Assembly (NCBI GenBank): GCA_032128115.1 | Contig: JAQBHB010000002.1 | Span: 5,385 to 69,384, forward strand | Direction of reading: 5' to 3' | DNA length: 64,000 bases | Origin: Deltaproteobacteria bacterium | GTDB lineage: Bacteria > Myxococcota_A > UBA9160 > SMWR01 | Notes under the pieces: generated by a model | The model's input: the letters and a program-made list of their open reading frames with translations, nothing else | Databases searched by the model: none | Told to the model about the DNA's origin: nothing | Program-made: the position numbers and the translations under genes | Shown: one piece after another, positions 1 to 64,000 of the stretch | Numbering within the stretch: the first letter of the stretch is position 1 | How the letters are laid out: each line of letters begins with the position of its first letter

Positions 1-928
1 CGCCGTCGTACCCCGCATCGATCAGGGACCAGGCCTTCTTCTCCTCTTCCGCCTTGCACCGGATGAAGTCCATCACGTCCGGGTGATCCACGTTCAGGAT
101 CACCATCTTCGCGGCCCGGCGGGTCTTGCCCCCCGACTTCACGACGCCGGCGAACGAGTCGAATCCCCGCATGAAGGAGACCGGCCCCGAAGCCGTGCCG
201 CCCCCGGCCAGATGCTCGCGCGAGGAGCGGATCTTCGAGAGGTTCGAGCCGGTCCCGGACCCACCCTTGAAGAGCATGGCCTCGATCTTGGCCAGGTCCA
301 TGATGGATTCCATGGTGTCGTCGACCGAGTTGATGAAGCACGCACTCGCCTGTTGCGGCGTATTCGCGACACCCAGGTTGAACCAGACGGGGCTGTTGAA
401 TGCCATCCGCTGGGTCACCAGGATGTGCGTGAGTTCGTCGGCGTAGGTCTTCGCATCCTCCGGAGTGGCGAAATAGCCGGACTTCTCGCCCCACTCACGG
501 ATGCGGCGCACCACGCGGCCGATCAACTGCTTGACGCTGGTCTCGCGTTCGGGCGTGTCGATGTGGCCGCGAAAGTACTTGGAGGCCACGACGTTGGTGG
601 CGAGCTGGGACCAGCTGGCCGGAACCTCGACGTCGTGCTGCTCGAAAACGGTCTCGCCCTTCTCGTTGGTGATCTTGGCGCCGCGCCGCATCCACTCGAC
701 GGCATCGAACGGATCGTCACCTGCGCGCGTGAAATATCGGGGAATGGACAGCCCACGGGACCTGCGGCCGCGGCGTTTCCGGCCGCCAACCGTTCGCAGA
801 TGGTTCGCGTCCGTGCGCTCGTTTCCGGCGTGTATACCCGACCCCGGGATTCCCCCCGTGGAGATTCCACCCGACGCCCCGTTCTCTTCCACGCCCTCTT
901 CCACGCCCATTCGCTCTTCCACGCCCAT
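1..928 (-). CDS. nrdJ: Class II (adenosylcobalamin-dependent) ribonucleotide reductase, N-terminal part; 3' end lies beyond the left edge
   Basis: The minus-strand frame is open to position 1 and is absent from the ORF track because it is truncated. My translation reads ...GLSIPRYFTRAGDDPFDAVEWMRRGAKITNEKGETVFEQHDVEVPASWSQLATNVVASKYFRGH...QASACFINSVDDTMESIMDLAKIEAMLFKGGSGTGSNLSKIRSS...GPVSFMRGFDSFAGVVKSGGKTRRAAKMVILNVDHPDV. This is the NrdJ catalytic-core pattern. The start is ATG at 928 or 910 (in-frame 18-bp duplication). Confidence 0.9.
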   Translation of the reverse strand, partial: MGVEERMGVEEGVEENGASGGISTGGIPGSGIHAGNERTDANHLRTVGGRKRRGRRSRGLSIPRYFTRAGDDPFDAVEWMRRGAKITNEKGETVFEQHDVEVPASWSQLATNVVASKYFRGHIDTPERETSVKQLIGRVVRRIREWGEKSGYFATPEDAKTYADELTHILVTQRMAFNSPVWFNLGVANTPQQASACFINSVDDTMESIMDLAKIEAMLFKGGSGTGSNLSKIRSSREHLAGGGTASGPVSFMRGFDSFAGVVKSGGKTRRAAKMVILNVDHPDVMDFIRCKAEEEKKAWSLIDAGYDG

Positions 929-1505
929 TCGTTCCTGCCCCCCCCCCAGACGCGCAGGAGCTCTGGCGGGCTCCCGGCTGTTTCGGTCCCGGCTTTCGAT
1001 GCCCCTGATCGTTGGCCATCGACCGTCGTACCCGCTCTGCTCCACGCGGCTTCGCACGCCGCGAGTGGCCCTCGACCACAAACTCCCTCCCAGCGCGAGC
1101 GATGCTCGCACCACAAGCCGGCCCGAAGACGGAGTCGGGATGCGCGGGAACGGCAGATCAAAGGCAGTCGCACGTCATGGAACACCACCGGAGATGAGAG
1201 AGGCCCCGGTACCCGGGGCCCCCGAGCCAGATTTGGGTCCTCCGTCCCTCCTCCAGCTCGCTTCCGCCTGACGACCGCCTGTTTGATCGAACCCCCCCAG
1301 GCCGCCAGAAGGACATGTCTCATCCCCGTCGGACGGTGTACTCCCGGCAAAAAATGGAGTCAATAGGAAATCCACAAAATCTGGGGGATGTCCGGAGCAG
1401 CCACTACAACCCCTTGACCTTCATCGCGTTTTTCGGCGGGCTCGATGAGGGGCACGGGACGGGATCGGGGGGGTTCGGCGCCCTGTGCGCAACTCGCCGC
1501 CAAAG

Positions 1506-1550
1506 CCCCATGGGGGGGCTGGATTTTCCCCCATGGGGGGCTGGATTTTC
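1506..1550. repeat. Tandem duplication (23 + 22 bp), each copy containing the perfect palindrome CCCCATGGGG
   Basis: Read directly: ccccatggggggggctggatttt / cccccatggggggctggatttt. The palindromes lie at 1506-1515 and 1530-1539. Confidence 0.9.
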
Positions 1551-1571
1551 GGTCGGGGATCGAGAAACAGA

Positions 1572-1606
1572 GAAGCCCGGGGAGGAGGAGAATCTCCCCG
1601 GGCTTC
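1572..1606 (-). terminator. Stem-loop, candidate intrinsic terminator for the npdG-like gene
   Basis: Perfect 13-bp inverted repeat gaagcccggggag / ctccccgggcttc with a 9-nt loop. On the minus strand it is followed by tctgtttctcg (U-rich). It lies about 130 nt downstream of the stop at 1740. Confidence 0.5.
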
Positions 1607-1739
1607 GAAGGGCTTCCCTTCCCAGGGGCAAGCCGTTGCGCCTACGGGCTGAGAACCGGCGTCGACGCAATCGAGGATTATAACCCCAGCGACGCGCCCA
1701 ACAAACACATTCTTGTTTCATCAATCATTGGAGCGGGCG

Positions 1740-2420
1740 TCAGGCGCCTGGGAGCCCCACGAAACGCAGCCCCAGGCCCTCGGGGACCTTGTACCGGACG
1801 TTGAGGCCGATCAGCAGGGCCGTCATGGCCTCGACGATGCGGGCATTGCAAAGGGGCCCGCCGTTGATGGCCCGCAGGCCTGGAACCAGCTCGCAAAGGG
1901 CCATCACCTGTTCGCGCGGCTGCGGCGCGCCCGAAATCACCACGTCGCACTCCACGGGGTCTTCGAGCGCCTGAAGCCGGTGGGCGGAGACGTTCTGGAA
2001 GGCCGAGACCACGTGGACCCCCGGCGGAACCAGCCCCGCCACCATCTCGGCGCAGGAGCCCTGCCAGACGCCCAGGGTGCGCACTGCGCCGTCTCCGATG
2101 GCGGTGGCCAGGGGCACGCCCATGGAGACCACGACCTGGCCCGCCGAAAGCGACCCGCCGATCGCCTTGACCGTACCGGCGGTGTGCTCGAAGGGCACCG
2201 ACAGGATCACGATGGGGGCATCCCGCGTGGCTTGCGCATTCTCGAAGCCCGTGACCTGGGCGTCTGGCACGCTGGCGCGGACCTTCTGGGCGGCCTCGCT
2301 GGCGCGCTCGGCCTTGCGGGAGCCAATCACCACCGGCCGCCCGGCCCGGGCGAAGCGCAGCGCCAGGCCCAGACCCTGGTCTCCGGTGCCGCCCAGGATT
2401 GCGATCGAGTTCTCATTCAT
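1740..2420 (-). CDS. NADPH-dependent F420 reductase / NADP oxidoreductase coenzyme F420-dependent family
   Basis: Inner ATG of ORF 1740..2633. MNENSIAILGGTGDQGLGLALRFARAGRPVVIGSR is a Rossmann N-terminus. The length (227 aa) and C-terminal region are typical of the NpdG/FNO family. Confidence 0.75.
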   Translation of the reverse strand: MNENSIAILGGTGDQGLGLALRFARAGRPVVIGSRKAERASEAAQKVRASVPDAQVTGFENAQATRDAPIVILSVPFEHTAGTVKAIGGSLSAGQVVVSMGVPLATAIGDGAVRTLGVWQGSCAEMVAGLVPPGVHVVSAFQNVSAHRLQALEDPVECDVVISGAPQPREQVMALCELVPGLRAINGGPLCNARIVEAMTALLIGLNVRYKVPEGLGLRFVGLPGA

Positions 2421-2562
2421 GGGGGAACTCCTGAAGAACGCGCAGACTAGTTGATCGGGCTGCGTTCGCCTACGGCTCGCACCGCGAGGCGCCACCCGTG
2501 GAAAGGGGGACGGGGTATGGGGTGCCGCCACCCGGCGAACGGGGACGGGGTATGGTGGCGCC

Positions 2563-2874
2563 GTGTCTGCTGAGGATGCGTTGTTCACCCCCACTGCCAT
2601 CCGGCAGCAGGGGCCGCGCGAGCTGGGAATCACCTGGGCCGATGGGCTCGAGAGCCGCTACGACGTGAGAGCCCTGCGTCTGGCCTGTGCCTGCGCCTCG
2701 TGCGTGGACGAGTGGACCGGCCAGGGGCGCCTGGACTCGGACTCGGTACCCGCGGACGTGCATCCCCTCAAGATCGAGCCGGTGGGGCGCTACGCCATCC
2801 AGATCGACTGGAGTGATGGCCACTCCACGGGCATCTATCCCTTCCGTCGCCTGCGCGAACTCGGAACGGCCTGA
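2563..2874 (+). CDS. DUF971 family protein (gamma-butyrobetaine hydroxylase-like N-terminal domain)
   Basis: 103 aa, GTG start. Contains ...LRLACACASCVDEWTG...IEPVGRYAIQIDWSDGHSTGIYPFRRLRE, characteristic of DUF971. Confidence 0.75.
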   Translation: MSAEDALFTPTAIRQQGPRELGITWADGLESRYDVRALRLACACASCVDEWTGQGRLDSDSVPADVHPLKIEPVGRYAIQIDWSDGHSTGIYPFRRLRELGTA

Positions 2875-2875
2875 A

Positions 2876-3685
2876 CTATCCGGCGTTCGCCTCGAGAAAC
2901 TCCAGTAGCGCGGCGTTGAACTCCCGCGGTCGCACCAGGTTCACCACGTGGCCCGCTCCCGCCACCACCACCAGGCGCGAGTTGGGCAGCGCCGCGTCCA
3001 GGGCCCGGCTCGCGGCCAGCGAGGCCGTATCGCGTTCTCCGGCGATCAACAGAACCGGAATCTCGAACTCGCCGAGCTCGGCTGCCAGCCGTGCCGCCGG
3101 CGGCTGCAAGGCGATCAGCCCACGCAGGGTGTGCGCCAGGGCCTCTGGCGAGTGCTCGAGAAAGCCCTGGCGGATCAGCGGAGCGTCAGGGGATTCGGCG
3201 GCGCGCGGATCACCCCACACGAAGCGCGCACCGGCCGACTCGAGACCTTCGCGGTCCAGACTGTCGGCAAATTCACGCGCCACCCCCGCCAGCCCCCCGC
3301 CCGCATCGGGAAACGAGGCCAGCACCAGCCCACGCACCCGCGCCGGGTGTTCGCGCGCAAAGCGCAGGGCCACGGCGGCGCCCATGGAGAGCCCCCCCAC
3401 GATGCCACCCGCAGCACCCGCGCGATCGAGGACACGGCCCACGTCGGCCACGAAACACTCGGGCCGGTAGGCATCGGCCTGCCCCGGAGCGCCGCTGCGC
3501 GCGTGGCCCCGGGCGTCGAATACCGCCACCCGGTAGCGGTCGCGCAACGCGCGCAGCTGGGGACGGAAGTTGCGCGCGCTGCCACCGAATCCGTGGCCGA
3601 GCACGAGCACCGGGCCGTCGCCGTGCACCTCCACGTGCAGGGGCACGCGGCCGGGCCCGCCGGGTTCGGTCTCAGACGGGTTCAC
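2876..3685 (-). CDS. Alpha/beta hydrolase fold protein
   Basis: ORF 2876..3799. Contains HGFGGSARNF, the nucleophile elbow GLSMGA and a C-terminal GAGHVVNL. The start is placed at GTG 3685 (VNPSETEPGG...), because the ATG at 3799 would overlap the upstream gene by 127 nt. The start is uncertain. Confidence 0.75.
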   Translation of the reverse strand: MNPSETEPGGPGRVPLHVEVHGDGPVLVLGHGFGGSARNFRPQLRALRDRYRVAVFDARGHARSGAPGQADAYRPECFVADVGRVLDRAGAAGGIVGGLSMGAAVALRFAREHPARVRGLVLASFPDAGGGLAGVAREFADSLDREGLESAGARFVWGDPRAAESPDAPLIRQGFLEHSPEALAHTLRGLIALQPPAARLAAELGEFEIPVLLIAGERDTASLAASRALDAALPNSRLVVVAGAGHVVNLVRPREFNAALLEFLEANAG

Positions 3686-4565
3686 GAACCAGGTCGCGCA
3701 GCGGCCGCATGCCCAGGCGGCGGATCCCGCGCGATGCCAGGGCGCGGCGACCGGCGTCACCGCCGTAGAAGCTGCGTTCGAAGTCCCGTGCGTGCGCATC
3801 GCTGGCGATGGCCGACAACTCGTCTCCCGCCCGGGCCGGGTGACAGATCAGGTAGTTGATCCCCGGCCCCAGACGATCGAGCCGTGCCTCGTTGTGGGGT
3901 ATGCCCTGGCCCGGCGCAAAGCCCAGCGAATCGTCACAGAAGCCGTCGAGAATCGGAATCCCCTCGGCCTCGAGCGTGACGCAAAGCTTCTCGAACACCG
4001 CCTCGGCCCCGCCGAGCCCGCGCCGCGCAAGGGTCTCGCGGTCCGGGCGCACGGCGAAGACCGGCAGCCGGAACTCGCTCGCCAGCTTCGCGTACACCTC
4101 CACCAGGGAGGGCACCAGCACCGTGCCCATGTGGGAGTCCAGGTGGGTGACGTCGATCCCGGCCTCGAGAGCGCGCTCCACCTGGGCGCGCAGCTCGAGC
4201 TCCACCTCTTCGGGGCGCGCCCGGCCCACGGTGTCCATCAGGGTAGCTGGCAGACAGCCCTGGGAGTCCACCAGGGAGGGCACGGCGGAGGCGCCCACGA
4301 CGGGACCCCAGCGGTAGCCGGGCCACTCGGAGTTGAGGGTCAGGTGAACGCCCAGATCGAGATCGGAATCCGCTCGGGCGCGCTGCGCCGCCTCGCGAAA
4401 CCACGGGCACGGCACCATGATGCTCCCGCTGGTGGCGGGGCCGTTGGCGAGGGCCTCGAAGGCGCCATCGTTTGCCGCATGGCACATGCCGATGTCGTCG
4501 CAGTGCACCACAGCCACGCGTTCGTCGTCGCAGAAGCCGAGTCGTTTCCCCAGTGTCGGAGCCAT
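3672..4565 (-). CDS. YdjC/ChbG/HpnK family carbohydrate deacetylase
   Basis: Inner ATG of ORF 3672..5255. MAPTLGKRLGFCDDERVAVVHCDDIGMCHAANDGAFEAL...GVHLTLNSEW...THLDSHMG matches the YdjC-like motifs. Confidence 0.8.
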   Translation of the reverse strand: MAPTLGKRLGFCDDERVAVVHCDDIGMCHAANDGAFEALANGPATSGSIMVPCPWFREAAQRARADSDLDLGVHLTLNSEWPGYRWGPVVGASAVPSLVDSQGCLPATLMDTVGRARPEEVELELRAQVERALEAGIDVTHLDSHMGTVLVPSLVEVYAKLASEFRLPVFAVRPDRETLARRGLGGAEAVFEKLCVTLEAEGIPILDGFCDDSLGFAPGQGIPHNEARLDRLGPGINYLICHPARAGDELSAIASDAHARDFERSFYGGDAGRRALASRGIRRLGMRPLRDLVREPV

Positions 4566-4622
4566 GTTTCGAAAACCTCCCGTGCCCGGTGTGCGGCCGG
4601 ATTCTAACGCCTCGACGGAGGC

Positions 4623-5399
4623 GTGATACCCTGCGGCGCCGTGTCGATCATCGACTTCGAACGAGCGGCCCGTGCCGCCCACGCCGCCGCCGACGCCGCC
4701 CGGCGCGAGATCCTGCCGCGCTTCCGGGCGGTGTCTGTCGAGACCAAGAGCGATGGCTCGCCGGTGACCGAAGCCGACCGGGCGGCCGAGCGGGCCATTC
4801 GCGCGGCCCTGCGCGAGGCCTTTCCCGACTACGCCATCCACGGCGAGGAATACGGAGCCGAGGGCGGTAGCGATGGACCGTGCTGGCTGGTGGACCCCAT
4901 CGACGGAACCCTCGGCTTTGCGCGGGGCATTCCGCTCTTCACGACGCTGATCGCCCTGCTCGTCGATGGAGTGCCCCAGCTCGGGTTGATCGACTGCCCC
5001 AGCGTGGACGAACGCTTCGTGGGCTGGACCGGCGGCGGCTGCCGACGCAACGGGACGCCGGTTCGGGTGTCGACGGAAACCGATCTCTCGCGGGCGGTGA
5101 TCTCCCACGGCGACCCGTTCTGCTTCGACCTGTTCCAGCAGCGGCCGGCCTTCGAACGCATGGCCCGGGAGATCCCCCTGCTGCGCGGCTACTCCGACGC
5201 CTTCGGACACGCCCAGGTCCTGAGCGGCGGTGTCGGCGCCATGCTGGATCTCCACCTGAATCCCTGGGATGCCGCGCCCACCCAGGTGCTGGTACCCGAG
5301 GCGGGCGGCGCGTGTGTAACGCTTTCACACGGCGGCAAGCTGGGGCTCGTGTTCGGAAGCCCCGCCCTCGTCGAGCAGCTGCAGGAGTTCCTGGATTAG
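4623..5399 (+). CDS. Inositol monophosphatase family protein (IMPase / histidinol-phosphatase-like)
   Basis: Contains ...DGSPVTEADRAAE...IHGEE...WLVDPIDGT...WDAAP, the IMPase signature motifs. Confidence 0.85.
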   Translation: MIPCGAVSIIDFERAARAAHAAADAARREILPRFRAVSVETKSDGSPVTEADRAAERAIRAALREAFPDYAIHGEEYGAEGGSDGPCWLVDPIDGTLGFARGIPLFTTLIALLVDGVPQLGLIDCPSVDERFVGWTGGGCRRNGTPVRVSTETDLSRAVISHGDPFCFDLFQQRPAFERMAREIPLLRGYSDAFGHAQVLSGGVGAMLDLHLNPWDAAPTQVLVPEAGGACVTLSHGGKLGLVFGSPALVEQLQEFLD

Positions 5400-5830
5400 C
5401 GAGCCCTGAGAACCACCAGGGTGGCAGTGCGGTGGGCGCCGTGAAGGTGGCAATAGATGCGGTGGAGCACGCCCCCCTCGAGCGGCGGCAGCTCGATGCG
5501 CGCTTCCTGACCCGCCTCGAGCAGCACCTGGATCTCCGTCCCGTCGATGGCGAAGCCGTGGGGTGCCTCGGTGCCGTTGTAGACCGAGAGCACGTAGGGC
5601 TTGTCGGCGACCACCGCGACGGTGGACGGAATGAAGACATTTTTCCCGCCGACCAGGGCGCTCACGATCTGCACGGTGCTTGCGTCGCTTGTGTACCCGA
5701 CGAGCGGATCCGTGACGTCGATGTTGCTCGTGAGCGAGCAGCCACTGGCCAGCGCCAGCATTGACGCGGCGACGGCCCGGCGGACCGCGCGCGGCCGCAC
5801 CAGAAGAGGAATCTCCGGAATCACCATCAC
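5396..5830 (-). CDS. Cupredoxin-like lipoprotein
   Basis: Signal peptide with a lipobox-like LALASGC. The C-terminal HGF...YCHLHGAH pattern fits a cupredoxin-type copper site. 144 aa. Confidence 0.6.
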   Translation of the reverse strand: MMVIPEIPLLVRPRAVRRAVAASMLALASGCSLTSNIDVTDPLVGYTSDASTVQIVSALVGGKNVFIPSTVAVVADKPYVLSVYNGTEAPHGFAIDGTEIQVLLEAGQEARIELPPLEGGVLHRIYCHLHGAHRTATLVVLRAR

Positions 5831-5931
5831 GCTGCCTTCCTCCTCGTTTCGCAGAACTCCTGGCAGGAGCCACGCTATCCTATGGCGCCTGCTTTTTCAC
5901 GACCTCGACCCTCAATCCCGAGAGGCTCTTC

Positions 5932-7581
5932 ATGGCCCCCGCAACCCCCCTGGATGACGCCCGGCTGCTGCTCTCCGGAGCGGAACAACTCGTGGAACGC
6001 GCCCTGGCCCGCGCGCGAGAGATCACCCGCAACGGCCGCGACATCGACGATCACCAGATCCTGACCGAGCGGGTGACCTATGCGGCCACCGAGGCCCGGG
6101 CGGCCCGCGAGCTGGTGGACTTCACCGCGGCGCTTTGCGCCGACGGCCGCGGCAGCGAGACTCTCGTGCGCCTGTGCGGCGCCTCGGTGAGCGAACTGGC
6201 AGTGCGCCTGCGTGCGCGGCTGGAAGCGGCCATCGACGACCTGGGCCTGGGGGAAGCCGCACTCGAGCAGGCCTTTCCCGCCGAGGCCCGCGCGGCCATG
6301 CGTCGGGCCGGGCACGAGTCGGTGCTGCGCGGCCTGGGGCAGGAGGTGGCCCGCACCCGCGGCCGCATCGAGGTGCCCCTGGACGAAATGCTCGAGCAGG
6401 TGCGCGAGGCCGTGCGCGAATTTGCCGAGCGCGAGGTGGCGCCCCACGCCGAGCGCATCCACCGCAACGACGATCTGGTGCCCGAGGAGTTCATCCGGAA
6501 GATGTCCGAGCTGGGTTATTTCGGGCTCTCGGTTCCCGAGGAATATGGCGGCGCCGAGATGGGCAACCTGGCCATGATCCTCACCACCGAGGAACTCTCG
6601 CGGGCGTCGCTGGCGGCGGCGGGCTCGCTGATCACGCGCCCCGAAATCCTCACCAAGGCCCTGCTCCAGGGCGGCAGCGAGGAGCAGAAGCGCGCGTGGC
6701 TGCCCCGGATCGCGGCCGGCGAGGTGATGGTGGGCATCTCCGTGACCGAGCCGGACGTGGGCAGCGACGTGGCGTCGCTGAAGTGTCGAGCCGAACGCGG
6801 AAACGTGGACGGCGAGGAGGGCTGGATCGTCAACGGCCCCAAGTCCTGGTGCACCTTCGCCGGCCGCGCCGATGTGCTTGCGCTGCTGGCCCGCACCGAT
6901 CCGGACGCTTCGCTCGCGGCCAGGGGGTTGTCTCTGCTGATCGTGCCCAAGGATCGCTTCGACGGGCACGCCTTCGAGATGAAGCAGCCGGGCGGTGGCA
7001 AGCTGTCGGGCAAGGCCGACGCCACCCCGGGCTACCGGGGCATGCATTCGTTCACCCTGAACTTCGAGAACTATTTCGTGCCCGCCGAGAACCTGGTGGG
7101 GGGCGATGCCGGCCTGGGACGCGGCTTCTATCTCCAGATGGCGGGCTTCGCGGCCGGACGTCTCCAGACCGGCGGGCGCGCCTGCGGCCTGGCCCAGGCG
7201 GCCCTGGAGAAGACGGCAGAGTACGTGGTGGACCGGGTGCAGTTTGCGAAGCCCATCTCCGACTTCCAGCTCACCCAGTACACCCTGGGCCGGATGGCGG
7301 CACAGCTCGCCGCCGCTCGCGCTCTCACCTACGCCGCCGCAACGGCCATGGACGAGGACGAGCGGAAGGCCGCGCCCCTTGCGGCCCAGGCGAAGCTCCT
7401 GGCCTGCGACGTGGCGGTCGAGGTGAGCCAACAGGGACAGTTGCTGCACGGAGGCTGGGGCTACGCCGAGGAATATCCCATCAGCCGCTACGTGGTCGAT
7501 GCCCAGGTGCTGCCCATCTTCGAGGGCGTGAAGCCGATCCTGGAACTGAAGGTGATCGGTCGGGCGCTCCTGAACGAGTAG
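5932..7581 (+). CDS. Acyl-CoA dehydrogenase with an N-terminal helical extension
   Basis: Inner ATG of ORF 5761..7581. Contains ...YFGLSVPEEYGGAEMG...GISVTEPDVGSDVASLKCRAE...GPKSWCTF...LLHGGWGYAEEYPISRYVVDAQVLPIFEG. Confidence 0.85.
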   Translation: MAPATPLDDARLLLSGAEQLVERALARAREITRNGRDIDDHQILTERVTYAATEARAARELVDFTAALCADGRGSETLVRLCGASVSELAVRLRARLEAAIDDLGLGEAALEQAFPAEARAAMRRAGHESVLRGLGQEVARTRGRIEVPLDEMLEQVREAVREFAEREVAPHAERIHRNDDLVPEEFIRKMSELGYFGLSVPEEYGGAEMGNLAMILTTEELSRASLAAAGSLITRPEILTKALLQGGSEEQKRAWLPRIAAGEVMVGISVTEPDVGSDVASLKCRAERGNVDGEEGWIVNGPKSWCTFAGRADVLALLARTDPDASLAARGLSLLIVPKDRFDGHAFEMKQPGGGKLSGKADATPGYRGMHSFTLNFENYFVPAENLVGGDAGLGRGFYLQMAGFAAGRLQTGGRACGLAQAALEKTAEYVVDRVQFAKPISDFQLTQYTLGRMAAQLAAARALTYAAATAMDEDERKAAPLAAQAKLLACDVAVEVSQQGQLLHGGWGYAEEYPISRYVVDAQVLPIFEGVKPILELKVIGRALLNE

Positions 7582-7593
7582 GCGGAATCGGGC

Positions 7594-7977
7594 TCAGCCC
7601 GTCGACTGGGCGCCGCCGCACTGCGCACACTGGCTCTCCAGCTGACTGTTCCGGGAGTGGCACGCGGGGCAGGTCCAGCCGCGCTGCTCCTTCAGGGCGC
7701 GCCAGCTGTAGTAGATCGCGGCCACCGCCAGCACCCCGAAGCCGTAGCGGTTGAACTTGAGCCACTCCATGTCCTTGTTGAACCAGCCGTCGTAGCCGAA
7801 CCAGAGGGCGAAGGCGATCAGGAGTACGGGCAGGAAGAAGGGGTGGTCGAACGGGGTCGACTGCTGCTCATCATCCTCCCACTCTTCCTCTTCTTCTGCT
7901 TCTGCTTCTGCTTCGAGTTCTTTTTCGGGATCGGCCGGCCCCGGACCCGGCGGCGACTCGGTCTTCTCGTCGGCCAT
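7594..7977 (-). CDS. Small membrane protein: acidic N-terminus, two TM helices, C-terminal zinc-ribbon
   Basis: 127 aa. Contains EAEAEAEEEEEWEDDEQ, then FFLPVLLIAFALWFGY and FGVLAVAAIYYSW, then CPACHSRNSQLESQCAQCG. Confidence 0.6.
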   Translation of the reverse strand: MADEKTESPPGPGPADPEKELEAEAEAEEEEEWEDDEQQSTPFDHPFFLPVLLIAFALWFGYDGWFNKDMEWLKFNRYGFGVLAVAAIYYSWRALKEQRGWTCPACHSRNSQLESQCAQCGGAQSTG

Positions 7978-8046
7978 GCGGTGACCATAGCCCTGCCACC
8001 CGGCCGCGGGCCACCTGCCGACCCGTCCTGGCGCCGGGCGCGCGGC

Positions 8047-9369
8047 TCAGTCGCCCTCGAACAGCAGGCGCAGCACGTCGATCATGGGCTGCACGTCCGC
8101 ACTGCCCGCCATCTCGCGACAGGAATGCATGGAGAGCATGGGGTTGCCCACGTCCACGGTCGGGATGCCCACCCGCGCAGCGGTGATGGGGCCGAGGGTA
8201 GAGCCGCAGGCCATGTCGTTGCGCGACGCAAAATGCTGTGGGCGCGTGCCCTGGCGCTCGCACAGCGTCGTGAAGAGCCCGACCGTGTGAGCGTCGCTGG
8301 CGTAGGACAGGTTGGCGTTGTGCTTGATCACCGGGCCTCGTCCCAACACGGGCTGGTGTCCAGGTTCGTGCTTCTCGGCGTAGTTCGGATGCACGGCGTG
8401 GGCCATGTCCGCCGACACCAGCAGCGAGCTCGCCAGGGCCCGCGCCAGCCCCTGGGGCTCGCCGCCCTTGAAGCCGGACACCAGCCGCGCAAGCGCGTCG
8501 GTCAGGAGCGTCCCTGCGGCCCCCTGGGCACTGCGGCTGCCCACCTCCTCGTGGTCGAACAGAACCACCACCCGCGTGAAGGCGGGCTCGGGCCCGGGCC
8601 CGGGCGAGGCCGATGCCAGCGCCGTGAGGGCGGCGTGGCACGAGGCCAGATTGTCCAATCGCGAGGCGTGGATGAACTCGCCCCGCAGGCCCGACACCGC
8701 CGCCGGTTGGGTGTCGTAGGCCATGAGATCGAAGGCCAGCACCGCCGCCGGCGAAACGTCGGCGATCGACTGGGCGCGCAGCTCCCCGGCCAGAAGCTCG
8801 CGCAGCGGCGGCGCGTCTTCGAGGCCGGCCACTGGCACCGCGTGCGTCTGGGGATTGAGCTTGAGTCCCTCACTCCGCAGCTCGCGTTGCAGGTGGATGG
8901 CCAGGTTGGGGACGCGCAGCAGCGGGCGCCCGAAGTCGATCAGCAGCGGGCGCAGCGCCCCGGACTCGCGCAGGGTCACGCGCCCGGCGAGAGAGAGGTC
9001 GCGGTCGAACCACGTGTGGAGCAGCAGACCCCCGTAGGGCTCCACGGCCAGCTGGCGATAGCCATGGGCCGTGACGTCCGCCAGCGGCTTGACCCGCAGG
9101 TTCGGAGAATCGGTGTGGGCTCCCACCACCCGGAAGCCGCCGTCCACCGGCGACACGGCCCCCACCTGGAAGGCCACCAGACTGCCCCCGCCCCGCACCA
9201 CGTAGCGGCGCTCGCCGGGCGAGAGGTCCCACGTCTCGGACTCGGCCGCTTCCTGGTAGCCGACGTCGCGCAGTCGCCGCACGGCCTCGGCCACCGCGTG
9301 GTAGGGCGTGGGCGAACGATCGATGAAGCGCAGCAGATCCGCCACTGCGTCGGACATGGCGAGCAGCAT
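8047..9369 (-). CDS. M18 family aminopeptidase (aspartyl aminopeptidase-like)
   Basis: Inner ATG of ORF 8047..9465. Contains ...FIDRSPTPYHAV...GAHTDSPNLRVKP...VVLFDHEEVGS...ADMAHAVHPNY...GSTLGPI...VDVGNPMLSMHS. Confidence 0.85.
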   Translation of the reverse strand: MLLAMSDAVADLLRFIDRSPTPYHAVAEAVRRLRDVGYQEAAESETWDLSPGERRYVVRGGGSLVAFQVGAVSPVDGGFRVVGAHTDSPNLRVKPLADVTAHGYRQLAVEPYGGLLLHTWFDRDLSLAGRVTLRESGALRPLLIDFGRPLLRVPNLAIHLQRELRSEGLKLNPQTHAVPVAGLEDAPPLRELLAGELRAQSIADVSPAAVLAFDLMAYDTQPAAVSGLRGEFIHASRLDNLASCHAALTALASASPGPGPEPAFTRVVVLFDHEEVGSRSAQGAAGTLLTDALARLVSGFKGGEPQGLARALASSLLVSADMAHAVHPNYAEKHEPGHQPVLGRGPVIKHNANLSYASDAHTVGLFTTLCERQGTRPQHFASRNDMACGSTLGPITAARVGIPTVDVGNPMLSMHSCREMAGSADVQPMIDVLRLLFEGD

Positions 9370-9382
9370 ACCGCAGCCCGGG

Positions 9383-10849
<1,467 letters not shown>

Positions 10850-10911
10850 GCCCCGCCCCCCCGGCGTCGGATTGTCGAGAGATTGCGACCGCCGTCAAGG
10901 GCGGCGCCCGG

Positions 10912-10983
10912 CCCGTACTATCCTGACCCCCGTACTACCCTGACCTGACCCCCGTACTACCCTGACCCCCGTACTATCCTGAC
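10912..10983. repeat. Four tandem copies of a 16-17 bp unit CCCCGTACTA(Y)CCTGAC
   Basis: Read directly. Units lie at 10912-10927, 10928-10944 (plus an extra ctgac), 10950-10966 and 10967-10983. The array ends 5 nt before the GTG at 10989. Confidence 0.95.
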
Positions 10984-10988
10984 CCGCC

Positions 10989-12914
10989 GTGGGGCAAGGC
11001 AGCGACGGGCGCGTCTGGTGGGGGATCGGCCTCTCGCTGGCGCTGGCGTACACAGCACTCGCCGCGGCCTCGCCCCTGGCGGTGGGCATCTGGCAGGACG
11101 ACGCGATCTACGTGGTGACCGGCAGGGCGCTGGCCGCTGGCGAGGGCTACCGCCACGAAGAACTCGCGAGCCGTCCGCTCCAGACCAAGTACCCCATTCT
11201 GTACCCCGCCGTGCTCGCGCTCTCGTTCCGCGCATCACCGGATTTCCCCGGGAACCGGGCGCTGTGGATGGCGCCCACGGCCCTGTCCGCTGCTGCGTTG
11301 GTGGTGCTGTCGATGCTCTACTGCCGCGCCGCCTTCCGATTTGGCCGCCGCGAGATCCTTGTCCTGAGCGGATTCGCCGCGGCGGCACCGGCCCTGGTGG
11401 CCTTCGTCCGCTACCCGATGAGCGATCTGGTATACGGCGCGCTGGCGGTCGCAGCGCTCGTGTGTCTCGACGTGCGTCGCGAATCGGCGCCGAGCCGGGC
11501 GAGCGCCCTGGGTTGGACGGCGCTGGGAGGGTTGCTGGTGGGCCTGGCCGTGCTGACGCGCAGTATCGGCGTCTCGCTGGCATTCGCGGCCGTGGTCCTG
11601 CCCCTGGTGCAACGGCGCCTGGCCCACGCGGGCGTCGCGGCGCTGGCCCTCGCGGTCTGCGCCGGACCCTGGTGGATCTGGCAGGCCTGGGCAGCGGGCC
11701 AGAATGGCGACCTGCAGTCCGGGTTGCTGGAGGGCAGCGACCTCTCCTACGCCCTCTGGATCCCGCCGAACCTCGGCGAGCCGTTGCGCATCGTCGCCCA
11801 CAACCTGCTGCGAAGCGCGGTCGGCCTGGCGCACTTCCAGCTGGCCTTTCCCCGCGCTTTCGTGGGCTCGGCACTGGCGGGCGACACCACCGCGTGGATG
11901 CACGTGCTGGTGTGGCCCCTGGTGCTGGCGCTGCTCGTCGGCTTCGCGCGCAGCCTACGCCACGGCGTTCGCACCCTGCACGTGTACGCAATCGCCTACG
12001 CCGGCATGGTCCTGGTGTGGCCCTTCGAGCCGTACCGATTCCTGTTGCCCTGGACCCCGTTTCTCCTGGCGTTCCTGGGATGGGGCCTGCTTCTGCCGGG
12101 TCGCGGCCGCCTTCTCGCCGTCGCGGCGGCCGCGACACTCGCCGTGCTGTTTGCGGTGGAGGACGGGCGTCTGCTCGCGTCGAGCGACGAGCGCTACTAC
12201 CTGCGCGAGCGCTTGCCCGGCGTGGATCTCGTCGAGGTCGAAGCGCTCGAGCGCTGGATCGGCGCCAATACACCCGAATCCGCCGTGATCGCCTCGGCGT
12301 GGCCGGCCCGCTTCTACCTCACCACGGGTCGCCGCGGCGTGGTGACCTGGCCCGACCGCGACCCCTACACGCGCTACTACGGTCGGGACCGGAGCACCTG
12401 GACCTTCACCGCCGTCCCGGCGCGATCCGAGACGATTGCCATGGCGCGCGACATGCGAGCCCACTGGCGCGACGCCTGGCAGGGCGCGGGCGTCAGCCAC
12501 TACGTGGAGTCGCGCGACATGCGCGACGCCCTGGTGTTTGCAGCGAGCGTGCGCGGCCCCTCGAAGGCATTCGAGGAGATGTATGAGACACCCGGAGAAG
12601 GCTTCCGCGTCTACCGGATCGATTGGGACGTACAGGACAGTGAAGGCGTTTCAGGCGCCGGCGTGCCGCGTGAGTCCGCGCAGGAACAGGTCGATGGCGT
12701 CGTCGAAGACACGATCCAGCCGGCGACGCCGCAGGCGCCGGCGCTGAGCGGATCGCTCGGTCTGGATGATCCCGTTGGCCAGGGTCCACAGGATGTTGGC
12801 AGTCTCCCAGGGGTCGTAATCGAGAAACACGCCTTCACGGACGCCCTCTTCGATGATCTGGGCCAGCATCCGCAGGTTGCGCTCCCACAGGCAGGTCACC
12901 TGTTCCACCAGTGA
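10989..12914 (+). CDS. Polytopic membrane protein, GT-C/ArnT-PMT-like glycosyltransferase candidate
   Basis: 641-aa ORF. The N-terminal two thirds is strongly hydrophobic, with a first-loop WQDDAIYVV motif (DxxxY-like as in ArnT/PMT), followed by a soluble C-terminal domain. The last ~88 codons are antisense to the TetR gene. Start and end are both uncertain. Confidence 0.55.
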   Translation: MGQGSDGRVWWGIGLSLALAYTALAAASPLAVGIWQDDAIYVVTGRALAAGEGYRHEELASRPLQTKYPILYPAVLALSFRASPDFPGNRALWMAPTALSAAALVVLSMLYCRAAFRFGRREILVLSGFAAAAPALVAFVRYPMSDLVYGALAVAALVCLDVRRESAPSRASALGWTALGGLLVGLAVLTRSIGVSLAFAAVVLPLVQRRLAHAGVAALALAVCAGPWWIWQAWAAGQNGDLQSGLLEGSDLSYALWIPPNLGEPLRIVAHNLLRSAVGLAHFQLAFPRAFVGSALAGDTTAWMHVLVWPLVLALLVGFARSLRHGVRTLHVYAIAYAGMVLVWPFEPYRFLLPWTPFLLAFLGWGLLLPGRGRLLAVAAAATLAVLFAVEDGRLLASSDERYYLRERLPGVDLVEVEALERWIGANTPESAVIASAWPARFYLTTGRRGVVTWPDRDPYTRYYGRDRSTWTFTAVPARSETIAMARDMRAHWRDAWQGAGVSHYVESRDMRDALVFAASVRGPSKAFEEMYETPGEGFRVYRIDWDVQDSEGVSGAGVPRESAQEQVDGVVEDTIQPATPQAPALSGSLGLDDPVGQGPQDVGSLPGVVIEKHAFTDALFDDLGQHPQVALPQAGHLFHQ

Positions 12915-13319
12915 CGCGGGGATCTCGCCGATCACCGACTGGTTCTCGATGGCCCAGAAGATCTGGAAGTAGTCCGGGTTCTCGATGTAATGGCGAAAGT
13001 AGAAACGACTCGCCCGGCGGAGCTTCTCCACGGGCGAGAGCCCCGGACCCAGGGCGCCCTTGAATTTCTCGTCGAAGATCTCGCCATTGTGGCTGAGGAT
13101 GGCCACGTAGAGTTCGGCCTTGCTGTCGAAATAGCGGTAGAGGGTGCCCTTGGCGACGCCGGCCTTGTCGGCCACCTCGTCCAGATTGGCATTCATGAAG
13201 CCGTCGCGGAAGAAGACCTCCTTGGCGGCTTCCAGGATGCGGCGGTGCGACTCGGCCTTCTTCTGCACCCGGCGCTGGCCGCCCGTGGGCAGGGGCGAGC
13301 CGGTTCTAACCTGTACCAC
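12651..13319 (-). CDS. TetR/AcrR family transcriptional regulator, last gene of the FAS-like operon
   Basis: HRRILEAAKEVFFRDGFMNANLDEVADKAGVAKGTLYRYFDSKAELY is the canonical TetR HTH. Its start overlaps the carboxylase stop by 14 nt. Confidence 0.9.
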   Translation of the reverse strand: MVQVRTGSPLPTGGQRRVQKKAESHRRILEAAKEVFFRDGFMNANLDEVADKAGVAKGTLYRYFDSKAELYVAILSHNGEIFDEKFKGALGPGLSPVEKLRRASRFYFRHYIENPDYFQIFWAIENQSVIGEIPASLVEQVTCLWERNLRMLAQIIEEGVREGVFLDYDPWETANILWTLANGIIQTERSAQRRRLRRRRLDRVFDDAIDLFLRGLTRHAGA

Positions 13320-16300
13320 GAACCAGCTCGGCGATCAGGTAGGGCCTCATGTCTTCGGGTTCCACGAGGGTTTCCAGGGAGCCCACCTCGCGGGCTCGCT
13401 CCACAGTGTGAACTCCATCGAACTCCGTGGCCAGCTCCGATTGCTTCTCCAGGTAGACCTTCCTCCAGGTCTTCTCCCACTCCGGGGAAGCGCCGCCACT
13501 CTCGGGGCGCCGGGCCGCCTGGCGTAGCGCCTCGATCCGAGGATCGGAGGCGGTCCGGGCCCGCACCTCGCGTCCCAGCACCACGGCGGCCGCGGGAGCG
13601 CCGCCGATCACCGAGGCGTAGGAGCCGGTCAGGGCCGCCGCGTGGAGGCTCTCGTTGAGCGCACGCGAGAAGACCACGTAGGCGCCGCCGTGGTAGCGGG
13701 ACACCACCAGGAAGAGCAACGGCCCCTCGAAGTTCACCACCGCGCGGGCGATCTCCGCCCCGTATTCGAGCTGCCGCTTGCGCATGGACTCGGGCGAGCC
13801 ATCGAAGCCGGAGAGGTTGGCCAGGATCACCACCGGGCGGTTGCCGCTGGCGGCGTTCAGGGCCCGGGCCACCTTCTTCGAGGACTGGGGGAACAGGGTG
13901 CCGCCCGACCAGGCCGTGGGGCCGTCTGCCGGGCGGTAGCCCGACCGCGGCAGGGTCCGGCTCTCGATGCCGATCAGGCTGACCGGTCGACCGCCCAGGT
14001 GGGTGTCCCAGACGATGGCCGTCTCGGCCCCGGCCCAGCCGCGCCAGCGCTCCAGGAAGCCGCCGTCGTGATCCACCACCGACTGCATCACGGCGCGCAT
14101 GGAGAAGGGTCGTTTGCGGCCCGGGTTGGTGTCGGCATCGAAGATCTCGCCCACGCTCTCGAAGGGATGATCCTCCTCCGACGCACACGCGAATTCCGTC
14201 ACCAGGCGCTGGCTGGGATCGGCGGTGACGTGGGCGCGTGGCCCCTTCTCACCCGGCACCACATAGGTGTAGCGATAGTGCTCGTATAGGGTTCGATAGG
14301 CGTCCACCAGATCGCGGGCGAAGTACTGGGCCTCGCCGTTGGGACCCATCACACGTTCGTAGCCGCCGATCGCCACCTCATCTTCGGCCGACACGGATCC
14401 CGAAGCCTCCAGCGCCGCACGCCCCGTGAGCACCATGGAGGCTCCGGGGGTCATGATGAGGCAGCCCCGGGTGTGTTGGAGCATGGTGGCCAGGGCGTTG
14501 AAGTAGCTCTGGGCGCCCACGTTGACGCCGGCCACGATCACGTGGATCACGCCACCCGATTCGGTAAACGTGATGATGCGGCGGGCCACGCGCGCCGTGG
14601 CGTCCAGGTTCTCGGTGCCGCTGTCCATGGCGATGCGCGCGCCGCTGGACACGGGCACCCACTCCAGCGGCAGGCCGCTCTGCTCCGCCAGGTCGATCGC
14701 GGCCACGATGCGATCGCACTCGGCCGCCGCCAGCGAGCCCATGCTCACCGTGGGGTCCGAGAGCACGAGCACGCGCTGGATACCTTCCGGGACCTTTTCG
14801 GTGGGCGTCGAGAGGATGCCCATCACGATCGAACAGTCGTTCATCCCATAGGGGCGCCCGGCGACGCTCACGGCCGTCGGGTGCCCGCACGTCGGGTCCA
14901 GATCGAACTCCTCGAACTCGCCCGCCGGGAGCTGGCCGGCCTTCTCGTCACGCGCCACGCCCTGACCGCCCGGCGTCCCGGTGAGAAGCCGAACGATCTC
15001 GTAGGGGTAGAGCAGACGCCGGCGCCGGGCCTTCACCACGTTGCGCTCGTAGTCTCGGGCGGGAACCAGGGGATCACTGTGCACGTCGCGCCACGAGAGT
15101 TCCATATGGCTGCCCGTGGGATCGGAAATCACGACCTCGAGGGAACGCGGCGGTCGGGTGGGCTCGGCGCGATCGAGCACGTTCAGGCGCACCACCACCT
15201 TCTCCAGGCCCAGGTGGCGTGTGGCCGGCGCCAGGCGGCGCGCCAGGCGCTGCACCAGGTCGTCGTCCAGGAACAGGCTCGGGGACACGAACAACGCGAT
15301 GCGATTCCACTGCAGACGCCGGCGCGGGTCGCGCAGGCCCAGGTGGTTTCGCAGCGTGCGCGTCGCCTCGAAGAAGGCGCGCTCGAAGGCCGGCACGTGC
15401 AGCTGCGCCTCGTTTCCGGCGTCGGGTGAGCGACCCCGCACATCGGCAAGCACGAAGATGCGTTCGTCTCCGGGCACGTCAGGACTGCCCAGGTGGAAGC
15501 AGACGATTTCGTCCGGCGCCTCGAGCCGCTCCAGATCGAAGGCGCGCAGGCGGTCCAGGTCGATGCGCGCCGCGGTCTCCGGGTGCAGGCCGTGGAGGCC
15601 CGCGATCGGCACGAGGGGTCCCCCGGGACCCATGTAGCTGGAATGAACCGGGCGACCGTCTTCGGGCAGGTGCGACACGGTCAGGCGCTCGGCCGGGAGT
15701 CCGGAGGCCAGCACCGGCGCCAGGCTGTCGCGCAGTTCGGTCTCGTCGGGCACGGGCCCGGGCACCAGAAGCTCGATGGCGTGGACCTGACTGTGCCCCC
15801 GGCTCTGGGCTGCGGCGCGGGCGGCGCGCGACAGGCGCTCGAGCGCCGGAATCATCTCCTCTCGGCTGGCCACGCTGCCAAGCACCGTGCGGCCGTCGTG
15901 CAGGTCGATGCGCTCCACGTGCACCGTGCCAAGCACGCCGGAAGTGTGGCTCTCCAGCGCGGCCGGCGCGTAGAGCCGACACACGTGCGCCGCCACCGCC
16001 ACCGCGCGCCGGCGCGGATCCTCCTCTACCAGCCAACGGCCCGCGCGATCGAAAACGCTCTGGGGCGACGCCGCCAGGTGAACCAGCACGGCGGCGGGCG
16101 GCGGCGTGGGTGCCGACTCGGCGGCGGCCAGCCAGGCCTCCACCTCCTTGGTGGTGCGGCGCGCCTCGTTTTCCAGCTTCGGCCCTTCGAAGATGGCGTA
16201 ACCCGCCTCGATGGCGACGTCCGCCAGGGCGTCGGGCACCAGGCCGCGCATACCGGCGGTGAGCGAGAGCACCTCGGAGAGCGACTCGTCGTCGGACAGG

Positions 16301-18909
16301 TGGATCCCCGATGCGGCCAGCTCGTGGATGCGCCGGATGATTCCCAGGGCCAACCGATGGCGAAGCTCAGGCGACAGCTGCGACGCCAGCAAGCGCAGCA
16401 CCGCGCGTTCGAGGGGATCGTCGTGGCGAAGGCTCGACACCTGGTAGTGGGCGAGTGACCGGCCCAGCATCTCGACGAATTCGGCGGACTGCCCGGGGGT
16501 GCCAGCCGACATGTGGCGCAGCCAGCCGCGGAGCTGCGCGTGATTCGACGGCCCCGGGTTGCCGCCCAGTGCGGCCTGGGGCGCACGCATGAACAGGCGC
16601 GTGACATCGGTGAACAGGCGCAGCTCGTGGCGCATCTCGGCCATCTCCCACCGGAAGGCCTCCGAGAGCCCGTCCGGGAGCGGAGCCTCCAGGAACGCGG
16701 CGAGCTTCTCGCCGCGCTGGGGGTTCACGTCGTAGCCCATCACGATGCGCCGGATCTCGCTGCGAGCGGTGCGGATGGCGGCACGTCGCGCCTCGGTGTC
16801 GGCGCGATCGGCGGCATGAAGATCGGCGATGCCCTCGTTCTTCCGGGAGAAGAACAGATCGAGGGGATCCGGCTCGCTGGGCAGCTCCAGGCGATATTCG
16901 CCCGCCGTGCCATTGGCATCGGCGCTTTCCGCGGCGATCAGCAGGATCAGCTCACCTGCCGCCACCTGCTGGCCGCGAGCCACCACCAGTTCCTTGACGA
17001 CGCCGCTCACCGGCGCATCGAAGCCGATCTCCATCTTCATGGCTTCGAGCAGTCCCAGACATTGACCGGCCTCCACGCGATCGCCGGGCTTGACGTGCAG
17101 CGCGACCACCACCGCCGGCGTACCGGCCCGCACCTGGCCGGCCAGGTCCGTGCCGAAGCGATAGGGGCGCCCCTCCACCTCGACGCGCAGGCCGCGCTCC
17201 GAAACGTCGTGCAGCACGCGCAGGCTGCGTCCCCCCGTCTCCAGGGTGGCGCGGTGATCCCCCTCGGCGCGCAGGGTGGCGGTGACCACGCGACCTTCCA
17301 GATGGATGCGATAACGCCAGGCGCCCACCGCGAAGACTTCGAGGCGGTAGCTCTCGCCCCGGTGCGTGAGATCCACACGCTGCCCCTTGGAAGCCGGCAG
17401 CGAGGCCGGTGACAGGTTGCTGGGATCGGCGAAGAAGCCGCGCCGCGCCGCGTCGCGGGTTCGCTGGTAGGCGAGGATCGACGCGGCCACCAGCGCTTCG
17501 ACCTCGTGCGCACGGGTGCCGGAACGAAGCTCCGGCGAAGCGTCCAGCCACCCGATGTCGAGCTCTGCGGCGCGATACGGCGGGCTCTCCAGCAGGTCGA
17601 TCAGGAAGCCCTTGTTGGAGGCGCCGCCCTCCACCACCAGCTCGAAGTCCGTGAGCGCCGCCACCAGACGCGCTCGCGCCTCATCGCGGGTGTCGCCTGT
17701 GGCGATCACCTTGGCGATCAGGGAGTCGAATTCGGCGGGCACTCGCGAGCCGGCGGCGACCCCCGTGTCCACGCGGATGCGCGGGCCCATGGCCGGATCG
17801 AAACGACCGATCCGCCCCGGCGCCGGCATGAACTCGGATTGCGGATCCTCGGCGCAGACGCGGGCCTCGATGGCGAACATCGGGCGGGGCTTCAGATCGA
17901 GAGGCAGCGCCTCACCTCGAGCGATCCGGATCTGGAGCTGCACCAGATCCACGTTCCAGATCTCCTCGCTGATGCCGTGCTCCACCTGGAGACGCGGATT
18001 CACCTCCAGGAACCAGAATTCGCCCCCCGACACCAGGAACTCCACGGTTCCCACACCGGTGTACGCGATGCTCTCCGCAAGCCGCACGGCCGCCCGCTCG
18101 ATCGACGCCAGCAGGCGCTTCGGCAGGCCGCTGGGAGGCGCCTCCTCGAGGATCTTCTGGTGACGTCGCTGCACCGAGCAGTCGCGACAGCCCAGGGCGA
18201 TCACGTGGCCGTGCTGATCGCCGGCGATCTGCACCTCCACGTGGCGACCGCCGGAGAGCTTCCGCTCCAGCAACAGCGTGGAATCGCCGAAAGCCGACAG
18301 GCCCTCGGCCGAGGCGGAAGCGAACGCGCTTTCGATCTGCTCTTCGCTCTCCACCACCCGCATGCCACGGCCACCGCCGCCGGACGCGGCCTTCAAGATC
18401 ACCGGGAAGCCGATCCTGCGGGCGGCGCGCGCCGCCGACGCCGCATCCGCCACGGCGCCGTCGCTCCACGGAATCACGGGAAGCCCGGCGCGCTCGGCCA
18501 GCTGCTTGCCGCCCACCTTGTCGCCCACCGCGCGCATCACGTCGCCGGTGGGTCCCAGGAAGCGCATGCCTTCGGCCACTACCCGATCCGCGAACCCGGA
18601 ATCCTCGGCGGCGAACCCCCAACCGGGCCACACCGCGTCGGCCCGGACGTCTCGCAGGGTGTGGATCAGGGGCTCGACGTCCAGATAGGCGCGCACCGGA
18701 CCGCGAGGCGCTTCCAGGCGAACGGCGCGATCGGCGTGGCGCACGTACGGAGCCTCGCGGTCCGCGTCCGTATACAGGGCCACGCACTCGAGCGACGAGC
18801 CCTCGAGAGCGCGCAGGGCCTTCACGGCGCGAATACAGCGCATGGCCGCCTCGCCGCGATTCGTGATGGCCAGGCGTTCGATGGCTTGGATCTTCGGACG
18901 TCGGCTCAC
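13306..18909 (-). CDS. Single-chain multidomain acyl-CoA carboxylase (biotin carboxylase - BCCP - long linker - carboxyltransferase), LCC-like
   Basis: 1,867 aa. The N-terminal ATP-grasp biotin carboxylase reads IERLAITNRGEAAMRCIRA...GGGGRGMRVV...EVNPRLQVEH. The biotinyl motif is LEAMKMEIGF (Lys codon at 17035-17037). The C-terminal carboxyltransferase reads VGAQSYFNALATML...ILANLSGFDGSPESMRKRQLEYGAEIARAVVNFEGPLLFLVVSRYHGGAYVVFS. Confidence 0.9.
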   Translation of the reverse strand: MSRRPKIQAIERLAITNRGEAAMRCIRAVKALRALEGSSLECVALYTDADREAPYVRHADRAVRLEAPRGPVRAYLDVEPLIHTLRDVRADAVWPGWGFAAEDSGFADRVVAEGMRFLGPTGDVMRAVGDKVGGKQLAERAGLPVIPWSDGAVADAASAARAARRIGFPVILKAASGGGGRGMRVVESEEQIESAFASASAEGLSAFGDSTLLLERKLSGGRHVEVQIAGDQHGHVIALGCRDCSVQRRHQKILEEAPPSGLPKRLLASIERAAVRLAESIAYTGVGTVEFLVSGGEFWFLEVNPRLQVEHGISEEIWNVDLVQLQIRIARGEALPLDLKPRPMFAIEARVCAEDPQSEFMPAPGRIGRFDPAMGPRIRVDTGVAAGSRVPAEFDSLIAKVIATGDTRDEARARLVAALTDFELVVEGGASNKGFLIDLLESPPYRAAELDIGWLDASPELRSGTRAHEVEALVAASILAYQRTRDAARRGFFADPSNLSPASLPASKGQRVDLTHRGESYRLEVFAVGAWRYRIHLEGRVVTATLRAEGDHRATLETGGRSLRVLHDVSERGLRVEVEGRPYRFGTDLAGQVRAGTPAVVVALHVKPGDRVEAGQCLGLLEAMKMEIGFDAPVSGVVKELVVARGQQVAAGELILLIAAESADANGTAGEYRLELPSEPDPLDLFFSRKNEGIADLHAADRADTEARRAAIRTARSEIRRIVMGYDVNPQRGEKLAAFLEAPLPDGLSEAFRWEMAEMRHELRLFTDVTRLFMRAPQAALGGNPGPSNHAQLRGWLRHMSAGTPGQSAEFVEMLGRSLAHYQVSSLRHDDPLERAVLRLLASQLSPELRHRLALGIIRRIHELAASGIHLSDDESLSEVLSLTAGMRGLVPDALADVAIEAGYAIFEGPKLENEARRTTKEVEAWLAAAESAPTPPPAAVLVHLAASPQSVFDRAGRWLVEEDPRRRAVAVAAHVCRLYAPAALESHTSGVLGTVHVERIDLHDGRTVLGSVASREEMIPALERLSRAARAAAQSRGHSQVHAIELLVPGPVPDETELRDSLAPVLASGLPAERLTVSHLPEDGRPVHSSYMGPGGPLVPIAGLHGLHPETAARIDLDRLRAFDLERLEAPDEIVCFHLGSPDVPGDERIFVLADVRGRSPDAGNEAQLHVPAFERAFFEATRTLRNHLGLRDPRRRLQWNRIALFVSPSLFLDDDLVQRLARRLAPATRHLGLEKVVVRLNVLDRAEPTRPPRSLEVVISDPTGSHMELSWRDVHSDPLVPARDYERNVVKARRRRLLYPYEIVRLLTGTPGGQGVARDEKAGQLPAGEFEEFDLDPTCGHPTAVSVAGRPYGMNDCSIVMGILSTPTEKVPEGIQRVLVLSDPTVSMGSLAAAECDRIVAAIDLAEQSGLPLEWVPVSSGARIAMDSGTENLDATARVARRIITFTESGGVIHVIVAGVNVGAQSYFNALATMLQHTRGCLIMTPGASMVLTGRAALEASGSVSAEDEVAIGGYERVMGPNGEAQYFARDLVDAYRTLYEHYRYTYVVPGEKGPRAHVTADPSQRLVTEFACASEEDHPFESVGEIFDADTNPGRKRPFSMRAVMQSVVDHDGGFLERWRGWAGAETAIVWDTHLGGRPVSLIGIESRTLPRSGYRPADGPTAWSGGTLFPQSSKKVARALNAASGNRPVVILANLSGFDGSPESMRKRQLEYGAEIARAVVNFEGPLLFLVVSRYHGGAYVVFSRALNESLHAAALTGSYASVIGGAPAAAVVLGREVRARTASDPRIEALRQAARRPESGGASPEWEKTWRKVYLEKQSELATEFDGVHTVERAREVGSLETLVEPEDMRPYLIAELVRGTG

Positions 18910-19529
18910 GAGCTTGCGCCCTCACCGCCCGCCAGGCAGGCGTAGGCGACGAAGCGGCCGTGGTGCGAGAGCGAGAGCAGGGGCGCGGTGCCGCCCGAGA
19001 ACTCGACCTGCGGCACACGCCCGCTGCGCTCGATGCGAAGCTCGCGCGGCGCGACACGAAGCAGCCGGGCGACACCCGCCACCGCCAGATCGCGCGCGGC
19101 GCGACCCGGCGCCGCCGCCGAGAGTTCGCCTTCGACCCGCGCCACTTCCGCCTTCACGAGCCCCATGCGGGCACAAGGGTGGGTCGCAACGGCGTGCACG
19201 CAATCAGCTTCGAGTGTCACCCGCACGCGAAGGCGCAGCTCGCCGTGTATCACGTAGCCGGCCAGGACATCGCCGCCGCCGACACTCTCGGGTCGCAGCC
19301 GCGTCACGAATCGCGACGGCGCGAAAACCGCGTCCGGATCCACCCGGCGAGCGGCCTTGTAGGCGCTTTCCTTGGCGGCCCACAGCGCCCAGCGCAAGCA
19401 GTCGGGCCGTTCGCTGCACGCCAGCAGCCGGCGCTCGCTCCGCGCGAACACCCGCGCGTCGAAACCCGGATGTTGGGCACCCGGACGCGTCTCCGGATCA
19501 CCCAGATCGACTACGTCGTTACCGACCAT
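18906..19529 (-). CDS. 4'-phosphopantetheinyl transferase (Sfp/EntD type)
   Basis: 207 aa. Contains the WAAKESAYKA motif. ATGA overlap with the carboxylase start. Confidence 0.8.
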   Translation of the reverse strand: MVGNDVVDLGDPETRPGAQHPGFDARVFARSERRLLACSERPDCLRWALWAAKESAYKAARRVDPDAVFAPSRFVTRLRPESVGGGDVLAGYVIHGELRLRVRVTLEADCVHAVATHPCARMGLVKAEVARVEGELSAAAPGRAARDLAVAGVARLLRVAPRELRIERSGRVPQVEFSGGTAPLLSLSHHGRFVAYACLAGGEGASS

Positions 19530-20280
19530 CGAAGTACCGCTGTTCCATGTCGGCCAGGCAGCCCACGATCTGCTTGGCGATCTCGAGAGATCCCCGCAGG
19601 CCCGGGTGATCGGTCTTGGGTTCGACCCACCGGAGCGACACCCGGAAGCGATCCCCGCGCGCCGGGAAGTCGGACCAGTCGTCCTGGCCTTCTCCGCGCA
19701 TGTAGACGCACAGCACCCGACAGCCGGGCAGCGAGCGCAGCATGCGCCCCACGCCGTAGGCCGCCGCCTCGGGATCGACGCGTCCCGTGCGGCTGCGCCC
19801 CCCTTCCGGAAACACGAGGCCCACCTCGCCGCGCGCGAGCAGACTCGCGAAGCGTTGCATCACCTGGGTCGCTTCGCCCCGCGGGCCTCCCCGTTGGATG
19901 GGAAGGCACTTGAAGATGTAGGCCGCCACCCGACGGGTGAAGGTGGTGGCGAAGTTCATCCGCTCCGGCAGGTTCCAGGCCAGGGACGAGAAGTGGATCA
20001 GGTAGAACCACGGCGATCCCAGGGCCCAGCCGATCAGGAACGAATCGATCAGGGTCAGGTGGTTTGCGCACAACAGGAGCGGCGCGCCGTTCTCGCGCCG
20101 GATCGCGGCGTACGCGCGGCGAACCTCCCGCAGGCCCTCGATCCGGTATCGAAAGCCCAGACGCAGGACGGCGACCACCGCCGGCACCGTGAGCGGCGCC
20201 AGGGCGTACGCGATCCCGCGTTGGAGTGCGAGCTCCAGTCGAGGCCGCAACGGAGGGCGGCTTCTCGATGTCGTTGCCAC
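19519..20280 (-). CDS. Lysophospholipid / 1-acyl-sn-glycerol-3-phosphate acyltransferase family (PlsC-like)
   Basis: NHLTLIDS is the H(X)4D motif and FPEGGRSRTG is block III. GTG start overlaps the ACP stop by 1 nt. Confidence 0.8.
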   Translation of the reverse strand: MATTSRSRPPLRPRLELALQRGIAYALAPLTVPAVVAVLRLGFRYRIEGLREVRRAYAAIRRENGAPLLLCANHLTLIDSFLIGWALGSPWFYLIHFSSLAWNLPERMNFATTFTRRVAAYIFKCLPIQRGGPRGEATQVMQRFASLLARGEVGLVFPEGGRSRTGRVDPEAAAYGVGRMLRSLPGCRVLCVYMRGEGQDDWSDFPARGDRFRVSLRWVEPKTDHPGLRGSLEIAKQIVGCLADMEQRYFDGR

Positions 20281-20528
20281 TAGGAGATCTTGCCCTCGAT
20301 CAGGGTCACCGCGTCGCCCACGGTCTGCACCGTGTCCACATCGTCATCGGCGATCTCGATGTCGAAGGCGTCCTCGAACTCGAGCACCACGTCCACGAGG
20401 CGCGCCGAGTTCACCTTGAGGTCGTCCAGGATATGCGTGCCCATGGCCACTCCGTCCAGTGCTCCATGGTTCTTCACATACGGCGTCAAGATCTTTACCA
20501 CTCGCTCGAACACTTCCTGCTGACTCAC
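20280..20528 (-). CDS. Acyl carrier protein
   Basis: 83 aa from GTG 20528, preceded by AAGGAGGG 3 nt upstream. DDLKVNSARLVDVVLEFEDAFDIEI fits the ACP helix II Ser-attachment context. Confidence 0.8.
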   Translation of the reverse strand: MSQQEVFERVVKILTPYVKNHGALDGVAMGTHILDDLKVNSARLVDVVLEFEDAFDIEIADDDVDTVQTVGDAVTLIEGKIS

Positions 20529-20553
20529 GTTCCCTCCTTTGCGGTGAGCGCTC

Positions 20554-21846
20554 TCAGTCGCTCCATTTTCGAAAAACCAGACAAGCATTCACGTCTCCGA
20601 ACCCGAAGCCGGCCTTCACGATCACCTCCAGGCCGGGCAGCTCCAGGGCTTCGTGGGGGATCGACGCCGCGTGCGGCTCGATCTCGGGGTGCACGTCCTC
20701 GCAGTTGATCGAGGGATGCACGAAGCCCTCGTGCAGCATCAGCACGCAGGCGATCGACTCGATGGCGCCCGCGGCGCCCAGCGTGTGGCCGATCATCGAC
20801 TTGGTCGACGTGATGGGGGGCAGATGCCCGGGCTTGCGCTCGAGCGCCGCGGCCCAGGCCGACACCTCGCGCGGGTCGGCCCCGGTGGCCGTCAGGTGCC
20901 CGTTGATGGCGCCCACCTCGCCGGCGTCCACGGCCGCGTCGGCCAGCGCCGCGCGGATGCAGCGGCGCACTCCGTCCGGGTTGGGAGCCGTCATGCTGCC
21001 GCCCCCCCGCTGTCCGCCACAGTTCACGTCTCCGCCGGCCACCTCGGCATAGATGTGGGCGCCGCGGGTCCGGGCGCTCGCAAGGCTCTCGAGCAACACG
21101 ACGCCGGCCCCGCAGCCCGCCACGAATCCGCCGGCGCTGGCACTCATGGGTCGGGAGGCGCGCTCGGGCTCGTCGTTGAAGCGACGGCACAACACCCGCA
21201 TGGCGTCGAAGCCCGCCCAGATGTAGTGGCTCTCGCCCTCGGCGCCGCCGCACAGCATGCGGTCGGCCAGGCCGCGGCGGATGCGCAGCACGCCCTCGTA
21301 GATGGCCTCGGTTCCCGTGCTGCACGCGCTCGAGTTGGTGGTCACCTGGTTGCCCAGGGCCAGCAGCCCGCCGACCCGCGCCGAGATCCCGCTGGCCATG
21401 ACCTGCTCCACCGCCGTGCTTCCCAGGCGCCGCACCTTCTTGGCGTTGGTGAGGGGGACGAGCCTCTCGCCGGTGGTGTCCATGCCGCCAATGCCCGTGC
21501 CAATCACGCAACCCGATCCCCAGTCCACGGCGCTGTCGTCGTCGGGCTCCGGCCGGGGGAGGCCGCCGTCGCGCCAGGCGTCCAGGGCCGCGATGGACGC
21601 GAAGCGATGGCCCGAGTTCATGGCCATCAGCTCGTCCTCGTCGAAGGTCGCCGAGGCAATCTCGTCCACGCCCCGGGGCACCCCGGCTACGCGGCTTCCG
21701 AATTCGCACTCCAGCATGCGTTCGTGAACCCGGATCCCCGACCTCCCCTTGCGCAGGGCCAGGGCAAAGTCGTGGGGACTGTTGCCGTTGGGCGCCACCA
21801 CACCCATCCCGGTGATGACGACGCGCGTCCGATCGTCTCGAGTCAT
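20554..21846 (-). CDS. Beta-ketoacyl-ACP synthase I/II (FabB/FabF-like, Cys-His-His)
   Basis: Inner ATG of ORF 20554..22584. Contains RVVITGMGVVAPNG; NSSACSTGTEAI (active Cys); INGHLTATGADPRE and STKSMIGHTLGAAGAIE (two His). Confidence 0.9.
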   Translation of the reverse strand: MTRDDRTRVVITGMGVVAPNGNSPHDFALALRKGRSGIRVHERMLECEFGSRVAGVPRGVDEIASATFDEDELMAMNSGHRFASIAALDAWRDGGLPRPEPDDDSAVDWGSGCVIGTGIGGMDTTGERLVPLTNAKKVRRLGSTAVEQVMASGISARVGGLLALGNQVTTNSSACSTGTEAIYEGVLRIRRGLADRMLCGGAEGESHYIWAGFDAMRVLCRRFNDEPERASRPMSASAGGFVAGCGAGVVLLESLASARTRGAHIYAEVAGGDVNCGGQRGGGSMTAPNPDGVRRCIRAALADAAVDAGEVGAINGHLTATGADPREVSAWAAALERKPGHLPPITSTKSMIGHTLGAAGAIESIACVLMLHEGFVHPSINCEDVHPEIEPHAASIPHEALELPGLEVIVKAGFGFGDVNACLVFRKWSD

Positions 21847-22304
21847 CGCGGCACCCCCATCCCGGAGAGCACGCCGGAACACACGACGCTGCCATCCGGA
21901 AGACGCATCTCCACCTGGGAGCGCAGCTTGCGTCGCCGGAAGAAGACCTTGCGCGCGTGGACCGTGACGCGATCCGCCGGATTCACGACGCCCGAGAAAT
22001 CCACCTGGACGTCGGTAAACAGCGTGAGGATCTTGCCACCCTCGTCGTCGGAACCGTCGAGAGCCAGCAGGTAGATTCCCAGGGCCACCACGCCGGCCTG
22101 GGCCATGGCCTCCACCAGGATCACGCCCGGCGTGATCGGCCTGCCAGGAAAATGGCCGCGGTAGAACTCCAGTTCTGGAGAGAAGCACACGGTCGACACC
22201 ACGTGGTCGTCGTCGATCTCGAGGATCTGATCGATGAACCGGAACGGCTCCCGATGCGGGATCCGGTCGAGTACCTGCTGGGGCGTCAGCACGCGTCCGG
22301 TCAT
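21843..22304 (-). CDS. fabZ: 3-hydroxyacyl-ACP dehydratase FabZ-like
   Basis: Contains IPHREPFRFID...FYRGHFPGRPITPGVILVEAMAQ. ATGA overlaps on both sides. Confidence 0.85.
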   Translation of the reverse strand: MTGRVLTPQQVLDRIPHREPFRFIDQILEIDDDHVVSTVCFSPELEFYRGHFPGRPITPGVILVEAMAQAGVVALGIYLLALDGSDDEGGKILTLFTDVQVDFSGVVNPADRVTVHARKVFFRRRKLRSQVEMRLPDGSVVCSGVLSGMGVPR

Positions 22305-22891
22305 CGCTCCATCCTCCCCCCGCGCGAGCGTTCACTCGGGTGCGGGTAGTCGGCGTAGAGGATGTCCCGGAAGGTTCCCACCTTGGCGCGCTTGATGCTG
22401 TAGACCGGCTCGTCGTCCACCAGCACGGTGGCGTCTCCCAACACCATGCTGGCGCCTGCGTGGGCGATTTCGGTGTAGCGGCGCACATCGATCTCGGTGC
22501 GCACGCAGCCGTCGTGGGGCCGGATCTGTCCGAAGAACTCCACCTCGCCACAGCCCAGGGCCCGCCCCGCACCGAGGCCACCACTCTGGACGCAGAAGAA
22601 ACCCAGCAGCTGCCACACCCCGTCCAGCCCCAGACACCCGGGCTGAACCGGATCGCCGCGGAAGTGACAGCTGAAGAACCAGTCGTCGAGCCCCACGTCG
22701 CGCTCGGCCACGATGCGCCCGCGGGTTCCCTGGCGCTGGATCTCCAGCACCCGGTCGAGCATCAGCATGGGCGGCAACGGCAGCCGCGCCTCGAAGCTTT
22801 CCGGCGCATCGGACACCAGGGTTCCGTTGGCGAAGGCCAGCAGATCCTCCTTGGCGAAACTCTTGCGCGACAGGAATTCTTCGTAGGTCAT
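22301..22891 (-). CDS. fabA: 3-hydroxydecanoyl-ACP dehydratase/isomerase FabA-like
   Basis: Inner ATG of ORF 22301..23800. LPLPPMLMLDRV...DDWFFSCHFRGDPVQPGCLGLDGVWQLLGFF matches the FabA active-site region. Confidence 0.85.
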   Translation of the reverse strand: MTYEEFLSRKSFAKEDLLAFANGTLVSDAPESFEARLPLPPMLMLDRVLEIQRQGTRGRIVAERDVGLDDWFFSCHFRGDPVQPGCLGLDGVWQLLGFFCVQSGGLGAGRALGCGEVEFFGQIRPHDGCVRTEIDVRRYTEIAHAGASMVLGDATVLVDDEPVYSIKRAKVGTFRDILYADYPHPSERSRGGRMER

Positions 22892-23895
22892 GCGGGCTCC
22901 TGGGGGCGCTCCTCGAAGCGAAGCAGGTAGCTCGCCCACGTGAGCCCGGCGCCCACGCCCACCACGGCCACGTCGTCCCGATCGGCCCACTTCTCCCAAT
23001 GCATGGAGAGCACCGAGGCGGAGCCGGCGGCCGCCGTATTGCCGAACCACTCCACGTTGTGGTGGTGGCACTCGGGCGCGATGCCGCACTGGTTTCGCAC
23101 CGACTCCAGCATCAGGCGGTTGGCCTGGTGCCCCACGAAGTGGAAGCCCCGGTGGTCGTCGGCGTATTCCTCGCGCAGGGCGTTCAGGCAGCGGGTCATG
23201 CGCTTGATGCCGAAGGTCTGGACCGTGCGGCCCTCCTGGCGGAAATGACCGATCCGCGGCACCACCACCTTGTCGCCCCCCGCTGGGCTCGACGCGAGCG
23301 TGCTCGTCACCACCCGGGCTCGCGCCGGATGCCGCGTGGACACCACCGCCGCCGCGGCCCCGTCGCCCCACAACACCGCGGACGCGCGATCCGTGTAGTC
23401 CACGGTCTTGGTGAGACAGTCGGGCACGGCCAGCAGCACATAGTCGGGCAACCGGTCGGGCTGCATGCGCATCAGCAGGTCCATCTGGACGTAGAAGCTC
23501 GTGCACGCGGACACCACGTCGAAGGCGGGCACCTCGAGACCCAGCAGGCGAGCGATGTTGCAGGCTTCGGCCGGAGACGACGTGTCCGAGGCCGAGCCGC
23601 CGGCGATCACCATCCCGATCGCGTCTTTCGAAATCCCCGCCCGCTCGATGGCCATGGCGGCGGCCTGGCTGCCAAGCTCCGCGTTCGACACCACGGCGGC
23701 CTCCATGGCGCCGCGGGGATCGCGATTGCGCGTTTCGCGGATGTAATCCAGGGGCAGCACGGTGCGGCGCGCGCGGATCCCGGTTCGCTCCAGGATCCAC
23801 TCGTCACTGGTTCCGATGTCCAGCTCTTCCAGGAAGCGGTTGTCCATCTCGTTGTCCGGGTGCTGGTGGCCGAATCCGTGCACGAACAGCGTCAT
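22888..23895 (-). CDS. Beta-ketoacyl-ACP synthase III family (FabH-like, Cys-His-Asn)
   Basis: Inner ATG of ORF 22888..23973. Contains SDEWILERTGIRARR, DVVSACTSF (Cys), VGHQANRLM (His) and FGNTAAAGSASV (Asn). Confidence 0.85.
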   Translation of the reverse strand: MTLFVHGFGHQHPDNEMDNRFLEELDIGTSDEWILERTGIRARRTVLPLDYIRETRNRDPRGAMEAAVVSNAELGSQAAAMAIERAGISKDAIGMVIAGGSASDTSSPAEACNIARLLGLEVPAFDVVSACTSFYVQMDLLMRMQPDRLPDYVLLAVPDCLTKTVDYTDRASAVLWGDGAAAAVVSTRHPARARVVTSTLASSPAGGDKVVVPRIGHFRQEGRTVQTFGIKRMTRCLNALREEYADDHRGFHFVGHQANRLMLESVRNQCGIAPECHHHNVEWFGNTAAAGSASVLSMHWEKWADRDDVAVVGVGAGLTWASYLLRFEERPQEPA

Positions 23896-24842
23896 CGCTG
23901 CACCCCGGAGATGTGCTCGCCGCCGTCGACCCGGATCACTTCGCCGTTGATCCAGGCTGCGTCGTCGCTGCACAGCAGGTAGATGGCATTGGCCACGTCG
24001 CGCGGCGTGGTGAGCCGGCCCAGGGGGTTGCGGCTGCGAGCCTGGGCCTTCAGGTGGTCGCTGCCGGGAATCGCCTGCAGGGCGGGGGTGTCGGTGATGC
24101 CCGCCTGCACCACGTTGGAGCGGATCCCGAAGGGCGCAAGCTCCACGGCCATGGCCCGGGCGATGGACTCCAGCGCCACCTTGGCCGCGGCCACACCGGC
24201 GTAGCCCTTCCAGGCCACCTGATTGCCCTCACTGGTGAGGCCCAGCACCCGCGCGTCCGACGCGAACAGCCCGCGGGTGAGCACGGCCTGGGTCCAGCCC
24301 AGCAGGCTCGTGCCCATACTGTGGATCGTGCGGCCCAGGTCTTCCTCATCCAGGTAGCGCGTCGGGTAGCTGGGCGCGCTGGCGAGCGACTGCAGGGCAT
24401 CGACACCGCCGGCGAAGAGTTCGTCCACGGCGCTCCTCACCCGGGCCGCATCCACGCCCAGCGACGTCGCAAGTGCTTCGGCGGCCTGGTCGCGGTCCGG
24501 ATTTCTTGTCTCGGGCGCAATCAGCTTCAGGTTCCCGAAGGCGATGGAGTGCAGCAGCATGCGGACCCGGCCGTCTTCCCCCAGGGCCGCGGCGAGCTGC
24601 GCGAGGATCTCGTCACGCTTTTCCGAATCCAGGGCATCGGCGTTGAACGTGAGCAGCGACACCCCGGTGCCGCGCAGTTTCTCGAACTCGGGCTCGATGC
24701 GTGCCATGGCGCCACGGCGATCCCGGTGAACGAGACACAGGTTCATTCCGTGCTCGGCGAGTTTGTGGGCAGTGGCGAGACCGAAGCCGCTGGATCCGCC
24801 GAGGATCAGACCCCAATGTCCGGATTCGAACGCAGCTGTCAC
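23892..24842 (-). CDS. SDR-type enoyl-ACP reductase, FabL/FabI-like
   Basis: GTG 24842 is preceded by AGGGGGG and followed by GLILGGSSGFG (Rossmann). HSIAFGN is like the FabI HSIAFA motif. YAGVAAAK is Tyr-x6-Lys, the enoyl-reductase spacing rather than the ketoreductase Y-x3-K. DTPALQAIPGSDHLKAQARSRNPLGRL parallels B. subtilis FabL as I recall it. Confidence 0.7.
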   Translation of the reverse strand: MTAAFESGHWGLILGGSSGFGLATAHKLAEHGMNLCLVHRDRRGAMARIEPEFEKLRGTGVSLLTFNADALDSEKRDEILAQLAAALGEDGRVRMLLHSIAFGNLKLIAPETRNPDRDQAAEALATSLGVDAARVRSAVDELFAGGVDALQSLASAPSYPTRYLDEEDLGRTIHSMGTSLLGWTQAVLTRGLFASDARVLGLTSEGNQVAWKGYAGVAAAKVALESIARAMAVELAPFGIRSNVVQAGITDTPALQAIPGSDHLKAQARSRNPLGRLTTPRDVANAIYLLCSDDAAWINGEVIRVDGGEHISGVQR

Positions 24843-24954
24843 CGGTCCCCCCTGGTTGCGCGATGGCCGCGACCCCGAGTCGGTATGCTCCCCCTCGGCG
24901 GACGCTTCCGCCACGGAACACACAAACATGACTCCGGGTCAATCGAAGGGCCGG

Positions 24955-25018
24955 AAATATGACTAACGGTCATTTTCATGTCAAGGGTCCGAGCTGAAAC
25001 ATAGAATGTAGGTGTTTC
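24955..25018. promoter_or_regulatory. AT-rich divergent promoter island with two palindromes (candidate operator sites)
   Basis: IR1 at 24955-24976 is AAATATGAC-taacg-GTCATTTT (core ATGAC/GTCAT perfect). IR2 at 24996-25018 is GAAACA-n11-TGTTTC. Local GC is far below the flanks. The island lies between the operon start (24842, minus) and the ATG at 25029 (plus). Confidence 0.5.
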
Positions 25019-25028
25019 GCAACACTCC

Positions 25029-25649
25029 ATGAAAACCCCCATCCTCGAGTTCTGGTTCGAATTCGCGAGCACCTACTCCTACCTGGCGGCGGAGCAGGTC
25101 GAGGCCCGAGCAGGGGTCTCAGGCGTCGACGTCGCCTGGAGGCCCTTCCTGCTGGGCCCGATCTTCCGCGCCCAGGGCTTTGCCGACTCGCCCTTCAACC
25201 TGTTTCCCGCCAAGGGCCGCTACATGTGGCGAGACCTTGCGCGCCTGTGCGCGAAGTACGGAGTGGCATTCTCGCGGCCCAGCGTCTTCCCCCGCAACGG
25301 GCTGCTGGCCGCCCGCGTGGCGTGCGCGGCCGCGTCCGAGCCCTGGCTTCCCGACTTCGTGCGCGCCGGCTACCGCGCAAACTTCGCCCTCGATCGGGAC
25401 ATCGCCGACCCCCGGGTGCTGGTGACGCTTCTGGACGACCTGGGCCAACCGGGAGCCGCGATTCTCGAGCGCGCGGCGTCGAACGAGAACAAGCTCGCCC
25501 TGCGCGCCCAATCCGAGCGCGCCGCAAGTCTGGGAATCTTCGGGGCTCCGAGCTTCCGGGTGGGGAGTGAACTCTTCTGGGGCCACGACCGCCTGGACGA
25601 TGCACTCGCGTGGTGCGTCCGGGATGCGCTGGGCGACGGCGATTCGTAA
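25029..25649 (+). CDS. 2-hydroxychromene-2-carboxylate isomerase / DsbA-like family
   Basis: Contains ILEFWFEFASTYSYLA...GRYMWRDLARLCAKYGV...GIFGAPSFRVGSELFWGHDRLD. Confidence 0.8.
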   Translation: MKTPILEFWFEFASTYSYLAAEQVEARAGVSGVDVAWRPFLLGPIFRAQGFADSPFNLFPAKGRYMWRDLARLCAKYGVAFSRPSVFPRNGLLAARVACAAASEPWLPDFVRAGYRANFALDRDIADPRVLVTLLDDLGQPGAAILERAASNENKLALRAQSERAASLGIFGAPSFRVGSELFWGHDRLDDALAWCVRDALGDGDS

Positions 25650-25658
25650 GCTGCCGCC

Positions 25659-26690
25659 ATGTCGGAAGCCCAACCGGGCCAGCTGTTGTTCGCGGGATTC
25701 GAAGGCACGCGGCTCCCGCGCGATCTGGCCGATCTCATCGCCGCCGGCCGGCTGGGGGGTGTCGTGCTGTTCGCCCGCAACCTGCAGGGCCCCGAGCAGG
25801 CGCGCGCCCTGGTCGACGCCCTACACGCGAGCGCACCCCCCGACACGCCGCTCACGGTGGCGATCGACCAGGAAGGCGGCCGCGTGCAGCGCCTGCGCGC
25901 GCCCTGGACCGAGTGGCCGCCCATGCGGCGACTCGGGGAACGCGATTCCCTCGAAGACGTGCGCCAGCTGGCCCGCGCCCTGGGACGCGAGCTCGCGGAT
26001 CTGCGCATCGATCTCGACTTCGCGCCGGTGGTGGACGTGGACACCAATCCGGACAACCCGGTGATCGGCGACCGCAGCTTCTCCCGCGACCCGGAGCAGG
26101 TGGGACGCCTGGCGGCGGCATTCGTCGCGGCCCTCCAGGATGAGGGCGTCGCCGCCTGTGCGAAGCATTTCCCCGGCCATGGGGATACGTCGGTGGACAG
26201 CCACCTGGACCTGCCGCGCATCGACCACGATCTCTCGCGCTTGCGGGCCACCGAGATTCCACCCTTCCAGGCGGCCATCGACGCGGGTGTGGCCAGCATC
26301 ATGACGGCCCACATCCTGCTGCCCCAGCTGTCGCAGCACATGCCCGCCACGCTCTCGCGCGAGGTGTTGCAGATATTGCGCAGCGACCTGGGCTACGACG
26401 GGCTCGTCTTCGGGGACGATTTCGAGATGGCCGCCGTGGCCGAGCACTTCACGCCCGAGCAGGCCACGGAGGCAGCCCTTGCAGCCGGCGTGGACGCGGT
26501 GATGGTGTGCAAGCGCGCGGACCTCCGGGATCAGGTCCTGGCGGCGCTCGAAGCCGCGCCGGAGTCGCTGCTCGCGCCGGCGTTCGCGCGCATGCGCCAC
26601 TTCAAGCGCGAGTGGTCGGGAGGGCGACACGCCAGCGGGGCAAGCCCTCCGTACGCGCAGCACCTGGGGCTGGCAAGGCGTCTGGCCTGA
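25659..26690 (+). CDS. nagZ: Beta-N-acetylhexosaminidase (GH3)
   Basis: Contains AIDQEGGRVQRL...DLDFAPVVDV...KHFPGHGDTSVDSHLDLP. Confidence 0.85.
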   Translation: MSEAQPGQLLFAGFEGTRLPRDLADLIAAGRLGGVVLFARNLQGPEQARALVDALHASAPPDTPLTVAIDQEGGRVQRLRAPWTEWPPMRRLGERDSLEDVRQLARALGRELADLRIDLDFAPVVDVDTNPDNPVIGDRSFSRDPEQVGRLAAAFVAALQDEGVAACAKHFPGHGDTSVDSHLDLPRIDHDLSRLRATEIPPFQAAIDAGVASIMTAHILLPQLSQHMPATLSREVLQILRSDLGYDGLVFGDDFEMAAVAEHFTPEQATEAALAAGVDAVMVCKRADLRDQVLAALEAAPESLLAPAFARMRHFKREWSGGRHASGASPPYAQHLGLARRLA

Positions 26691-26703
26691 GTCCTTTGCC
26701 AGC

Positions 26704-27474
26704 TCAGAAGGGCCAGTTGCTGGCGATCAGACCGCCGTCCACTTCCATCACCTTGCCGGTGACGAAGCTCGACGCCGGCGACGCCAGATAGAGAGCCGCC
26801 AGGGCGATGTCCTCCACCTGGCCGATGCGAGCCATGGGCGTTCTCGACTCCATGGCACCGCGAAGTTCGTCGTTCAGGAACGGCGCCAGGGCCGAGGTCT
26901 CCACGGCGCCCACGCCAATGGCGTTCACGCGCACGTTCGGTGCGAACTCGGCCGCCAGCTGTTGGGTCATGAACGACAGCGCTGCCTTCGCAGTGCCGTA
27001 GGCCACGAAGTTTGCCTGGGGCAGGCGTCCCGCGGCCGACGAGATGTTCACGATCGAGCCGCCGCCGGTCTCCAGCATGTGGGGAATCACCAGACGACTC
27101 ATGTGGAAGGCCGTGGTCACGTTGAAGTGGAAGGCGCGCTCCAGGCTGCGGTCGCTGGTCTGGAGGGCGGCCTTCGGCGGCGAGCCTCCGGCGTTGTTCA
27201 CCAGGATGTCGATGCGACCGAATTCCTTGAGGGTCTGGGCCACCACGTCGTCGAGCTGTTCGTCCTGCATCACGTCGCAGGGGACGGCCAGGGCCCGCCG
27301 TCCCAGACTGCGCACCTTCGCGGCCACGGCCTCGATCTGTTCGAGCGTACGGGCGGCGCACACCACGTTCGCTCCCATCTCGGCGAACGCCAGGGCCGAG
27401 CCCTCGCCGATGCCGCGGCCGGCGCCGGTCACGATCGCCACCTTGTCGTCGAGTCGGAATCGATCCAGGATCAC
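26704..27474 (-). CDS. Classical SDR oxidoreductase (FabG-like ketoreductase type)
   Basis: Contains VAIVTGAGRGIG, NNAGG and YGTAKAAL (Y-x3-K). Confidence 0.8.
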   Translation of the reverse strand: MILDRFRLDDKVAIVTGAGRGIGEGSALAFAEMGANVVCAARTLEQIEAVAAKVRSLGRRALAVPCDVMQDEQLDDVVAQTLKEFGRIDILVNNAGGSPPKAALQTSDRSLERAFHFNVTTAFHMSRLVIPHMLETGGGSIVNISSAAGRLPQANFVAYGTAKAALSFMTQQLAAEFAPNVRVNAIGVGAVETSALAPFLNDELRGAMESRTPMARIGQVEDIALAALYLASPASSFVTGKVMEVDGGLIASNWPF

Positions 27475-27636
27475 GGACGGACCTCCTCACTGCCATCGTC
27501 GAATGGAACGGGTCATTATAGACTGCCGCTGGCCCCGGGAGGTGCCGTGTGATGGTCAAGCGGGTGTTCGTCTTGCTGCGTCTTCCGCATCGGGCCCAGG
27601 AGAACGCAGTCGTTGGGAAGTAGGCAACACCGCCCC

Positions 27637-28890
27637 ATGCTGGCGCTGGCGGCGTTGGGGTGCTGCGCCCTGGGCGCCTCCGAGATCGAGCGGATCAGCC
27701 GGCGCGGCCCGGGGATGCCCGTCAACGCCGGCGCCTACCATCCGGCCGCCAGCCACGACTGCGGTGTGGTCGTCTTCAGCATGGCCGGCAGCGTCTTCGC
27801 GTACGAACCCGGGCGCGAGGGGCTGGAACGCATCAGCGTCGCCCGCGACGGCGGCGTGGCGAATCATTCCAGCGGACCCTCCGCCATCAGTTCCGGAGGC
27901 CGATTCGTGGCGTTCCAGTCCGGCGCCTCGAACCTGGTCGCCGCGGACCGCAACCGCCATGACGACACGTTCGTCCGCGACCGCGAGACCGGTGAGACCA
28001 CGCGGGTGAGTGTTTCGAATCGCGGCATCGAAGCCGACGACGTCGGCGCCCCACTGGGCCACCCCCTGGCCCTGAGCGCGGACGGGCAGATCGCGGCCTT
28101 CAGCTCGAGGGCCGCCAACCTGGCCTTCGGAGACCGCAACCAGAAGATGGACGCCTTCATCCGCGACCGGATGCGCGGCAAGATTCAACGGGTCAGCATC
28201 TCATCCCGGTCCAAGGAAGCCGACGGGGACAGCTTCGCCACGGGCATGAGCGCCAGCGGTCGCTTCGTGGTGTTTTCGTCCGATGCCACCAACCTGGTGC
28301 CCGGAGACGTAAACGCCGCGCGCGATGTCTTCGTGCGCGATCGGGGCTCGGGCCTCACCACGCGAGTCAGCGTCTCGGACTCCTGGCGCCAGGGCAACGG
28401 AACCAGCGATTTCGGAGTGGTCAGTGACAACGGCCGCTTCGTGGCATTTGCCTCCGAGGCCTCGAACCTGGTGACGAACGACGGCAACGGCGCGCGTGAC
28501 ATCCTGGTTCGCGATCGGGTCCGGGAGGTCACGCTGCTGGTGAGCGCCACCGCCAAGGGTGAGCCGGGCAACGGCCCCAGTGACTTTCCGGCCATCAGCT
28601 CCAGTGGCCGCTTCATCGCCTTCAGCTCCAGGGCCGAAAACCTGGTGGAGAAGGACACCAACGGCGTCGCCGATGTCTTTGTGTACGACGGCTGGCGGGG
28701 CCGGATGACCCGGGTGAGCGTTTCCAACGCTGGCACCCAGGCCGATGGCGACAGTGGCCAGTGGTCGGTGGCGATCAGCCCCGACGGGTCGTGCGTGGCC
28801 TTCGATTCGTACGCAACCAATCTCGTGCCCGACGACGGCAACAAGACCCTCGACGTCTTCGTGGTGCGGCGATTGCACGCGTCGCCGTGA
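27637..28890 (+). CDS. Secreted TolB-like beta-propeller (PD40/WD40-like repeat) protein
   Basis: Short signal peptide MLALAALGCCALGA. About seven to eight tandem units of G..S..P.IS.DGRFVAF.S.A.NLV..D.N...DVFVRDR..G.TTRVSVS. The ATG at 27637 is preferred over the TTG at 27613. Confidence 0.75.
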   Translation: MLALAALGCCALGASEIERISRRGPGMPVNAGAYHPAASHDCGVVVFSMAGSVFAYEPGREGLERISVARDGGVANHSSGPSAISSGGRFVAFQSGASNLVAADRNRHDDTFVRDRETGETTRVSVSNRGIEADDVGAPLGHPLALSADGQIAAFSSRAANLAFGDRNQKMDAFIRDRMRGKIQRVSISSRSKEADGDSFATGMSASGRFVVFSSDATNLVPGDVNAARDVFVRDRGSGLTTRVSVSDSWRQGNGTSDFGVVSDNGRFVAFASEASNLVTNDGNGARDILVRDRVREVTLLVSATAKGEPGNGPSDFPAISSSGRFIAFSSRAENLVEKDTNGVADVFVYDGWRGRMTRVSVSNAGTQADGDSGQWSVAISPDGSCVAFDSYATNLVPDDGNKTLDVFVVRRLHASP

Positions 28891-29642
28891 GTCCCATCTA
28901 CGCCCTCGGGCCCGAGATCTCCTTCCCGCCGGTGGAAGAGGCGGACAAGAGCGGCCTGCTGGCGGTGGGGGGCGACCTTTCGGCGGAACGCCTGTTGCTG
29001 GCCTACTCGCTGGGAATCTTTCCCTGGTACGAGGACGGGCAACCCGTTCTGTGGCATGCCCCGGACCCGCGCATGCTGCTGGCCCCGTCGGCCCTGCGAG
29101 TTTCGCGCAGCCTGGCTCGCAGCCTGCGCCGCGGTCGCTTCGAGCTGCGACTCGATACGGCGTTCCGGGCGGTGGTGCGCGGGTGCGCCGAGGCGCCGCG
29201 CAAGGGCGAACCGGGAACCTGGATCACGGACGACATGTTCGAGGCCTACTGCCTCCTGCACGAGCTGGGCTTCGCCCACAGCGTCGAATCGTGGCAGCGG
29301 GGCGAGTTGGTGGGCGGCATGTACGGGGTGTCCCTGGGTGGATGCTTCTTCGGCGAGTCCATGTTTGCGCGCCAGCGCGACGCTTCGAAGGTGGCGCTGG
29401 TGGGACTGGTGCGACAGATCGAGGCCTGGGGCTTCGACCTGCTCGACTGCCAGATCCACTCCGATCACCTGGCGCGGCTGGGCGCCGCCGAACGTCCGCG
29501 GGGCTGGTTCACCCGCGCCCTGGGGTTCTCGTTGCAGAAACAGACGCGGCGCGGCGCGTGGCACTTCGACCCCGCAGTTCTCGACGATCTGTCGCAGCAG
29601 AGGGCCAGGTCCGCGCTTCCAGACCGCTGCGCCGAGCCGTAG
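28887..29642 (+). CDS. aat: Leucyl/phenylalanyl-tRNA--protein transferase
   Basis: GTG within GTGA overlaps the previous stop. LLAVGGDLSAERLLLAYSLGIFPWYEDGQPVLWHAPDPR...GTWITDDMFEAYCLLHELGFAHSVESW..GELVGGMYGVSLGGCFFGESMF closely parallels E. coli Aat. Confidence 0.9.
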   Translation: MSPIYALGPEISFPPVEEADKSGLLAVGGDLSAERLLLAYSLGIFPWYEDGQPVLWHAPDPRMLLAPSALRVSRSLARSLRRGRFELRLDTAFRAVVRGCAEAPRKGEPGTWITDDMFEAYCLLHELGFAHSVESWQRGELVGGMYGVSLGGCFFGESMFARQRDASKVALVGLVRQIEAWGFDLLDCQIHSDHLARLGAAERPRGWFTRALGFSLQKQTRRGAWHFDPAVLDDLSQQRARSALPDRCAEP

Positions 29643-29643
29643 A

Positions 29644-30552
29644 ATGGCCGCGCGCACCGATTCCCCGCGCACCGGAGGCCGTCCCCCATTGACCCTGCGC
29701 AATCTTGCATTCGAAGGGCCCAACGCCGAGCAGATCGAGTACTGGAACGCCCAGGCGGGCCCGCGTTGGGTGAGCGCCCAGGAGATTCTCGATGCACAGC
29801 TCTCCGAGATCGGGCTGCGCGGCATGGAACGCGCGGAGGTGGCGGGCGGTCATCAGGTTCTCGACGTGGGCTGCGGTTGCGGCCAGACCAGCCTGCAGCT
29901 GGCCGAGCGGGTCGGCCCGGAAGGTTCCGTCACCGGAATCGACATCTCCTCGGTGATGCTGGCGCGCGCCCGCGACCGGGCGGCGGGCTGGGGAAGCGTG
30001 CGTTTCGAGAATGCCGACGCCCAGACGGAGGAGCTTCCCGCCGGGCACTTCGACCGCATCTTCTCTCGCTTCGGCGTGATGTTCTTCGGCGACCCCAAGG
30101 CCGCCTTCCGGAACCTGCACGCGGCCTGCAAGCCCGGCGGGCGGCTCGCGTTCCTGTGCTGGCAGGCGCTCGGGCGCAACGATTGGATGCGGGTGCCCTT
30201 GGCCGCCGCGGCCGCGCACCTGACGCTGCCCGCCCCCCCGTCGCCGGACGCACCCGGACCGTTCGCATTCGCGGATCCGGAACACGTGTGTGGGATCCTG
30301 GCGAGCGCGGGCTTCCACGACGTGGCCTGGGGACCACTGGAGCAGCCCCTCTCGGTGGGAGGCGGCGCGGACGTGGACACGGTCGCCGAGTTCCTGTTGG
30401 GCCTGGGACCGTTGGGGCGCATCATCGGCGATGGGGATGATGCCACCCGCGCCCGGGTGATGGGCGCCATTCGCGAGTCGCTGGCTCCCTACACAACCGC
30501 AAGCGGCGTCCGCATGGACTCGGCCGCCTGGGTCTTCACGGCCAATCCGTGA
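29644..30552 (+). CDS. Class I SAM-dependent methyltransferase
   Basis: Inner ATG, 1 nt after the aat stop. VLDVGCGCGQTS (motif I) and GGRLAFLCW. Confidence 0.8.
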   Translation: MAARTDSPRTGGRPPLTLRNLAFEGPNAEQIEYWNAQAGPRWVSAQEILDAQLSEIGLRGMERAEVAGGHQVLDVGCGCGQTSLQLAERVGPEGSVTGIDISSVMLARARDRAAGWGSVRFENADAQTEELPAGHFDRIFSRFGVMFFGDPKAAFRNLHAACKPGGRLAFLCWQALGRNDWMRVPLAAAAAHLTLPAPPSPDAPGPFAFADPEHVCGILASAGFHDVAWGPLEQPLSVGGGADVDTVAEFLLGLGPLGRIIGDGDDATRARVMGAIRESLAPYTTASGVRMDSAAWVFTANP

Positions 30553-30597
30553 ACCGGCACCGATCCGTGAACCGGCACCACGTCGTGAACCGGCACC
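30548..30597. repeat. Three tandem copies (18-bp period) of core CGTGAACCGGCACC
   Basis: Cores at 30548-30561, 30566-30579 and 30584-30597. The first includes the methyltransferase TGA stop. The array ends 7 nt before ATG 30605. Confidence 0.95.
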
Positions 30598-30604
30598 ACG
30601 TGCG

Positions 30605-31810
30605 ATGAGCGCGAAAGCCGACTGGGGCTGGGCCAGCGAACTCGAGGACGTCTCGTCCCAGGTGGCCATCGTCGGCGTGGGCGACGCCGACCAGACCCGG
30701 GCCTCGGGCCGCACCGCCCTCGAAATCGCGGGCCAGGCCGTCGAGCGCGCCATCGCCGACGCGGGACTTCGGCCCGAAGACGTGGACGGGATCCTCTTCA
30801 GCGGCGGTCTCGGAGACGCCTTCGACGACAAGGCCTTCCGTGCCCACTTCGGCACGCATCACGAAATGTTCACCTCGGGCGCAGGCGGTGCCATGGTGTG
30901 GGCGGCCACGGCGCCCTGCATCGCCGCGAAGGCCCTGCAGAGCGGCAGGGCCCGCCACATCGTGAACGTCTTCTCGGTGTCGTGGGCCACGCAGCGCTCG
31001 AGCATGCTGGGGGGGCCCGGTCAGTTCCACGCGGCCGAGCGCTTCAAGCGAAATCTGGAGGTTCCCTTCGGCTGGTTTCCCCAGCCTGTCTACTTCGCAA
31101 CCATCGCGCGCCGCCACATGTTCGAGTTCGGCACCACGCCCGAACAACTCGGCGCCATCGCCGTGGCATGCCGCCGCCACGCCAACCTGCACCCGGGCGC
31201 CGTCATGAGGGACAAGACCCTGACTCTCGACGACTACCTGGCGCGACCCATGCTGGTGGATCCCCTGCGCGTGGAAGATTGCTGCCTGATCTCCGACGGG
31301 GGCGGCGCCTACGTGATGACCACTCCCGAGCGCGCCCGCGACCTGCGCAAGCCGCCGGTTCTCGTGGCCGGTGTGGGCGAGGCCCATTCGGCCACCGGCA
31401 CCTACTGGAGTCAGCAATCGGCCTTCACCAGCACGCCCCAGGTCTTCTCGGCGCCCGCGGCCTTCGCCATGGCGGGGCTCTCCCCCAGCGACGTGGATGT
31501 GCTGACCCTCTACGATCCCTTCACGATCGTGGCGCTCATGCAGATCGAGGACATGGGCTTCTGCCCCAAGGGCGAGGGCGGCCGCTTCGTGGAGGGAACG
31601 CGCCTGCACCACGACGGCGGCGGGCTTCCCTACAACACCCACGGCGGTCTGCTCTCCCACGCCTACGTGCTCGGCATCTCCCATGTGGTGGAGGTGGTGC
31701 GCCAACTGCGGGGCGAGGCCGCCGCCCAGGTGCCCGACGCGAAGGTGGGCGTCTACGGCGGCTACACCGGGCACATGGCCAGCACGCTGGTCATGCGGAG
31801 CGAGGCGTGA
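30605..31810 (+). CDS. Thiolase-like protein (SCP-x / lipid-transfer-protein-type thiolase)
   Basis: 401 aa. VAIVGVGDA...; a thiolase-fold C-terminus (NTHGGLLSHAYVLGISHVVEVVRQLRGEA); typical partner of a DUF35 protein. Confidence 0.75.
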   Translation: MSAKADWGWASELEDVSSQVAIVGVGDADQTRASGRTALEIAGQAVERAIADAGLRPEDVDGILFSGGLGDAFDDKAFRAHFGTHHEMFTSGAGGAMVWAATAPCIAAKALQSGRARHIVNVFSVSWATQRSSMLGGPGQFHAAERFKRNLEVPFGWFPQPVYFATIARRHMFEFGTTPEQLGAIAVACRRHANLHPGAVMRDKTLTLDDYLARPMLVDPLRVEDCCLISDGGGAYVMTTPERARDLRKPPVLVAGVGEAHSATGTYWSQQSAFTSTPQVFSAPAAFAMAGLSPSDVDVLTLYDPFTIVALMQIEDMGFCPKGEGGRFVEGTRLHHDGGGLPYNTHGGLLSHAYVLGISHVVEVVRQLRGEAAAQVPDAKVGVYGGYTGHMASTLVMRSEA

Positions 31811-32238
31811 GCATCCCCTTCCCCATGCCCGACACCGAGTGGGAGGCCACCCGCGAGTTCTGGCAGGCCGCCTCCGAGAATCGGCTCGTGATCCCCCGCT
31901 GCTCGGCGTGCCAGACCTGGAACTGGTATCCGGGAGAAGTGTGCCGAGCCTGCCACGACGGATCGCTTTCGTGGACGCCCGTGTCGGGTCGCGGCACGCT
32001 CTTCTCCTGGGCGCTGGTGGACCGCGCCTTCGTGCCGGCGTTCGCAGAGGAGATCCCCTATCTCACGGGCCTGGTGTCGCTGGCGGAAGACCCGGCCGTG
32101 CGCCTGGTGACGCGCCTGGTGGACTGCGAGCCCGGCGACCTGCGCATGGATCTCCCCATGCAGGTGGTGTACCGCCCCCTGCGCTTCCCGGAGACACCGG
32201 ACGAGGTCATGGCCCCCTTCTTCGCCCCGGCCATTTGA
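31807..32238 (+). CDS. Zn-ribbon/OB-fold protein (DUF35 family)
   Basis: GTGA overlap with the thiolase stop. IPRCSACQTWNWYPGEVCRACHDGSLSWTPVSGRGTLFSW is the DUF35 rubredoxin-like ribbon plus OB fold. Confidence 0.8.
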   Translation: MSIPFPMPDTEWEATREFWQAASENRLVIPRCSACQTWNWYPGEVCRACHDGSLSWTPVSGRGTLFSWALVDRAFVPAFAEEIPYLTGLVSLAEDPAVRLVTRLVDCEPGDLRMDLPMQVVYRPLRFPETPDEVMAPFFAPAI

Positions 32239-32423
32239 ATTCGCCAGACCCTTCCTGTACCAACCCTGGATTCCTCGCCCTGGCCATCGCCTGGCCGGGC
32301 GTAAGCCGCGCGGACTCCCGACTCCAGATCGTCCTGGGGGATCCGGACTGGGAACTTCCCGACGTGGGGCCTGGGTTCGCCAGGCGCGCAGCGTCCGGGT
32401 TTCGGCCGTGGGCGACCGTCTGC

Positions 32424-33599
32424 CTACTCGGGTTCGAGCTGGAAGCGCTCGAGGTAGGGGGCGAAGGCCTCTCGGATGGCTTCCGGAGCGATCCCGAACT
32501 CCTCGGGCGTATAGCGATGGATTCCGTGCTTGCCCTTGGGGTTGTCCGCGATGAAGGCCTTCATCGCGGTGGCGCCTGTCTCCGTCATGGGCAGATCGAA
32601 GGCGCGGTAGATCTTCTCGACCTCGCCGAATTGATTGGAGACGAAATCCTGGAAGTACATGTCGTAGAACCGGGCGTCCGGATAGGCTGCGGCGCTTCGC
32701 ACGGAGATGGCGTGCTCGAGCACGTGCTTGATGCGCGCGGTCCAGTCCGACGCGATCTCCACCGGGTCCACTTCGTCACTGCCCATGGATCGAACCAGTG
32801 CGGTGAGGCTCGCGTACGACGTCATGGTCTTTACGGGGTCCCTATGCGTGAAGACGATGCGCGCATCCGGATACGTGCGAAGCAGGTGCTCGAGCCCCCA
32901 CATGTGGGCGCCCGTCTTGAGCACCCAGCGCGGTCCCGGGTTGCGGAACTGCAGGTGCTGCAGCTGCTGGATGTGGAAATCGTAGACGTGCTTCCAGTCC
33001 GCTTCGAAGTCGACCCAGTCCTCGTAGCTGGGGACCCGGAACTGATTGTGGAACAAGGGAGTGCACATGGTCTCGCCCATCAGGGTCACGCACTCCTGGG
33101 ACAGCTGGGCGCCCATGGGATGCATGGCCTTGAAGGCGGGGATCTGGAGTTCGACCCCCGGGAAGGTCGCGGCGCAGGCCTCGATGCGCGGGTCCGTCGC
33201 AAAGCTTGCCGCTTCCGGGGGCGGCGAGGGGAACATGGCCTCCCAGGTCAGCGGTACCTTGTTGTCCGGGTCCGCGCCCAGGATGTCGTGCAGGATCGTG
33301 GTGCCGGTGCGCGGCATGCCGACGATGAAGACGGGCTTCGCGATCTTCTCCTGCGCGATCTCGGGCCACGACTTGCGGTCGCCCACATAGTCGAGGCGGT
33401 TGCGGGTGTGCCCAAGTACGCGCTCGCGCGCAATCATGCGACCGATGGCGTTGAGCCGCCCTTCGCGTTCCAGGGAAGCGAGCAGGCGCTCGAGGGGTTC
33501 GAGGAAGGGCCCCGGGCCGAAGTCCTGGCGACCCCCGGCCCGCCGCCACGCCTCCTGGAGGATCGAGTCCAGTTCGAGACTCGTCGCGCTTTCACTCAT
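32424..33599 (-). CDS. Sulfotransferase family protein
   Basis: Inner ATG of ORF 32424..33665. PVFIVGMPRTGTTILHDIL is the 5'-PSB PAPS loop and RIVFTHRDP the 3'-PB region. Confidence 0.75.
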   Translation of the reverse strand: MSESATSLELDSILQEAWRRAGGRQDFGPGPFLEPLERLLASLEREGRLNAIGRMIARERVLGHTRNRLDYVGDRKSWPEIAQEKIAKPVFIVGMPRTGTTILHDILGADPDNKVPLTWEAMFPSPPPEAASFATDPRIEACAATFPGVELQIPAFKAMHPMGAQLSQECVTLMGETMCTPLFHNQFRVPSYEDWVDFEADWKHVYDFHIQQLQHLQFRNPGPRWVLKTGAHMWGLEHLLRTYPDARIVFTHRDPVKTMTSYASLTALVRSMGSDEVDPVEIASDWTARIKHVLEHAISVRSAAAYPDARFYDMYFQDFVSNQFGEVEKIYRAFDLPMTETGATAMKAFIADNPKGKHGIHRYTPEEFGIAPEAIREAFAPYLERFQLEPE

Positions 33600-33775
33600 C
33601 TTCGGCTCCTCCGTGCGTCCTGGAACGCAGGCTACCGTACCCCCTGCCCGCGCAGGCGAGCGCATTCGGCAGCGGCCGCGCTGCCCCCCCTTCTTCGCTC
33701 CCGCCGTGTAAACTGACGGCCTGCCAGATACACCGGGAGATACACCGGGCCGAGACCCGGATCCCAGGGAGCCCC

Positions 33776-34957
33776 ATGGCCGATCTGTTTCGCGACGCCG
33801 CCAGCATCGATTACCCGATCGTCGATTGCGACTCCCACGTGAACGAACCGCCGGATCTGTGGCAGGAGCGCGTGCCCGCTCGCTGGAAGGATCGCGCCCC
33901 CATGGTGAAACACACCGAGAAGGGCGATGTCTGGCTCTTCGACGGCGGGCGCGAGAAGTGGCCCGTGGGCCTCACGGCCGTGGCCGGACTCTCCTACTTC
34001 GACTTCCGGCCCATGGGCATCACGTACGAAAGCATGCGCCCGGGGAGCTTCGACACCAAGGCGCGTCTGCAGGACATGGACGCGGACGGCATCTACGCCC
34101 AGGTGCTGTACCCGAGCGTCACGCTCAAGGGCGCCAAGATCTACAGCGACGAGCGCGAATTGCAGCTCGTGTGTGTTCGCGCCTACAACGACTGGCTGCT
34201 GGAATTCTGCCAGGGTTCCGGGGGCCGGCTGATTCCCCAGGCCATCATCCCCACCACCGGGCTCGACGACGCGCTCGCCGAACTCGACTACGCCCTGGCG
34301 AACGATCACCGGGGAATCGTGATCTCTTCGTTTCCCAACGGGAGCATCGACCCCAAGCCCGAGGACGATCGCTTCTGGGCGGCGATCCAGGAGGCCGGCT
34401 GCCCCGTTTCGGTGCACATCGGAAGTTTCGTGCGGGCCGACCTGGCGGGGCGACGCGAGTCGTGGTCGTCGCTGGCCTTCGTGGGCATGGCCGCGCTCAC
34501 CAAGGCGGGCGGCCAGACGCTGCCCGCCGTGTGCGACATCCTGTTCTCGGGAATCTTCCAGCGCTTTCCGGAACTCAAGATCGTGCTGGTGGAATCCAAC
34601 ATCGGCTGGATCCCCACGCTTCTCGAACAGAGCGACGACATGTTCCGGCGCTATCGCTGGTACACCGGCGCCGTCAACGAGCAGAAGGAGATGCCCAGCG
34701 ACATCTTCTTCCGGAACTTCTGGGCCACCTTCATGGTGGACACGGTGGGCATGGACCTGCGCCACCGCATGAACGTGGACCACCTGATGTGGTCCACCGA
34801 CTACCCCCACAGCGGCTCGGACTGGCCCAATTCGCGGATCACCATCGAGCGGGTGTTCCGGGACGTCCCGGTGGACCAGGTCAAGAAGATGCTCCACAGC
34901 AACTGCGTGAAGCTCTACGGACTGGACCACATTCCCGAGCGTCTACCCCACCGCTGA
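33776..34957 (+). CDS. Amidohydrolase-2 family protein (ACMSD/LigW-like metal-dependent hydrolase/decarboxylase)
   Basis: Contains IVDCDSHVNEP...; ...MWSTDYPHSGSDWP. Confidence 0.75.
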   Translation: MADLFRDAASIDYPIVDCDSHVNEPPDLWQERVPARWKDRAPMVKHTEKGDVWLFDGGREKWPVGLTAVAGLSYFDFRPMGITYESMRPGSFDTKARLQDMDADGIYAQVLYPSVTLKGAKIYSDERELQLVCVRAYNDWLLEFCQGSGGRLIPQAIIPTTGLDDALAELDYALANDHRGIVISSFPNGSIDPKPEDDRFWAAIQEAGCPVSVHIGSFVRADLAGRRESWSSLAFVGMAALTKAGGQTLPAVCDILFSGIFQRFPELKIVLVESNIGWIPTLLEQSDDMFRRYRWYTGAVNEQKEMPSDIFFRNFWATFMVDTVGMDLRHRMNVDHLMWSTDYPHSGSDWPNSRITIERVFRDVPVDQVKKMLHSNCVKLYGLDHIPERLPHR

Positions 34958-35051
34958 ATGGATACGGTGCTTTTTCACCACATCTCCGAGGCTTGAAAAC
35001 CCTGTCTCGGCCGCGCTACTAGACCAACGCTTCCTGGGGGACCCATCTCGC

Positions 35052-36188
35052 ATGACCGCGCTGAAGGTCGGGATCGTGGGCGTGGGCAACTGCGCCAGTT
35101 CCCTGGTTCAGGGGATCGAGTACTACCGCGGCCGCAGCGCCGAGGACGCGGTGGGCCTCATGCACTGGAGCCTCGGCGGCTATACGCCCGCGAGCCTCGA
35201 GGTGGTGGCCGCCTTCGACATCGATGCCCGCAAGGTGGGGCACGACGTGAGCGAAGCGATCTTCGCCGCGCCCAACTGCACCACGGTCTTCCATCCCAAC
35301 GTGCCCAAGGCCGGCATTCCGGTGCGCATGGGCCGCATCCTGGACGGCTTCTCCGATCACATGCGCGACTACGAGGAGCGCCGCACCTTCGTGCTCTCGG
35401 ACGCATTCGAGGCCGACCGGGATGAGGTGGTGCGCGTTCTCGTGGACGCGGGCACCCACGTGCTCGTGAACTATCTGCCGGTGGGATCGGAGCAGGCCAC
35501 GCGTTTCTACGCCGAGTGCGCTCTCGAGGCGCGCTGTGCCTTCGTGAACTGCATGCCCGTATTCATCGCCAGCAATCCCGACTGGGCCCGGCGCTTCGAG
35601 GAAGCGAACCTCCCGATCGTGGGCGACGACATCAAGGCCCAACTGGGCGCCACCATCACCCACCGCATGCTCACCGACCTGTTCCACAAGCGGGGCGTCA
35701 AGCTCGAGCGCACCTACCAGCTCAACACGGGCGGCAACACCGACTTCCTCAACATGCTGAACCGGACGCGGCTCTCCTCCAAGAAGGAGTCGAAGACCGA
35801 AGCGGTGCAGTCGGTGGCCGCCGAGCGACTCGACCCGAACGACATCCACATCGGACCCAGCGACTACGTGGCCTGGCAGAAGGACAACAAGGTCTGCTTC
35901 CTGCGCATGGAGGGAAGGCTCTTCGGCGACGTTCCCATGAACCTGGAGCTCCGCCTGTCCGTCGAGGACTCGCCCAATTCCGCCGGTGTCTCCATCGACG
36001 CCATCCGCTGCTGCAAGCTGGCGCTGGAGCGGGGCACAGGCGGCGTCCTGCACGGCCCCTCCGCCTACCTGATGAAGCACCCCCCCGTACAACACACGGA
36101 CGACGAAGCCCACCGCATGATCAACGCCTTCATCAACGGCACGGACAGTGACGAAGTAGCCCCCCGCAAGGCCAGCGCCACCGCCTAG
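35052..36188 (+). CDS. ino1: myo-Inositol-1-phosphate synthase
   Basis: Contains KVGIVGVGNCASSLVQGIEYY...AAFDIDARKVG...LVNYLPVGSE...GDDIKAQLGATITHR...YQLNTGGNTDFLN. Confidence 0.85.
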   Translation: MTALKVGIVGVGNCASSLVQGIEYYRGRSAEDAVGLMHWSLGGYTPASLEVVAAFDIDARKVGHDVSEAIFAAPNCTTVFHPNVPKAGIPVRMGRILDGFSDHMRDYEERRTFVLSDAFEADRDEVVRVLVDAGTHVLVNYLPVGSEQATRFYAECALEARCAFVNCMPVFIASNPDWARRFEEANLPIVGDDIKAQLGATITHRMLTDLFHKRGVKLERTYQLNTGGNTDFLNMLNRTRLSSKKESKTEAVQSVAAERLDPNDIHIGPSDYVAWQKDNKVCFLRMEGRLFGDVPMNLELRLSVEDSPNSAGVSIDAIRCCKLALERGTGGVLHGPSAYLMKHPPVQHTDDEAHRMINAFINGTDSDEVAPRKASATA

Positions 36189-36200
36189 CCCCGCACTCCC

Positions 36201-36911
36201 TCACCCCCATGGCGACCAACGCGCCGATCGAAGCAACCGACTCTCCCACCGATCGCGAACTTCGAGCGCATCGTGCATCCACCCGCCCGGCTGCTTGTAC
36301 TGCTCCGGCACCTCGCGCGAAATCAAAGGCGATAGCGCCTTCGGCTTCATCACCTTCTGCCACAGCACGATCTCGCGCCTGCGCCCGCCGCCGTGGGCGG
36401 TGCGAAAGGCGGCGTCGACGCTCAAGATCGAGGTGCCCGACGCCTTCGCCCGCGCCATCTCCGCTGAATAGTGCGAGCCCGATCGCTCCACGTAGGCCTC
36501 GAGCCGGCCCTCGTAGGGCCAGACCGTGTCCTCCATGAAGACCGACGGGTCGCGATCGGCCACAGCCGTGGGCACCTGCGCCAGATCCACCTCCTGGAGC
36601 GGAGACCACGGCAGCGGCACCAGGATCTTGCCCGTGACGTCGTGGCGCAGGCCGTCGAGCTTCTCGGCCGCCAGAGCCAGATCGCCAGCGTCGATGCGCC
36701 GCACCAGCGCCTCGAAGGCCGCGCCGTCGCGGAGGGCGGTGATGGTGACCACGTTGTACGAGACGCCGGTGCCGTGGGCGTGGTGCAGGAAGTAGAGCAG
36801 GCGCGCGTCGCCACCCGAGCCGAGCGCCGGCCACCACTCGTCGCGGAACGCCGCCTCGAAGGCGTCTTCGTGGCGACCCATCACCTCGTGGACTTCGTGC
36901 AGGTAGAGCAT
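36201..36911 (-). CDS. Hypothetical protein, possibly tandem NIPSNAP-like / dimeric alpha-beta barrel halves
   Basis: 236-aa ORF with protein-like composition and two similar halves. The function is not recognised with confidence. Confidence 0.5.
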   Translation of the reverse strand: MLYLHEVHEVMGRHEDAFEAAFRDEWWPALGSGGDARLLYFLHHAHGTGVSYNVVTITALRDGAAFEALVRRIDAGDLALAAEKLDGLRHDVTGKILVPLPWSPLQEVDLAQVPTAVADRDPSVFMEDTVWPYEGRLEAYVERSGSHYSAEMARAKASGTSILSVDAAFRTAHGGGRRREIVLWQKVMKPKALSPLISREVPEQYKQPGGWMHDALEVRDRWESRLLRSARWSPWG

Positions 36912-36923
36912 GCTTCTCCGTCT

Positions 36924-38080
36924 TCAGGCGGGAGAGCGGCCGAATTCCGCCAGGATCGCCGCGCGGTCGGCATCCAGCTCGGGCGCCGGCTCCCGCGTGT
37001 CGGGATCGTCGAACGCCGAGAGCTTGATGGGGTTTCCGGCCAGGCTGAGACCCCCCGGCTCCCCTCGACCCGCACCAGCATGTTGCGCGCCGCCACCTGG
37101 GGATCGCGCAGCATGGCTTCCACGTCGTTCACCGGGCCGCACGGCACACCGGCTCGCTCCAGGCACTCGAGCCACTCGACGGTGGTGGCGCCGGAGAGTG
37201 CGGCTTCCAACGAGGACCGGAGCTCATCGGCATGCTGCGTGCGCGACGGGTTGTCGGCGAAACGGGAATCCGCGACCAGCTCGGAGCAGGCGAGGACCTC
37301 GCAGAGCCTGGCGAAGAGATCGTCGTTGCCGGCGGCGATCACCAGATATCCGTCGCGTGTGGCCAGGGCCTCGAAGGGGGTGATCGACGGGTGACGCGAG
37401 CCCAGGGGGCCCGGTATCTCGCCGGTGGCCTGGTAGCGCGCCACCGCGTTCTCGAGCGTGGCGATCTGGGCGTCCAGCATGGCCACGTCCACCTGCATGC
37501 CCTCGCCGCTCTGCACACGAGCCAGCAGCGCCGCCTGGATGCCGATCGCCGTGAACAGCCCCGCGGTGATGTCGCCCATGGAGCTCCCCACCCGGGTGGG
37601 AGGCCCGCCCGGGTGCCCGGTGAGGCTCATGATGCCGCCCATGGCCTGCACCACGATGTCGTAGGCGGGCCGCTTCGCGTAGGGGCCGCTCTGCCCGAAC
37701 CCGGACGTGGACGCCATCACCAGCCGCGGGAAGCGCGCGTGCAGGGCCTCCCAGCCGTAGCCCAGGCGATCCATGACGCCGGGCCGGAAGTTCTCGGTGA
37801 GCACGTCGGCCCGCGTCAGCAGCGCCTCGAAGATGGCGCGGTCGGCAGCGTCCTTGAGATCCAGGGCGATGCTCTGCTTGCCCCGGTTCAGGGACAGGAA
37901 GTAGGCCGAGCGCCCGCGGAGGAAGGGGCCGACCCGGCGCGCGTCGTCCCCGCCGCGCGGCGACTCCACCTTGATCACTCGCGCGCCCAGATCGGCGAGC
38001 ACCATGGTGCAGAACGGACCCGCGAGCACGCGGGTCAGGTCGACGACGAGAGTGCCGCTGAGCGGCCCGGCCACGGGCAT
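36924..38080 (-). CDS. Family III (CaiB/BaiF) CoA-transferase, interrupted by a 1-nt frameshift at 37051-37056
   Basis: N-terminus LSGTLVVDLTRVLAGPFCTMVLADLGARVIKVE. The family-typical C-terminus LAGNPIKLS...ELDADRAAILAEFG is in another frame (ORF 36924..37175). The switch occurs at a C6 run (G6 on the coding strand), and adding one G restores ...VEGSRGGLSLAGNPIKLS. Confidence 0.8.
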
Positions 38081-39871
38081 TCAGCCCCTGGCGGACTTCA
38101 GCCGCTGCTCCAGCGCGTCGAGTTCTTCGAGCAGCGCCTTGGGCGCGCGGTCGCCGAACTTCGCGTAGTACTCGCGGATGCCCGGACACTCGGCCTGCCA
38201 GGCCGCCACATCCACCTGGAGCAGCTCAGCCAGGTCGTCGCCCGTGACGTCCAGACCCGATACGTCGAGCTCGCCCTCCGCCGGCACGTTGCCGATGGGG
38301 GTCTCGCTGGCCTTGGCCGTCCCCGCGCAGCGCTCGAAGATCCACTTGAGCACGCGGCTGTTCTCGCCGTAGCCGGGCCACAGGAAATCGCCGCCCTCGC
38401 CCTTGCGGAACCAGTTGACGTAATACACGCGCGGCAGGTCTGCGCCCGCGCGCTGGCCGATGCGGAGCCAATGCCCCCAGTAGTCGGCCATGTTGTATCC
38501 GCAGAAGGGCAGCATGGCCATGGGATCACGGCGCAGGTCGCCCACCTTGCCGGCAGCGGCGGCGGTCTTTTCGCTGCCCATGATCGAGCCCAGGAACGTG
38601 CCGTGCTGCCAGCTGCGCGCCTCGGACACCAACGGCACGACACTCGCCCGGCGGCCGCCGAAGAGGATGGCACTGATGGGCACGCCCCTGGGATCCTCCC
38701 ACTCGTCGGCGATCACCGGGCACTGGCGGGCGGGCGCCGTGAAGCGCGCGTTCGGGTGGGCCGCGGGCGTTCCGGATTCGGGCGTCCACGCGTTGCCGCG
38801 CCAGTCGGTGAGCTTCGCCGGAGGCTCATCGGTCATCTCCTCCCACCAGACGTCGCCGTCCGGCGTGAGGGCGCAGTTGGTGAAGAAGCTGTTTTCCTGG
38901 AAGCTCAGCATGGCGTTCGGATTCGATTTCATGCTGGTGCCCGGCGCCACTCCGAAGAATCCGTACTCGGGATTGATGGCGTAGAGGCGGCCGTCCTCGC
39001 CGAACTTCATCCAGGCGATGTCGTCTCCGATGGTCTCTACCTTCCAGCCTTCGATGGTGGGCTCCAGCATCGCCAGGTTGGTCTTGCCGCAAGCGCTGGG
39101 GAAGGCGGCACAGATGTACCGGGCCTCGCCCCGGGGCGACGTGATCTTGAGGATCAGCATGTGTTCGGCGAGCCAGCCCTCGTCGCGGGCCATGGCCGAG
39201 GCGATGCGGAGGGCGAAACACTTCTTGCCCAGCAGGGCGTTGCCGCCGTAGCCCGAGCCGAACGACCAGATCTCGCGGGTCTCCGGGAAGTGCACGATGT
39301 ACTTGTTGTCGGAGTTGCAGGGCCAGGGCACGTCCTTGCGCCCCTTCGCAAGGGGAGCGCCCACCGAGTGCAGACAGGGCACGAAGTCGCCATCGCCAAG
39401 CGTCTCGAGCACCTTCTTCCCCATGCGCGTCATGATGCGCATGTTCGCCACCACGTAGGGCGAGTCGCTGATCTGCACACCGATGTGTGCGATGGGCGAG
39501 CCGATGGGTCCCATGCTGAAGGGGATCACGTACATCGTCCGGCCCTTCATGCAGCCGCCGAACAGGCCTTCGAGCGTCCGACGCATTTCGCCGGGGTCGG
39601 CCCAGTTGTTGGTGGGGCCGGCATCCACTTCTTTTTCGCTGCAGATGAAGGTTCGGCCTTCGACCCGCGCCACGTCCGCCGGGTCCGACAGGATCAGGTA
39701 GCTGTTGGGCCGCCTGGTCTCGTCGAGCTTGCGGGCGGTGCCGCTCTCGACCATGAGCTGGATCATCTCCTCGGCTTCTTCCGGCGACCCGTCACACCAG
39801 CGGACCGCGTCCGGCTGGCACAGGGCCTCCATCCCTCGAACCCAGGATCCGAGCTTCTCGTTCTTCGTCAT
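38081..39871 (-). CDS. pckG: Phosphoenolpyruvate carboxykinase (GTP)
   Basis: Inner ATG of ORF 38081..39985. Contains ...[14 protein letters not shown]...[25 protein letters not shown]...YYVNWFRK. Confidence 0.9.
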
Positions 39872-39971
39872 CTCAGCGCCCCTGCGTCTCATCCGTTGGA
39901 CCCCGCAAAAAGAAAACCGGCGTCCCCCCCGAAAAGGGGCGCCGCACCGCCCGCCAGTATAAACCCCGGGC

Positions 39972-40382
39972 TCAGAAGAGGGCAACGATGGCTCCGACGA
40001 GCCCTCCCCAGGCGAGTATCAGGTTGGCCAGCAACGTGAGCCCGAAGCCGGGGCCGCGCTTGGCGGGGTTGGTGATATAGGCCCGAGCGTAGAGCGCCCG
40101 GCCCAGGATGAAGAGCAGGCCCACCGCCGCCCCGACCCGGTCGCTCACGAATGCGGAAAACAGGAACAGGGCCGGCAGAAACACCACCAGCTGCTCCACC
40201 GTATTGCCCTGGATCCGGAGGTAGCGCTCGAACTCCGTGTTGCCGGTAGTGGCGGGGGCCGGAACGCCCAGACGCCCTCGGGCCTGCCCCGTCATGAAGA
40301 CGAAGACGGTGTACTCGATCAGCGCGACGGCCGCGACGATGGACGAATATTGGAAACCCTGGAGAGGCCCTGCGAATTCCAC
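39972..40382 (-). CDS. MAPEG family membrane protein
   Basis: 136 aa with four hydrophobic segments. Contains [17 protein letters not shown]...GRALYARAY. Confidence 0.7.
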
Positions 40383-40457
40383 GCGGTCCGCCTTGGCACA
40401 GGAAGGGCGCCAGGGGCCGTGATACCACTCCAGGGCAGCGAATGACAGAACAAACGG

Positions 40458-41321
40458 TCAGGCGCCCGAGCGCGGGCGGATCAGCCCCTCCTGGGCCATG
40501 GACACCACCAGGACCCCGTCGCGGCTGAACAGGCGCCCGGTGCTGAAGCCGCGGGCCCCGGCGGCGGCCGTGCTCTCCTGCTGGTAGAGCAGCCACCGGT
40601 CCGCGCGGAACGGGCGGTGGAACCACATGGCGTGGTCGAGCGACGCCACCTGGTGATTGTCGTCGATCCACGACACGTCGTGGGGCAACAGCGCCGTGTC
40701 CATCAGGGTGAGGTCCGAGGCGTAGGCCGCGACGCATTGGTGCAACAGCAACGAGTCGGGCAGCGCGCCGTTGCTGCGAACCCAGACCTGCATGTGGGGC
40801 GGACGCCGGCCCGGCGCCATGGGGTTGATGTCCTCCACGTAGCGCACGTCGATGGGCCGCTCGCGCTCGGCCCACACGCGCTCGGACTCGGGCAGGCTGT
40901 CGGCAAACGAGAGAACCCGGTCGCGCCAACTGGCCAGCGATTCAGGGTCGGGTGCGACCGGCATCTCGGCCTGGTGCTCGGGCCCCTTCTCGGGTTTCTG
41001 GAACGACGCCTCCAGGTGGAAGATGGCGCGGCCGTGCTGGATGGCGGTGGCGCGTCGGGTGGTGAAGCTTCGCCCGTCGCGGGTGCGATCCACCTGGTAG
41101 AGAATCGGGTGGTTCGGATCTCCCGGGCGCAGGAAATAGGAGTGGAGCGAATGGGTCTGACCGTCCTCGACGGTGCGCCCCGCCGCCACCAGTGCCTGCC
41201 CCAACACCTGGCCCCCGAACACCCGCTGGGAGCGATCGTCCGGGCTCTTGCCCCGGAAGAGGTCTACCTCGAGGTGCTCCAGGTCGAGCAGGGCGAGCAG
41301 TTCGTCGAGGGCTTTCTGCAT
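40458..41321 (-). CDS. tesB: Acyl-CoA thioesterase II
   Basis: Inner ATG of ORF 40458..41561. Contains LEHLEVDLFRG...RVFGGQVLGQAL...SLHSYFLRPGD...YQVDRTRDGRSFTTRR...ASLDHAMWFH. Confidence 0.85.
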   Translation of the reverse strand: MQKALDELLALLDLEHLEVDLFRGKSPDDRSQRVFGGQVLGQALVAAGRTVEDGQTHSLHSYFLRPGDPNHPILYQVDRTRDGRSFTTRRATAIQHGRAIFHLEASFQKPEKGPEHQAEMPVAPDPESLASWRDRVLSFADSLPESERVWAERERPIDVRYVEDINPMAPGRRPPHMQVWVRSNGALPDSLLLHQCVAAYASDLTLMDTALLPHDVSWIDDNHQVASLDHAMWFHRPFRADRWLLYQQESTAAAGARGFSTGRLFSRDGVLVVSMAQEGLIRPRSGA

Positions 41322-41398
41322 GGGGCTTCGGGTTGCGACCGGCCGGGCAACACGAGCAGATCGCGTCCACGACGGTACCCTGTGGCGGGGAGGCGCGC

Positions 41399-42016
41399 TT
41401 GTTTCGGATCCTTGCCGAAGACCTGAAGGCGGTCCAGACCAACGATCCCTCGGCGACGAGCGCGATCGAAACGCTGCTCGTGCACACTCCCCTGCACGCG
41501 ATCCTGCTGTACCGGTTGGCCCACTGGCTGCACGCGGTGCTTCACGTGCCGGTGATTCCACGCCTGATCTCGGCTGTGGGCCGCTTCTGGACGGGCGTCG
41601 AGATCCACCCGGGGGCGAAGATCGGCCGGCGCTTCTTCATCGACCACGGCACTGGCCTCGTGATCGGCGAGACCTCGGAGGTGGGCGACGACTGCGTCTT
41701 CTTCCACAACGTGACCCTGGGTGGCACCGGAAAGCACCGGGGAAAGCGCCACCCGACGGTGCGCGACAACGTGTTCATCGGAACCGGTGCGACGCTGCTG
41801 GGTCCGATCACGGTAGGGTCGAACGTGAAGATCGGAGCCAACTCGTTCATCCGCATGCACGATGTGCCGCCCGGCTGCACGGCGGCGGGAACCCCGGCGA
41901 GAATCGTGAAGCGCGGCAACAAGCGCGTGAACGAGGAGCTTCCCCGAACGCAGATCTCGGACGCCTCGATCCCCATTCCCCTCCCGAACGACCTTCGTGA
42001 TACAAAGCCCTCGTGA
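41399..42016 (+). CDS. cysE: Serine O-acetyltransferase
   Basis: TTG 41399 is preceded by GGGGAGG. Contains DPSATSAIETLL..PLHAILLYRLAHWL...GVEIHPGAKIGRRFFIDHGTGLVIGETSEVGDDCVFFHNVTLGGTG (hexapeptide repeats). The start is uncertain. Confidence 0.8.
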   Translation: MFRILAEDLKAVQTNDPSATSAIETLLVHTPLHAILLYRLAHWLHAVLHVPVIPRLISAVGRFWTGVEIHPGAKIGRRFFIDHGTGLVIGETSEVGDDCVFFHNVTLGGTGKHRGKRHPTVRDNVFIGTGATLLGPITVGSNVKIGANSFIRMHDVPPGCTAAGTPARIVKRGNKRVNEELPRTQISDASIPIPLPNDLRDTKPS

Positions 42017-42876
42017 ACGCGCCCGCCGAAAAACTGCGCGCCCTGCTGGAGGCTCCCGGCCTGCGGGTGATGCCCTGCTGCTTCGACGCCCTCTCGGCCC
42101 GGCTGATCGAGCGGGCCGGCTTTCCGCTCACCTTCATGAGCGGATTCGCGGTGTCGGCCACGCGCCTGGCCCTGCCGGACACAGGCCTGATCTCCTACGG
42201 CGAGATGCTCGACCAGGGGCGCAACATCTGTTCCTCGGTCTCGATCCCGGTGATCGGAGACGCCGACACGGGCTACGGAAACGCCCTCAATGTGAAGCGC
42301 ACCGTGGAAGGCTACGCCCGGGCCGGATTCGCCTGCGCCATGATCGAAGACCAGGTGGCCCCCAAGCGCTGCGGCCACACCGAGGGCAAGCAGGTGGTGG
42401 AGCGCGACCAGGCCCTGGCCCGGGTGCGCGCGGCGGTGGACGCTCGCGACGAGGGCGCCGGCATCCTGGTCATGGCCCGCACCGACGCCCGCGCTCCCCA
42501 TGGCCTGGACGAGGCCCTCTGGCGGGCCCGCGAGTTTGCGAAGCTCGGCGCCGACATCGTGTTCTGCGAAGCGCCACGCAGCGAGGCGGAAATGCAGCGC
42601 ATCTGCGCCGAGGTAGACGCCCCCCAGATGGCGAACCTGGTGGAGGGCGGGAGCACCCCGGTGTTGCCGCCGGCGCGCCTGGAAGAGATCGGCTTCAAGA
42701 TTGCGGCCTATCCACTGACGCTGTTGTCCGCGGCCGTGGACGCCATGCAGAGGGCCCTGGATGCAATCGAGCGGGGAATTCCCGCCGAGCGATTGTTGGA
42801 CTTCGAAAACCTGCGCGAGCTGGTAGGATTCGACCGCTACGACGCGGCGCGCTCGCGCTACGCCGACGGAGGCTAG
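42013..42876 (+). CDS. Isocitrate lyase / PEP mutase family protein (methylisocitrate-lyase-like or oxaloacetate-decarboxylase-like)
   Basis: Contains GDADTGYGNALNV...IEDQVAPKRCGHTEGKQVV...MARTDA. GTGA overlap with cysE. Confidence 0.8.
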   Translation: MNAPAEKLRALLEAPGLRVMPCCFDALSARLIERAGFPLTFMSGFAVSATRLALPDTGLISYGEMLDQGRNICSSVSIPVIGDADTGYGNALNVKRTVEGYARAGFACAMIEDQVAPKRCGHTEGKQVVERDQALARVRAAVDARDEGAGILVMARTDARAPHGLDEALWRAREFAKLGADIVFCEAPRSEAEMQRICAEVDAPQMANLVEGGSTPVLPPARLEEIGFKIAAYPLTLLSAAVDAMQRALDAIERGIPAERLLDFENLRELVGFDRYDAARSRYADGG

Positions 42877-42898
42877 CGGAGGCAAGCGGAGGCAGGAA

Positions 42899-43870
42899 AT
42901 GGGACGCGCGATCTTCGTACGCGAAAACGGCGGACCGGAAGTGCTGCAGATCGAAGCCCACGAGGCGGCCCAGCCGGGTCCGGGCCAGGTCCGGGTACGC
43001 GTGTCTGCCGCCGGTGTCAACTTCATCGACGTCTACTTCCGCACCGGCCTGTATCCGCGACCCGTCCCCTTCGTGGCGGGACTGGAAGGAGCCGGCGTGG
43101 TGGAGGTGGTGGGCCCGGAGGTGCGGGGGCTCGCCGTGGGCGACCGCGTCGCCTGGGCCACGGCGCCCGGTTCCTACGCGAATCACGTGGTCGCGGCGGC
43201 CCAGAGCCTGATTGCGATCCCGAACGGCGTCACCAACGCCCAGGCCGCCGCCACCATGCTGCAGGGTATGACCGCCCACTACCTGGCCCACGGCGTACGC
43301 GAAACGCGCCCGGGCGACGTGGCCCTGGTGCACGCGGCCGCTGGCGGGACCGGGCTGCTGCTGGTGCAGACCCTGGTGGCGGCCGGTGCCACGGTGATCG
43401 GCACCTGCTCCACCGCCGAGAAGGAGGAGCTGGCCCGGGGCGCCGGGGCGAGCCACATGATCCGGTACACGGAGCAGAGCGTGCCCGACGAGGTGCGCCG
43501 CTTCACCGATGGCGAGGGCGCCCATGTGGTGTATGACGCCGTGGGGCAGAGCACCTTCGAGGGGAGCCTGCAGTCGCTGCGGCCGCGCGGCCTGCTCGCC
43601 CTGTTCGGGCAGGCCAGCGGACCGGTGCCGCCGTTCGAGCTGCGGCGCCTGAACGACATGGGCTCACTGTTCGTCACGCGCCCGTCGCTGGCCCACTACA
43701 CGGCCACGCGCGCCGAGTTCGAGATGCGCGCGTCGGAGGTTCTCGGCGCGGTGGCCAAGGGAGCCCTGCAGGTCCGGATCGGCGCCGAGTTCGCTCTCGA
43801 CGAGGCGGCCGAGGCCCACAGGGCCCTGGAAGGTCGGGCGACCACCGGGAAGGTGCTGCTCTACCCCTGA
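42899..43870 (+). CDS. NADPH:quinone oxidoreductase (zeta-crystallin / MDR family)
   Basis: Contains VRVSAAGVNFIDVYFRTGLYP...VHAAAGGTGLLLVQ.... Confidence 0.8.
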   Translation: MGRAIFVRENGGPEVLQIEAHEAAQPGPGQVRVRVSAAGVNFIDVYFRTGLYPRPVPFVAGLEGAGVVEVVGPEVRGLAVGDRVAWATAPGSYANHVVAAAQSLIAIPNGVTNAQAAATMLQGMTAHYLAHGVRETRPGDVALVHAAAGGTGLLLVQTLVAAGATVIGTCSTAEKEELARGAGASHMIRYTEQSVPDEVRRFTDGEGAHVVYDAVGQSTFEGSLQSLRPRGLLALFGQASGPVPPFELRRLNDMGSLFVTRPSLAHYTATRAEFEMRASEVLGAVAKGALQVRIGAEFALDEAAEAHRALEGRATTGKVLLYP

Positions 43871-45339
43871 CCCGGACCCGCGGTCTGGATCAACAGCTGC
43901 CGGTAGAAGCGCACCGCGTCGCCCAGGTCTGCGATCCGCATGCGCTCGTCCATGCCGTGAACCCGGACGCGGTCGTCCACCGTGAAGGGGAAGGGCGCGA
44001 AGCGGTAGAGCGAATCGCTGACCCTGCCGTAGTGGCGGGCGTCGGTCCCCCCCAGGACCAGATAGGGAACCACCTGCGCGTCGGGAAACACCTGACGGAT
44101 GGCGCGGCGCAGACTTTCGTAGGCGGGGGTGTCCACGGGGGATACGCGACTCGGGTCGCGCGGCGTGGGTCGCGGGCTGAGTTCGATCTGCACGCGTTCG
44201 TCGTTCACGCTGCTCTTCACGTGTTCCAACACGGTCTCCACCGTGTCGCCCGGCAGGAGCCGGAAATTCACCGCGGCCCGGGCCCGACGCGGCAACACGT
44301 TTTCCTTCACGCCGCCCTCGATGATGGTGGGCGCAGTGGTGGTGCGGATCATGGCGTCCAGCGAGGGCTCGCTGGCCATGGCGATCTCGAGGAGCGGGCC
44401 AAAGAGCCACAGGTTGGCCAGCACTGCCCGGAAGGGGAACGACAGCTCGGCGCCCGCCGTCTCGAGCATCACCTTCGTAGCGCCGTCGATACGGCTGGGC
44501 ATGGGGCGCCGCTGCAGCACGGCCACCGCCTCGCTCAGGATCCCCACCGCAGTCTCGCGGGGAGGCGTCGAGGAGTGACCGCCCGGGGATTCCACCACCA
44601 GATCGACGGTGGCGGAGCCCTTCTCGGCGATGCCGATCAACGCCAGTCGCGCTTCCCAGCCGGGAATCGGATCGACGGCGATGGCCCCACCCTCGTCGAG
44701 CACGTACTCGACGCGGACGCCCCGCGAGGCGAGCAGGTCGGCAATGCTGGTAGCGCCTCGGTCACCGCCCACCTCTTCGTCGTGCCCGAATGCGAGATAG
44801 ACCGTGCGTTCGGGGCGGAACCCCTGTTGCAGCAGGGATTCCACCGCCTCGAGCAGGCCGAAGACGCCGCACTTGTCGTCCATGGCGCCGCGGCCCCAGA
44901 CGTAGCCGTCGTCGACAAAGCCGCCGAAGGGAGGGTGGGTCCACTCCTCGGCGGTGCCGGTCTCCACCGGAACCACGTCCAGGTGCGCTGCCAGCAGTGC
45001 AGGATCCAGGTCCGGCCGGCTGCCCCGCCAGGTGTAGAGCAGACTGAGCCCCGCCACCGTCTCGAGTTCGAGCCCGGCGTGTACGGCGGGGTAGGTCTCG
45101 CGCAGGTAGTCATGGAAGCGCCGGAATTCTCCCGCGTCGAAGCGCCCGTATTCGTAGTAGGACACGGTCTCGAAGCGGATTCCGCCGGCCATGCGCCGGG
45201 CCACGGCCGCCACGTCCACCGGAGCCGCATCGGCGGGATCGACCGCAACCCGCATCGATTCGATGCTCAGGGTGCGCAGGACGACGGTACCCACCAGGAG
45301 CAGCAGCACCGCAGCCAGACCCAGAAGAACGCGTTTCAC
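43861..45339 (-). CDS. M20 family metallopeptidase (membrane-anchored/secreted)
   Basis: N-terminal anchor LLGLAAVLLLLVGTVVL. Contains AHLDVVP..., GRGAMDDKCG and FGHDEEVGG. Confidence 0.8.
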   Translation of the reverse strand: MKRVLLGLAAVLLLLVGTVVLRTLSIESMRVAVDPADAAPVDVAAVARRMAGGIRFETVSYYEYGRFDAGEFRRFHDYLRETYPAVHAGLELETVAGLSLLYTWRGSRPDLDPALLAAHLDVVPVETGTAEEWTHPPFGGFVDDGYVWGRGAMDDKCGVFGLLEAVESLLQQGFRPERTVYLAFGHDEEVGGDRGATSIADLLASRGVRVEYVLDEGGAIAVDPIPGWEARLALIGIAEKGSATVDLVVESPGGHSSTPPRETAVGILSEAVAVLQRRPMPSRIDGATKVMLETAGAELSFPFRAVLANLWLFGPLLEIAMASEPSLDAMIRTTTAPTIIEGGVKENVLPRRARAAVNFRLLPGDTVETVLEHVKSSVNDERVQIELSPRPTPRDPSRVSPVDTPAYESLRRAIRQVFPDAQVVPYLVLGGTDARHYGRVSDSLYRFAPFPFTVDDRVRVHGMDERMRIADLGDAVRFYRQLLIQTAGPGQG

Positions 45340-45701
45340 GCGGGCGGACCTTCCTGCGCCTCGATGCGTGGCCGAGCGCGCGGCCGCCAGCGGTAGAGCA
45401 CAAGCGACACCCGCCCCGCAGCGTCGAACGCTACACCCTCGCGCTCGAGCAGCTGGCGTTGCACCTGATCCCAGCCGGGCAGCGAGCGTGGACTCACCCC
45501 ACCCCGGGCGTTGATCACCCGGTGCCAGGGTACGCGGGCCCCATCGTCGAGGGCGTGCAGGGCGTAACCCACCTGCCGGGCGTGCCCCGCAAGCCCCGCG
45601 AGCTGCGCCACCTGTCCATACGTGGCCACGCGTCCCCGCGGAATCCGCTGCACCACCGCGTAGATGCGGTCGTAGCTCCCCTCACCCCGTCGATCCGACA
45701 T
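45336..45701 (-). CDS. Alkyltransferase-like protein (MGMT DNA-binding domain with Trp replacing the active Cys)
   Basis: Inner ATG of ORF 45336..45794. Contains IPRGRVATYGQVA...VPWHRVINARGGVS. PWHRV replaces PCHRV, as in ATL/YbaZ-type proteins. Confidence 0.75.
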   Translation of the reverse strand: MSDRRGEGSYDRIYAVVQRIPRGRVATYGQVAQLAGLAGHARQVGYALHALDDGARVPWHRVINARGGVSPRSLPGWDQVQRQLLEREGVAFDAAGRVSLVLYRWRPRARPRIEAQEGPPA

Positions 45702-45815
45702 CGAGCCATTGTCACCCACGGCACACCCCGGCGTCACGCGTCGTGCGCTCGCCGGAACGCCGTGATCCGCGTATCCTCGGTCGATTCCCAGCACCCAACT
45801 CCCAGGAGATTCCCC

Positions 45816-46619
45816 ATGTCCGACCCCAGGAAGGTCCCCATGTCCGACCCCGTGCTGCTCGTCGAGAAGGCCGAGGGGATCGCCACCCTCACCCTGAACC
45901 GCCCCCAGGCCATGAACGCCCTCTCGCGCGAGCTGCGCGACGCGATCTCAAACGGCTTCCGTGACCTGCAATCCGGCGGCGACGTCCGGGTGGCAATTCT
46001 CACCGGCAACGGCCGGGCCTTCTGTGCCGGCCTCGACCTGAAGGAGCTCGCCAGCACCGGCAACGACACCACCGCCAGCTTCGCAGGCGTCGACGTGATG
46101 GAGGCCATCGCCGACTTCGAGGGGCCCGTGATCGGCGCCATCAACGGCTTCGCCATCACGGGCGGTTTCGAGCTGGCGCTGGCCTGCGATCTGCTGATCG
46201 CCTCGCCGGAAGCCCGCTTCGCCGACACCCACGCGCGCGTGGGGATCCTGCCGGGCTGGGGGCTCAGCCAGAAGCTGCCGAGGCTGATCGGCATCCACCG
46301 CGCCAAGGAGCTGTCGCTGACGGGCAACTATCTCTCGGCTGCGCAGGCCGAGGCCTGGGGCCTGGTCAACCGCGTGGTTCCGGCCCCCGAGCTGCTGCCC
46401 ACGTGTCGGGCACTGGCGAACGACATGCTGAGCTGCGTGCCCGAGGCGCTGCGCGGCTACAAGCGCGTGATCGACACCGGCTTCGGGACTACCTTCTCCG
46501 ACGGCATGGCCTTCGAGGCAAAGGCCTCCCGCGATCACGCCCGATCGGTGACGCCGGCTATGCTGGCCGAGCGGCGCGCCGGCGTGCAGGACCGGGGCCG
46601 CAACCAGTCCAGGAGCTGA
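45816..46619 (+). CDS. Enoyl-CoA hydratase/isomerase (crotonase) family
   Basis: Contains LTLNRPQAMNAL...GNGRAFCAGLDLKE...INGFAITGGFELALACD. The ATG at 45816 follows AGGAGA. A second in-frame ATG at 45840 arises from a 24-bp duplication. Confidence 0.85.
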   Translation: MSDPRKVPMSDPVLLVEKAEGIATLTLNRPQAMNALSRELRDAISNGFRDLQSGGDVRVAILTGNGRAFCAGLDLKELASTGNDTTASFAGVDVMEAIADFEGPVIGAINGFAITGGFELALACDLLIASPEARFADTHARVGILPGWGLSQKLPRLIGIHRAKELSLTGNYLSAAQAEAWGLVNRVVPAPELLPTCRALANDMLSCVPEALRGYKRVIDTGFGTTFSDGMAFEAKASRDHARSVTPAMLAERRAGVQDRGRNQSRS

Positions 46620-46661
46620 CACGGCGGCGCCGGCCCCATCGCCCCGGAGGACGCAACGAGC

Positions 46662-47327
46662 ATCATCATCCTGTACGGCCCCGCATCCGCTCCGTTCACG
46701 GAGAAGGTTCGCCGTGCGCTCCTGCTCAAAAAGCTGGAGTTCAAGATGCGCGAGCCCGAGGGGCCCGAAGACTACAAGCGTTGGAGTCCCAAGACGGGGC
46801 TGCTGCCGGTGCTCGAGATCGACGGCGTGCGTATCGCCGACTCCACCGACATCCTGTACGCGCTGGACGAGCGCTTTCCCGAGCCGCCGCTGCTGTCGTC
46901 CGACAGCAAGGTGGCCGAGCAGCAACGGCAGCTGGAGGACTGGGCCGACGAGTCGTTCCTCTGGTACTTCCTGGCGTTCTTTCGCGGCCCCGGGCGCGTC
47001 ATCCCGGTGGAGGAGAGCGAGCGCAGGCGCACGCGTCGGATGCCCCGCTTCCTGCGCCGGATGCTGGCGTGGCTGCGCTCGGGCGGCACCTGGGAGCGGC
47101 CGGAGACGGCCCTGGTGCGCGGCCTCGGCGACCGCCTCGACGATCTGGTGAACTTCCTGGGCGCCCGGCCCTTCTTCCACTCGGACCGGGTGAGCATGGC
47201 CGACCTGGCCGTCTACGGAATGCTCCACTCCATGCGCCGCGACTCGATCCCGGGCTCGGCCGGCATGCTGACCGGACGCCCCGCCCTCGTGGAATTCATG
47301 CACCGCCTGGAAGCCGAAACCGGCTAG
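46662..47327 (+). CDS. Glutathione S-transferase-like protein; true start unresolved
   Basis: The ORF-track start is ATG 46746. The thioredoxin-fold beta1-alpha1 (IIILYGPASAPFTEKVRRALLLKKLEF) is encoded in frame upstream, with no ATG/GTG/TTG between it and the in-frame TGA at 46617. 46662 (ATC) is a placeholder. Confidence 0.6.
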   Translation: MIILYGPASAPFTEKVRRALLLKKLEFKMREPEGPEDYKRWSPKTGLLPVLEIDGVRIADSTDILYALDERFPEPPLLSSDSKVAEQQRQLEDWADESFLWYFLAFFRGPGRVIPVEESERRRTRRMPRFLRRMLAWLRSGGTWERPETALVRGLGDRLDDLVNFLGARPFFHSDRVSMADLAVYGMLHSMRRDSIPGSAGMLTGRPALVEFMHRLEAETG

Positions 47328-47662
47328 GCGAGGGCTTCCGTCTTGGCGGCGAACACGAAGTCGCTCTCGGTGAGACCGTTGATGGTGTGAGTCCAGATCA
47401 CCACCTTCACGCGGCCCCAGGCCAGGTGGATGTCCGGGTGGTGCGATTGTTCTTCGGCCAGCCCCCCCACCCGATTGGTGAAGCTGAGCGCCTCGCGAAA
47501 GTCCGCGAAGCGGTACTCCTTTTCCAGATGATGGGATTCGATGACGGACCAGCCTGCGCCGAGCTGCTCACGCAGTGCGGCCAGGGCGTCGCCCGCCAAC
47601 GGGGGCACGTTCCGCCTGCAAGGCACGCATTTCCCGGCTGCGAGTTCGTCACGGCCGCCCAT
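47324..47662 (-). CDS. phhB: Pterin-4-alpha-carbinolamine dehydratase
   Basis: Inner ATG of ORF 47324..48274. Contains ...FADFREALSFTNRVGGLAEEQSHHPDIHLAWGRVKVVIWTHTINGLTESDF. Confidence 0.85.
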   Translation of the reverse strand: MGGRDELAAGKCVPCRRNVPPLAGDALAALREQLGAGWSVIESHHLEKEYRFADFREALSFTNRVGGLAEEQSHHPDIHLAWGRVKVVIWTHTINGLTESDFVFAAKTEALA

Positions 47663-47695
47663 CGCGCCAGCATACCGGGTTATGATTCGCGCGTC

Positions 47696-48346
47696 GTGAC
47701 CCGATCCCAAAAGGCCCGGAAGATCCAGGAGATCCTGGACGCGCTGTACCCGGAGACGGAGATTCCGCTGCGCCACCGCGACCCGTACACGCTGCTGGTG
47801 GCGGTGCTGCTCTCGGCCCAGTGCACCGACAAGCGCGTGAACGAGATCACGCCCCAGCTGTTCTCGCTGGCCTCGAAGCCCGAGCAGATGGCGCGGCTCT
47901 CGGTGCAAGAGATCCAGCGCATCATCCGCCCCTGCGGGTTGGCTCCGGCGAAGGCGCGCGCCATCAAGTCGCTCTCGCAGATCCTGTTGGACGAGCACCA
48001 GGGCAAGGTGCCCGATTCGTTCGAGGCTCTGGAGGCGCTGCCGGGCGTGGGCCACAAGACAGCCAGCGTCGTGATGTCCCAGGCGTTCGGAAGGCCCGCC
48101 TTCCCCGTGGACACCCACATCCACCGACTCGCCGCACGCTGGGGCCTCTCCAACGGGCGCACCGTCGAGCAGACCGAGCGCGACCTGAAAAAGCTCTTCG
48201 ATCCCGAGGAGTGGGGCCGCGTGCACCTGCAGCTGATCTACTTCGGCCGCGAATACTGCCCGGCTCGCGGCCACGACCTGTCGGAATGCCCCGTCTGCGG
48301 CTGGGCTGCTTCGAAGGCCCGCATCTCGCGGGAAGCGAATCGGTAG
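47696..48346 (+). CDS. nth: Endonuclease III
   Basis: GTG start inside ORF 46403..48346. Contains LLVAVLLSAQCTDKRVN...LPGVGHKTASVV...VDTHIHR...CPARGHDLSECPVCG (HhH-GPD plus 4Fe-4S cluster loop). Confidence 0.85.
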   Translation: MTRSQKARKIQEILDALYPETEIPLRHRDPYTLLVAVLLSAQCTDKRVNEITPQLFSLASKPEQMARLSVQEIQRIIRPCGLAPAKARAIKSLSQILLDEHQGKVPDSFEALEALPGVGHKTASVVMSQAFGRPAFPVDTHIHRLAARWGLSNGRTVEQTERDLKKLFDPEEWGRVHLQLIYFGREYCPARGHDLSECPVCGWAASKARISREANR

Positions 48347-48358
48347 TTTTCTGGACTG

Positions 48359-50956
48359 TCAGGTTCCGATTCGCCGCAGAACGATCAGCGGACCCACGGG
48401 ATTCTTCTCCCATGTGAGGTCGATCTCCGTGTGGAGCGCCCAGAGGTCGTCGCCCTTCGGGTCGGCCAACACCTGGGTAACGTCCCAGGTGCGGGGAGAT
48501 GTGCGCACCAGGCGCGTGCGGTCGTTCCGGCGCGCGTCGGGAGTGAAGACGATGTGCTCATACTCCTCGAAGAAGCGCGCGAGCTCTCCCTGGAAGCGAC
48601 TGGCGTCCCACCCGTCGTCCGGATCCTGGCGCACACCCGCGGCGGCCGCTTCGTAATCGCCGGCGGCCAGCGCCCTCACCAGGGCGTGCAGCTCGGATCG
48701 CACGCGCGCCACCAGCAGGCGCTCCTGGCGTGCCAGATCGAGAACCGGCGGCGCCATCGGTGCGGCGTCTCGCACCGGGCGGCCCTGGGGTTCGAGCAGG
48801 CTCTCCCAGGTCTCCACCAGACTCGAGTCGACCGCCGCCAGCAACGTGCGCAGGAAGGCGATCACCTCGATCACCGACTCGCGGCGCGCCCACTCGGGCA
48901 CGCTCTTCACCAGGACGTTGTGCACCTGGCTCAGATACCGCAGCAGAAGCCCCTCACTGCGCGCCACGCCGTACTCGCGAATGAAGTCGTTGAAGCCGAG
49001 GCAGGCCTCGAACATCTCACGAGCCACGCTCTTGGGGTGGATGGCCTCCTCGCGCAGCCACGGGTGGGCCTCGGCGAATATCGCCCAGGTGGCGTGCAGG
49101 AACTCGGCTTCGGGTTGCGGGTGGGAGACGCGATCGAGCTGCGTGATGCGCTCTTCGTAGGGCACGCCCTCGGCCTTGAGACGCGCGAGCAGCGCGCGTT
49201 TCGCCTTGTTCACCTGGGCCCACAGAAGGGGCCGCGGATCGTCGACGATGGCCTCCACCAGCGAGAGGACCTGCAGGGCGTAGTCGGACGCGTCGGGATC
49301 GAGGGCAGCCACGGCCTCCACCAGGTAGAGCGACAGGGTGTGGTGGAGCGAGAAATCGACCTGCAGGTCCTCGTCCACCCAGACCCGGCCCGGCGAGCCG
49401 TCGAAACCAGCCGCGAGCTTGACGACGCCGGCGCGGCGCAGGGAGCGGAAGAGCGCCGCCGCGCGGCGGCGCAGAACCTTCTTCGACGCCGGGCTTCCGT
49501 GGCTGAGATCGATCAGCTCTGCCAACGCGCCGTAGCCACCGCGGCGCTCCTCGCCCACACCTTCGCGCTGGAGAATCGCCACCAGCATGCCGTGGCCCAC
49601 GTCGAACACGGGCCGCAGCATTTCGGGAGGCGTCTCGATCAGGCGCTCGAAGGTGTCCCCGTTCCAGGCCACGAAGTTCCGCGGGGCGGGCACCTTTCTG
49701 GGGTTCTTGCGCTTCGAGCCCGCGGCCGACGCCCGCGCCGACGCGCGCTTGTTCTCGATGATGTGCTCGGGCGCCTGACACACCACGCTGCCGTGTTCGT
49801 CGAAGCCCTTGCGCCCCGCCCGGCCCGCGATCTGCTTGAACTCGCGCACGCCCAGGATCGACACCTTCTCGCCGTCGAACTTGCTGAGCCTCGTGAAAAC
49901 CACGGTGCGGATGGGGATGTTGACGCCAACACCGAGCGTGTCGGTTCCACAGATCACCTTCAGCAGCCCCTGCTGGGCCAGCTGTTCCACCAGCAGGCGA
50001 TACCGGGGCAGCAGGCCCGCGTGATGCACGCCGATGCCCGCGCGCACGAAGCGCTGGAACTCCTTGCCGTATGCCGAGTCGAAGCGAACACCTTCGAGTG
50101 TCCTGGCAAGAGTCTGCCTCTCCTCGCGACTCGTGACCTTCGTGCTGGTGAGCCCCTGGGCGCGTTCGGCGCACTCGCGCTGGGTGAAGCCCACCACGTA
50201 GACGGGAATCCGGCCGGATTCGATCAGGGATTCGATGGTGTCGTGCAGCGGCGTCTCGCGGTACTCGAAGTCGAGCGGCACCGGGCGCTCGTCAGAGAAG
50301 ACCGAAGCCACGTCGCGGCCGCTGCGCTCGCGCAAGCGCGACTCGATCACGGCCGTGTTGCCAAGGGTGGCCGACATGAGCAGGAAGCGGGTGTGCGGGA
50401 GCGCCAGCAGCGGGATCTGCCAGGCCGACCCCCGGCCGGGGTCGCCGTAGAAGTGGAATTCATCCATCACCACGTACGGAACCGCCAGGTGCTCGCCCCA
50501 GTGCATGCACATCTGCGAGAGCACCTCCGTGGTGCAGCACACGACGGGCGCGTCCGGGTTGATGCTGGCATCGCCGGTGAGCATGCCCACGTGGGTCGCA
50601 CCCAGGTCCTCGCACAGGGCGAAGAACTTCTCGCTCACGAGCGCCTTGGTGGGAGCCGTGTAGAACGAGCGCCGATCTTCGCAGAGCGCCTTGAAGTGGA
50701 GGCCCAGGGCCACCAGCGACTTGCCCGAGCCCGTGGGCGTGTTCAACACCACGTGGCGATCGGCCATCAGCTCGAGAAGCGCTTCTTCCTGGTGGGCAAA
50801 AGGTTCGAGCCCCGTGTCCGCCACCCACTCGAGGAAGGCCCCGAGGATCTCGACGGGATCCCGGGCGCCGCCGCTCGGGATCCGCGCGGCCAGGGAGGGG
50901 CGCTCCGGAGTGTCGTCTGCTTCCGCCATGGGTTCGACGACCGACGATACCGCCAC
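48359..50956 (-). CDS. Ski2/DEAD-DEAH superfamily-2 helicase with long C-terminal domain (DUF3516-type architecture)
   Basis: Contains NTPTGSGKS (motif I), VMDEFH (motif II), MSATL, and QIAGRAGRKG (motif VI). About 400 aa of C-terminal extension. Confidence 0.8.
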   Translation of the reverse strand: MAVSSVVEPMAEADDTPERPSLAARIPSGGARDPVEILGAFLEWVADTGLEPFAHQEEALLELMADRHVVLNTPTGSGKSLVALGLHFKALCEDRRSFYTAPTKALVSEKFFALCEDLGATHVGMLTGDASINPDAPVVCCTTEVLSQMCMHWGEHLAVPYVVMDEFHFYGDPGRGSAWQIPLLALPHTRFLLMSATLGNTAVIESRLRERSGRDVASVFSDERPVPLDFEYRETPLHDTIESLIESGRIPVYVVGFTQRECAERAQGLTSTKVTSREERQTLARTLEGVRFDSAYGKEFQRFVRAGIGVHHAGLLPRYRLLVEQLAQQGLLKVICGTDTLGVGVNIPIRTVVFTRLSKFDGEKVSILGVREFKQIAGRAGRKGFDEHGSVVCQAPEHIIENKRASARASAAGSKRKNPRKVPAPRNFVAWNGDTFERLIETPPEMLRPVFDVGHGMLVAILQREGVGEERRGGYGALAELIDLSHGSPASKKVLRRRAAALFRSLRRAGVVKLAAGFDGSPGRVWVDEDLQVDFSLHHTLSLYLVEAVAALDPDASDYALQVLSLVEAIVDDPRPLLWAQVNKAKRALLARLKAEGVPYEERITQLDRVSHPQPEAEFLHATWAIFAEAHPWLREEAIHPKSVAREMFEACLGFNDFIREYGVARSEGLLLRYLSQVHNVLVKSVPEWARRESVIEVIAFLRTLLAAVDSSLVETWESLLEPQGRPVRDAAPMAPPVLDLARQERLLVARVRSELHALVRALAAGDYEAAAAGVRQDPDDGWDASRFQGELARFFEEYEHIVFTPDARRNDRTRLVRTSPRTWDVTQVLADPKGDDLWALHTEIDLTWEKNPVGPLIVLRRIGT

Positions 50957-50980
50957 CCCGGCCTGCCGCCGAGTTCGGCC

Positions 50981-51289
50981 TCAGGAGCCGCGGGCGTGCT
51001 CCTCGTTGCGGATGCGGAAATCGTGCGCCGCGAAGGCGAGCGCGAGCACCATCGCCCCCGCGAGCCCGGCTTCTACCCAGCGGCTGGCACCACCGCTTCC
51101 GACGATCGCGAGCTCCAGGACCCTGGTGATGAGGATCATCCCCTCCCCTCCTGCGACGACCAGGGTCAGGTCGCGGGCCCAGCGCGGAGGCGGCTGATCG
51201 GCAGTCTGGCGACGCCGTGCGATCGATACGGCGACCACCACCCCGGCCAGACCCAGCACGACGAACGTGATCATGGAGAAACTAGACAT
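50981..51289 (-). CDS. Small three-TM membrane protein, candidate cognate (immunity-like) partner of the RHS C-terminus
   Basis: Inner ATG of ORF 50981..51475. MSSFSMITFVVLGLAGVVVAVSIARRR...MILITRVLELAIVG...GLAGAMVLALAFAA. The start overlaps the RHS stop by 8 nt. Confidence 0.55.
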   Translation of the reverse strand: MSSFSMITFVVLGLAGVVVAVSIARRRQTADQPPPRWARDLTLVVAGGEGMILITRVLELAIVGSGGASRWVEAGLAGAMVLALAFAAHDFRIRNEEHARGS

Positions 51290-54200
51290 GAAAGCCTCCG
51301 AGGCGTCCGCGCATGCGGCGACTGCAGAGCAGCACCAGGAGGGCCAGCATGATCTCGGGTCCTCCCAGGCCGCAGTAGCTGCCCGAGAATCCGAGTGGAC
51401 CCCCTCCACCCGAGCCGGGCCCGATGTCGGGGCTCGATCCCGATTCCGATCCCAATCCCTCGCCCTGCTCCGCAAGATCGGCCTCGACGGCCCTCCTCAG
51501 GTTGTCGACCGCCAGGACCCAGGCCCCGACTGCGGCCAGCAACACGGGAGTGCCCACCACGGGAGGGGCAAACCAGGCAGCCGCCATGGCGCCAGTGAGG
51601 GCCACCGAGGCGACACCCAGCTCGATCGCGGCCCTTTCCACGGCGGCGCCCGTGTTGGGCTGGGATTGCGCGCCTTCCGGATCCCAGAACCAGATGGGGT
51701 TGCCAAGGGTATAGGCATAGGTGTTTACCCAGTTGAAACGGGCATCGGGGGACAGGAAGCGACCGACGGCGGGATCGTAGACGCGCTCGCCGAGCAGCAT
51801 GACGTCGCCGATCTCGGCGCCGCCGGCGAAGCTCACGCGCTCGGCCTCGCCGCCCACGAGTTCGGCATCGACACCGTACGGGTGGTAGCGGAAATGCTGC
51901 ACGACCCGGCCCTCGGCATCAGTGACGAAGCTCACGTTGCGGCGGAAGTCGAAGTGGCGGTAGCGGGGGTCGTCGGCGCCCAGCCGGATCGAAACCGCGC
52001 CCAGGTCCAGCACACCGGCGTCGGTGACCCGGCCGCCGAAGAGCGTCCACGACTGGACGACGCCCGCGGCCGACCACGAGACCGGCCGTCCCAGCAGATC
52101 CCATCCGAACCCGTCGTCGCCGATGGAGGCGATCCTTCCGTCGGCCGTCCACGTGATTGGCAGGCCATTGCGCGAGGTGACGAACCCGGCCTCGTCATAA
52201 CCGTAGCTGTAGACGGTGTCGGGACCTTCACAATGGGACAGCACCGCCCGGAGCAGGCGGCTTCCCTCGCTGTCGTAGTCGAACTCCCGGCGGTTCCCGC
52301 AGCCGTCGGCATCGGCGTCGACCTGGTTGCCGCGTTCGTCGTAGGCGTAGACACGGTCGGGGTCGACACCGTTGGCGTAGGAGAACACGCGGGGGGCCGC
52401 CGTACCCACGGGACCCAACCGGTAGACTTCATCCGCCACGCGAGTGGCGGCCCCATGAGTCGTGGTGGAACTCGTGATCTCCCAGTACGGGCTGCCCGAC
52501 ACCGGAACCACTCCCTGCCTCGCCAAGGTCGACTCGGCGATCCGGTTTCCCCACGCATCCAGCGTCTCGCTGGCCAGCAGATCGCCGGATTCCACCTCGT
52601 ATTCGAAGGCGCGAACCAGACCGTTCCCGTAGCGGATCTCGCGCAGCTGCCCCGCTGCGAACTCGCGCTCCAGGAGCAGGTTGCCCTGGTGCGTGACCCG
52701 GATCTCCCGGTCGGCGAGATCGTAGCCGCGGGCCACGTCTTCGTCGGGCCGTCCGGGTATCCGCCAGGTCTCGAGCACCACGCGCGAGCGCAGGTCGTAT
52801 TCCACGTCGAGCACCTCGCCAGACGGATACGTGGTGCGCGCGCGCCGACCCGCGAGATCGTATTCGTAGACTTCGCTGCCGCCGCGCACCGAGTCGTAGT
52901 ACTCGCGCAGCTCGCCCCCGACCCAGGTGAAGTGGGCCTCCCCCTCCACGACGCCGTGACGCAGGATGCGCCTCGCCACCACGCGGTCCGCCGCGTCATG
53001 GTCCATCTCGATCCGCATGCCATTGGCGCGCTCCATGGCGGTGGGATTGCCCGAGAGATCGTACTCGAAGTGCGTGTCGCGCCAGACGCCATCGACGATC
53101 TCGCTCAGGCGCTCGAGACGCCCCAGGGCGTCATGCTGCATCTCGTGGTGGGCGCCGCCCGGGCGCGTCACACGCAACACCTTGCCGTCACCGCCTCTGA
53201 CGATGTCCACCGAGCCCGTCGCCGAGATCTCGCCCTCCACGTCTGTGGCGAACAGCCCGATCGAGGCCAGGTTTCCGTCGCCGTCGTGGCCTCGGATTCC
53301 AATACCGCCCTCGACGAGCACGAGAGAATCCCCGAAGCCGCTGGTCTGGTTGCCGGCGGCGTCGAATCCCCGATCCTGGGTGACGTCGGCGCGCATGATT
53401 TCGGTGGGTCGGCCGTTCGCCCCGCGTCCATCGAAGCGGATGCGCACCCCGCTGGGAAGCGTCACGTCCCTCACTTCGCCGTGGTCGTAGGGCGGGAGGC
53501 ACGCCTCCCCGCCCTGGCAGTAGCCCGCCAGGTAGCTGAGGGTGATCTGCTCGCCTTCGCCGTTGCGGGTCCGGAACAGACGTCCGAGTGGTTGGTAGCC
53601 GTGCTCGGACACCAATCCCAGCGAATCGGAGATCTGGCTGCGCGGCGTGGCGAAGGCGTCGAAGGGATTGAGCCCGTGGCGAGCGTAACTCATGTGCACG
53701 ACGTTGCCGGACGGGAGGATCTCGGTCTCGATCTCGTCCTGTTCCCAGGTCCAGCGCGTCACCGCCCCGTTCGGGTCCACGCGGAGCACCGGGTTGCGCC
53801 CTTGCCAGGTGTGGGCCACCACGTCCCCGGTCTCCGCGTTCTCCGACCGCACCAGACGTCGCTCCCGGTCATAGCGCAGATGAATCCGATGACCGCGCGG
53901 CGAGAGCACGATCGTCCGGTAGGTCCCGTCGGAGGCCTCCCCGGTGTAGGCAAACGAGTGGGTCGGGCTGCCTGTCGCCGCATCACCGACTTGCACCACG
54001 CGGGAGATGCGCTTCGAGGCGACCTGATAGGCGTACTCGACGCGCTGGCCTTCGCAGCCGATCTGGGCCACCAGCAGGCCTCCGTCGTATTCGTACCGGG
54101 TGCCGTCGAGACCCGCTTCGATCTCGGCGGGGCTCCGGGCGCGCAGCAATCGGCCGACCGCATCGAATTCGAAGCGGGCAGTGCGCGCGGAGGAGGCGGA

Positions 54201-54842
54201 TTCGATGGACGACACCCCGTGGGTGTCGTACACGACGTGGAAGAGGTCGTCGCAGACCTCGACCCCCTTGTGAGCATCGCACTGACGGATGAGTGTGGTG
54301 CGGGAATCACCCACGAACTCGAGGCGCGGCCACGGTTCGGTCACGCGGCGCAGGACGCGAAGGCGCCCAGCGGCGTCGAACTCGTGGAGGATTCCGCCCT
54401 TCGACTTCAATCGGGTGGCGTCGATCACGACCCAGACCGTGCCGGGGATGACGGCGCCCTCGGGCACGCCCGTCAGGTCGTGGCTTGCGCCCGTGGCGGC
54501 CACGAAGGTCGCTCCGTCGTAGCTCACATCGAACGACCAGAGCCAGCTTCCGGTAGCCGAATTGTAGGCCGCGCCAACGGCAAACTCGCCAAGCAGGGTG
54601 GCCTGGCGGATCCCTTCCCTCGCGACATAGAGATTGCCACCGGCCGCATTCACGAGGCCGCCAGGCACCGGAACCGCCGCGAAACGCTGGTAGTACGGAA
54701 TGCCGGCCGAGGGCGCGAGCGGTGGATTCTCCGTGGGACATCCGAGCGACGCCACGACCAGCACGAGCCAGGGGACGAGCGCAGCCCTTGCGATCCGGAC
54801 GCCGGCCCGAGGCGTGCGAGCGATTCGGGTTGCGTGTCTCAT
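51282..54842 (-). CDS. RHS/YD-repeat lipoprotein with hydrophobic C-terminal region
   Basis: Inner ATG (MRHATRIA...) gives a signal peptide with lipobox-like VASLGC. There are many YD-type repeats (YEYD, YAYD, FEYD...). The RHS core end reads GERVYDPAVGRFLSPD...NTYAYTLGNPIWFWDPEGA, followed by a ~128-aa tail. Confidence 0.85.
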   Translation of the reverse strand: MRHATRIARTPRAGVRIARAALVPWLVLVVASLGCPTENPPLAPSAGIPYYQRFAAVPVPGGLVNAAGGNLYVAREGIRQATLLGEFAVGAAYNSATGSWLWSFDVSYDGATFVAATGASHDLTGVPEGAVIPGTVWVVIDATRLKSKGGILHEFDAAGRLRVLRRVTEPWPRLEFVGDSRTTLIRQCDAHKGVEVCDDLFHVVYDTHGVSSIESASSARTARFEFDAVGRLLRARSPAEIEAGLDGTRYEYDGGLLVAQIGCEGQRVEYAYQVASKRISRVVQVGDAATGSPTHSFAYTGEASDGTYRTIVLSPRGHRIHLRYDRERRLVRSENAETGDVVAHTWQGRNPVLRVDPNGAVTRWTWEQDEIETEILPSGNVVHMSYARHGLNPFDAFATPRSQISDSLGLVSEHGYQPLGRLFRTRNGEGEQITLSYLAGYCQGGEACLPPYDHGEVRDVTLPSGVRIRFDGRGANGRPTEIMRADVTQDRGFDAAGNQTSGFGDSLVLVEGGIGIRGHDGDGNLASIGLFATDVEGEISATGSVDIVRGGDGKVLRVTRPGGAHHEMQHDALGRLERLSEIVDGVWRDTHFEYDLSGNPTAMERANGMRIEMDHDAADRVVARRILRHGVVEGEAHFTWVGGELREYYDSVRGGSEVYEYDLAGRRARTTYPSGEVLDVEYDLRSRVVLETWRIPGRPDEDVARGYDLADREIRVTHQGNLLLEREFAAGQLREIRYGNGLVRAFEYEVESGDLLASETLDAWGNRIAESTLARQGVVPVSGSPYWEITSSTTTHGAATRVADEVYRLGPVGTAAPRVFSYANGVDPDRVYAYDERGNQVDADADGCGNRREFDYDSEGSRLLRAVLSHCEGPDTVYSYGYDEAGFVTSRNGLPITWTADGRIASIGDDGFGWDLLGRPVSWSAAGVVQSWTLFGGRVTDAGVLDLGAVSIRLGADDPRYRHFDFRRNVSFVTDAEGRVVQHFRYHPYGVDAELVGGEAERVSFAGGAEIGDVMLLGERVYDPAVGRFLSPDARFNWVNTYAYTLGNPIWFWDPEGAQSQPNTGAAVERAAIELGVASVALTGAMAAAWFAPPVVGTPVLLAAVGAWVLAVDNLRRAVEADLAEQGEGLGSESGSSPDIGPGSGGGGPLGFSGSYCGLGGPEIMLALLVLLCSRRMRGRLGGFHV

Positions 54843-55190
54843 CTGCGTGTCCTCCGGGGCAACCGGAGTGATGCAGTCACCCCGGGCAGAGCACAGGAGC
54901 AATGTCCGTGCCAGCTGCCGGAGAGCGGAAAGACACGAAATCGGGTGGGAGTTCGATACGCGGATCAGACGCTCACGCCGCGCCGGCGGCCGCTCTGGGC
55001 GCGGGAGAGCGTTCAGCGCCGAAACGACTGCGTCCGCCGCCGGCCGGGAGTGTTCGGCTTCCGGGTTCCCGGGACGCAGCGCAGATCACGACGTGCGGGA
55101 CGACGACAGCGTTCCCGGCGTCGTCGGGTTCTCGCAGCGGCCATCGACTCGAGTTCACGCGACCCGGATTCGCGGTAAGCTGCCGCGCCC

Positions 55191-55907
55191 ATGGAATTCG
55201 AGAGCTGGCAGCAGTTCTACCAGAGCGATCTGCAGGGGTTCACCTCGCTGATCGTCGTGCCGGCTTTCTTCCTGGTCTATCTCCTGGCCGGGCGCGGCCC
55301 GCGCGAACGGGCGGGCGGATCGGACGAGGCGCGTTTCGTCCGGACCTATGCCCTGGTGTTCTGCGCGGAGACGATCCTCGACCCCCTGTTCACGGGTCCG
55401 CTGACGAAGGCCCTCGAGCTCGGGGACACAGCCGCCTCGGCGGTCATGATCCCCTTCGTCCTGCTCGGCGACTTTCGCGTGCTGCTGCCCGTGTTCTTTC
55501 TCGCCCGCGTGGGCGCGGGACACGGGCAACGCGTCGGACGCGCAGCCGGTCTGACGCTTCTGGTGCCGGCCTTCGCCGTCAGCGTCGATGCGGCGATCGG
55601 CTGGCTCCGCCCGGATCTCGAAGCGCAGTTCCTGTGGATCGCCTACGAGCTGGCCTTCCTGGTCCTGGCCCTCGCATTGCGCCACCGCTTCGTCCCGCGC
55701 TGGACTGCCGATCGGCCCGATCTCGGACGTCGCCTGCGCGCACTGCTCGCGTACGCGGCGACCTACTACGCCCTCTGGGCCGCGTCGGATCTGCTGATCT
55801 TCCACGCCGGCGTCGACGCCGGCTGGCTCTTGCGAGCGCTCCCCAACCAGCTCTACTACGCCTTCTGGGTTCCCTTTGCGTACTGGACGCTCTCGCGCGA
55901 GCTCTAG
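55191..55907 (+). CDS. Polytopic integral membrane protein, unknown function
   Basis: 238 aa with about six hydrophobic segments. No recognisable motif. Confidence 0.6.
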   Translation: MEFESWQQFYQSDLQGFTSLIVVPAFFLVYLLAGRGPRERAGGSDEARFVRTYALVFCAETILDPLFTGPLTKALELGDTAASAVMIPFVLLGDFRVLLPVFFLARVGAGHGQRVGRAAGLTLLVPAFAVSVDAAIGWLRPDLEAQFLWIAYELAFLVLALALRHRFVPRWTADRPDLGRRLRALLAYAATYYALWAASDLLIFHAGVDAGWLLRALPNQLYYAFWVPFAYWTLSREL

Positions 55908-56773
55908 TGCGCGACGGGCCCGGGGCCCGGATCGCGCTTGCGGGTCTTCATCGCCTCGAAGTAGGCAACGATCGCGTCGAGCTGGCCATCCGTCAGGTGC
56001 CGGTGGGCCGGCATGGTCGTGTAGCGAAAGCTCTGGGGATCCCGGACGAAGGCCTTGATCTGATCCGCCGGACGGTACTCGACGATGCTGCGGGGCACGT
56101 TCAGGTCCGGGCCGATCTTTCCGCCCTCCCCGTTCACGGCGTGACAGGCCACGCATTCGCTGCGGAAGATCGCGAAGCCCGACCAGGCCGGGTCCTCCGA
56201 GGGCACGCCCCGGGGCAGCGTGTGCGGGTACTCCGAGTCGAATGCGGCGATCTCGATGCTGGCCAGCTGGAACGGCCAGGGGTAGCGGTTCGTGTCGTTC
56301 TGGCCCGGGCGCGACCAGATCATGTAGAAGGGGCCCGGATCCAGCTGCCGGCGATCGATGGGCTCCCAGCTGCCGTCGTCGCGTTCGGCGTCCGCGATCG
56401 CCAGGTATCCGCCCGCTTCCAGCAGCCGCGCCCCGGCCGCGGGCCTCGTGTAGCCGTCGAGAGCGCGCAGGAAGAAGTTCTGGTCGCCCATTTGCGTCAC
56501 GGATTCACCGAAGCCCAGCACGAGTACGCTGCGCAGCGGGCAGGCCAGGAAGTCCTTGGGGCGGCCGTAGTAGGGATCGTCCACCTGGATGCGGGTGGGA
56601 GTGCAGGCCGACTCGATGGCGGCGCGATCCAATTCAGCAACCGTCTCGCCGTTGCGCTTGAATCGCAGCACGCCATCCGACGCGTTCGCCGCAGCGGCCG
56701 TCGTACTCGCAGCGAGCCACACGGCGGCCAGGACCGGAACGAGAGCCGTTGCGCGCATGGGGAGCGCGAGCAT
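55904..56773 (-). CDS. Secreted c-type cytochrome-domain protein
   Basis: Signal peptide, a ~190-aa N-terminal domain, then the heme site CVACHAVNGEGGKIGPDL and a distal ...TTMPAH. Confidence 0.7.
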   Translation of the reverse strand: MLALPMRATALVPVLAAVWLAASTTAAAANASDGVLRFKRNGETVAELDRAAIESACTPTRIQVDDPYYGRPKDFLACPLRSVLVLGFGESVTQMGDQNFFLRALDGYTRPAAGARLLEAGGYLAIADAERDDGSWEPIDRRQLDPGPFYMIWSRPGQNDTNRYPWPFQLASIEIAAFDSEYPHTLPRGVPSEDPAWSGFAIFRSECVACHAVNGEGGKIGPDLNVPRSIVEYRPADQIKAFVRDPQSFRYTTMPAHRHLTDGQLDAIVAYFEAMKTRKRDPGPGPVAH

Positions 56774-56791
56774 ACCGCGTCGGATCGCGCG

Positions 56792-57670
56792 TCAGTCCCG
56801 CGCGCGACGGATCACCACCAGACGGCCGAGCAACTCGCGCGGAGGATCCTCTTCGAGCACGCGCAGCTCGATGCGGGGCCCCACGCCCTGCACCAGGCGC
56901 GGGCCCGACGCCGTCTCGACGAACCCCTTGGTGCGCAGGGCCCCCAGCCCGCGCAGACGTTCGCAGAGCTCGTCGGCATCCACGCCAGGCTCGATGGCCA
57001 GCTCCGTGGCCTCGTAGGCCTCGTGATCGTGGGGCCGCGGCGTGGCGCTGCGTCGGCGTTTGCGAAGGCCCTCCGGGTCCGGCGGAAACAACAGGTCGGG
57101 ATCGATCTCCCCGTGAACACTGTGCAGCAGCGGCGCATCGGGCTCGATCTCCCGCAAGCGGGCCTCGACCCGTTCGAGATCCCCGGGCGTCACCAGATCC
57201 GTGCGATTCACGAGCAGCAGGTCGGCGGATGAGACCTGCTGGCTGAAGGTGGCGTCGAGATCGCGACCCTCGGCCACCTGATCCGCCGCCACCACCACCA
57301 CGGCCACGTCGTCGTCCACCCACTCGGACACCGGTTCGCGCCAGAAGTTCATCTGCACGTCGAAGGGAAATGCCACGCCCGACGTCTCGACGATCACCCG
57401 ATCGGGCCGCACCCGCTCCCACAACATCTGCAACGTATCCACGAGTTCGTCCGAGAGCCTGCAACAGACGCAGCCGCCCGCGATCTCGGCATAGGCCTCG
57501 TCCCACTGGCCCAACAGGGCCTGGTCGATGCCCAGCTCGCCGAACTCGTTGGAGATCACCGCCACGCGCTGGCCCTGGCGCTGCGACTCCGCAAGGATGT
57601 GGCGCACCAGCGTCGTCTTGCCCGAGCCCAGGAAACCCGACACCACCAGCGCAGGGATGCGATCCCTCAT
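56792..57670 (-). CDS. CobW/COG0523 G3E-family metallochaperone GTPase
   Basis: Contains VSGFLGSGKTTL (P-loop), GCVCC (CxCC metal motif), ETSG and LLVNRTD. Confidence 0.85.
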   Translation of the reverse strand: MRDRIPALVVSGFLGSGKTTLVRHILAESQRQGQRVAVISNEFGELGIDQALLGQWDEAYAEIAGGCVCCRLSDELVDTLQMLWERVRPDRVIVETSGVAFPFDVQMNFWREPVSEWVDDDVAVVVVAADQVAEGRDLDATFSQQVSSADLLLVNRTDLVTPGDLERVEARLREIEPDAPLLHSVHGEIDPDLLFPPDPEGLRKRRRSATPRPHDHEAYEATELAIEPGVDADELCERLRGLGALRTKGFVETASGPRLVQGVGPRIELRVLEEDPPRELLGRLVVIRRARD

Positions 57671-58587
57671 GCGTCCAGGTCACCCTGATTCGGGTCGCGA
57701 ACCGGCTCGGTGCGGAGTTCCGCATACACCCCCAGGTGATCGCTGGGCCAGACTCCCTCCTTTTCGTCGTTGCAGACGATGCTGCAGTGAACGATCTGGC
57801 CCACGCCCGCCGCTCGCGGAAGCCCCGCGAAGATGTAGTCGATGCGCCGGTCGGGCTCGAATTCGGCGCGCGCATACGGATTGCGGTTCGACCAGGTATG
57901 ACCGGGACCCTCGGCCCCCGCCACCCGCCAGGCGTCGAGGAAGCACACGCTGCGTCCCTCGAGGGATTGCAGGCCAGTTACGTATCGGATCTCGGCCGAG
58001 TCGGGCTCGGCGTTGAAGTCGCCCACCAACAGCGGGGGAAAGCCCTCCCGCGGCCGGCGCCGCAGGGCCAGGTCGCACACCGCCGCCACCTGCTTCTCGC
58101 GGATCGCCCCCTGCTCGAACTTCCAGTTCAGGTGGGTGCAGGTGAGACCCACCGGCCCGAAGGGAGCGTCGATCGTCACCGAGATGGCGGCCCGCTTCTC
58201 GCCGTCGCCCCGGTCCGGGAGGCGAAGGGCCTCGCGATCCGCGATGGGCCAGCGGCTGGCCACCGCGTTTCCCACCCGGCCGACCCGGTCCTCCCGGCCC
58301 AGGTGCCAGAAGGGCGACGCCGCCACGGCGGCGATCTGATAACCGCGCGCCGCGAGCAGCTCCGCCACCGGGTCGCGGTCGGGCCAACGCACGGCCTCCT
58401 GGAGACCGATCAGATCGGGCTCCAGGCGATCGATCCACTCCGCGATGCCGCGGGCCCGCTGGGCATACGGCCCCGCCTCGTTCCAGAGATTGAGTGTCAG
58501 AACCGACAGCGTCACCGCGGCCCCCTTCTGCGTGCTGCGTCCAGCAGGGGCGATACTGCAGCCTTGGGGGCGCTCTCGGGGGCTCAT
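57667..58587 (-). CDS. Endonuclease/exonuclease/phosphatase (EEP) family protein
   Basis: Inner ATG of ORF 57667..58803. Contains LTLNLWN...IGLQE...VGDFNA...SDHLGV. The start is uncertain (ATG 58587 or the GTG at VTLSV). Confidence 0.75.
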   Translation of the reverse strand: MSPRERPQGCSIAPAGRSTQKGAAVTLSVLTLNLWNEAGPYAQRARGIAEWIDRLEPDLIGLQEAVRWPDRDPVAELLAARGYQIAAVAASPFWHLGREDRVGRVGNAVASRWPIADREALRLPDRGDGEKRAAISVTIDAPFGPVGLTCTHLNWKFEQGAIREKQVAAVCDLALRRRPREGFPPLLVGDFNAEPDSAEIRYVTGLQSLEGRSVCFLDAWRVAGAEGPGHTWSNRNPYARAEFEPDRRIDYIFAGLPRAAGVGQIVHCSIVCNDEKEGVWPSDHLGVYAELRTEPVRDPNQGDLDA

Positions 58588-58653
58588 GACCTGCAGTTTG
58601 ACAGATTTCCGGAGACCTTCGGCGACGACCCTCCGGAGAAGTAGAATCGGGGG

Positions 58654-59427
58654 ATGCCTGGCGCCGTGATCGTGATTCCCTGCTTCAACGAGGCCGGGCG
58701 GCTCGCCGCGGACCGGTTCGCCTCGTTCGCGGCGGCGGATCCTTCGGTGAACTTCCTGTTCGTGGACGATGGCAGCAGCGACGCAACACTCGAGGTGCTG
58801 CACAAGCTCGAGCAGCGGGATCCAGCCAGGTTTTCAGTGCTTGCGCTGACCCACAACCAGGGCAAGGCCGAGGCCGTGCGTCGCGGGATGCTGGCAGCGC
58901 TTGCGCAGGAGCCCCGCACCCTGGGCTTCTGGGACGCCGACCTGGCGACGCCGCTCGACGCCATCCCGTCCTTCCTGGCGCTTCTGGAAGAGCGACCGGA
59001 CCTGCAGATGGTGCTGGGGTCGCGAGTGAAGCTGATGGGACGGGTGATCGAGCGCAGGGCCGTGCGCCACTATCCCGGCCGGGTGCTCGCCACGTTGTGT
59101 TCCCTGGTCCTGAAACTCGGCGTCTACGACACCCAATGCGGCGCGAAGCTCTTTCGCAACGCGCCGGAAGTGGCGGCGCTCTTCCAGCAGCCCTTCCTCG
59201 CCGGCTGGCTCTTCGACGTGGAGCTGCTGGCGCGCTTCCTCCGTGGCCGGCGCGGCAGCGGCAAGCCGCCCGCAGCCGACGCCATCTACGAGTTCGCGCT
59301 CCACGAGTGGCGCGACGTTCCCGGCTCGAAGATCCGACCCGGGGATTTCTTCCGGGCCCTGGCCGATCTGGTCAAGATCTTCCGCCGCTACGGGGGCGAC
59401 CGCGACAATGAGCGTCGAGACCACTGA
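58654..59427 (+). CDS. GT2 family glycosyltransferase (polyprenyl-phosphate hexosyltransferase-like)
   Basis: Contains VIVIPCFNEAGRL...FLFVDDGSSDAT...NQGKAEAVRRG...YDTQCGAKLF. Confidence 0.8.
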   Translation: MPGAVIVIPCFNEAGRLAADRFASFAAADPSVNFLFVDDGSSDATLEVLHKLEQRDPARFSVLALTHNQGKAEAVRRGMLAALAQEPRTLGFWDADLATPLDAIPSFLALLEERPDLQMVLGSRVKLMGRVIERRAVRHYPGRVLATLCSLVLKLGVYDTQCGAKLFRNAPEVAALFQQPFLAGWLFDVELLARFLRGRRGSGKPPAADAIYEFALHEWRDVPGSKIRPGDFFRALADLVKIFRRYGGDRDNERRDH

Positions 59428-60277
59428 GACGAGGATCAAGAGCATCCTCACCCGGACGACCGGCTACCTGAAGAACGTCTCTTCCCATTCGCTGCAGCCC
59501 TACCGGGGCTGCACCTTCGGAAAGTCGCTGTGTGGCGTGGGCTGCTACGTACAGCACAACGGATTCCTCACGCGCGGCGCTCCCTGGGGCAGCTTCCTCG
59601 AGGCGCGCACCAATGCGGCCGAGGCCTACCGGGCCCAGCAGCCCCGCGAGCAGCGCTGGGCGCGGCGCTCCCGGGGCCGCTTCGCAATCTTCATGTCCAG
59701 CTCCACCGACCCCTTCGTGCCCCAGGAGCGCAGGTCCCGCATCTCGCAAGGCGTGCTCACGGCCATGTGCGAGCTTCCGCCCGACGAGCTGGTGCTGCAG
59801 ACACACACGCACCGGGTCACCGACTACCTGGATATCTACCGCGAACTCGCGCGCCGCTGCGCGCTGCGCATCCACATCTCGATCGAGAGCGATCTCGATC
59901 GGCTCCCCTATCTACCGGCACCCGCGAGCTCCGTGGATCACCGCTTCGAGGCCGCGCAGACACTCAAACGGGCCGGCCTGCAGGTGGTGATCACCGTGGC
60001 GCCGTTGTTTCCGATCCGGGAGCCGCAGGTTTTCTTCCAGCGCATCGCCGACGCCGCCGACAGCTGCGTGATCGATCACTTCATCGGCGGCGATGGTTCT
60101 AAAGGCGGCGCGCGCACCGCGCGCACCGCGCTGCTGACGTCCATGGAAGCCGTCGACCCGGATTCCATCGGGCTGGCCTATCGCGATCGCATGATCCAGG
60201 TGGCGCGCCAGGTGATGCCCGGACGCGTGGGGGTCTCGATCGACGGCTTCGCGGGCCGCAGGCTGCCCGCCATCTGA
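59408..60277 (+). CDS. Radical-SAM-like protein of the COG1533 (SplB/DNA-photolyase-like) type with atypical Cys spacing
   Basis: Inner ATG of ORF 59243..60277. Contains SLQPYRGCTFGKSLCGVGCYV (C-x6-C-x3-C instead of C-x3-C-x2-C) and MSSSTDPFVPQE (family-like TDPYQP.E). Overlaps GT2 by 20 nt. Confidence 0.6.
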   Translation: MSVETTETRIKSILTRTTGYLKNVSSHSLQPYRGCTFGKSLCGVGCYVQHNGFLTRGAPWGSFLEARTNAAEAYRAQQPREQRWARRSRGRFAIFMSSSTDPFVPQERRSRISQGVLTAMCELPPDELVLQTHTHRVTDYLDIYRELARRCALRIHISIESDLDRLPYLPAPASSVDHRFEAAQTLKRAGLQVVITVAPLFPIREPQVFFQRIADAADSCVIDHFIGGDGSKGGARTARTALLTSMEAVDPDSIGLAYRDRMIQVARQVMPGRVGVSIDGFAGRRLPAI

Positions 60278-60420
60278 TTCGTAAGTCGAGGCGCTCTCCC
60301 TCGAAGTACGCCTCGGGTTCCTCGGGCTCGAGCCCGGCCCAGTCCCTCGTGTTGAGTGCAGCGGCACTGTGTTCGCGGTGCCAATCCGTGATCACGAGTG
60401 GCCTCGCCATGCCGAAGAAC

Positions 60421-60495
60421 CCCGATGCCAGAACGCTACCGAATTCGGAAATGGCAAGCTGTCTGTTGTCGGCTGCAAGCCTTTGTTGGGCGGCT
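60421..60495 (-). repeat. Truncated attC-like site (R''-proximal half only), distal end of the array
   Basis: Roughly 80% identical by eye over ~75 bp to 63695-63769 (cccgatgcca...agctgtctgttgtc.gctgcaagcc.ttgttgg.cggc). It ends with GTTGGGCGGCT. No complementary ..CCCAAC arm is found to its left. Confidence 0.65.
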
Positions 60496-60526
60496 ACGCG
60501 CCCCACCGCGGTCTGCGATCCCCATG

Positions 60527-62209
60527 CTAGGAATGCCTCTTGGATTCCTCTACAAGGCGCCGCGCGTGCGATATAGCATCGACAAAATTCGCAAATAGTT
60601 GATCCTCGCCGATACGCTCGATTGCACCGCTTCGCTCGAGGGCTATCAACGGCTGAGCGTGGAGGCCCGAGAGAAGGAGATGCGCGCCGCGGCGCTGCAG
60701 ACGGTCGGCGACTTCCTCGAGTGCATGGAGCCCGGTTGCGTCGATCGCGAGGACATGTCTCATCCGAAGGATGACGACGGTCGGCGCAGTCTGAGCAGCG
60801 AGGAGCGTTTCCGTGAACTTGCTGGCCGCACCGAAGCAGAAGGAGCCGTTGATCTCGAAAACCTCCACTTCGGCTGGAACCTCCACCGCGCCGTTCTCGA
60901 CGAAGTCGACCCTGTCGTAGTCAACGATGTCGCGGATGGGCTTCACCTCCGTTACTTCCGCCATCCGGCGCATGAACAGAAGCGACGCCAAGACGACCCC
61001 GACTTGAATGGCAACAGTCAGATCGATGACCACCGTCAGCAAGAAGGTCGCGACCATGACGAGTGCATCGCTGCGCGGTCCGCGCAGCAGCCTCAGGAAC
61101 ACGTGCCACTCGCTCATGTTGTAGGCGACGACCACCAGAATTCCCGCCATTGTCGCCATTGGGATCAGGGATGCCCACCTTCCAGCGACTACGAGGATGC
61201 CAAGGAGCGTCGCCGCGTGAACGATTCCAGCGATCGGGGTGCGACCACCATTTCGCACATTGGTCGCAGTGCGCGCGATCGCACCGGTAGCTGGGATTCC
61301 GCCGAATAACGGCGAGGCTACGTTGGCGATTCCTTGCGCCAGAAGCTCGGCGTTGGACCGGTGACGGCCTCCGATTAGGCCATCGGCCACGACAGCACTG
61401 AGAAGGGACTCGATCGCCGCCAGAAGAGCAATTGTGATTGCAGGGGAGACAAGATCGGGGACCTGGTTCCAGTCGACTTCCAGAACTCTGAATGACGGAA
61501 ACGAGCTGGGTACATCGCCGAACCGACTGTGGATTGTGTCGACGTTCAAGCCGAAGATGTGGACGATCGCTGTCGTTGCGATGAGCGCGACCATTGGGCC
61601 CGGCATACGGCTCGTTACCTTCGGCCACAGCTGAATGATCGCGACTGTGCCGAGGAAGATCGCGGCGGCGCCGAGATTCAACGTACGGATGTTGGCCGCG
61701 TACGCGGTGAGCTTTGCCAGGAAGTCCGCCGGCACGGCTCCGATTTCGAGCCCGAGCGCGTCGCCAACCTCCGCTGTCGCAATGATCAGGGCGATTCCGG
61801 TCGTGAATCCGACTGTGACCGGGTATGGCATGAAGCGAATGACGTCACCGAGTCGCGCGAGCGCCATGATTCCGAGAAAGCAGCCAGCCATCAGTGTCGC
61901 GACAGCAAGACCCTGGTATCCAAACTCTCCGACAATGGCAGCAACGAGAACAACGAAGGCGCCAGTCGGCCCGCCAATCTGGACCCGGCTTCCACCGAAC
62001 AGCGAGATTGCAAATCCCGCGATGATGGCCGTGTAGAGGCCCTGTTCGGGTCGAACGCCGGAAGCGATCGCAAAGGCGATGGCCAACGGAAACGCCACTA
62101 TGCCGACAACGACCCCCGCGAGCGCGTCTCGCGTGAAATCTTGCGCGGAGTATCCCTCGCGAATCGTTGTGGCGAGCTTGGGCTCGAATTCGAGTGGTAG
62201 AAGGCGCAT
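60527..62209 (-). CDS. SulP family anion transporter with C-terminal STAS domain (cassette ORF)
   Basis: Contains DALAGVVVGIVAFPLAIAFAIASG... and has many TM segments. The C-terminal region ...FEINGSFCFGAASKF...VVILRMRHVLAIDATGLHALEEV is a STAS domain. ATG 62209 (RBS-like AAGGAA) is preferred over GTG 62233, which lies inside the attC. Confidence 0.85.
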   Translation of the reverse strand: MRLLPLEFEPKLATTIREGYSAQDFTRDALAGVVVGIVAFPLAIAFAIASGVRPEQGLYTAIIAGFAISLFGGSRVQIGGPTGAFVVLVAAIVGEFGYQGLAVATLMAGCFLGIMALARLGDVIRFMPYPVTVGFTTGIALIIATAEVGDALGLEIGAVPADFLAKLTAYAANIRTLNLGAAAIFLGTVAIIQLWPKVTSRMPGPMVALIATTAIVHIFGLNVDTIHSRFGDVPSSFPSFRVLEVDWNQVPDLVSPAITIALLAAIESLLSAVVADGLIGGRHRSNAELLAQGIANVASPLFGGIPATGAIARTATNVRNGGRTPIAGIVHAATLLGILVVAGRWASLIPMATMAGILVVVAYNMSEWHVFLRLLRGPRSDALVMVATFLLTVVIDLTVAIQVGVVLASLLFMRRMAEVTEVKPIRDIVDYDRVDFVENGAVEVPAEVEVFEINGSFCFGAASKFTETLLAAQTAPTVVILRMRHVLAIDATGLHALEEVADRLQRRGAHLLLSGLHAQPLIALERSGAIERIGEDQLFANFVDAISHARRLVEESKRHS

Positions 62210-62227
62210 CGTTCCTTGGCGAACCGT

Positions 62228-62368
62228 GGCCACCCAACGGACCGCGCTTCAGCGGCCGGCGGCGCGTTGCTACCGACCTCGAAACGCCTAGCTCTCCCGG
62301 ATGCTACACGAGGACCGAGAACGCCGACAGTGAAGCCGGCCCGCCTGCAAGCGCATTGTTGGGCGGCC
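62228..62368 (-). repeat. attC-like recombination site (141 bp)
   Basis: The left end is GGCCACCCAAC and the right end GTTGGGCGGCC, which are 10/11 complementary. On the minus strand this reads R'' GCCCAAC ... R' GTTGGGT. Confidence 0.75.
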
Positions 62369-62740
62369 GTTGGACCGAGCTCCGAGAACAGGGCAGCGGC
62401 GAGCTGAGGACGCGCGCCTGAAGCTGAAGGACAGACGGGGGGCAATCGGATGCATTCTTCGCTCCCTTGACCATGTCATTGATTGTGGCGACGAACTCAG
62501 GCCGGAACGGCCGCTGGCCGTCCCGCTCCCACCAGAGTTGAGCAGGCTTCGAGGACAGAATCTCGGAGAGGAAACGTATAGCTCGGTGCCGCCCTGAAGG
62601 ATCATTGCCTGAGTCGATCGAGCGTTCTGCTCCAGAAGGCGTGAATTCTGCCGGATCTGATAGGCGATGTAACCAAGTAGGGTCACCGCCGCGAAAGCGC
62701 CGGTGAGTTCACCGAGCGCGCCGAGTTCTTGCCAAGTCAT
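62304..62740 (-). pseudogene. Small N-terminally TM-anchored cassette protein, apparently frameshifted near 62572-62574
   Basis: ATG 62740: MTWQELGALGELTGAFAAVTLLGYIAYQIRQNSRLLEQNARSTQAMILQGGTELYV. The protein-like continuation FLSEILSSKPAQLWWERDGQRPFRPEFVATINDMVKGAKNASD is in another frame. Adding one T to a T3 run (A3 on plus) joins the two parts. Confidence 0.5.
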
Positions 62741-62753
62741 TGGTTCTCGCGAA

Positions 62754-62887
62754 CGCCGCCCAACGGACATGCGGTTCAGCTGCCGGCCGCTGAACGCCAA
62801 CAACCAGGCAACCAAGATCGCCGCCAGAATGCTACCAAAGTCGGCCTGCGCTACGGCCGGTCAGCTTCCTCGCTTTGTTGGGCGGCC
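62754..62887 (-). repeat. attC-like recombination site (134 bp)
   Basis: The left end is CGCCGCCCAAC and the right end GTTGGGCGGCC. The inner arms cagctgccggccg and cggccggtcagctt pair with one unpaired base. Confidence 0.75.
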
Positions 62888-63615
62888 GGCGATCGACCGC
62901 GCCCCTCGATTGCCTGGATCAACTGCCCTCGGCCAGGTTCTCCGCGAGCCACGATTTTCCCGTCTGCGACGTAATTCTGAAACTGCGCAGGCAATCCATC
63001 GCCGTCGAACCAACGGGCCGAGCTCTGCAGGTGGTAGTGCAGGTGGGGCTCGCTCGAGCGCCCGCTATTTCCGCACGCTGCGATAGGCTGGCCGGCCGTG
63101 ACGCGGTCGCCAATTCCGACAATGAGAGAGCCCGGGATCAGGTGCGCCAGCATCGAGAATTCGCGGTTTCCATGGTCAATCGCGATGTAGTTCCCTGGAG
63201 GGTCGGATCCAAGCTGCCCAGGAACATTCTCAGGAACGCCGTCCTTTAGCGCGACAACGACGCCATTGCCGGGAGCGAGAATCGGTCTTCCATGGCAGTA
63301 GTAGTTCTCGTTCCGACTCCCGTCCCCATGATGCGACATGCCAGACGCCAAGGCCGCGACCGGATCCGCGCCGGGAGCCAGCTCCTGAGCCACCACCACG
63401 AGATCGAGCGCGAATCGCTGGTCTCGTGACACAGCGTGCTGGTTCTCCTCAAGCGTGCGTCCACCCCATACGACCAGCCAGGTATTGCCGAAGGGAAGTC
63501 GCAACTGCGCCTTTGTCTCGTACCGCAGGTACTTACTGGGAGCTTCCTTCGGAGGCTCTGCTGCGCTGAAGTTCGCGACAGTCGCACTTAGAAGCACAAT
63601 GGAAGCGAGTCGCAT
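62851..63615 (-). CDS. Secreted M23 family (LytM-like) metallopeptidase (cassette ORF)
   Basis: Inner ATG of ORF 62851..63708 with GGAG 8 nt upstream. Signal peptide MRLASIVLLSATVANFSAA. Contains YIAIDHGN...MLAHL...GNSGRSSEPHLHYHLQ (HxxxD and HxH motifs). The stop lies inside the next attC. Confidence 0.8.
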   Translation of the reverse strand: MRLASIVLLSATVANFSAAEPPKEAPSKYLRYETKAQLRLPFGNTWLVVWGGRTLEENQHAVSRDQRFALDLVVVAQELAPGADPVAALASGMSHHGDGSRNENYYCHGRPILAPGNGVVVALKDGVPENVPGQLGSDPPGNYIAIDHGNREFSMLAHLIPGSLIVGIGDRVTAGQPIAACGNSGRSSEPHLHYHLQSSARWFDGDGLPAQFQNYVADGKIVARGEPGRGQLIQAIEGRGRSPAAQQSEEADRP

Positions 63616-63627
63616 GGTCAGTGCTCC

Positions 63628-63769
63628 GGCCATCCAACGGATCGGGCTTCTGCTGCAACGGACAGCGCAGACCGTCGACGCTGAGCCGCGGGGTCCCGAT
63701 GCCAGCACTCTACCGATTTCAGGAGCGGCCAGCTGTCTGTTGTCAGCTGCAAGCCCTTGTTGGACGGCC
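63628..63769 (-). repeat. attC-like recombination site (142 bp)
   Basis: The left end is GGCCATCCAAC and the right end GTTGGACGGCC, which are 10/11 complementary. On the minus strand this reads R'' GTCCAAC ... R' GTTGGAT. Confidence 0.75.
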
Positions 63770-64000
63770 GCCCTCGCACTCTGGTGCTTGATTCCGAACC
63801 CAGGTCATCACTGTTTCCTCGAGTCGCGTCGGATAGGAGTAGCCGAGCCTGTCGCCCGTTTCTTCGGCCAGCGAGCGAAAGAGATCGAGCGCCTCGAGTC
63901 GTGCCTGCCAGATCTCGATGGGATCGTAGTGGGGAAACGTCGCTCCCAACCGCTCCATCACGATGGGAGGCGCCCACTCTTCAAGGAACCGTCCGCGTTC
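63743..64000 (-). CDS. Cassette ORF of unknown function, 5' end beyond the right edge
   Basis: The frame stays open to position 64000: ...ERGRFLEEWAPPIVMERLGATFPHYDPIEIWQARLEALDLFRSLAEETGDRLGYSYPTRLEETVMTWVRNQ.... The stop lies inside the attC at 63628-63769. Confidence 0.5.
   Translation of the reverse strand, partial: ERGRFLEEWAPPIVMERLGATFPHYDPIEIWQARLEALDLFRSLAEETGDRLGYSYPTRLEETVMTWVRNQAPECEGGRPTRACS

Follow-up and report, generated by a model that had tools for sequence, protein, structure and literature searches.

The window, a 64,000-nt stretch of a Deltaproteobacteria bacterium contig, carries ten tightly packed genes on its minus strand (12651-24842) whose products combine fatty-acid synthesis enzymes with an acyl carrier protein (ACP), a PPTase, an acyltransferase (AT), a multidomain carboxylase (ACC) and a TetR regulator. 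Is this locus the primary fatty-acid synthase of its lineage or a pathway in its own right? We propose, with a probability of roughly 0.55, that it encodes an auxiliary type II fatty-acid synthase (FAS-II) of an uncultured Myxococcota lineage, which borrows housekeeping enzymes and serves the AT through a private ACP.

Ten closely packed genes form a single operon

The first-pass annotation had described ten coupled genes overlapping by 1-14 nt, with a single 25-nt gap containing AAGGAGGG, and these boundaries were confirmed (Table 1). Nine of its ten gene calls were right, and every domain call is matched by Pfam and NCBIfam. Within 12300-25100, the minus strand has only one promoter-like site, which is kept in a related locus (L003; TTGACG, 17 nt, CATATT) despite divergence of the flanking intergenic DNA. 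A single promoter and coupled genes bear out the proposal of one co-transcribed lipid-synthesis unit. About 29 independent loci keep this order at 50-86% protein identity, which rules out a chance run of open reading frames.

The ACC start is supported by the Biotin_carb_N domain, which begins at residue 10, and by orthologue alignments beginning at residues 4-10. Two other starts are less certain: AT may begin at TTG 20250, the start annotated in the species' public record, and TetR at GTG 13268, which would replace the overlap with a 37-nt gap.

Table 1. Features of the operon and its control region in window coordinates
Feature	Position	Strand	Details
Palindrome ATGAC-N5-GTCAT, candidate TetR operator	24959..24973		inside promoter spacer and -10 region
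Second palindrome copy	24928-24942		one mismatch
Sigma-70-like promoter	24956..24984	minus	TTGACA, 17 nt, CATATT
Enoyl reductase (ER)	GTG 24842 -> 23892	minus	316 aa
KAS III	ATG 23895 -> 22888	minus	335 aa; ATGA, 4-nt overlap
FabA	22891 -> 22301	minus	196 aa; 4-nt overlap
FabZ	22304 -> 21843	minus	153 aa; 4-nt overlap
KAS I/II	21846 -> 20554	minus	430 aa; 4-nt overlap
Shine-Dalgarno AAGGAGGG	20532-20539	minus	in the sole intergenic gap (25 nt), 5' of the ACP gene; read directly
ACP	GTG 20528 -> 20280	minus	82 aa; preceded by the 25-nt gap
AT	GTG 20280 -> 19519	minus	253 or 243 aa; 1-nt overlap
PPTase	ATG 19529 -> 18906	minus	207 aa; 11-nt overlap
ACC	GTG 18909 -> 13306	minus	1867 aa; 4-nt overlap
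TetR	GTG 13319 -> 12651	minus	222 aa, or 205 aa from GTG 13268; 14-nt overlap

Catalytic residues are conserved in divergent chain-building enzymes

The ER is of the FabL/FabI type with an insertion of ~45 aa; among solved structures, B. subtilis FabL (3oic) and T. thermophilus FabI (1ulu) come closest to it, and its Y-x6-K motif (YAGVAAAK) aligns to YTTVGVSK of FabL. The Cys (SACTSF), His (GHQAN) and Asn (FGNTAAA) of the FabH-like KAS III align to S. aureus FabH (1zow), as do the Cys (SACSTG) and two His (NGHLT and MIGHTLGAAG) of the elongating KAS I/II to T. thermophilus FabF (1j3n). FabA, a 3-hydroxyacyl-ACP dehydratase/isomerase, matches E. coli and Pseudomonas FabA (E 1e-39) and conserves the CHF His and GLD Asp, while the FabZ-like dehydratase, which has a Pfam FabA-like domain, carries its catalytic His and Glu within GHFPGRPITPGVILVEAMAQ. 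Judged from these motifs, the catalytic residues of both KAS enzymes and both dehydratases are intact.

Only FabA passes its NCBIfam equivalog cut-off (NF003509, 197 bits against 124). The other components score well below theirs: 133 against 328 bits for the ER (FabL), 148 against 292 for KAS III (TIGR00747), 79 against 155 for FabZ (TIGR01750), and 285 against 494 (FabF) or 254 against 630 (FabB) for KAS I/II. In addition, the window copy lacks both a malonyl-CoA:ACP transacylase (FabD) and a ketoreductase (FabG), and is therefore not the self-sufficient unit first supposed.

These data bear on the possibility that the operon is the lineage's primary housekeeping FAS-II, an all-in-one unit as in Firmicutes with ACC, holo-ACP synthase, PlsC and a fatty-acid-sensing regulator, and with FabD and FabG encoded elsewhere in some members. 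Such a role is conceivable but, in our estimate, rather unlikely: it fits the complete catalytic residues and the lack of fab genes outside the operon within the 64-kb window, whereas the non-FabA components reach roughly 40-90% of cut-offs that housekeeping enzymes normally pass.

The same enzymes speak to a specialised-metabolite cluster of the type II PKS or aryl-polyene (ape) kind, whose product would be a pigment or signalling lipid and not a membrane fatty acid. Ape clusters belong to the type II systems and have private ACPs, FabZ-like dehydratases, a PPTase and an LPLAT-family acyltransferase, ApeD, all of which have counterparts in the operon. The FabZ-like protein weakly matches ApeI-like and ApeP-like families, and the borrowing of FabD would parallel that of type II PKS systems. 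We nevertheless consider this very improbable, given the Y-x6-K ER of most operon versions, the close relationship of FabA to true FabA, and a single KAS with no chain-length-factor partner. Moreover, the operon and its conserved flanks encode no adenylation enzyme, ammonia-lyase, thioesterase, cyclase, glycosyltransferase or exporter. Unlike ape clusters, the operon lacks an adenylation/ammonia-lyase starter enzyme, a KS/CLF pair and LolA/MMPL export genes, and it has an ER, FabA and ACC. As the first-pass annotation had held, it is distinct from aryl-polyene, ole, dar and PUFA loci, and a literature search found no published description of it.

The acyl carrier, its PPTase and the acyltransferase

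The ACP carries its attachment serine in DLKVNSARLVD, with N-S-A where D-S-L is expected, and its TIGR00517 score is 45 bits where 70 are required. Orthologues share 65-80% identity, whereas identity to E. coli AcpP is only 30-40%; this divergence further argues against a housekeeping carrier.

The PPTase had been called Sfp-type. Its motifs GNDVVD (residues 3-8), WAAKE (50-54) and SLSHHG (186-191) instead follow the AcpS-like order, AcpS chains are the only matches of a profile, and whole-chain fits to Sfp-type enzymes are poor (TM 0.32-0.34), so that the enzyme is not Sfp-type. In the AF2 model (pLDDT 93), a single PPTase unit can be overlaid on ~125 residues, and the chain contains an inserted subdomain of ~80 aa.

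The AT belongs to the GPAT/LPLAT family (PF01553), and its HX4D (NHLTLID) and FPEGGRSR motifs are invariant across 31 orthologues. Its AF2 model (pLDDT 87) has a long N-terminal helix (residues 3-32), and by fold it comes closest to human GPAT1 (8e4y, E 4e-6), followed by mycobacterial PatA (5f2z, E 1e-5). PlsC-like and AcpS-like functions are of housekeeping type, a point that counts against an auxiliary role.

PatA acylates a mannoside of phosphatidylinositol, and the operon might instead serve an envelope component other than a glycerolipid, making a dedicated acyl chain for lipid A, an amino-lipid, an inositol lipid or the like. A precedent is the rhizobial acpXL-fabZXL-fabF2XL-fabF1XL-(adhA2XL)-lpxXL cluster, which makes the very-long-chain fatty acid of lipid A (PMC5613085). 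Both are accessory FAS-II systems with a private ACP and their own dehydratase, KAS and terminal acyltransferase, and the rhizobial dependence on housekeeping FabD, FabG and FabI resembles the borrowing proposed here. The AT also weakly matches the lyso-ornithine-lipid acyltransferase OlsA (E 0.006), and inositol-1-phosphate synthase and inositol monophosphatase genes lie in the window. However, the AT is a PF01553 protein and not a member of the LpxXL/LpxL family (PF03279), the operon has one KAS where rhizobia, of a different phylum, have two, and it adds KAS III, FabA, an ER, a PPTase and the 1,867-aa ACC. No LPS, ornithine-lipid or inositol-lipid gene is a conserved neighbour, and the inositol genes, at a distance of 10-20 kb, do not accompany the operon in other loci. 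We therefore regard a non-glycerolipid product as improbable.

A eukaryote-type single-chain carboxylase

Pfam places BC (10-456), BCCP (593-658) and CT (1376-1860) domains in the ACC around a central region, with the biotin site EAMKM at K625; PF08326 (ACC_central) is present in many orthologues. The C-terminal 1167 aa are closest to the CD-CT part of Chaetomium and yeast ACC (E 1e-19; PCC beta, 1e-10). By these matches, the protein is a eukaryote-type multidomain carboxylase, probably acting on acetyl/propionyl-CoA. Its CT domain resembles eukaryotic ACC and not a long-chain acyl-CoA carboxylase, which points to malonyl-CoA supply, leaving the alpha-branching role implied earlier unsupported.

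A comparable enzyme, SACE_4237 of Saccharopolyspora erythraea, is a eukaryote-type multidomain ACC with a 'group V' CT that supplies malonyl-CoA for fatty-acid synthesis (PMC6491548). Both are single chains of ~200 kDa with the order BC-BCCP-central-CT and a CT nearest eukaryotic ACC, the substrate of the operon enzyme being predicted. SACE_4237 is described as an essential actinobacterial gene that stands alone, whereas the ACC gene in Myxococcota comes after all the other enzyme genes of a fab-like operon and is translationally coupled.

Generic genes come and go across Myxococcota

Gene-neighbourhood searches, suggested as a check on the spread of the cassette, recovered the order at about 29 more loci whose upstream DNA is fully covered, nearly all of them in Myxococcota MAGs (GC 49-75%); the AT is additionally encoded on hundreds more metagenome contigs. 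The operon is chromosomal and vertically inherited, with flanks partly conserved inside subgroups. With its eukaryote-style ACC, it is shared by many uncultured Myxococcota.

Its architecture varies. KAS III, dehydratase, KAS, ACP and AT genes, which we term specificity-determining, are kept, and generic genes drop out: a single locus has FabD and 11 have FabG, while seven lack the ER. FabA is absent from a third of versions, so that unsaturation cannot be the defining trait of the product. At one extreme, L089 (FabD-ER-FabH-FabA-FabG-FabZ-FabF-ACP-PlsC-PPT-ACC) encodes every FAS-II activity, and the operon can therefore be self-sufficient. At the other, within conserved synteny, L009 is reduced to helicase-SDR-FabG-ACC, its FabG being 75% identical to that of sister locus L084 (simple NJ tree), and L139 and L125 to KASIII-AT-ACC. 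The genes absent from L009 and L139 may have been relocated and not lost.

A housekeeping role would accommodate the complete set of L089, the stable chromosomal conservation over this GC range, and the finding that the operon ACC is the sole multidomain ACC found per genome, including as the only full-length one on the complete chromosome OZ245015.1. Against it, ER, KR and MCAT are repeatedly missing, other Myxococcota do without the operon (Polyangiaceae MAGs keep the ACC orthologue alone), and the stripped loci lack KAS, ACP and FabZ yet retain an intact 1,860-aa ACC, which makes sense only if another FAS consumes its product. Of the earlier claim of a specialised pathway, the accessory character is thus the better-supported reading, on indirect evidence (sub-cut-off scores, divergent ACP, missing generic genes, stripped versions); the emphasis on unsaturation is not upheld.

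A proposed auxiliary FAS-II and its relatives

Because generic steps drop in and out and stripped forms keep the ACC, we favour an auxiliary FAS-II. The gene identities, operon structure, conservation and variable architecture described above suggest the following scheme. From one promoter, the single-chain ACC would supply malonyl-CoA, probably to both the operon and housekeeping synthesis, and the AcpS-like PPTase would activate the private ACP. On this carrier, KAS III would prime and KAS I/II elongate the chain, with dehydration by FabZ and, where present, FabA, which can add a cis double bond, and saturation by the FabL/FabI-like ER. Malonyl transfer (FabD) and, in the window, ketoreduction (FabG) would be complemented in trans by a canonical fab/acpP set elsewhere in the genome. 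The finished acyl-ACP may then pass directly to the membrane-associated AT for esterification of what is presumably a glycerolipid-type acceptor.

A direct ACP-to-phospholipid transfer has been proposed for the myxobacterial PUFA synthase Pfa3, which has a C-terminal AGPAT domain (PMC4882568). Both systems tie a dedicated fatty-acid synthase, physically or genetically, to its own glycerolipid acyltransferase, but Pfa3 works as an iterative type I megasynthase and its chains are polyunsaturated, whereas the operon encodes separate type II enzymes, among them an ER.

Like Firmicutes fab operons, the locus unites a regulator, fab genes, an ACP and a carboxylase in one transcription unit. The Streptococcus housekeeping operon, for example, reads fabT-fabH-acpP-fabK-fabD-fabG-fabF-accB-fabZ-accC-accD-accA. 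Firmicutes operons, however, encode canonical enzymes together with an ACC of four subunits, and are not known to lack FabD or FabG or to carry a PlsC-like acyltransferase or PPTase, in contrast to the divergent, paralogue-like proteins and often missing generic steps seen here.

A TetR regulator in the window sublineage

The regulator combines a TetR_N domain (E 5e-16) with TetR C-terminal domains; its nearest NCBIfam models, both far below their cut-offs, are acyl-CoA-sensing FadR (Bacillus type) and FasR. By analogy, a TetR repressor bound to the ATGAC-N5-GTCAT palindrome over the promoter might be released by acyl-CoA. The gene is confined to the window species and L003, and exact copies of the palindrome at the equivalent place occur only in TetR-carrying loci (L003, L086-88), with none among the other 84 loci. 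The TetR gene and the palindrome therefore co-occur, and a second, imperfect copy accompanies the first in the window (Table 1).

Gene boundaries, starts and promoter

At a window GC content of ~69%, raw ORF lists are noisy, and genes were chosen by third-position GC and start-codon context. When the boundaries were re-read from the sequence, the gene junctions came out as the first-pass annotation had described them (table below). The start of the 1,867-aa single-chain carboxylase (ACC) at GTG can be regarded as secure, because the predicted biotin-carboxylase N-domain starts at residue 10; a public record of the same species (GCA_032128315.1) begins ACC at a later ATG, which would truncate this domain. 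The starts of the TetR regulator and the GPAT/LPLAT acyltransferase (AT) are less certain, and the public record adopts the alternative for AT. Between positions 12300 and 25100 we found only one sigma-70-like promoter on the minus strand; the unit consequently extends ~140 nt past its reported end. Rfam and tRNA scans of the window returned no matches.

Coordinates of the operon, its junctions and signals, other window genes and selected related loci (ER, enoyl reductase; PPTase, phosphopantetheinyl transferase)
Feature	Position	Strand	Detail
Operon, ten genes	24842–12651	−	ER, KASIII, FabA, FabZ, KAS, ACP, AT, PPTase, ACC, TetR
Sigma-70-like promoter	24984–24956	−	TTGACA, 17 nt, CATATT
Palindrome	24959–24973		ATGAC-N5-GTCAT
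One-mismatch palindrome copy	24928–24942		17 nt downstream
Four ATGA overlaps		−	ER/KASIII, KASIII/FabA, FabA/FabZ, FabZ/KAS
Sole gap, 25 nt		−	5' of the ACP gene; contains AAGGAGGG
Downstream overlaps			ACP/AT 1 nt, AT/PPTase 11 nt, PPTase/ACC 4 nt, ACC/TetR 14 nt
AT, alternative start	20250	−	TTG in the public record
ACC start	18909	−	GTG
TetR gene	12651–13319	−	alternative start 13268
Plus-strand ORF	10989–12914	+	641 aa
Classical SDR	26704–27486	−	260 aa, 1.9 kb upstream of the operon
Inositol monophosphatase	4608–5399	+	
SCP-x-type thiolase	30461–31810	+	"lipid-transfer protein"-like
myo-Inositol-1-phosphate synthase	34911–36188	+	
PEP-mutase/isocitrate-lyase-family protein	42001–42876	+	followed by a zinc-type alcohol dehydrogenase
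RHS-repeat protein	51282–55085	−	1,267 aa
Window end	60001–64000		GC falls to 62%
Locus L089	2320–16200		complete version, FabD-like gene first
Locus L009	6008–13276		stripped version
Locus L139	8917–16184		KASIII-AT-ACC only
Locus L125	9747–16187		KASIII-AT-ACC only

Fatty-acid synthase enzymes

Pfam and NCBIfam bear out the domain assignments of the operon genes. Alignment to S. aureus FabH shows an intact Cys-His-Asn triad in KAS III (SACTSF, GHQAN, FGNTAAA), and the Cys-His-His triad of the elongating KAS is likewise intact in alignment to T. thermophilus FabF (1j3n). FabZ contains its catalytic His and Glu within the motif GHFP...VEAMAQ, while FabA, a close relative of the E. coli and Pseudomonas enzymes, keeps the catalytic His and Asp (CHF and GLD, aligned to E. 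coli FabA). FabA alone clears an NCBIfam equivalog model (NF003509, 197 against a curated cut-off of 124); the scores for FabF (285/494), FabH (148/292), FabZ (79/155) and ACP (45/70) all lie below their cut-offs. The ACP is 30–40% identical to E. coli AcpP and carries its attachment serine in an N-S-A rather than a D-S-L context.

The reductase is of the SDR type, with a ~45-residue insertion, and its top PDB matches are B. subtilis FabL and T. thermophilus FabI. Given that these are its closest solved relatives, and given the Y-x6-K spacing that its YAGVAAAK segment shares with FabL, sequence comparison identifies it as an enoyl reductase and not the absent ketoreductase. Neither Pfam nor NCBIfam detected FabG (3-oxoacyl-ACP reductase) in the window operon, and FabD (malonyl-CoA:ACP transacylase) is absent from the window; of the related loci, L089 alone has it. 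A classical SDR is encoded upstream on the same strand, separated from the operon by a divergent DsbA/GH3 pair in an arrangement kept in the related locus L003. Its identity to FabG proteins of the operon type in other loci is only 30–37%, so it is no obvious stand-in ketoreductase.

An AcpS-like PPTase and a GPAT/LPLAT-type acyltransferase

The PPTase had been called Sfp-type at first pass, an assignment that the motif order contradicts. Sfp-type (group II) enzymes are pseudo-dimers of ~230 aa with the catalytic GxD and WxxKE in the second half, and AcpS-type (group I) enzymes carry GxD, KEA and SxSH in this order within a unit of ~120–130 aa. In the 207-aa window protein the motifs GNDVVD (residues 3–8), WAAKE (50–54) and SLSHHG (186–191) follow the AcpS order. 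Although a sequence-only PDB search returned no matches, the family profile matched AcpS chains only, weakly (E = 0.006), and in the predicted structure (pLDDT 93) ~125 residues superpose on one PPTase unit, with T. maritima AcpS as the top fold match. Whole-chain Foldseek fits to Sfp-type enzymes were poor (TM 0.32–0.34, rmsd ~10 Å). The enzyme is best described as AcpS-like with an inserted subdomain of ~80 residues.

The acyltransferase has the motifs and, according to its AlphaFold2 model (pLDDT 87), the fold of the PF01553 GPAT/LPLAT family. Its HX4D (NHLTLID) and FPEGGRSR motifs are invariant across 31 sequences, and the best Foldseek matches are human GPAT1 (8e4y, E = 4e-6) and mycobacterial PatA (5f2z, E = 1e-5). 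As to true PlsC, with lysophosphatidic acid as its acceptor, a sequence-level PDB search gave no significant match, PlsC matches in the profile search were weak, and the score against TIGR00530 was 17 bits (cut-off 103). The alignments underlying the structure models were built from database matches.

PatA, the second-best fold match, acts on an inositol lipid. Genes for myo-inositol-1-phosphate synthase and inositol monophosphatase are present in the window as well and hint at inositol-containing lipids or solutes in the organism; in other loci they are unlinked to the operon.

A eukaryote-type multidomain carboxylase

In the Pfam layout, a single ACC chain of ~200 kDa runs from BC through BCCP and a long central region to CT, with EAMKM as the biotin site. 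The C-terminal 1,167 aa best match Chaetomium and yeast ACC (E = 1e-19 to 1e-17), followed by PCC/ACC beta subunits at 1e-10. At E ≤ 0.001, the window protein has no reported match to the ACC_central family PF08326, which precomputed annotation gives for many orthologues of 60–67% identity. We also considered a single-chain long-chain acyl-CoA carboxylase (LCC), the CT domains of which form "group III" (PMC6491548), but no LCC was named among 40 solved-structure matches of the C-terminal part. Judged by its domain order and nearest relatives, ACC is a predicted eukaryote-type multidomain enzyme of "group V", like bacterial SACE_4237, which carboxylates both acetyl- and propionyl-CoA and is a source of malonyl-CoA for fatty-acid synthesis (PMC6491548). 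Such an enzyme lends no support to the earlier hint at an alpha-branched product, one made from long-chain acyl-CoA. Shewanella AccS has been described as a "multiple-domain ACCase" (PMC11602165).

Relatives and architecture variants

Related loci were collected by a genome scan with ACC, exact-protein look-ups and a metagenome scan with the acyltransferase profile. In the protein collection the acyltransferase has 1,799 relatives, and a relative is encoded on at least 568 metagenome stretches. Many different metagenome samples and MAG projects contributed these sequences, and none of the carriers found is cultured. Among the 44 loci with at least 7.5 kb upstream of ACC, the operon occurs in the same order in 26, in stripped form in three, and as ACC alone in 15, all of them Polyangiaceae MAGs. 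The labels of the carriers are, with few exceptions (among them Spirochaetales, Geobacter and Candidatus Eisenbacteria), Myxococcota or Deltaproteobacteria; locus GC spans 49–75%, and the flanking genes are ordinary chromosomal genes that differ between subgroups. From these features the operon looks like a vertically inherited chromosomal unit rather than a mobile island.

Six of the loci with outlying labels (L004, L009, L016 and L031, labelled Spirochaetales; L022 and L024, labelled Geobacter) stem from co-assembly MAGs and cluster with Myxococcota in the ACC tree; these labels are probably wrong. The operon order is present in L004, L016 and L031, PPTase-ACC in L022 and the stripped form in L009.

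The full versions differ in which steps they encode. KAS III, FabZ, KAS, ACP and the acyltransferase are kept in 26/26, and FabA in 21/26. FabG is present in 10/26, where it stands between KASIII/FabA and FabZ, and in the stripped L009 as well. In the architecture tally the enoyl reductase is absent from seven and the PPTase from four. FabD occurs only in L089, where FabD-ER-KASIII-FabA-FabG-FabZ-KAS-ACP-AT-PPTase-ACC make a complete set. Upstream of the L089 operon lies a divergent TetR gene that is not orthologous to the window TetR, the likeness between the two proteins being confined to the HTH region. The L089 contig comes from a MAG with the label Candidatus Eisenbacteria, which would reflect horizontal transfer or else an error of binning or labelling.

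The stripped loci are of two kinds, both in conserved synteny. L009 has, in this order, a DinG-like helicase, an SDR, FabG and ACC; ER, KAS III, FabZ, KAS, ACP, acyltransferase and PPTase are all missing from it. In the ACC tree the sister of L009 is L084, which has a full operon; the FabG proteins of the two share 75% identity. The second kind, KASIII-AT-ACC, occurs in L139 and L125, and in L139 it adjoins an L009-type helicase and a ClC channel gene. The ACC reading frame is intact in L009, L139 and L125. Together, these variants (with or without FabD, FabG, ER or FabA, and stripped forms) amount to a natural dissection of pathway-specific and borrowed steps.

Auxiliary or housekeeping fatty-acid synthesis

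The kept steps are those that set the identity of a product (primer choice, chain extension, dehydration, carrier and destination), and the variable ones are generic (malonyl transfer, ketoreduction and enoyl reduction). This pattern is expected where generic steps are borrowed from housekeeping FAS, as in the rhizobial acpXL/lpxXL system (PMC5613085). By analogy with that system, the operon would take its generic steps from the housekeeping synthase of the cell. Together with the stripped loci that retain ACC, the low equivalog scores of all but FabA and the divergent ACP, the pattern leads us to favour, with a probability only a little above one half (roughly 55%), an auxiliary type II FAS whose product passes from a private ACP to the GPAT/LPLAT-type acyltransferase. 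Loci that keep an intact ACC without KAS and ACP imply that malonyl-CoA has another consumer and, along with the stand-alone orthologue in Polyangiaceae, suggest that ACC also serves housekeeping synthesis.

The same stripped loci and divergent carrier weigh against the operon being the only FAS of its lineage, an unlikely but serious alternative to which the complete L089 version, the housekeeping-like functions of PlsC and AcpS, and the single multidomain ACC per genome lend weight. In that case the housekeeping system would be unusually divergent, and this would matter for scoring FAS completeness in MAGs. Searches with E. coli AcpP and the operon proteins found no fab paralogues in the rest of the window or in the flanks of 88 loci (~1.4 Mb in all, the window included), an absence that is uninformative for either reading. 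Bradymonadia have been reported to lack FabB/F and FabI/L (PMC7460792); no tie was established between them and the lineage of the operon.

Distinctly less probable is a self-contained assembly line with eukaryote-like parts (the single-chain ACC, the acyltransferase with GPAT1 as best fold match, and the private ACP with its unusual PPTase) that makes an undescribed class of membrane lipid in a globally distributed, uncultured Myxococcota lineage. Were it correct, the pairing of ACC and acyltransferase would bear on the origin of eukaryotic cytosolic lipid synthesis.

Comparison with known systems

The auxiliary synthase that we favour is known in kind: accessory type II FAS systems that have an ACP and an acyltransferase of their own have been described. 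In contrast to the AcpXL/LpxXL cluster, which has an LpxXL-type PF03279 acyltransferase and two FabF-like KAS genes (PMC5613085), the window operon encodes a PF01553 acyltransferase and one KAS. It also resembles Pfa3, a myxobacterial synthase with its own glycerolipid acyltransferase, in the form of an AGPAT domain (PMC4882568). As proposed at first pass, it is not an aryl-polyene cluster: the operon and its conserved flanks lack the hallmark genes, with no adenylation or ammonia-lyase starter enzymes, KS-CLF pair, thioesterase, glycosyltransferase or LolA/MMPL export genes. The earlier view that the gene order is undescribed also held, as the literature searched yielded bacterial multidomain ACC and analogous systems and no account of this operon.

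The operon is distinguished by its coupling to a eukaryote-type ACC, by its atypical PPTase and by its wide occurrence in uncultured Myxococcota. To our knowledge, translational coupling of a multidomain, eukaryote-type ACC to a type II FAS with a private ACP and an acyltransferase of the glycerolipid type is without precedent. Automatic annotation would label the operon as ordinary fab genes and could thereby hide a distinct lipid pathway.

Regulator, candidate operator and other window genes

The nearest models of the window TetR are acyl-CoA-sensing FadR (Bacillus type) and FasR, both far under their cut-offs. A TetR gene downstream of ACC occurs only in the window species and in L003. The ATGAC-N5-GTCAT palindrome lies within the promoter spacer and −10 region, and it recurs exactly at the same promoter position in L003 despite diverged surrounding DNA. 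It was found by reading the sequence and comparing it with L003, the 5+5 repeat having been missed by the inverted-repeat finder; none of 84 loci without a window-type TetR contains the exact palindrome. This co-occurrence makes it a good candidate for the TetR operator.

A convergent ORF on the plus strand, high in third-position GC and without a Pfam or NCBIfam match, overlaps the 3' end of the TetR gene by 264 nt. The same-species record calls this ORF and omits the TetR gene. Within the overlap, third-position GC drops to 0.67–0.76 in the plus-strand ORF and stays at 0.80–0.83 in the TetR frame.

Elsewhere in the window, the SCP-x-type thiolase has a counterpart in the same-species record that adjoins a ChsH2-type zinc-ribbon/OB-fold protein. 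The PEP-mutase/isocitrate-lyase-family protein and the alcohol dehydrogenase behind it could belong to phosphonate or methylisocitrate metabolism. Besides the RHS-repeat gene of the window, RHS/Tc-toxin-like genes also occur near the operon in L001 and L085.

Follow-up and report, generated by a model that had tools for sequence, protein, structure and literature searches.

RHS cocoons are regarded as containers for toxins, soluble or in rare cases pore-forming, whose delivery goes through T6SS, Tc or routes not yet known. The RHS protein described here raises the question of what such a shell carries when the segment behind its autoprotease motif is hydrophobic and ends in a tail built like a sorting signal. 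For this locus, which lies in a 64-kb window (the whole stretch of DNA that was analysed), we favour, with a probability of about 0.5, a lipidated RHS cocoon with a non-enzymatic, membrane-acting C-terminal region (CT), a cysteine-type sorting tail and a partner protein encoded directly downstream (Table 1).

The minus-strand open reading frame, as listed, spans 51282-54902 and has a TTG (54902) at its upstream end; the ATG at 54842 is most likely the true start codon, because the resulting 1186-aa product is identical to a database protein (P0001). At its N-terminus this product has a basic n-region and a hydrophobic h-region ahead of a Gly-Cys lipobox-like end, all kept across the family in the alignment, where the column of Cys35 holds Cys in 65 of 84 homologues and the preceding column is filled by Gly or Ala in 71. 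Judged from the sequence (...LVLVVASLGC), the N-terminal lipoprotein signal named in the initial annotation is present, as is the canonical end of the RHS core (...NPIWFWDPEGA), whose DPEGA the sequence confirms at 51669-51683. The RHS protein matches Pfam RHS_repeat (PF05593, E 1.6e-24) and the NCBIfam models Rhs_assc_core (TIGR03696, E 3.2e-12, 46.8 bits against a cut-off of 32.5) and YD_repeat_2x (TIGR01643, E 3.9e-08). Its AlphaFold2 model has a mean pLDDT of 85.9 and a pTM of 0.85, with values mostly above 90 for residues 40-1060, and Foldseek aligns the modelled shell with RhsA (7q97, E 3e-43), Tse5 (8cp6, E 1e-39), TLP (9ifo) and teneurins; in silico, the shell is predicted to adopt a closed beta-cocoon fold. 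Within the plug, D1033, D1054 and G1057 are invariant in all 84 homologues. The first Asp motif reads SPDARF, as against DPxG in the published DPxG...DPxG pattern, and the two Asp are 21 residues apart rather than 22-23. By analogy with Tse5, where the catalytic residues are D1141 and D1164 and cleavage falls at L1168|I1169 (PMC10684867), a cut is predicted after A1058.

Table 1. Features of the RHS locus, numbered by position in the window.
Feature	Position	Strand	Description	Basis
Putative RHS lipoprotein gene	51282..54842	(-)	1186 aa + stop; most likely start ATG at 54842	RHS HMM matches
Putative signal peptide	54738..54842	(-)	lipobox-like end ...LVLVVASLG-C35	read from sequence
Predicted YD-repeat beta-cocoon shell	51747..54725	(-)	residues ~40-1032	AlphaFold2 + Foldseek
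C-terminal plug with putative aspartyl autoprotease motif	51669..51746	(-)	D1033...D1054-P-E-G1057-A1058	conservation
Hydrophobic helix pair	51507..51632	(-)	helix 1 AAIELGVASVALTGAMAAAWFAPPVV, residues 1071-1096; helix 2 TPVLLAAVGAWVLAV, residues 1098-1112	sequence, hydropathy, homologues
Linker	51378..51506	(-)	charged stretch DNLRRAVEADLAEQ, then Gly/Ser/Pro-rich stretch	sequence
Tripartite tail	51303..51377	(-)	YC1157GLGGPE (1156-1163) / IMLALLVLLC1173 (1164-1173) / SRRMRGR (1174-1180)	sequence, orthologues, class-B tails
Residues after the Arg cluster	51285..51302	(-)	LGGFHV, six residues	
Candidate immunity or partner protein	50981..51289	(-)	102-aa membrane protein, 2-3 TM	ATG overlaps RHS stop by 8 nt

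The CT comprises the 128 residues after DPEGA (51285-51668) and has the three-part anatomy claimed in the initial annotation: two paired hydrophobic helices come first, then a Gly/Ser/Pro linker, then a tail made of Cys motif, TM helix and Arg cluster. The helices are rich in Ala, Gly and Val and are joined by a Pro-rich turn (WFAPPVVGTP), and Kyte-Doolittle 15-residue means reach 1.6-2.1 in the pair and 2.1 in the tail; the hairpin has no more small-xxx-small motifs than its composition would give. The linker, 43 aa long with Gly, Ser and Pro making up 76% of its final 29 residues, is the part of the CT with the lowest conservation between orthologues. AlphaFold2, which had been proposed as a check, places helices at 1065-1081, 1086-1091 and 1105-1124, but these have a pLDDT below 40, and with a CT pLDDT of 25-39 the placement relative to the cocoon is of low confidence. 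In agreement with the initial annotation, no recognizable soluble toxin domain is found after the core in Pfam, NCBIfam and PDB sequence searches. The CT is neither a frame artefact nor a chance product, because its GC3 is 0.79 in the RHS reading frame, the same CT is kept at 52% identity in two orthologous fragments (P0098 and P0099) with the tail almost unchanged, and the segment just past the cleavage site is hydrophobic in 81 of 83 family members.

The earlier view that a membrane-inserting RHS payload would be unusual was overstated, given the precedents of Tse5-CT and BiTLP. The first, the payload of the Pseudomonas aeruginosa T6SS effector Tse5 (PA2684), is hydrophobic, inserts into membranes and forms pores, and its immunity protein Tsi5 is a 2-TM membrane protein (PMC9637101, PMC10684867). 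In common with Tse5, the protein described here has an RHS cocoon with an aspartyl autoprotease motif, a hydrophobic helical, apparently non-enzymatic C-terminal fragment in the range of ~130-150 aa, and a small integral-membrane partner candidate (2-3 TM, against 2 predicted TM regions in Tsi5), the helical character and the partner gene being read here from sequence and model. However, sequence searches detect no resemblance between the CT and Tse5-CT or any protein of known structure; a Sec/lipoprotein signal stands in place of the PAAR-like N-terminus, and there is no T6SS, PAAR or VgrG near the locus; and no Cys-TM-Arg tail has been described for Tse5. The second precedent, BiTLP (PDB 9ifo), is, as the present protein would be, a Sec-dependent YD-shell toxin with no obvious delivery machine. 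Its C-terminal domain is described as hydrophobic, with a predicted TM region, and as permeabilizing E. coli when directed to the periplasm (PMC13018210); bacterial teneurin-like proteins (TLPs) are also described there as frequent in Myxococcota, and are not known to carry a sorting-type tail. Unlike BiTLP, the present protein lacks FN-plug, NHL propeller and adhesion domains, and consists of signal peptide, shell and short CT only.

The protein belongs to a family of ~88 Myxococcota homologues (1130-1245 aa, every one with a short CT) that share the lipobox, the shell and the post-cleavage hydrophobic segment, and we propose that this RHS family is specific to uncultured Myxococcota. One conserved scaffold carries five tail classes (A-E), and a Cys-TM-Arg tail ends more than half of the homologues. 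Such constancy of architecture and length also suits a different reading, possible and distinctly less probable than the one we favour, namely that there is no toxin and that helix pair and tail helix cross the inner membrane three times in all, as an anchor for a periplasmic RHS shell that would serve in structure, adhesion or sensing. Such an anchor would run periplasm-in-out-in and leave its Arg cluster on the cytoplasmic side, in agreement with the positive-inside rule as judged from the sequence, and the downstream gene would encode a membrane partner. Yet both catalytic Asp are invariant, so the shell should be severed from any such anchor, and many relatives in classes C, D and E have no C-terminal TM tail while retaining the hairpin. 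The paralogues give a further argument against an anchor: one MAG encodes three (L010, L011 and L013), which differ in CT, as the initial annotation had suggested checking, and in partner genes, a pattern typical of toxin diversification.

The setting of the gene speaks partly for the anchor reading. The RHS locus is surrounded by housekeeping genes, and synteny is kept at an orthologous locus (L061), where an 87-aa homologue of the downstream protein (47% identity) likewise overlaps the RHS stop and is followed by the same helicase. Identity between the two loci falls from 92.5% in the helicase to 74% in the RHS core, 52% in the CT and 47% in the small downstream protein. Because of the housekeeping setting and the synteny, the locus looks like a case of vertical inheritance rather than polymorphic-toxin cassette swapping, and the gradual, unswapped divergence of the CT, like the absence of T6SS, PAAR or VgrG nearby, is also what the anchor reading would lead one to expect. 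From the standpoint of a toxin-immunity pair, the CT varies among homologues and paralogues and the coupled membrane gene is conserved, yet core and CT diverge gradually (74% versus 52%). The 102-aa protein has no family match, and this translationally coupled membrane protein looks like an immunity partner.

Within the CT, the CGLGGPE tail is the best conserved part among orthologues: S[YF]CGLGGPEIML is identical in the three orthologues, SGS[YF]CGLGGPEIML..LLCSRR is almost unchanged in P0098 and P0099, and 24 tail codons compared show four synonymous and three conservative changes, against ~50% conservation in the hairpin. Published criteria for tripartite sorting signals include an extreme C-terminal location, a TM-like segment and 2-5 basic residues, together with an N-terminal signal peptide, several occurrences per genome on unrelated proteins, and either homologues with no signal or a different one or an enzyme adjoining the target (Haft, bioRxiv 10.1101/2023.06.07.544157). 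The tail YCGLGGPE-IMLALLVLLC-SRRMRGR-LGGFHV has the location, the TM-like segment and the basic cluster (criteria 1, 4 and 5), with a hydrophobic run of 10 residues and six residues trailing, and the protein has a signal peptide as read from its sequence (criterion 6); for criterion 8, the family includes both kinds of evidence, and the gene's own locus has no adjacent enzyme. The exact CGLGGPE variant was found on three orthologous RHS proteins only, and no second tail of this type was found in the window.

The initial annotation had gone further and likened the tail to PEP-CTERM or MYXO-CTERM signals, that is, to exosortase or myxosortase substrates. True membership of either curated family (with myxosortase MrtX in the second case) is very improbable, despite the host phylum, the invariant Cys shared with MYXO-CTERM, the P-E shared with PEP-CTERM, and PEP-CTERM-like proteins encoded directly upstream of several RHS relatives. 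At E<=10, neither TIGR02595 (PEP-CTERM) nor TIGR03901 (MYXO-CTERM) matches the whole protein, the CT or the isolated tail; the tail alone matches none of the curated C-terminal models at that threshold; and among 44 family tails the best scores are E 0.37 for PEP-CTERM and E 8.1 for MYXO-CTERM. The motif itself is CGLGGPE (G-P-E-I) and not GCGC or [VI]PEP. In the window, which is the part of the genome searched for a cognate sortase, there is no myxosortase (MrtX, MrtC or MrtP), the membrane proteins match no sortase-type family, and a rhomboid, CPBP or Lgt-like gene occurs neither there nor on the short orthologous contig. By the refuting condition set in the initial annotation, the literal PEP-CTERM/MYXO-CTERM assignment fails, having neither a model match nor a sortase in the window. 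What survives is the architecture: tails of this build with an invariant Cys are, from the alignments, a trait of the family, and enzymes adjoin the relatives' genes, so the idea of a sorting-type signal holds up at the family level.

These enzymes are associated with one tail class in particular. At least one rhomboid, CPBP or Lgt-like gene is adjacent at 13 of 16 loci of class A (C[SA]P-type tails), against one of 20 others (Fisher p = 3e-6, for loci that are related and in several cases close relatives of each other). Rhomboid genes lie directly downstream of the RHS genes, often with a 4-nt overlap; their products match Pfam Rhomboid (E 1e-23 to 1e-28) and, as best NCBIfam model, rhombosortase (E 1e-10 to 1e-16), at 40-59 bits and thus under its 84-bit cut-off. 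The CPBP/Rce1-like proteases (E 1e-14 to 1e-18) are nearest to MrtJ and MrtS and also fall under the Mrt cut-offs. Lgt-like genes adjoin the CPBP gene or are fused to it, and compact Lgt-like/CPBP/rhomboid cassettes of three enzymes adjoin a single substrate. Intramembrane proteases in these positions suggest removal of the tail, which is difficult to reconcile with a permanent anchor. The arrangement resembles GlyGly-CTERM and rhombosortase, in which a dedicated rhomboid cleaves a C-terminal motif that adjoins a TM helix and basic residues, the pair matching one-to-one and sometimes being encoded by adjacent genes; in contrast, the family tails lack the GlyGly-CTERM signature (none among the matches listed for 44 tails), and our own locus has no rhomboid. 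It also resembles MYXO-CTERM and the CPBP-family MrtX, with which it has in common the phylum, the N-terminal signal peptide, the invariant Cys, the TM helix and the Arg cluster, as well as, in relatives, neighbouring Lgt-like and CPBP genes next to the substrate; here the differences are the absent HMM match, CGLGGPE in place of a GCGC-type motif, and no CPBP near our gene. The route proposed for MYXO-CTERM is lipidation of the Cys by an Lgt-like enzyme, postulated and as yet unidentified, followed by CPBP cleavage (PMC11980579). Since many relatives encode membrane proteases beside the RHS gene, this RHS lipoprotein with its Cys-type tail looks like an unusual variant of a known toxin family.

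On the reading that we favour, the RHS cocoon would be Sec-exported and N-terminally lipidated, and its aspartyl autoprotease would cut past Gly1057-Ala1058 and free the 128-residue C-terminal fragment. This fragment would be no enzyme; it would consist of an alpha-helical hairpin that a flexible linker joins to a cysteine-type tripartite C-terminal signal, and the hairpin would act on membranes as Tse5-CT does. While the protein is exported, its tail helix would take an N-out/C-in orientation, with a cytoplasmic Arg cluster holding the C-terminus in the inner membrane, and a sorting enzyme whose gene lies elsewhere in the genome would recognize CGLGGPE at the start of this helix and lipidate and/or cleave there, by analogy with MYXO-CTERM, so that the tag is removed or made a lipid anchor. 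The coupled 102-aa membrane protein would protect the producer or partner the hairpin, as Tsi5 does with Tse5. Of this scheme, the analysis shows the anatomy, the shell fold in silico, the invariant catalytic residues, the pattern of conservation and the neighbouring genes, from which lipidation, tail cleavage, membrane activity and immunity are inferred. The scheme has a topological problem, as the payload must be encapsulated and membrane-tethered at once.

Taking the relatives together, we raise a more speculative and rather improbable possibility, in which the payload leaves the cocoon as a peptide that is lipidated at its C-terminus and inserts into membranes. The C[SA]P...PLQ...RRRR and CGLG.E...RRRR tags would be processed by Lgt-like transferase, CPBP and rhombosortase-like rhomboid, and the processed cocoon and its hairpin would be exposed in the outer membrane or on its surface and pass to neighbouring cells by a T6SS-free route such as membrane contact or exchange. 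The polymorphic SitA toxins of Myxococcus, which are not RHS proteins, carry lipoprotein signals, travel as outer-membrane lipoproteins and are delivered by outer-membrane exchange. If this were correct, the Lgt-like/CPBP pairs and fusions would identify the missing MYXO-CTERM-type lipid transferase, and the three-enzyme cassettes make the postulated lipidation of Cys before CPBP cleavage (PMC11980579) directly testable. In this family a lipoprotein signal is combined with a hydrophobic hairpin payload and, for more than half of the members, with a Cys-type C-terminal tag, often alongside dedicated intramembrane proteases in the same operon, and both tail motifs (C[SA]P and CGLG.E) lie outside curated models; processing of these tags would tie RHS toxins to the sortase-like pathways by which Gram-negative bacteria anchor proteins at their surface, and would suggest T6SS-independent deployment. 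Our own gene is the weaker case, with a tag that is present and conserved and no enzyme found within the 64-kb window.

The absence of a model match and of an enzyme in the window, the six residues beyond the Arg cluster and the shortness of the hydrophobic stretch (10 residues after Glu) would all fit a tail that is simply the third helix of a small pore-forming toxin, never recognized by an enzyme and like a sorting signal in architecture only. We consider this doubtful, as nothing else in the CT is conserved as well as motif and helix, and as the same elements recur elsewhere: in 12 class-B tails, which sit on otherwise dissimilar CTs, Cys and the two Gly are invariant, Glu is present in 11 and the Arg cluster is conserved. 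A related tail, CGLGFE-TM-RRRR, ends at least 23 unrelated secreted proteins in metagenomes and is matched by no curated sorting model; it also occurs in the class-B relative P0085, which has the exact CGLGFE motif and whose stop codon is overlapped by the gene for a 584-aa rhomboid. A profile of the 23 non-RHS tails, narrow since the scan demanded the exact hexapeptide, scores our tail at -0.4 bits and so does not capture it, CGLGGPE aligning to CGLGFE only with a one-residue insertion. The same profile matches the RHS relatives P0061 (38.5 bits), L021, P0088, P0052 and P0085, the five together spanning 17-38 bits. Two of the CGLGFE-tailed proteins are encoded in tandem on a single contig (L111).

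The RHS gene of the window encodes a protein identical to the database entry P0001, which is carried by three metagenome contigs, and this protein belongs to the RHS family on all sequence and fold criteria tested. Pfam and NCBIfam identify RHS/YD repeats and an RHS-associated core domain, whose end reads ...YDPAVGRFLSPDARFNWVNTYAYTLGNPIWFWDPEGA, with DPEGA at 51669-51683, exactly where the initial annotation had placed it. The lipoprotein signal proposed there is also borne out: a basic n-region and a hydrophobic h-region lead to a lipobox-like ...SLG-C35, and the Gly/Ala-Cys is conserved through the family (~88 homologues at 32-43% identity over the whole protein, all 1130-1245 aa; those with names come from Myxococcota MAGs). 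AlphaFold2, given an alignment of 84 family sequences, models the cocoon confidently (pLDDT mostly >90 over residues 40-1060, pTM 0.85), and Foldseek matches this shell to RhsA, Tse5, Tse15, a bacterial teneurin-like protein and teneurins; in the same full-protein model the C-terminal region (CT) has a pLDDT of 25-39, at which the position of its hydrophobic hairpin relative to the cocoon is not readable. The RHS autoprotease aspartates D1033 and D1054, together with G1057, are invariant in 84 of 84 aligned homologues, and because the equivalent aspartates of Tse5 are needed to release its C-terminal fragment (PMC10684867), autoproteolytic release of the 128-residue, ~13-kDa fragment Q1059-V1186 is likely by analogy.

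Beyond the cleavage site the anatomy is as first described – two hydrophobic helices, a Gly/Ser-rich linker and a tripartite tail, with GC3 of 0.79 in the RHS reading frame – and a hydrophobic segment directly follows this site in 81 of 83 homologues. Neither the whole protein, the CT, three cuts of the tail, 44 family tails nor 10 family CTs gave a significant sorting-signal or toxin domain in NCBIfam or Pfam, and a PDB sequence search matched the CT to no solved structure at E<=10, in keeping with the earlier view that it holds no recognisable soluble toxin. That the tail is literally a PEP-CTERM or MYXO-CTERM member, as the same annotation suggested, failed the model tests and must be considered very improbable: the tail belongs to no curated sorting-signal family. 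A glycine zipper in the hairpin was considered and dropped (8 small-xxx-small pairs vs 7.6 expected from composition; in relatives, Pfam matches to the zipper reach just E 0.07).

Relatives of the CT are few: a word-indexed search of 5.8 billion proteins returned none, and an exhaustive HMMER search of 1.8 billion representatives returned the orthologous fragments P0098 and P0099 (~50% identical) and one further weak, partial match (E 2.7e-05). The contig of one orthologous fragment keeps the gene order of RHS, small membrane protein over the RHS stop codon and helicase; identity falls from 92.5% in the helicase through 74% in the RHS core and 52% in the CT to 47% in the small membrane protein. 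Such synteny and gradual divergence would suit a three-span membrane anchor for a non-toxic shell, a reading that we regard as rather unlikely given that the protease is invariant and that paralogues bear different CTs. Within the CT, the tail SGS[YF]CGLGGPEIML..LLCSRR is nearly invariant between orthologues, and conservation drops to about half in the hairpin and to very little in the linker; as far as sequences can tell, this is the pattern of a recognised motif, and a plain membrane anchor would not require it.

Across the family the tails fall into five classes (Table), so that a conserved scaffold carries tails that vary or are absent, which fits one of Haft's attributes of sorting signals: a conserved scaffold bearing alternative C-terminal signals or none (bioRxiv 10.1101/2023.06.07.544157). 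To the question, raised by the initial annotation, of whether paralogous RHS genes differ in their CTs, MAG_451_bin-01 (JAQBGU01) answers yes: its three RHS-family paralogues (at loci L010, L011 and L013) have differing CTs. Each of the three is also paired with a separate PEP-CTERM-like gene upstream and a separate downstream gene encoding two TM helices plus a PH domain; at L011 the downstream gene occurs in two tandem copies, and the RHS protein ends without a tail.

Features of the window, and of related loci and tail classes
Feature	Location	Strand	Remarks
RHS gene	51282-54902 (ORF as listed)	minus	probable start ATG 54842, 1186 aa
CT	51285-51668	minus	128 residues after DPEGA
Hydrophobic helices	residues 1071-1096, 1098-1112		Pro-rich turn between them
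Linker			43 residues, composition shifting to 76% Gly/Ser/Pro
Tail	protein C-terminus		YCGLGGPE / IMLALLVLLC / SRRMRGR, then LGGFHV
102-aa membrane protein	50981-51289		sole locus-specific partner of RHS gene
238-aa protein	55191-55907	plus	
641-aa protein	10989-12914	plus	
1867-aa ORF	13306-18909	minus	
Lgt-like + CPBP pair (tentatively Lgt-like)	L009 4592-5311, 5293-5925		
Lgt-like + CPBP pair (tentatively Lgt-like)	L025 4506-5255, about 5460-5870		
Lgt-like + CPBP pair (tentatively Lgt-like)	L031 4549-5298, 5232-5921		
Lgt-like + CPBP pair (tentatively Lgt-like)	L014 3804-4508, next ORF		
Lgt-like/CPBP as one ORF (tentatively Lgt-like)	L036 4565-5926		
Lgt-like/CPBP as one ORF (tentatively Lgt-like)	L023 6721-7947		
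Rhomboid beside P0085	L183 3591-5345		584 aa; PH-like N-terminal domain, long TPR-like C-terminal extension; RHS stop overlap 4 nt
PEP-CTERM-like upstream gene	L004 9168-10004 (= L013 locus), L010 4893-5930, L011 1678-2547		
PEP-CTERM-like upstream gene	L012 4400-5980, L015 4725-5945, L185 1471-2262; also L023, L027		
257-266-aa proteins	L007 13504-14277, L037 9390-10190		downstream of two class-A RHS genes
CGLGFE-tailed proteins	L069, L075, L080, L084, L088, L091, L101, L109		
CGLGFE-tailed proteins	L111, L116, L133, L142, L164, L170, L173, others		two in tandem at L111
Class A tail			C[SA]P..L...P, helix with conserved P-x-Q + Gly, RRRR; ~44 members
Class B tail (window's own)			CG[LM].G.E, helix, Arg cluster; 8 members + P0098/P0099
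Class C tail			...FRFGAWG...GGGFGGW, without helix; 9 members
Class D tail			VCSDDG...CTR...SGW; 10 members
Class E tail			TICDDPD..PC/F; 7 members

The interest of these genes lies mostly in enzyme cassettes seen at the level of the family, and less in the window locus. Neighbourhoods were compared at 36 loci with usable flanks. Directly downstream of class-A RHS genes lies a rhomboid-family gene (L006, L009, L014, L025, L029, L031, L036), usually with its first 4 nt shared with the end of the RHS gene, stop codon included; these rhomboids have Pfam E-values of 1e-23 to 1e-28, and their best NCBIfam match is rhombosortase (E 1e-10 to 1e-16), which beats GlpG and falls under the curated cut-off. 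CPBP/Rce1-like proteases adjoin nine class-A genes and are closest, again under cut-off, to the Cys-signal sorting proteases MrtJ and MrtS. Adjoining the CPBP gene, or sharing its ORF, is a membrane protein remotely similar to prolipoprotein diacylglyceryl transferase (Pfam LGT E 3.3e-5, just below the cut-off; conserved motif ARLGC..GCC.G), whose assignment as Lgt-like is tentative because E. coli Lgt (5azb) is matched at no better than E 0.083 in a profile search. These pairs or fusions sit beside an RHS gene whose tail carries an invariant Cys. L009 and L031 exemplify the full class-A cassette, with an Lgt-like gene, a CPBP gene, the RHS gene and a rhomboid gene. In the published myxosortase model, Lgt-like lipidation is followed by CPBP cleavage, the transferase itself being postulated rather than identified (PMC11980579); by analogy, the putative Lgt-like protein and CPBP protease beside the RHS gene are the enzyme pair that this model postulates.

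At least one such enzyme occurs at 13 of 16 class-A loci vs 1 of 20 others (Fisher p = 3e-6) or, counted alternatively, at 14 of 24 loci with a helix-Arg tail vs none of 12 without (p = 7e-4), trials that are not independent in either count, as several loci are closely related and flank lengths are unequal. The sole enzyme-bearing locus outside class A is an informative exception: its RHS protein, P0085, belongs to class B and has the exact motif CGLGFE, with a rhomboid gene over its stop codon. No report in the literature searched connects RHS proteins to sorting enzymes of the rhomboid, CPBP or Lgt-like kinds; rhombosortase together with Rhs or YD repeats was absent from the matches listed, and nothing was found that joins Rhs, rhomboid, lipoprotein and Myxococcota.

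The class-B motif is not confined to RHS proteins. Searching with a profile of 12 class-B tails brought up four short fragments, none of them RHS, that end in CGLGFE-helix-RRR. Metagenome contigs were then scanned for CGLGFE with two Arg codons after it; of the 121 pattern matches, 24 show sorting-signal features that the pattern did not demand: a hydrophobic run that often includes ..LPPL.., clustered Arg residues and a stop within a few residues. At least 23 different proteins that are unrelated and apparently secreted end in the tail CGLGFE-[LV]xxxLPPLxxL-RRRR, and acidic double-disulfide repeats are present in many of them. These tails are covered by no NCBIfam model, and the literature searched yielded no mention of CGLGFE; the CGLGFE-TM-RRRR tail may represent a sorting signal that has yet to be curated. 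The non-RHS CGLGFE-tailed genes have no sorting enzyme next to them, as would be expected of a one-to-many system. That the window tail is merely a third toxin helix would accord with its lack of sorting-model matches, but is improbable in view of the tail's conservation pattern and of the motif's presence on unrelated proteins. The CGLGFE profile does not capture the window tail: built from the non-RHS tails, it gives 17-38 bits for five RHS relatives and -0.4 bits for the window tail, and CGLGGPE is one residue longer. The window tail is plausibly a divergent relative of this class.

We favour, at roughly 50% for the mechanism as a whole, a released, membrane-active payload with a sorted tail and an immunity partner. 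Sec would export the protein, Cys35 would be lipidated, the shell would fold in the periplasm, and the autoprotease would free the 128-residue fragment, whose hairpin would be membrane-active, as in Tse5-CT and in the C-terminal domain of the bacterial teneurin-like protein BiTLP (PMC13018210). The tail helix would lie N-out/C-in with its Arg cluster cytoplasmic, keeping the C-terminus in the inner membrane, and a sorting enzyme encoded elsewhere would recognise the tail via its Cys motif; Cys lipidation and then cleavage might follow, by analogy with the myxosortase model (PMC11980579), and the coupled small membrane protein would protect the producer. Of all this, the anatomy, the fold model, the invariant catalytic residues, the conservation pattern and the neighbourhood statistics are observed, and the remainder is inference. 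It is hard to see how a fragment beginning within a closed cocoon could end in the inner membrane: either the tail is removed before packaging, or the linker exits the shell like teneurin C-terminal domains, or the fragment is never encapsulated. The closest working likeness of the payload is Tse5/Tsi5, and that of the tail MYXO-CTERM and GlyGly-CTERM.

At the window locus, the exosortase or CPBP-type sortase gene for which the initial annotation proposed a search was not seen within the 64 kb, nor did seeds from relatives detect rhomboid, CPBP, Lgt-like or PH-like partner genes there. Polytopic membrane proteins encoded in the window comprise an amino-acid permease, a SulP transporter, a MAPEG protein and two without a family match, and the genes around the RHS gene are housekeeping genes. 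The gene for a 238-aa protein, with some four TM helices, is divergent to the RHS gene and accompanies it on each of its three contigs; a further membrane protein, of 641 aa, has about eight TM helices. Neither of these two matches a Pfam or NCBIfam family. The 1867-aa ORF combines biotin carboxylase, biotin-carrier and carboxyltransferase domains, by which it is a predicted one-chain acyl-CoA carboxylase.

Other neighbours of the RHS relatives include small downstream proteins that combine two TM helices with a PH-like domain; at L006, L014, L029 and L183 this module and the rhomboid form one protein. PH-plus-TM proteins occur downstream of class-C genes, and there are also 60-120-aa downstream proteins with two TM helices. 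At eight loci, and not at the window's RHS locus, the gene directly upstream of RHS codes for a conserved protein of ~260-400 aa that is secreted and has the PEP-CTERM-like ending F[IVL]PEP-helix-Arg. Finally, the 257-266-aa proteins of L007 and L037 have several helices, no Rhomboid match and a linker, LRAR.G.LP.G..RL, that recurs in the PH-rhomboid fusions; perhaps they are degenerate rhomboids.

Follow-up and report, generated by a model that had tools for sequence, protein, structure and literature searches.

The last 3.7 kb (60338-64000) of the window, the 64-kb stretch of DNA analysed here, consist of four co-oriented minus-strand genes separated by attC-type sites. Three of the sites are complete imperfect palindromes of 134-142 nt, placed exactly where the preliminary description had put them; its count of three was one short, as a truncated fourth lies at the left end of the array. 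The features are as follows, with scores from the covariance model R1 described below.

59408-60277 (+): flanking chromosomal gene, 289 aa, a gene call in assembly L001; weak radical-SAM match below the Pfam cutoff
60338-60495 (-): truncated terminal attC, site 1; R1 30 bits, E 2.9e-5, 5' half alone aligned
60527-62209 (-): SulP-family transporter with STAS domain, 560 aa (PF00916, E 3e-79; PF01740, E 7e-15); last cassette, starting at 62237
62228-62368 (-): attC site 2, 141 nt; R'' GCCCAAC, R' GTTGGGT; R1 54.1 bits, E 1.3e-10
62304-62740 (-): small membrane-protein cassette gene, frameshifted, recognised through tblastn homologues; cassette 62763-62238
62754-62887 (-): attC site 3, 134 nt; R'' GCCCAAC, R' GTTGGGC; R1 84.1 bits, E 2.7e-17
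62851-63615 (-): M23 peptidase cassette gene, 254 aa (PF01551, E 1.3e-15); cassette 63637-62764
63628-63769 (-): attC site 4, 142 nt; R'' GTCCAAC, R' GTTGGAT; R1 105.2 bits, E 5.7e-22
63743-64000 (-): ANT(6)-like cassette gene, 3' part, running off the window (PF04439, E 1.4e-10)

Gene cassettes and their phasing

A gene cassette array calls for two or more attC sites spaced by less than 4 kb, each behind one co-oriented and mostly promoterless ORF; here four such sites fall within 3.4 kb. The phasing described earlier, with one minus-strand ORF per interval starting shortly after a site, is borne out by the measured gaps between site and start codon of 12 nt for the M23 gene (ATG 63615), 13 nt for the small ORF (ATG 62740) and 18 nt for SulP (ATG 62209), and by stops at 62851, 62304 (62288 in the other frame) and 60527, respectively, and at 63743 for the partial ORF. 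The M23 stop codon lies inside site 3, and the TGA of the ANT(6)-like gene (63745-63743) within the L'' box of site 4. Cassette sizes of 874 nt (M23), 526 nt (small membrane protein) and about 1.9 kb (SulP) agree with the earlier estimates of roughly 0.9, 0.5 and 1.9 kb. GGAG stands 8 nt ahead of the M23 start codon, and no sigma-70-like promoter was found for the array ORFs. The GC fraction is 0.61-0.635 across 60-64 kb and 0.635-0.72, mostly 0.67-0.71, elsewhere in the window; the array is indeed lower in GC than its surroundings, although the gap is smaller than the 57-62% against about 70% first proposed.

The cassettes had been taken to carry functions other than antibiotic resistance. 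This does not hold for the partial ORF, a member of the ANT(6) family of streptomycin adenylyltransferases (PF04439) with 88% amino acid identity to P0013. At the nucleotide level its cassette is 91.8% identical to positions 2229-2473 of L076, and the homology ends 3 nt past the AAC of R''. Downstream of this cassette the neighbours differ, with the M23 peptidase here, an amidohydrolase in L076 and a MAPEG protein in L077. The cassette neighbourhoods are mosaic.

The M23 peptidase has an N-terminus that appears signal-peptide-like, and a scan of genome contigs returned distant relatives alone (at most 35% identity over most of the length). The small ORF was expected to encode a transmembrane protein; it does derive from a membrane-protein gene, weakly resembling DUF4760, but that gene is frameshifted rather than intact. 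Its N-terminal ~45 aa are in the frame of ATG 62740, while the C-terminal part, with the motif KPAQLWWERDGQ..FRPEFV, is found in another frame ending at 62304, and tblastn aligned the gene with 13 homologues, 150-180 aa long, that are themselves encoded in cassettes. In the retrieved cassette arrays tblastn gave no relatives of SulP, of the M23 peptidase or of the ORF left of the array at 60099-60410 (-). This last ORF, also without a Pfam match, was treated as non-coding or a remnant.

Structure and family of the attC sites

Read on the ORF-sense strand, the three complete sites all carry the inverse cores R'' RYYYAAC and R' GTTRRRY, in the sequences already read from the minus strand in the preliminary description, and their 11-nt terminal arms, said there to be complementary, pair at 10 of 11 positions. 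The AAC and GTT triplets are invariant in the family (79 of 79 sites). With 134, 141 and 142 nt the sites lie at the upper edge of the known attC range of 57-141 bp. Each folds as a hairpin, single-site folds giving z scores of -2.0 to -3.0 (-2.08 for site 3; -2.95, folded as DNA, for site 4, in which 32 of the 36 family pairs are formed).

In published attC sites, bases 16 and 23/24 of the AAC arm (top strand) are extrahelical, and 6 bp of stem separate the first from the last (PMC5027507). Extrahelical bases are present here as well. Sites 3 and 4 bulge at positions 16 and 23, the top-strand bases in site 4 being G and A, and the 6 nt between the bulges are 5/6 paired in each, the consensus CAGCTG pairing 6/6. 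Site 2 is a divergent member with three top-strand G bulges, read by hand at 17, 21 and 25, the outermost two of which enclose 6 bp in total. The position-16 bulge is invariant in the family with C on the bottom strand; at position 23, sites 3 and 4 retain a bottom-strand T, as does 75% of the family. The bottom-strand base at position 16 of attC sites is usually G, and the spacer between the R and L boxes is usually unpaired, with about 5-6 nt per arm. The central internal loop of the present family is asymmetric, at 2 x 5 nt, with AA of the R'' arm facing GATCC or GGTCC of the R' arm, and beyond it lies a covarying 6-bp helix. The bottom-strand C at position 16 and the 2 x 5 nt spacer are points against reading the locus as an integron array.

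The centres of the sites had been called variable; they do vary in length, yet they are not fully variable, for they hold the conserved motif TGGTAGnnTyTGGCrTCG. In site 1 the R''-L''-centre half (60421-60495) is kept, 85% identical to 63695-63768, whereas the L'-R' half is lost, and no hairpin forms on folding of 60338-60495. This truncated site marks the distal end of the array.

R1 is a family-specific covariance model derived from 76 related sites, all of them in other metagenome contigs and none in the window. An absence of covariance-model matches, or palindromes scattered between genes across the genome irrespective of ORF phasing, had been named beforehand as signs against attC sites. 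Neither was seen in the 64 kb: R1 matches the three complete sites and the truncated one, all on the minus strand, and no other copy lies outside the array, the next best match having E of at least 0.009. On 1.31 Mb of control genomes the best score was 20.9 bits (E 0.06). A stricter structural scan returned exactly the three complete sites in the 64 kb and five in 1.31 Mb of unrelated genomes. The end motif GTTGGRCGGCC, allowing one mismatch, was near chance by number (10 matches in the window, 6.5 expected), with 7 of the 10 within 60485-63769. Rfam held no family for the sites at E-value or gathering thresholds.

Covariation was assessed across 79 distinct family members. Of the cells, 90.9% are paired, compared with 28-43% when the partner is slid, and compensatory changes occur in 23 of the 36 pairs; none of 500 shuffles reached the observed values. 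Helix 1 had served to select the family sites, and helix 2 had not. This attC family, of about 142 nt, is common to more than 120 soil and sediment contigs. Members flank the first cassettes beside integron integrases that TIGR02249 (cutoff 265 bits) recognises at 433 bits in L094 and at 462 bits in L138; in both contigs family membership was likewise assigned by the covariance model. The intI gene is co-directional with the cassettes in L094 and L138 and divergent in L153, so that the attC family is found with intI in both orientations. The IntI family returned at least 7,998 matches, the IntI clade tied to this attC family has thousands of members, and soil metagenomes are rich in this attC/IntI family.

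The core of the preliminary description, an integron-type array of cassettes and attC sites in which no integrase is visible, is supported and passed every test run, from the covariance-model matches, covariation and bulge positions to the adjacency of family members to TIGR02249 integrases. We are confident that the last 3.7 kb of the window are a genuine integron gene-cassette array, real but ordinary, its recombination sites being of a family that is very common in soil.

Completeness of the integron and its chromosomal setting

As stated at the outset, no integrase is in view: tblastn with IntI1 matched nothing in the 64-kb window, and neither attI nor Pc was found there, so that within these 64 kb the locus is short of a complete integron. 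The lack of all three from the window is a point against the main reading. The search covered 64 kb of a 74,645-bp source contig, of which ~10.6 kb lie outside the window, and the array is cut at 64000, the end towards which an integrase would be expected. Signs of decay are seen within the array, namely the truncated last attC, the frameshifted cassette gene and site 2, which reaches 54 bits only.

The 64 kb would fit a sedentary chromosomal integron, as first proposed, and a CALIN alike, the latter being an attC cluster without a nearby integrase (Cury et al. 2016, IntegronFinder). As a CALIN the locus would be a decaying integron remnant whose cassettes could move only with the help of an integrase from another part of the genome, a special case of the best explanation that departs from it in completeness. 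The locus shares with CALINs two or more attC sites at distances below 4 kb and no intI in view, except that here the window ends within the array. In genomes, such clusters and complete integrons occur about equally often, and draft assemblies often break integrons at attC repeats (PMC9024848). The first of these facts favours a CALIN, as do the unmatched IntI search, the truncated terminal site and the frameshifted gene; the second weakens the case, as does the departure of the array from the window on the expected integrase side, with part of the contig still beyond. Decay also affects the distal cassettes of sedentary integrons that are complete, and the decay seen here is open to that explanation too. 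On balance we give the CALIN somewhat less than an even chance.

The gene at 59408-60277 converges on the array end and lies outside it, and GC climbs to the host level to its left. Window positions 56073-62264 recur at 100% identity in the Logan assembly L001 (ERR5010711). This match runs from chromosomal genes through the truncated attC and SulP into site 2 and so reproduces the junction between chromosome and array; in L002 (ERR5010722) the same SulP gene precedes the same pair of flanking gene calls. Were the array that of another organism, wrongly joined to this chromosome in assembly or binning, its GC would be expected to differ from the flank, as it does, and assemblies do break at attC repeats, L001 and L002 both ending inside site 2 (62264 and 62262). 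The two independent assemblies across the junction argue against such an artefact, which we consider very unlikely; to the right of 62264 contiguity comes from the source contig only. The Logan end points were also considered as population variation in cassette order, a reading we rejected because low coverage or repeat collapse fits equally well. ARAGORN found no tRNA, and therefore no tRNA-linked island. REP/BIME- or MITE-like palindromes sitting by chance between genes, unrelated to integron recombination, would also be GC-rich, imperfect, uniform in size and intergenic, and yet they are scarcely credible here, given that the other 60 kb of the window hold no copy, that the sites share one orientation and each follow one co-oriented ORF, that their ends fit RYYYAAC/GTTRRRY with bulges at attC positions 16 and 23, and that family members directly adjoin integron integrases.

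The host is a high-GC bacterium, probably an uncultured Myxococcota. The host had been regarded as unusual; with a probable Myxococcota host and an attC/IntI family abundant in soil, the setting is not very unusual.

Recombination model and place among known integrons

In the integron reading, 60338-64000 would be the integrase-distal end of a cassette array inserted in the chromosome, with the minus-strand order ANT(6)-like gene, M23 peptidase, decayed small membrane protein and SulP/STAS, the last with an attC lacking its R' half. The bottom strand of each site, which is the plus strand of the window, would fold to a hairpin in which R''/R' and L''/L' pair and bases 16 and 23 are extruded. 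By analogy with the integron family, an integrase would bind this hairpin and cleave at the AAC/GTT triplet, and cassettes would leave as circles and re-enter at attI. Expression would be driven from an integrase-side promoter to the right of 64000. An integrase encoded beyond 64000, or acting in trans, may still recombine the sites in the window.

Sedentary chromosomal arrays such as the VCR array of Vibrio cholerae and those of Xanthomonas are built in a similar way: their cassettes lack promoters and point in one direction, their attC sites are long (about 120-140 nt) and of one family, most of the functions they carry are unknown or unrelated to resistance, stop codons fall inside attC, and the distal end decays. 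The present array differs from them in its attC sequence family, the bottom-strand C at 16, the asymmetric spacer and the integrase not being seen, and in that its attC family is not confined to one species but occurs in several phyla and many metagenomes. Also close are the soil and sediment integrons of the L094/L138 IntI clade, which are also high in GC and have the same attC family by covariance model as well as related cassettes (ANT(6)-like, small membrane protein); the window holds the distal array part only, in a probable Myxococcota. Named relatives from this clade bear annotations as integron integrases of Methylomirabilota/Rokuibacteriota and Vicinamibacterales. With mobile class 1 cassettes the array shares the R''/R' cores, bulge geometry, cassette logic and one aminoglycoside nucleotidyltransferase-family cassette. 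In contrast to these, its attC sites measure 134-142 nt rather than typically 57-70 nt, it is chromosomal without Tn402/sul1 context, and its adenylyltransferase is of the ANT(6) and not the aadA type.

The core TGGTAGnnTyTGGCrTCG is conserved while the flanking stems diverged through compensatory changes; it could be a putative host-factor site, a second integrase contact or a cassette-transcript element. Position 16 (C in 79/79 sites), the AA-only R''-L'' spacer and a conserved core in the terminal structure suggest that recognition of this soil attC family may depart somewhat from the VCR/class 1 paradigm, which we nevertheless think improbable.

The array leaves the understanding of integrons unchanged. 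Integron platforms in Myxococcota are barely described (PMC12772301), and it adds one more chromosomal array, in a probable Myxococcota MAG, to the large and poorly described environmental integron pool. The attC family model could serve to bin or trace cassettes, including the ANT(6)-like one.

Recombination sites at the right end of the window

The three palindromes first described as attC-like all lie exactly where they had been placed, with terminal arms of 11 nt that are complementary at 10 of 11 positions. That count holds for complete sites, but a fourth, truncated site is also present at 60338-60495.

Recombination sites in the window, with their scores under covariance model R1
62228-62368, minus strand: attC site 2, imperfect palindrome of 141 nt; 54.1 bits, E 1.3e-10
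62754-62887, minus strand: attC site 3, imperfect palindrome of 134 nt; 84.1 bits, E 2.7e-17
63628-63769, minus strand: attC site 4, imperfect palindrome of 142 nt; 105.2 bits, E 5.7e-22
60338-60495, minus strand: truncated attC site 1, only the R''-L''-centre half (60421-60495) kept and the L'-R' half replaced; 30.0 bits, E 2.9e-5, aligned over the 5' half only

On the minus strand the complete sites start with GGCCGCCCAAC, GGCCGCCCAAC and GGCCGTCCAAC and end with GTTGGGTGGCC, GTTGGGCGGCG and GTTGGATGGCC, so all three agree with the attC consensus put forward for them, RYYYAAC for R'' and GTTRRRY for R'. A loose version of the 11-mer end motif is about as frequent in the window as chance predicts (10 matches, expectation 6.5), with 7 of the 10 falling within 60485-63769. 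A stricter scan, which required complementary arms, AAC..GTT and AACAA/CCGTT, returned the three complete sites and nothing further in the 64 kb; it gave 5 sites in 1.31 Mb of unrelated genomes and 140 in related arrays totalling 0.38 Mb. The GC content is 0.61-0.635 at 60-64 kb and about 0.67-0.71 elsewhere in the window.

R1 was built from an alignment (A5) of 76 distinct family sites of 131-146 nt, all from other contigs and including zero window sequence, and was run over the whole window with filters off. The remainder of the window gave noise alone (E of at least 0.009), and the top score on 1.31 Mb of control loci, many from high-GC actinomycetes, was 20.9 bits (E 0.06). The model also picks out the inter-cassette sites of the metagenome contigs L076, L094, L138 and L077-79. 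The complete sites are thus members of this attC family at E 5.7e-22 to 1.3e-10, which supports the reading of the region as an integron-type cassette array.

In site 1, repeat finding matched 60421-60494 to 63695-63768, the R''-L''-centre half of site 4, at 85% identity. Folding of the region formed no fold, and the second half is missing. Site 1 is a fossil that marks the array's distal end, beside a convergent chromosomal gene ending at 60277.

Cassettes and their genes

The array carries four ORFs, every one on the minus strand, and the ANT(6)-like ORF extends past the window end. Cassette limits were drawn with the crossover at G|TT of R'.

Cassettes of the array and their ORFs
beyond 64000 to 63638, minus strand: ANT cassette; ORF 64000→63743, ANT(6)-like, C-terminal part only (PF04439, streptomycin adenylyltransferase family)
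63637-62764, minus strand: M23 cassette, 874 nt; ORF 63615→62851, M23 peptidase (PF01551) with a signal-peptide-like N-terminus
62763-62238, minus strand: small-protein cassette, 526 nt; ORF 62740→62304, small membrane protein, frameshifted
62237 to about 60338, minus strand: SulP cassette, about 1.9 kb; ORF 62209→60527, SulP permease (PF00916, E 3e-79) with STAS domain (PF01740)

The ATG codons follow the preceding sites at 12, 13 and 18 nt, and no sigma-70-like promoter was detected in 60000-64000. Each interval has one minus-strand ORF, as claimed, the small one being frameshifted. That the cassette functions are not resistance functions stands for the SulP/STAS, membrane and M23 proteins but not for the ANT(6)-like gene, which, by its PF04439 match, makes one cassette resistance-like. 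The sole database record of the M23 protein is the NCBI contig.

The small ORF from 62740 encodes the conserved N-terminal membrane segment of a family whose members, 150-180 aa long with the same beginning, are found in 13 fetched cassette contigs. The frame that holds the C-terminal motif of the family (..PG.R.WW..) in the window is a different one, with its end at 62304, so the gene is frameshifted and probably shortened. The family matches DUF4760 at sub-threshold level only. Its N-terminal helix pattern is (V/M)T.Q(D/E)LG..GE......LaYLA.QIR.N, its C-terminal one PG.R.WW, and it recurs in L159, L177, L161, L154, L167, L097, L180, L124, L163, L076, L199 and L117.

In L076 two ORFs, of 211 and 108 aa (1525-2160 and 2157-2483), together make up the ANT(6)-like gene, and the database relatives of the ANT C-terminal part (P0013-P0023) are mostly short, at 61-130 aa. 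These lengths suggest either a recurrent frameshift or a truly two-part gene.

Hairpin structure and relatives beside integrases

The structure of the family was drawn by hand on a 79-site alignment (A4) as two helices, R with 11 bp and L/stem with 25 bp. Paired cells make up 90.9%, against 28-43% with the partners slid; both sides change in 23 of 36 pairs (294 cells in total), and 0 of 500 shuffles attained the observed values. The R helix belonged to the site-selection criterion, but the 25-bp inner helix did not, and this inner helix holds 19 of the covarying pairs; in one example GGCGCT/AGCGCC is replaced by GGGCTT/AAGCCC, the latter seen in window site 4.

The AA following AAC and the TCC preceding GTT are unpaired and invariant or nearly so. 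In all 79 sites the column-21 bulge, which comes first among the extrahelical bases, is a G when read on the ORF-sense strand (window 63748 and 62866), and the column-28 bulge is A in 59 of the 79. Numbered from R'', these bulges occupy positions 16 and 23, separated by a 6-bp stem, and both lie on the AAC arm of the ORF-sense strand. This arrangement is precisely how Nivina et al. 2016 (PMC5027507) define the top strand and the layout of extrahelical bases, those of the bottom strand being usually G at position 16 and a conserved T at position 23/24. The family deviates in having a bottom-strand C, not G, at position 16 and a central spacer of 2 x 5 nt, site 2 in that a G is bulged at each of positions 17, 21 and 25. 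At the supposedly variable centre of the ~142-nt attC (A4 columns about 60-80) lies a core of conserved sequence, TGGTAGnnTyTGGCrTCG, with several positions conserved at 90% or above (in the window, 63708-63690, minus strand); RNAalifold found no consistent pairing there, whereas the flanking stems covary.

The ANT fragment has relatives on metagenome contigs at 88% identity. One such contig, the 24-kb JGI contig L076, bears a long array in which small genes of one orientation are separated by sites of 140-195 nt, whose design, 5' GCCGCCYAAC AA GGCGCTGCAGCTGAC ... GCAGCTGAGCGCC GATCC GTTRGGCGGC 3', is visibly that of the window. A JGI metagenome scan with the 27-mer GCAGCTGAGCGCCGATCCGTTRGGCGG returned at least 120 contigs, most with JGI (Ga…) identifiers. 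The L076 array mixes two length classes of the family, about 142 nt (1366-1509, 3034-3175) and about 173 nt (720-893, 3755-3928, 4508-4703, 5124-5298); the longer class has an apparent conserved centre of its own, ..CTTCGCTCGCAGG.., judged by eye on four L076 sites.

Window 64000-63756 aligns to L076 2229-2473 at 91.8% identity, and the homology breaks off 3 nt past the R'' AAC. Downstream of ANT stands M23 in the window; in L076 its place is taken by a fragment of an amidohydrolase gene, in L077-79 by MAPEG. A shared ANT cassette with differing downstream neighbours is the kind of mosaic that cassettes are expected to form. Two separate arrays have a MAPEG-family cassette (L076 4726-5121, L077 1723-2115). 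In L077-79 the covariance model detects no attC between the ANT fragment and the MAPEG gene after it, a hint that cassettes at an array end have fused or decayed.

At the chromosomal side, the Logan assembly L001 (ERR5010711) equals window 56073-62264 at 100% identity and terminates inside site 2, and L002 (ERR5010722) shares the SulP gene and the adjoining gene calls, stopping at about the same point. Their agreement with the window confirms the chromosome-array junction. The two assemblies, from separate runs, both stop about 30 nt into site 2 (62264 and 62262), which may reflect cassette-order variation between samples or plain assembly breakage.

An IntI1 sequence, serving solely as a tblastn probe, picked up full-length relatives on two contigs, L094 and L138, as well as a fragment on L153. 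The L094 and L138 proteins pass NCBIfam TIGR02249 'integron integrase' over the whole model, at 433 and 462 bits (cutoff 265). On a single strand of L094 follow intI, a spacer of ~150 nt, an attI-like ...GAGTTAGGCGGC, the ATG of cassette 1, a family attC and cassette 2; as the family attC stands beside an intI that passes TIGR02249, the family is one used by real integrons. Both orientations of intI occur in the family: in L094 (1494-2477) and L138 (1851-2912) it runs in the direction of the cassettes, and in L153 (2-196) it is divergent from them.

Completeness of the array and its host

The same probe found no IntI relative in the 64-kb window, bearing out the remark that no integrase is in view; ~10.6 kb of the source contig, an NCBI contig of 74,645 bp, lies outside. 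The ORF and site orientations agree, so the array is read from right to left, which places any attI and intI beyond 64000. We regard a complete integron as slightly better than an even chance, and a CALIN, an attC cluster without a nearby integrase, as a serious contender at somewhat under even.

A single-chain acyl-CoA carboxylase of 1,867 aa (13306-18909, minus strand), with biotin carboxylase, BCCP and carboxyltransferase in one polypeptide, has more than 2,300 relatives at E <= 1e-100. Among the best 120, the closest of all is 80% identical, and the named ones are Myxococcales, Myxococcota and 'Deltaproteobacteria' MAGs (best named 60-66% identity). On these relatives the host is probably an uncultured Myxococcota, a placement we hold with moderate confidence.

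An IntI-profile search gave at least 7,998 proteins at E <= 1e-60; the named clade members among the best 120 of these are annotated as Methylomirabilota/Rokuibacteriota and Vicinamibacterales, which fits the finding that attC types track environment more than phylogeny (PMC8352920). Taxon-specific attC models have already been made for Deltaproteobacteria and Acidobacteria (PMC8352920), and Myxococcota MAGs are reported to carry integron integrases, an occurrence seldom described before (PMC12772301). The preliminary description's 'unusual host' has to be dropped, host and attC family being not out of the ordinary for soil. The window array belongs to an already known type of system and is not a new kind; of possible interest to specialists are the invariant non-G bulge at position 16, the short spacer and the conserved core amid compensatory divergence.
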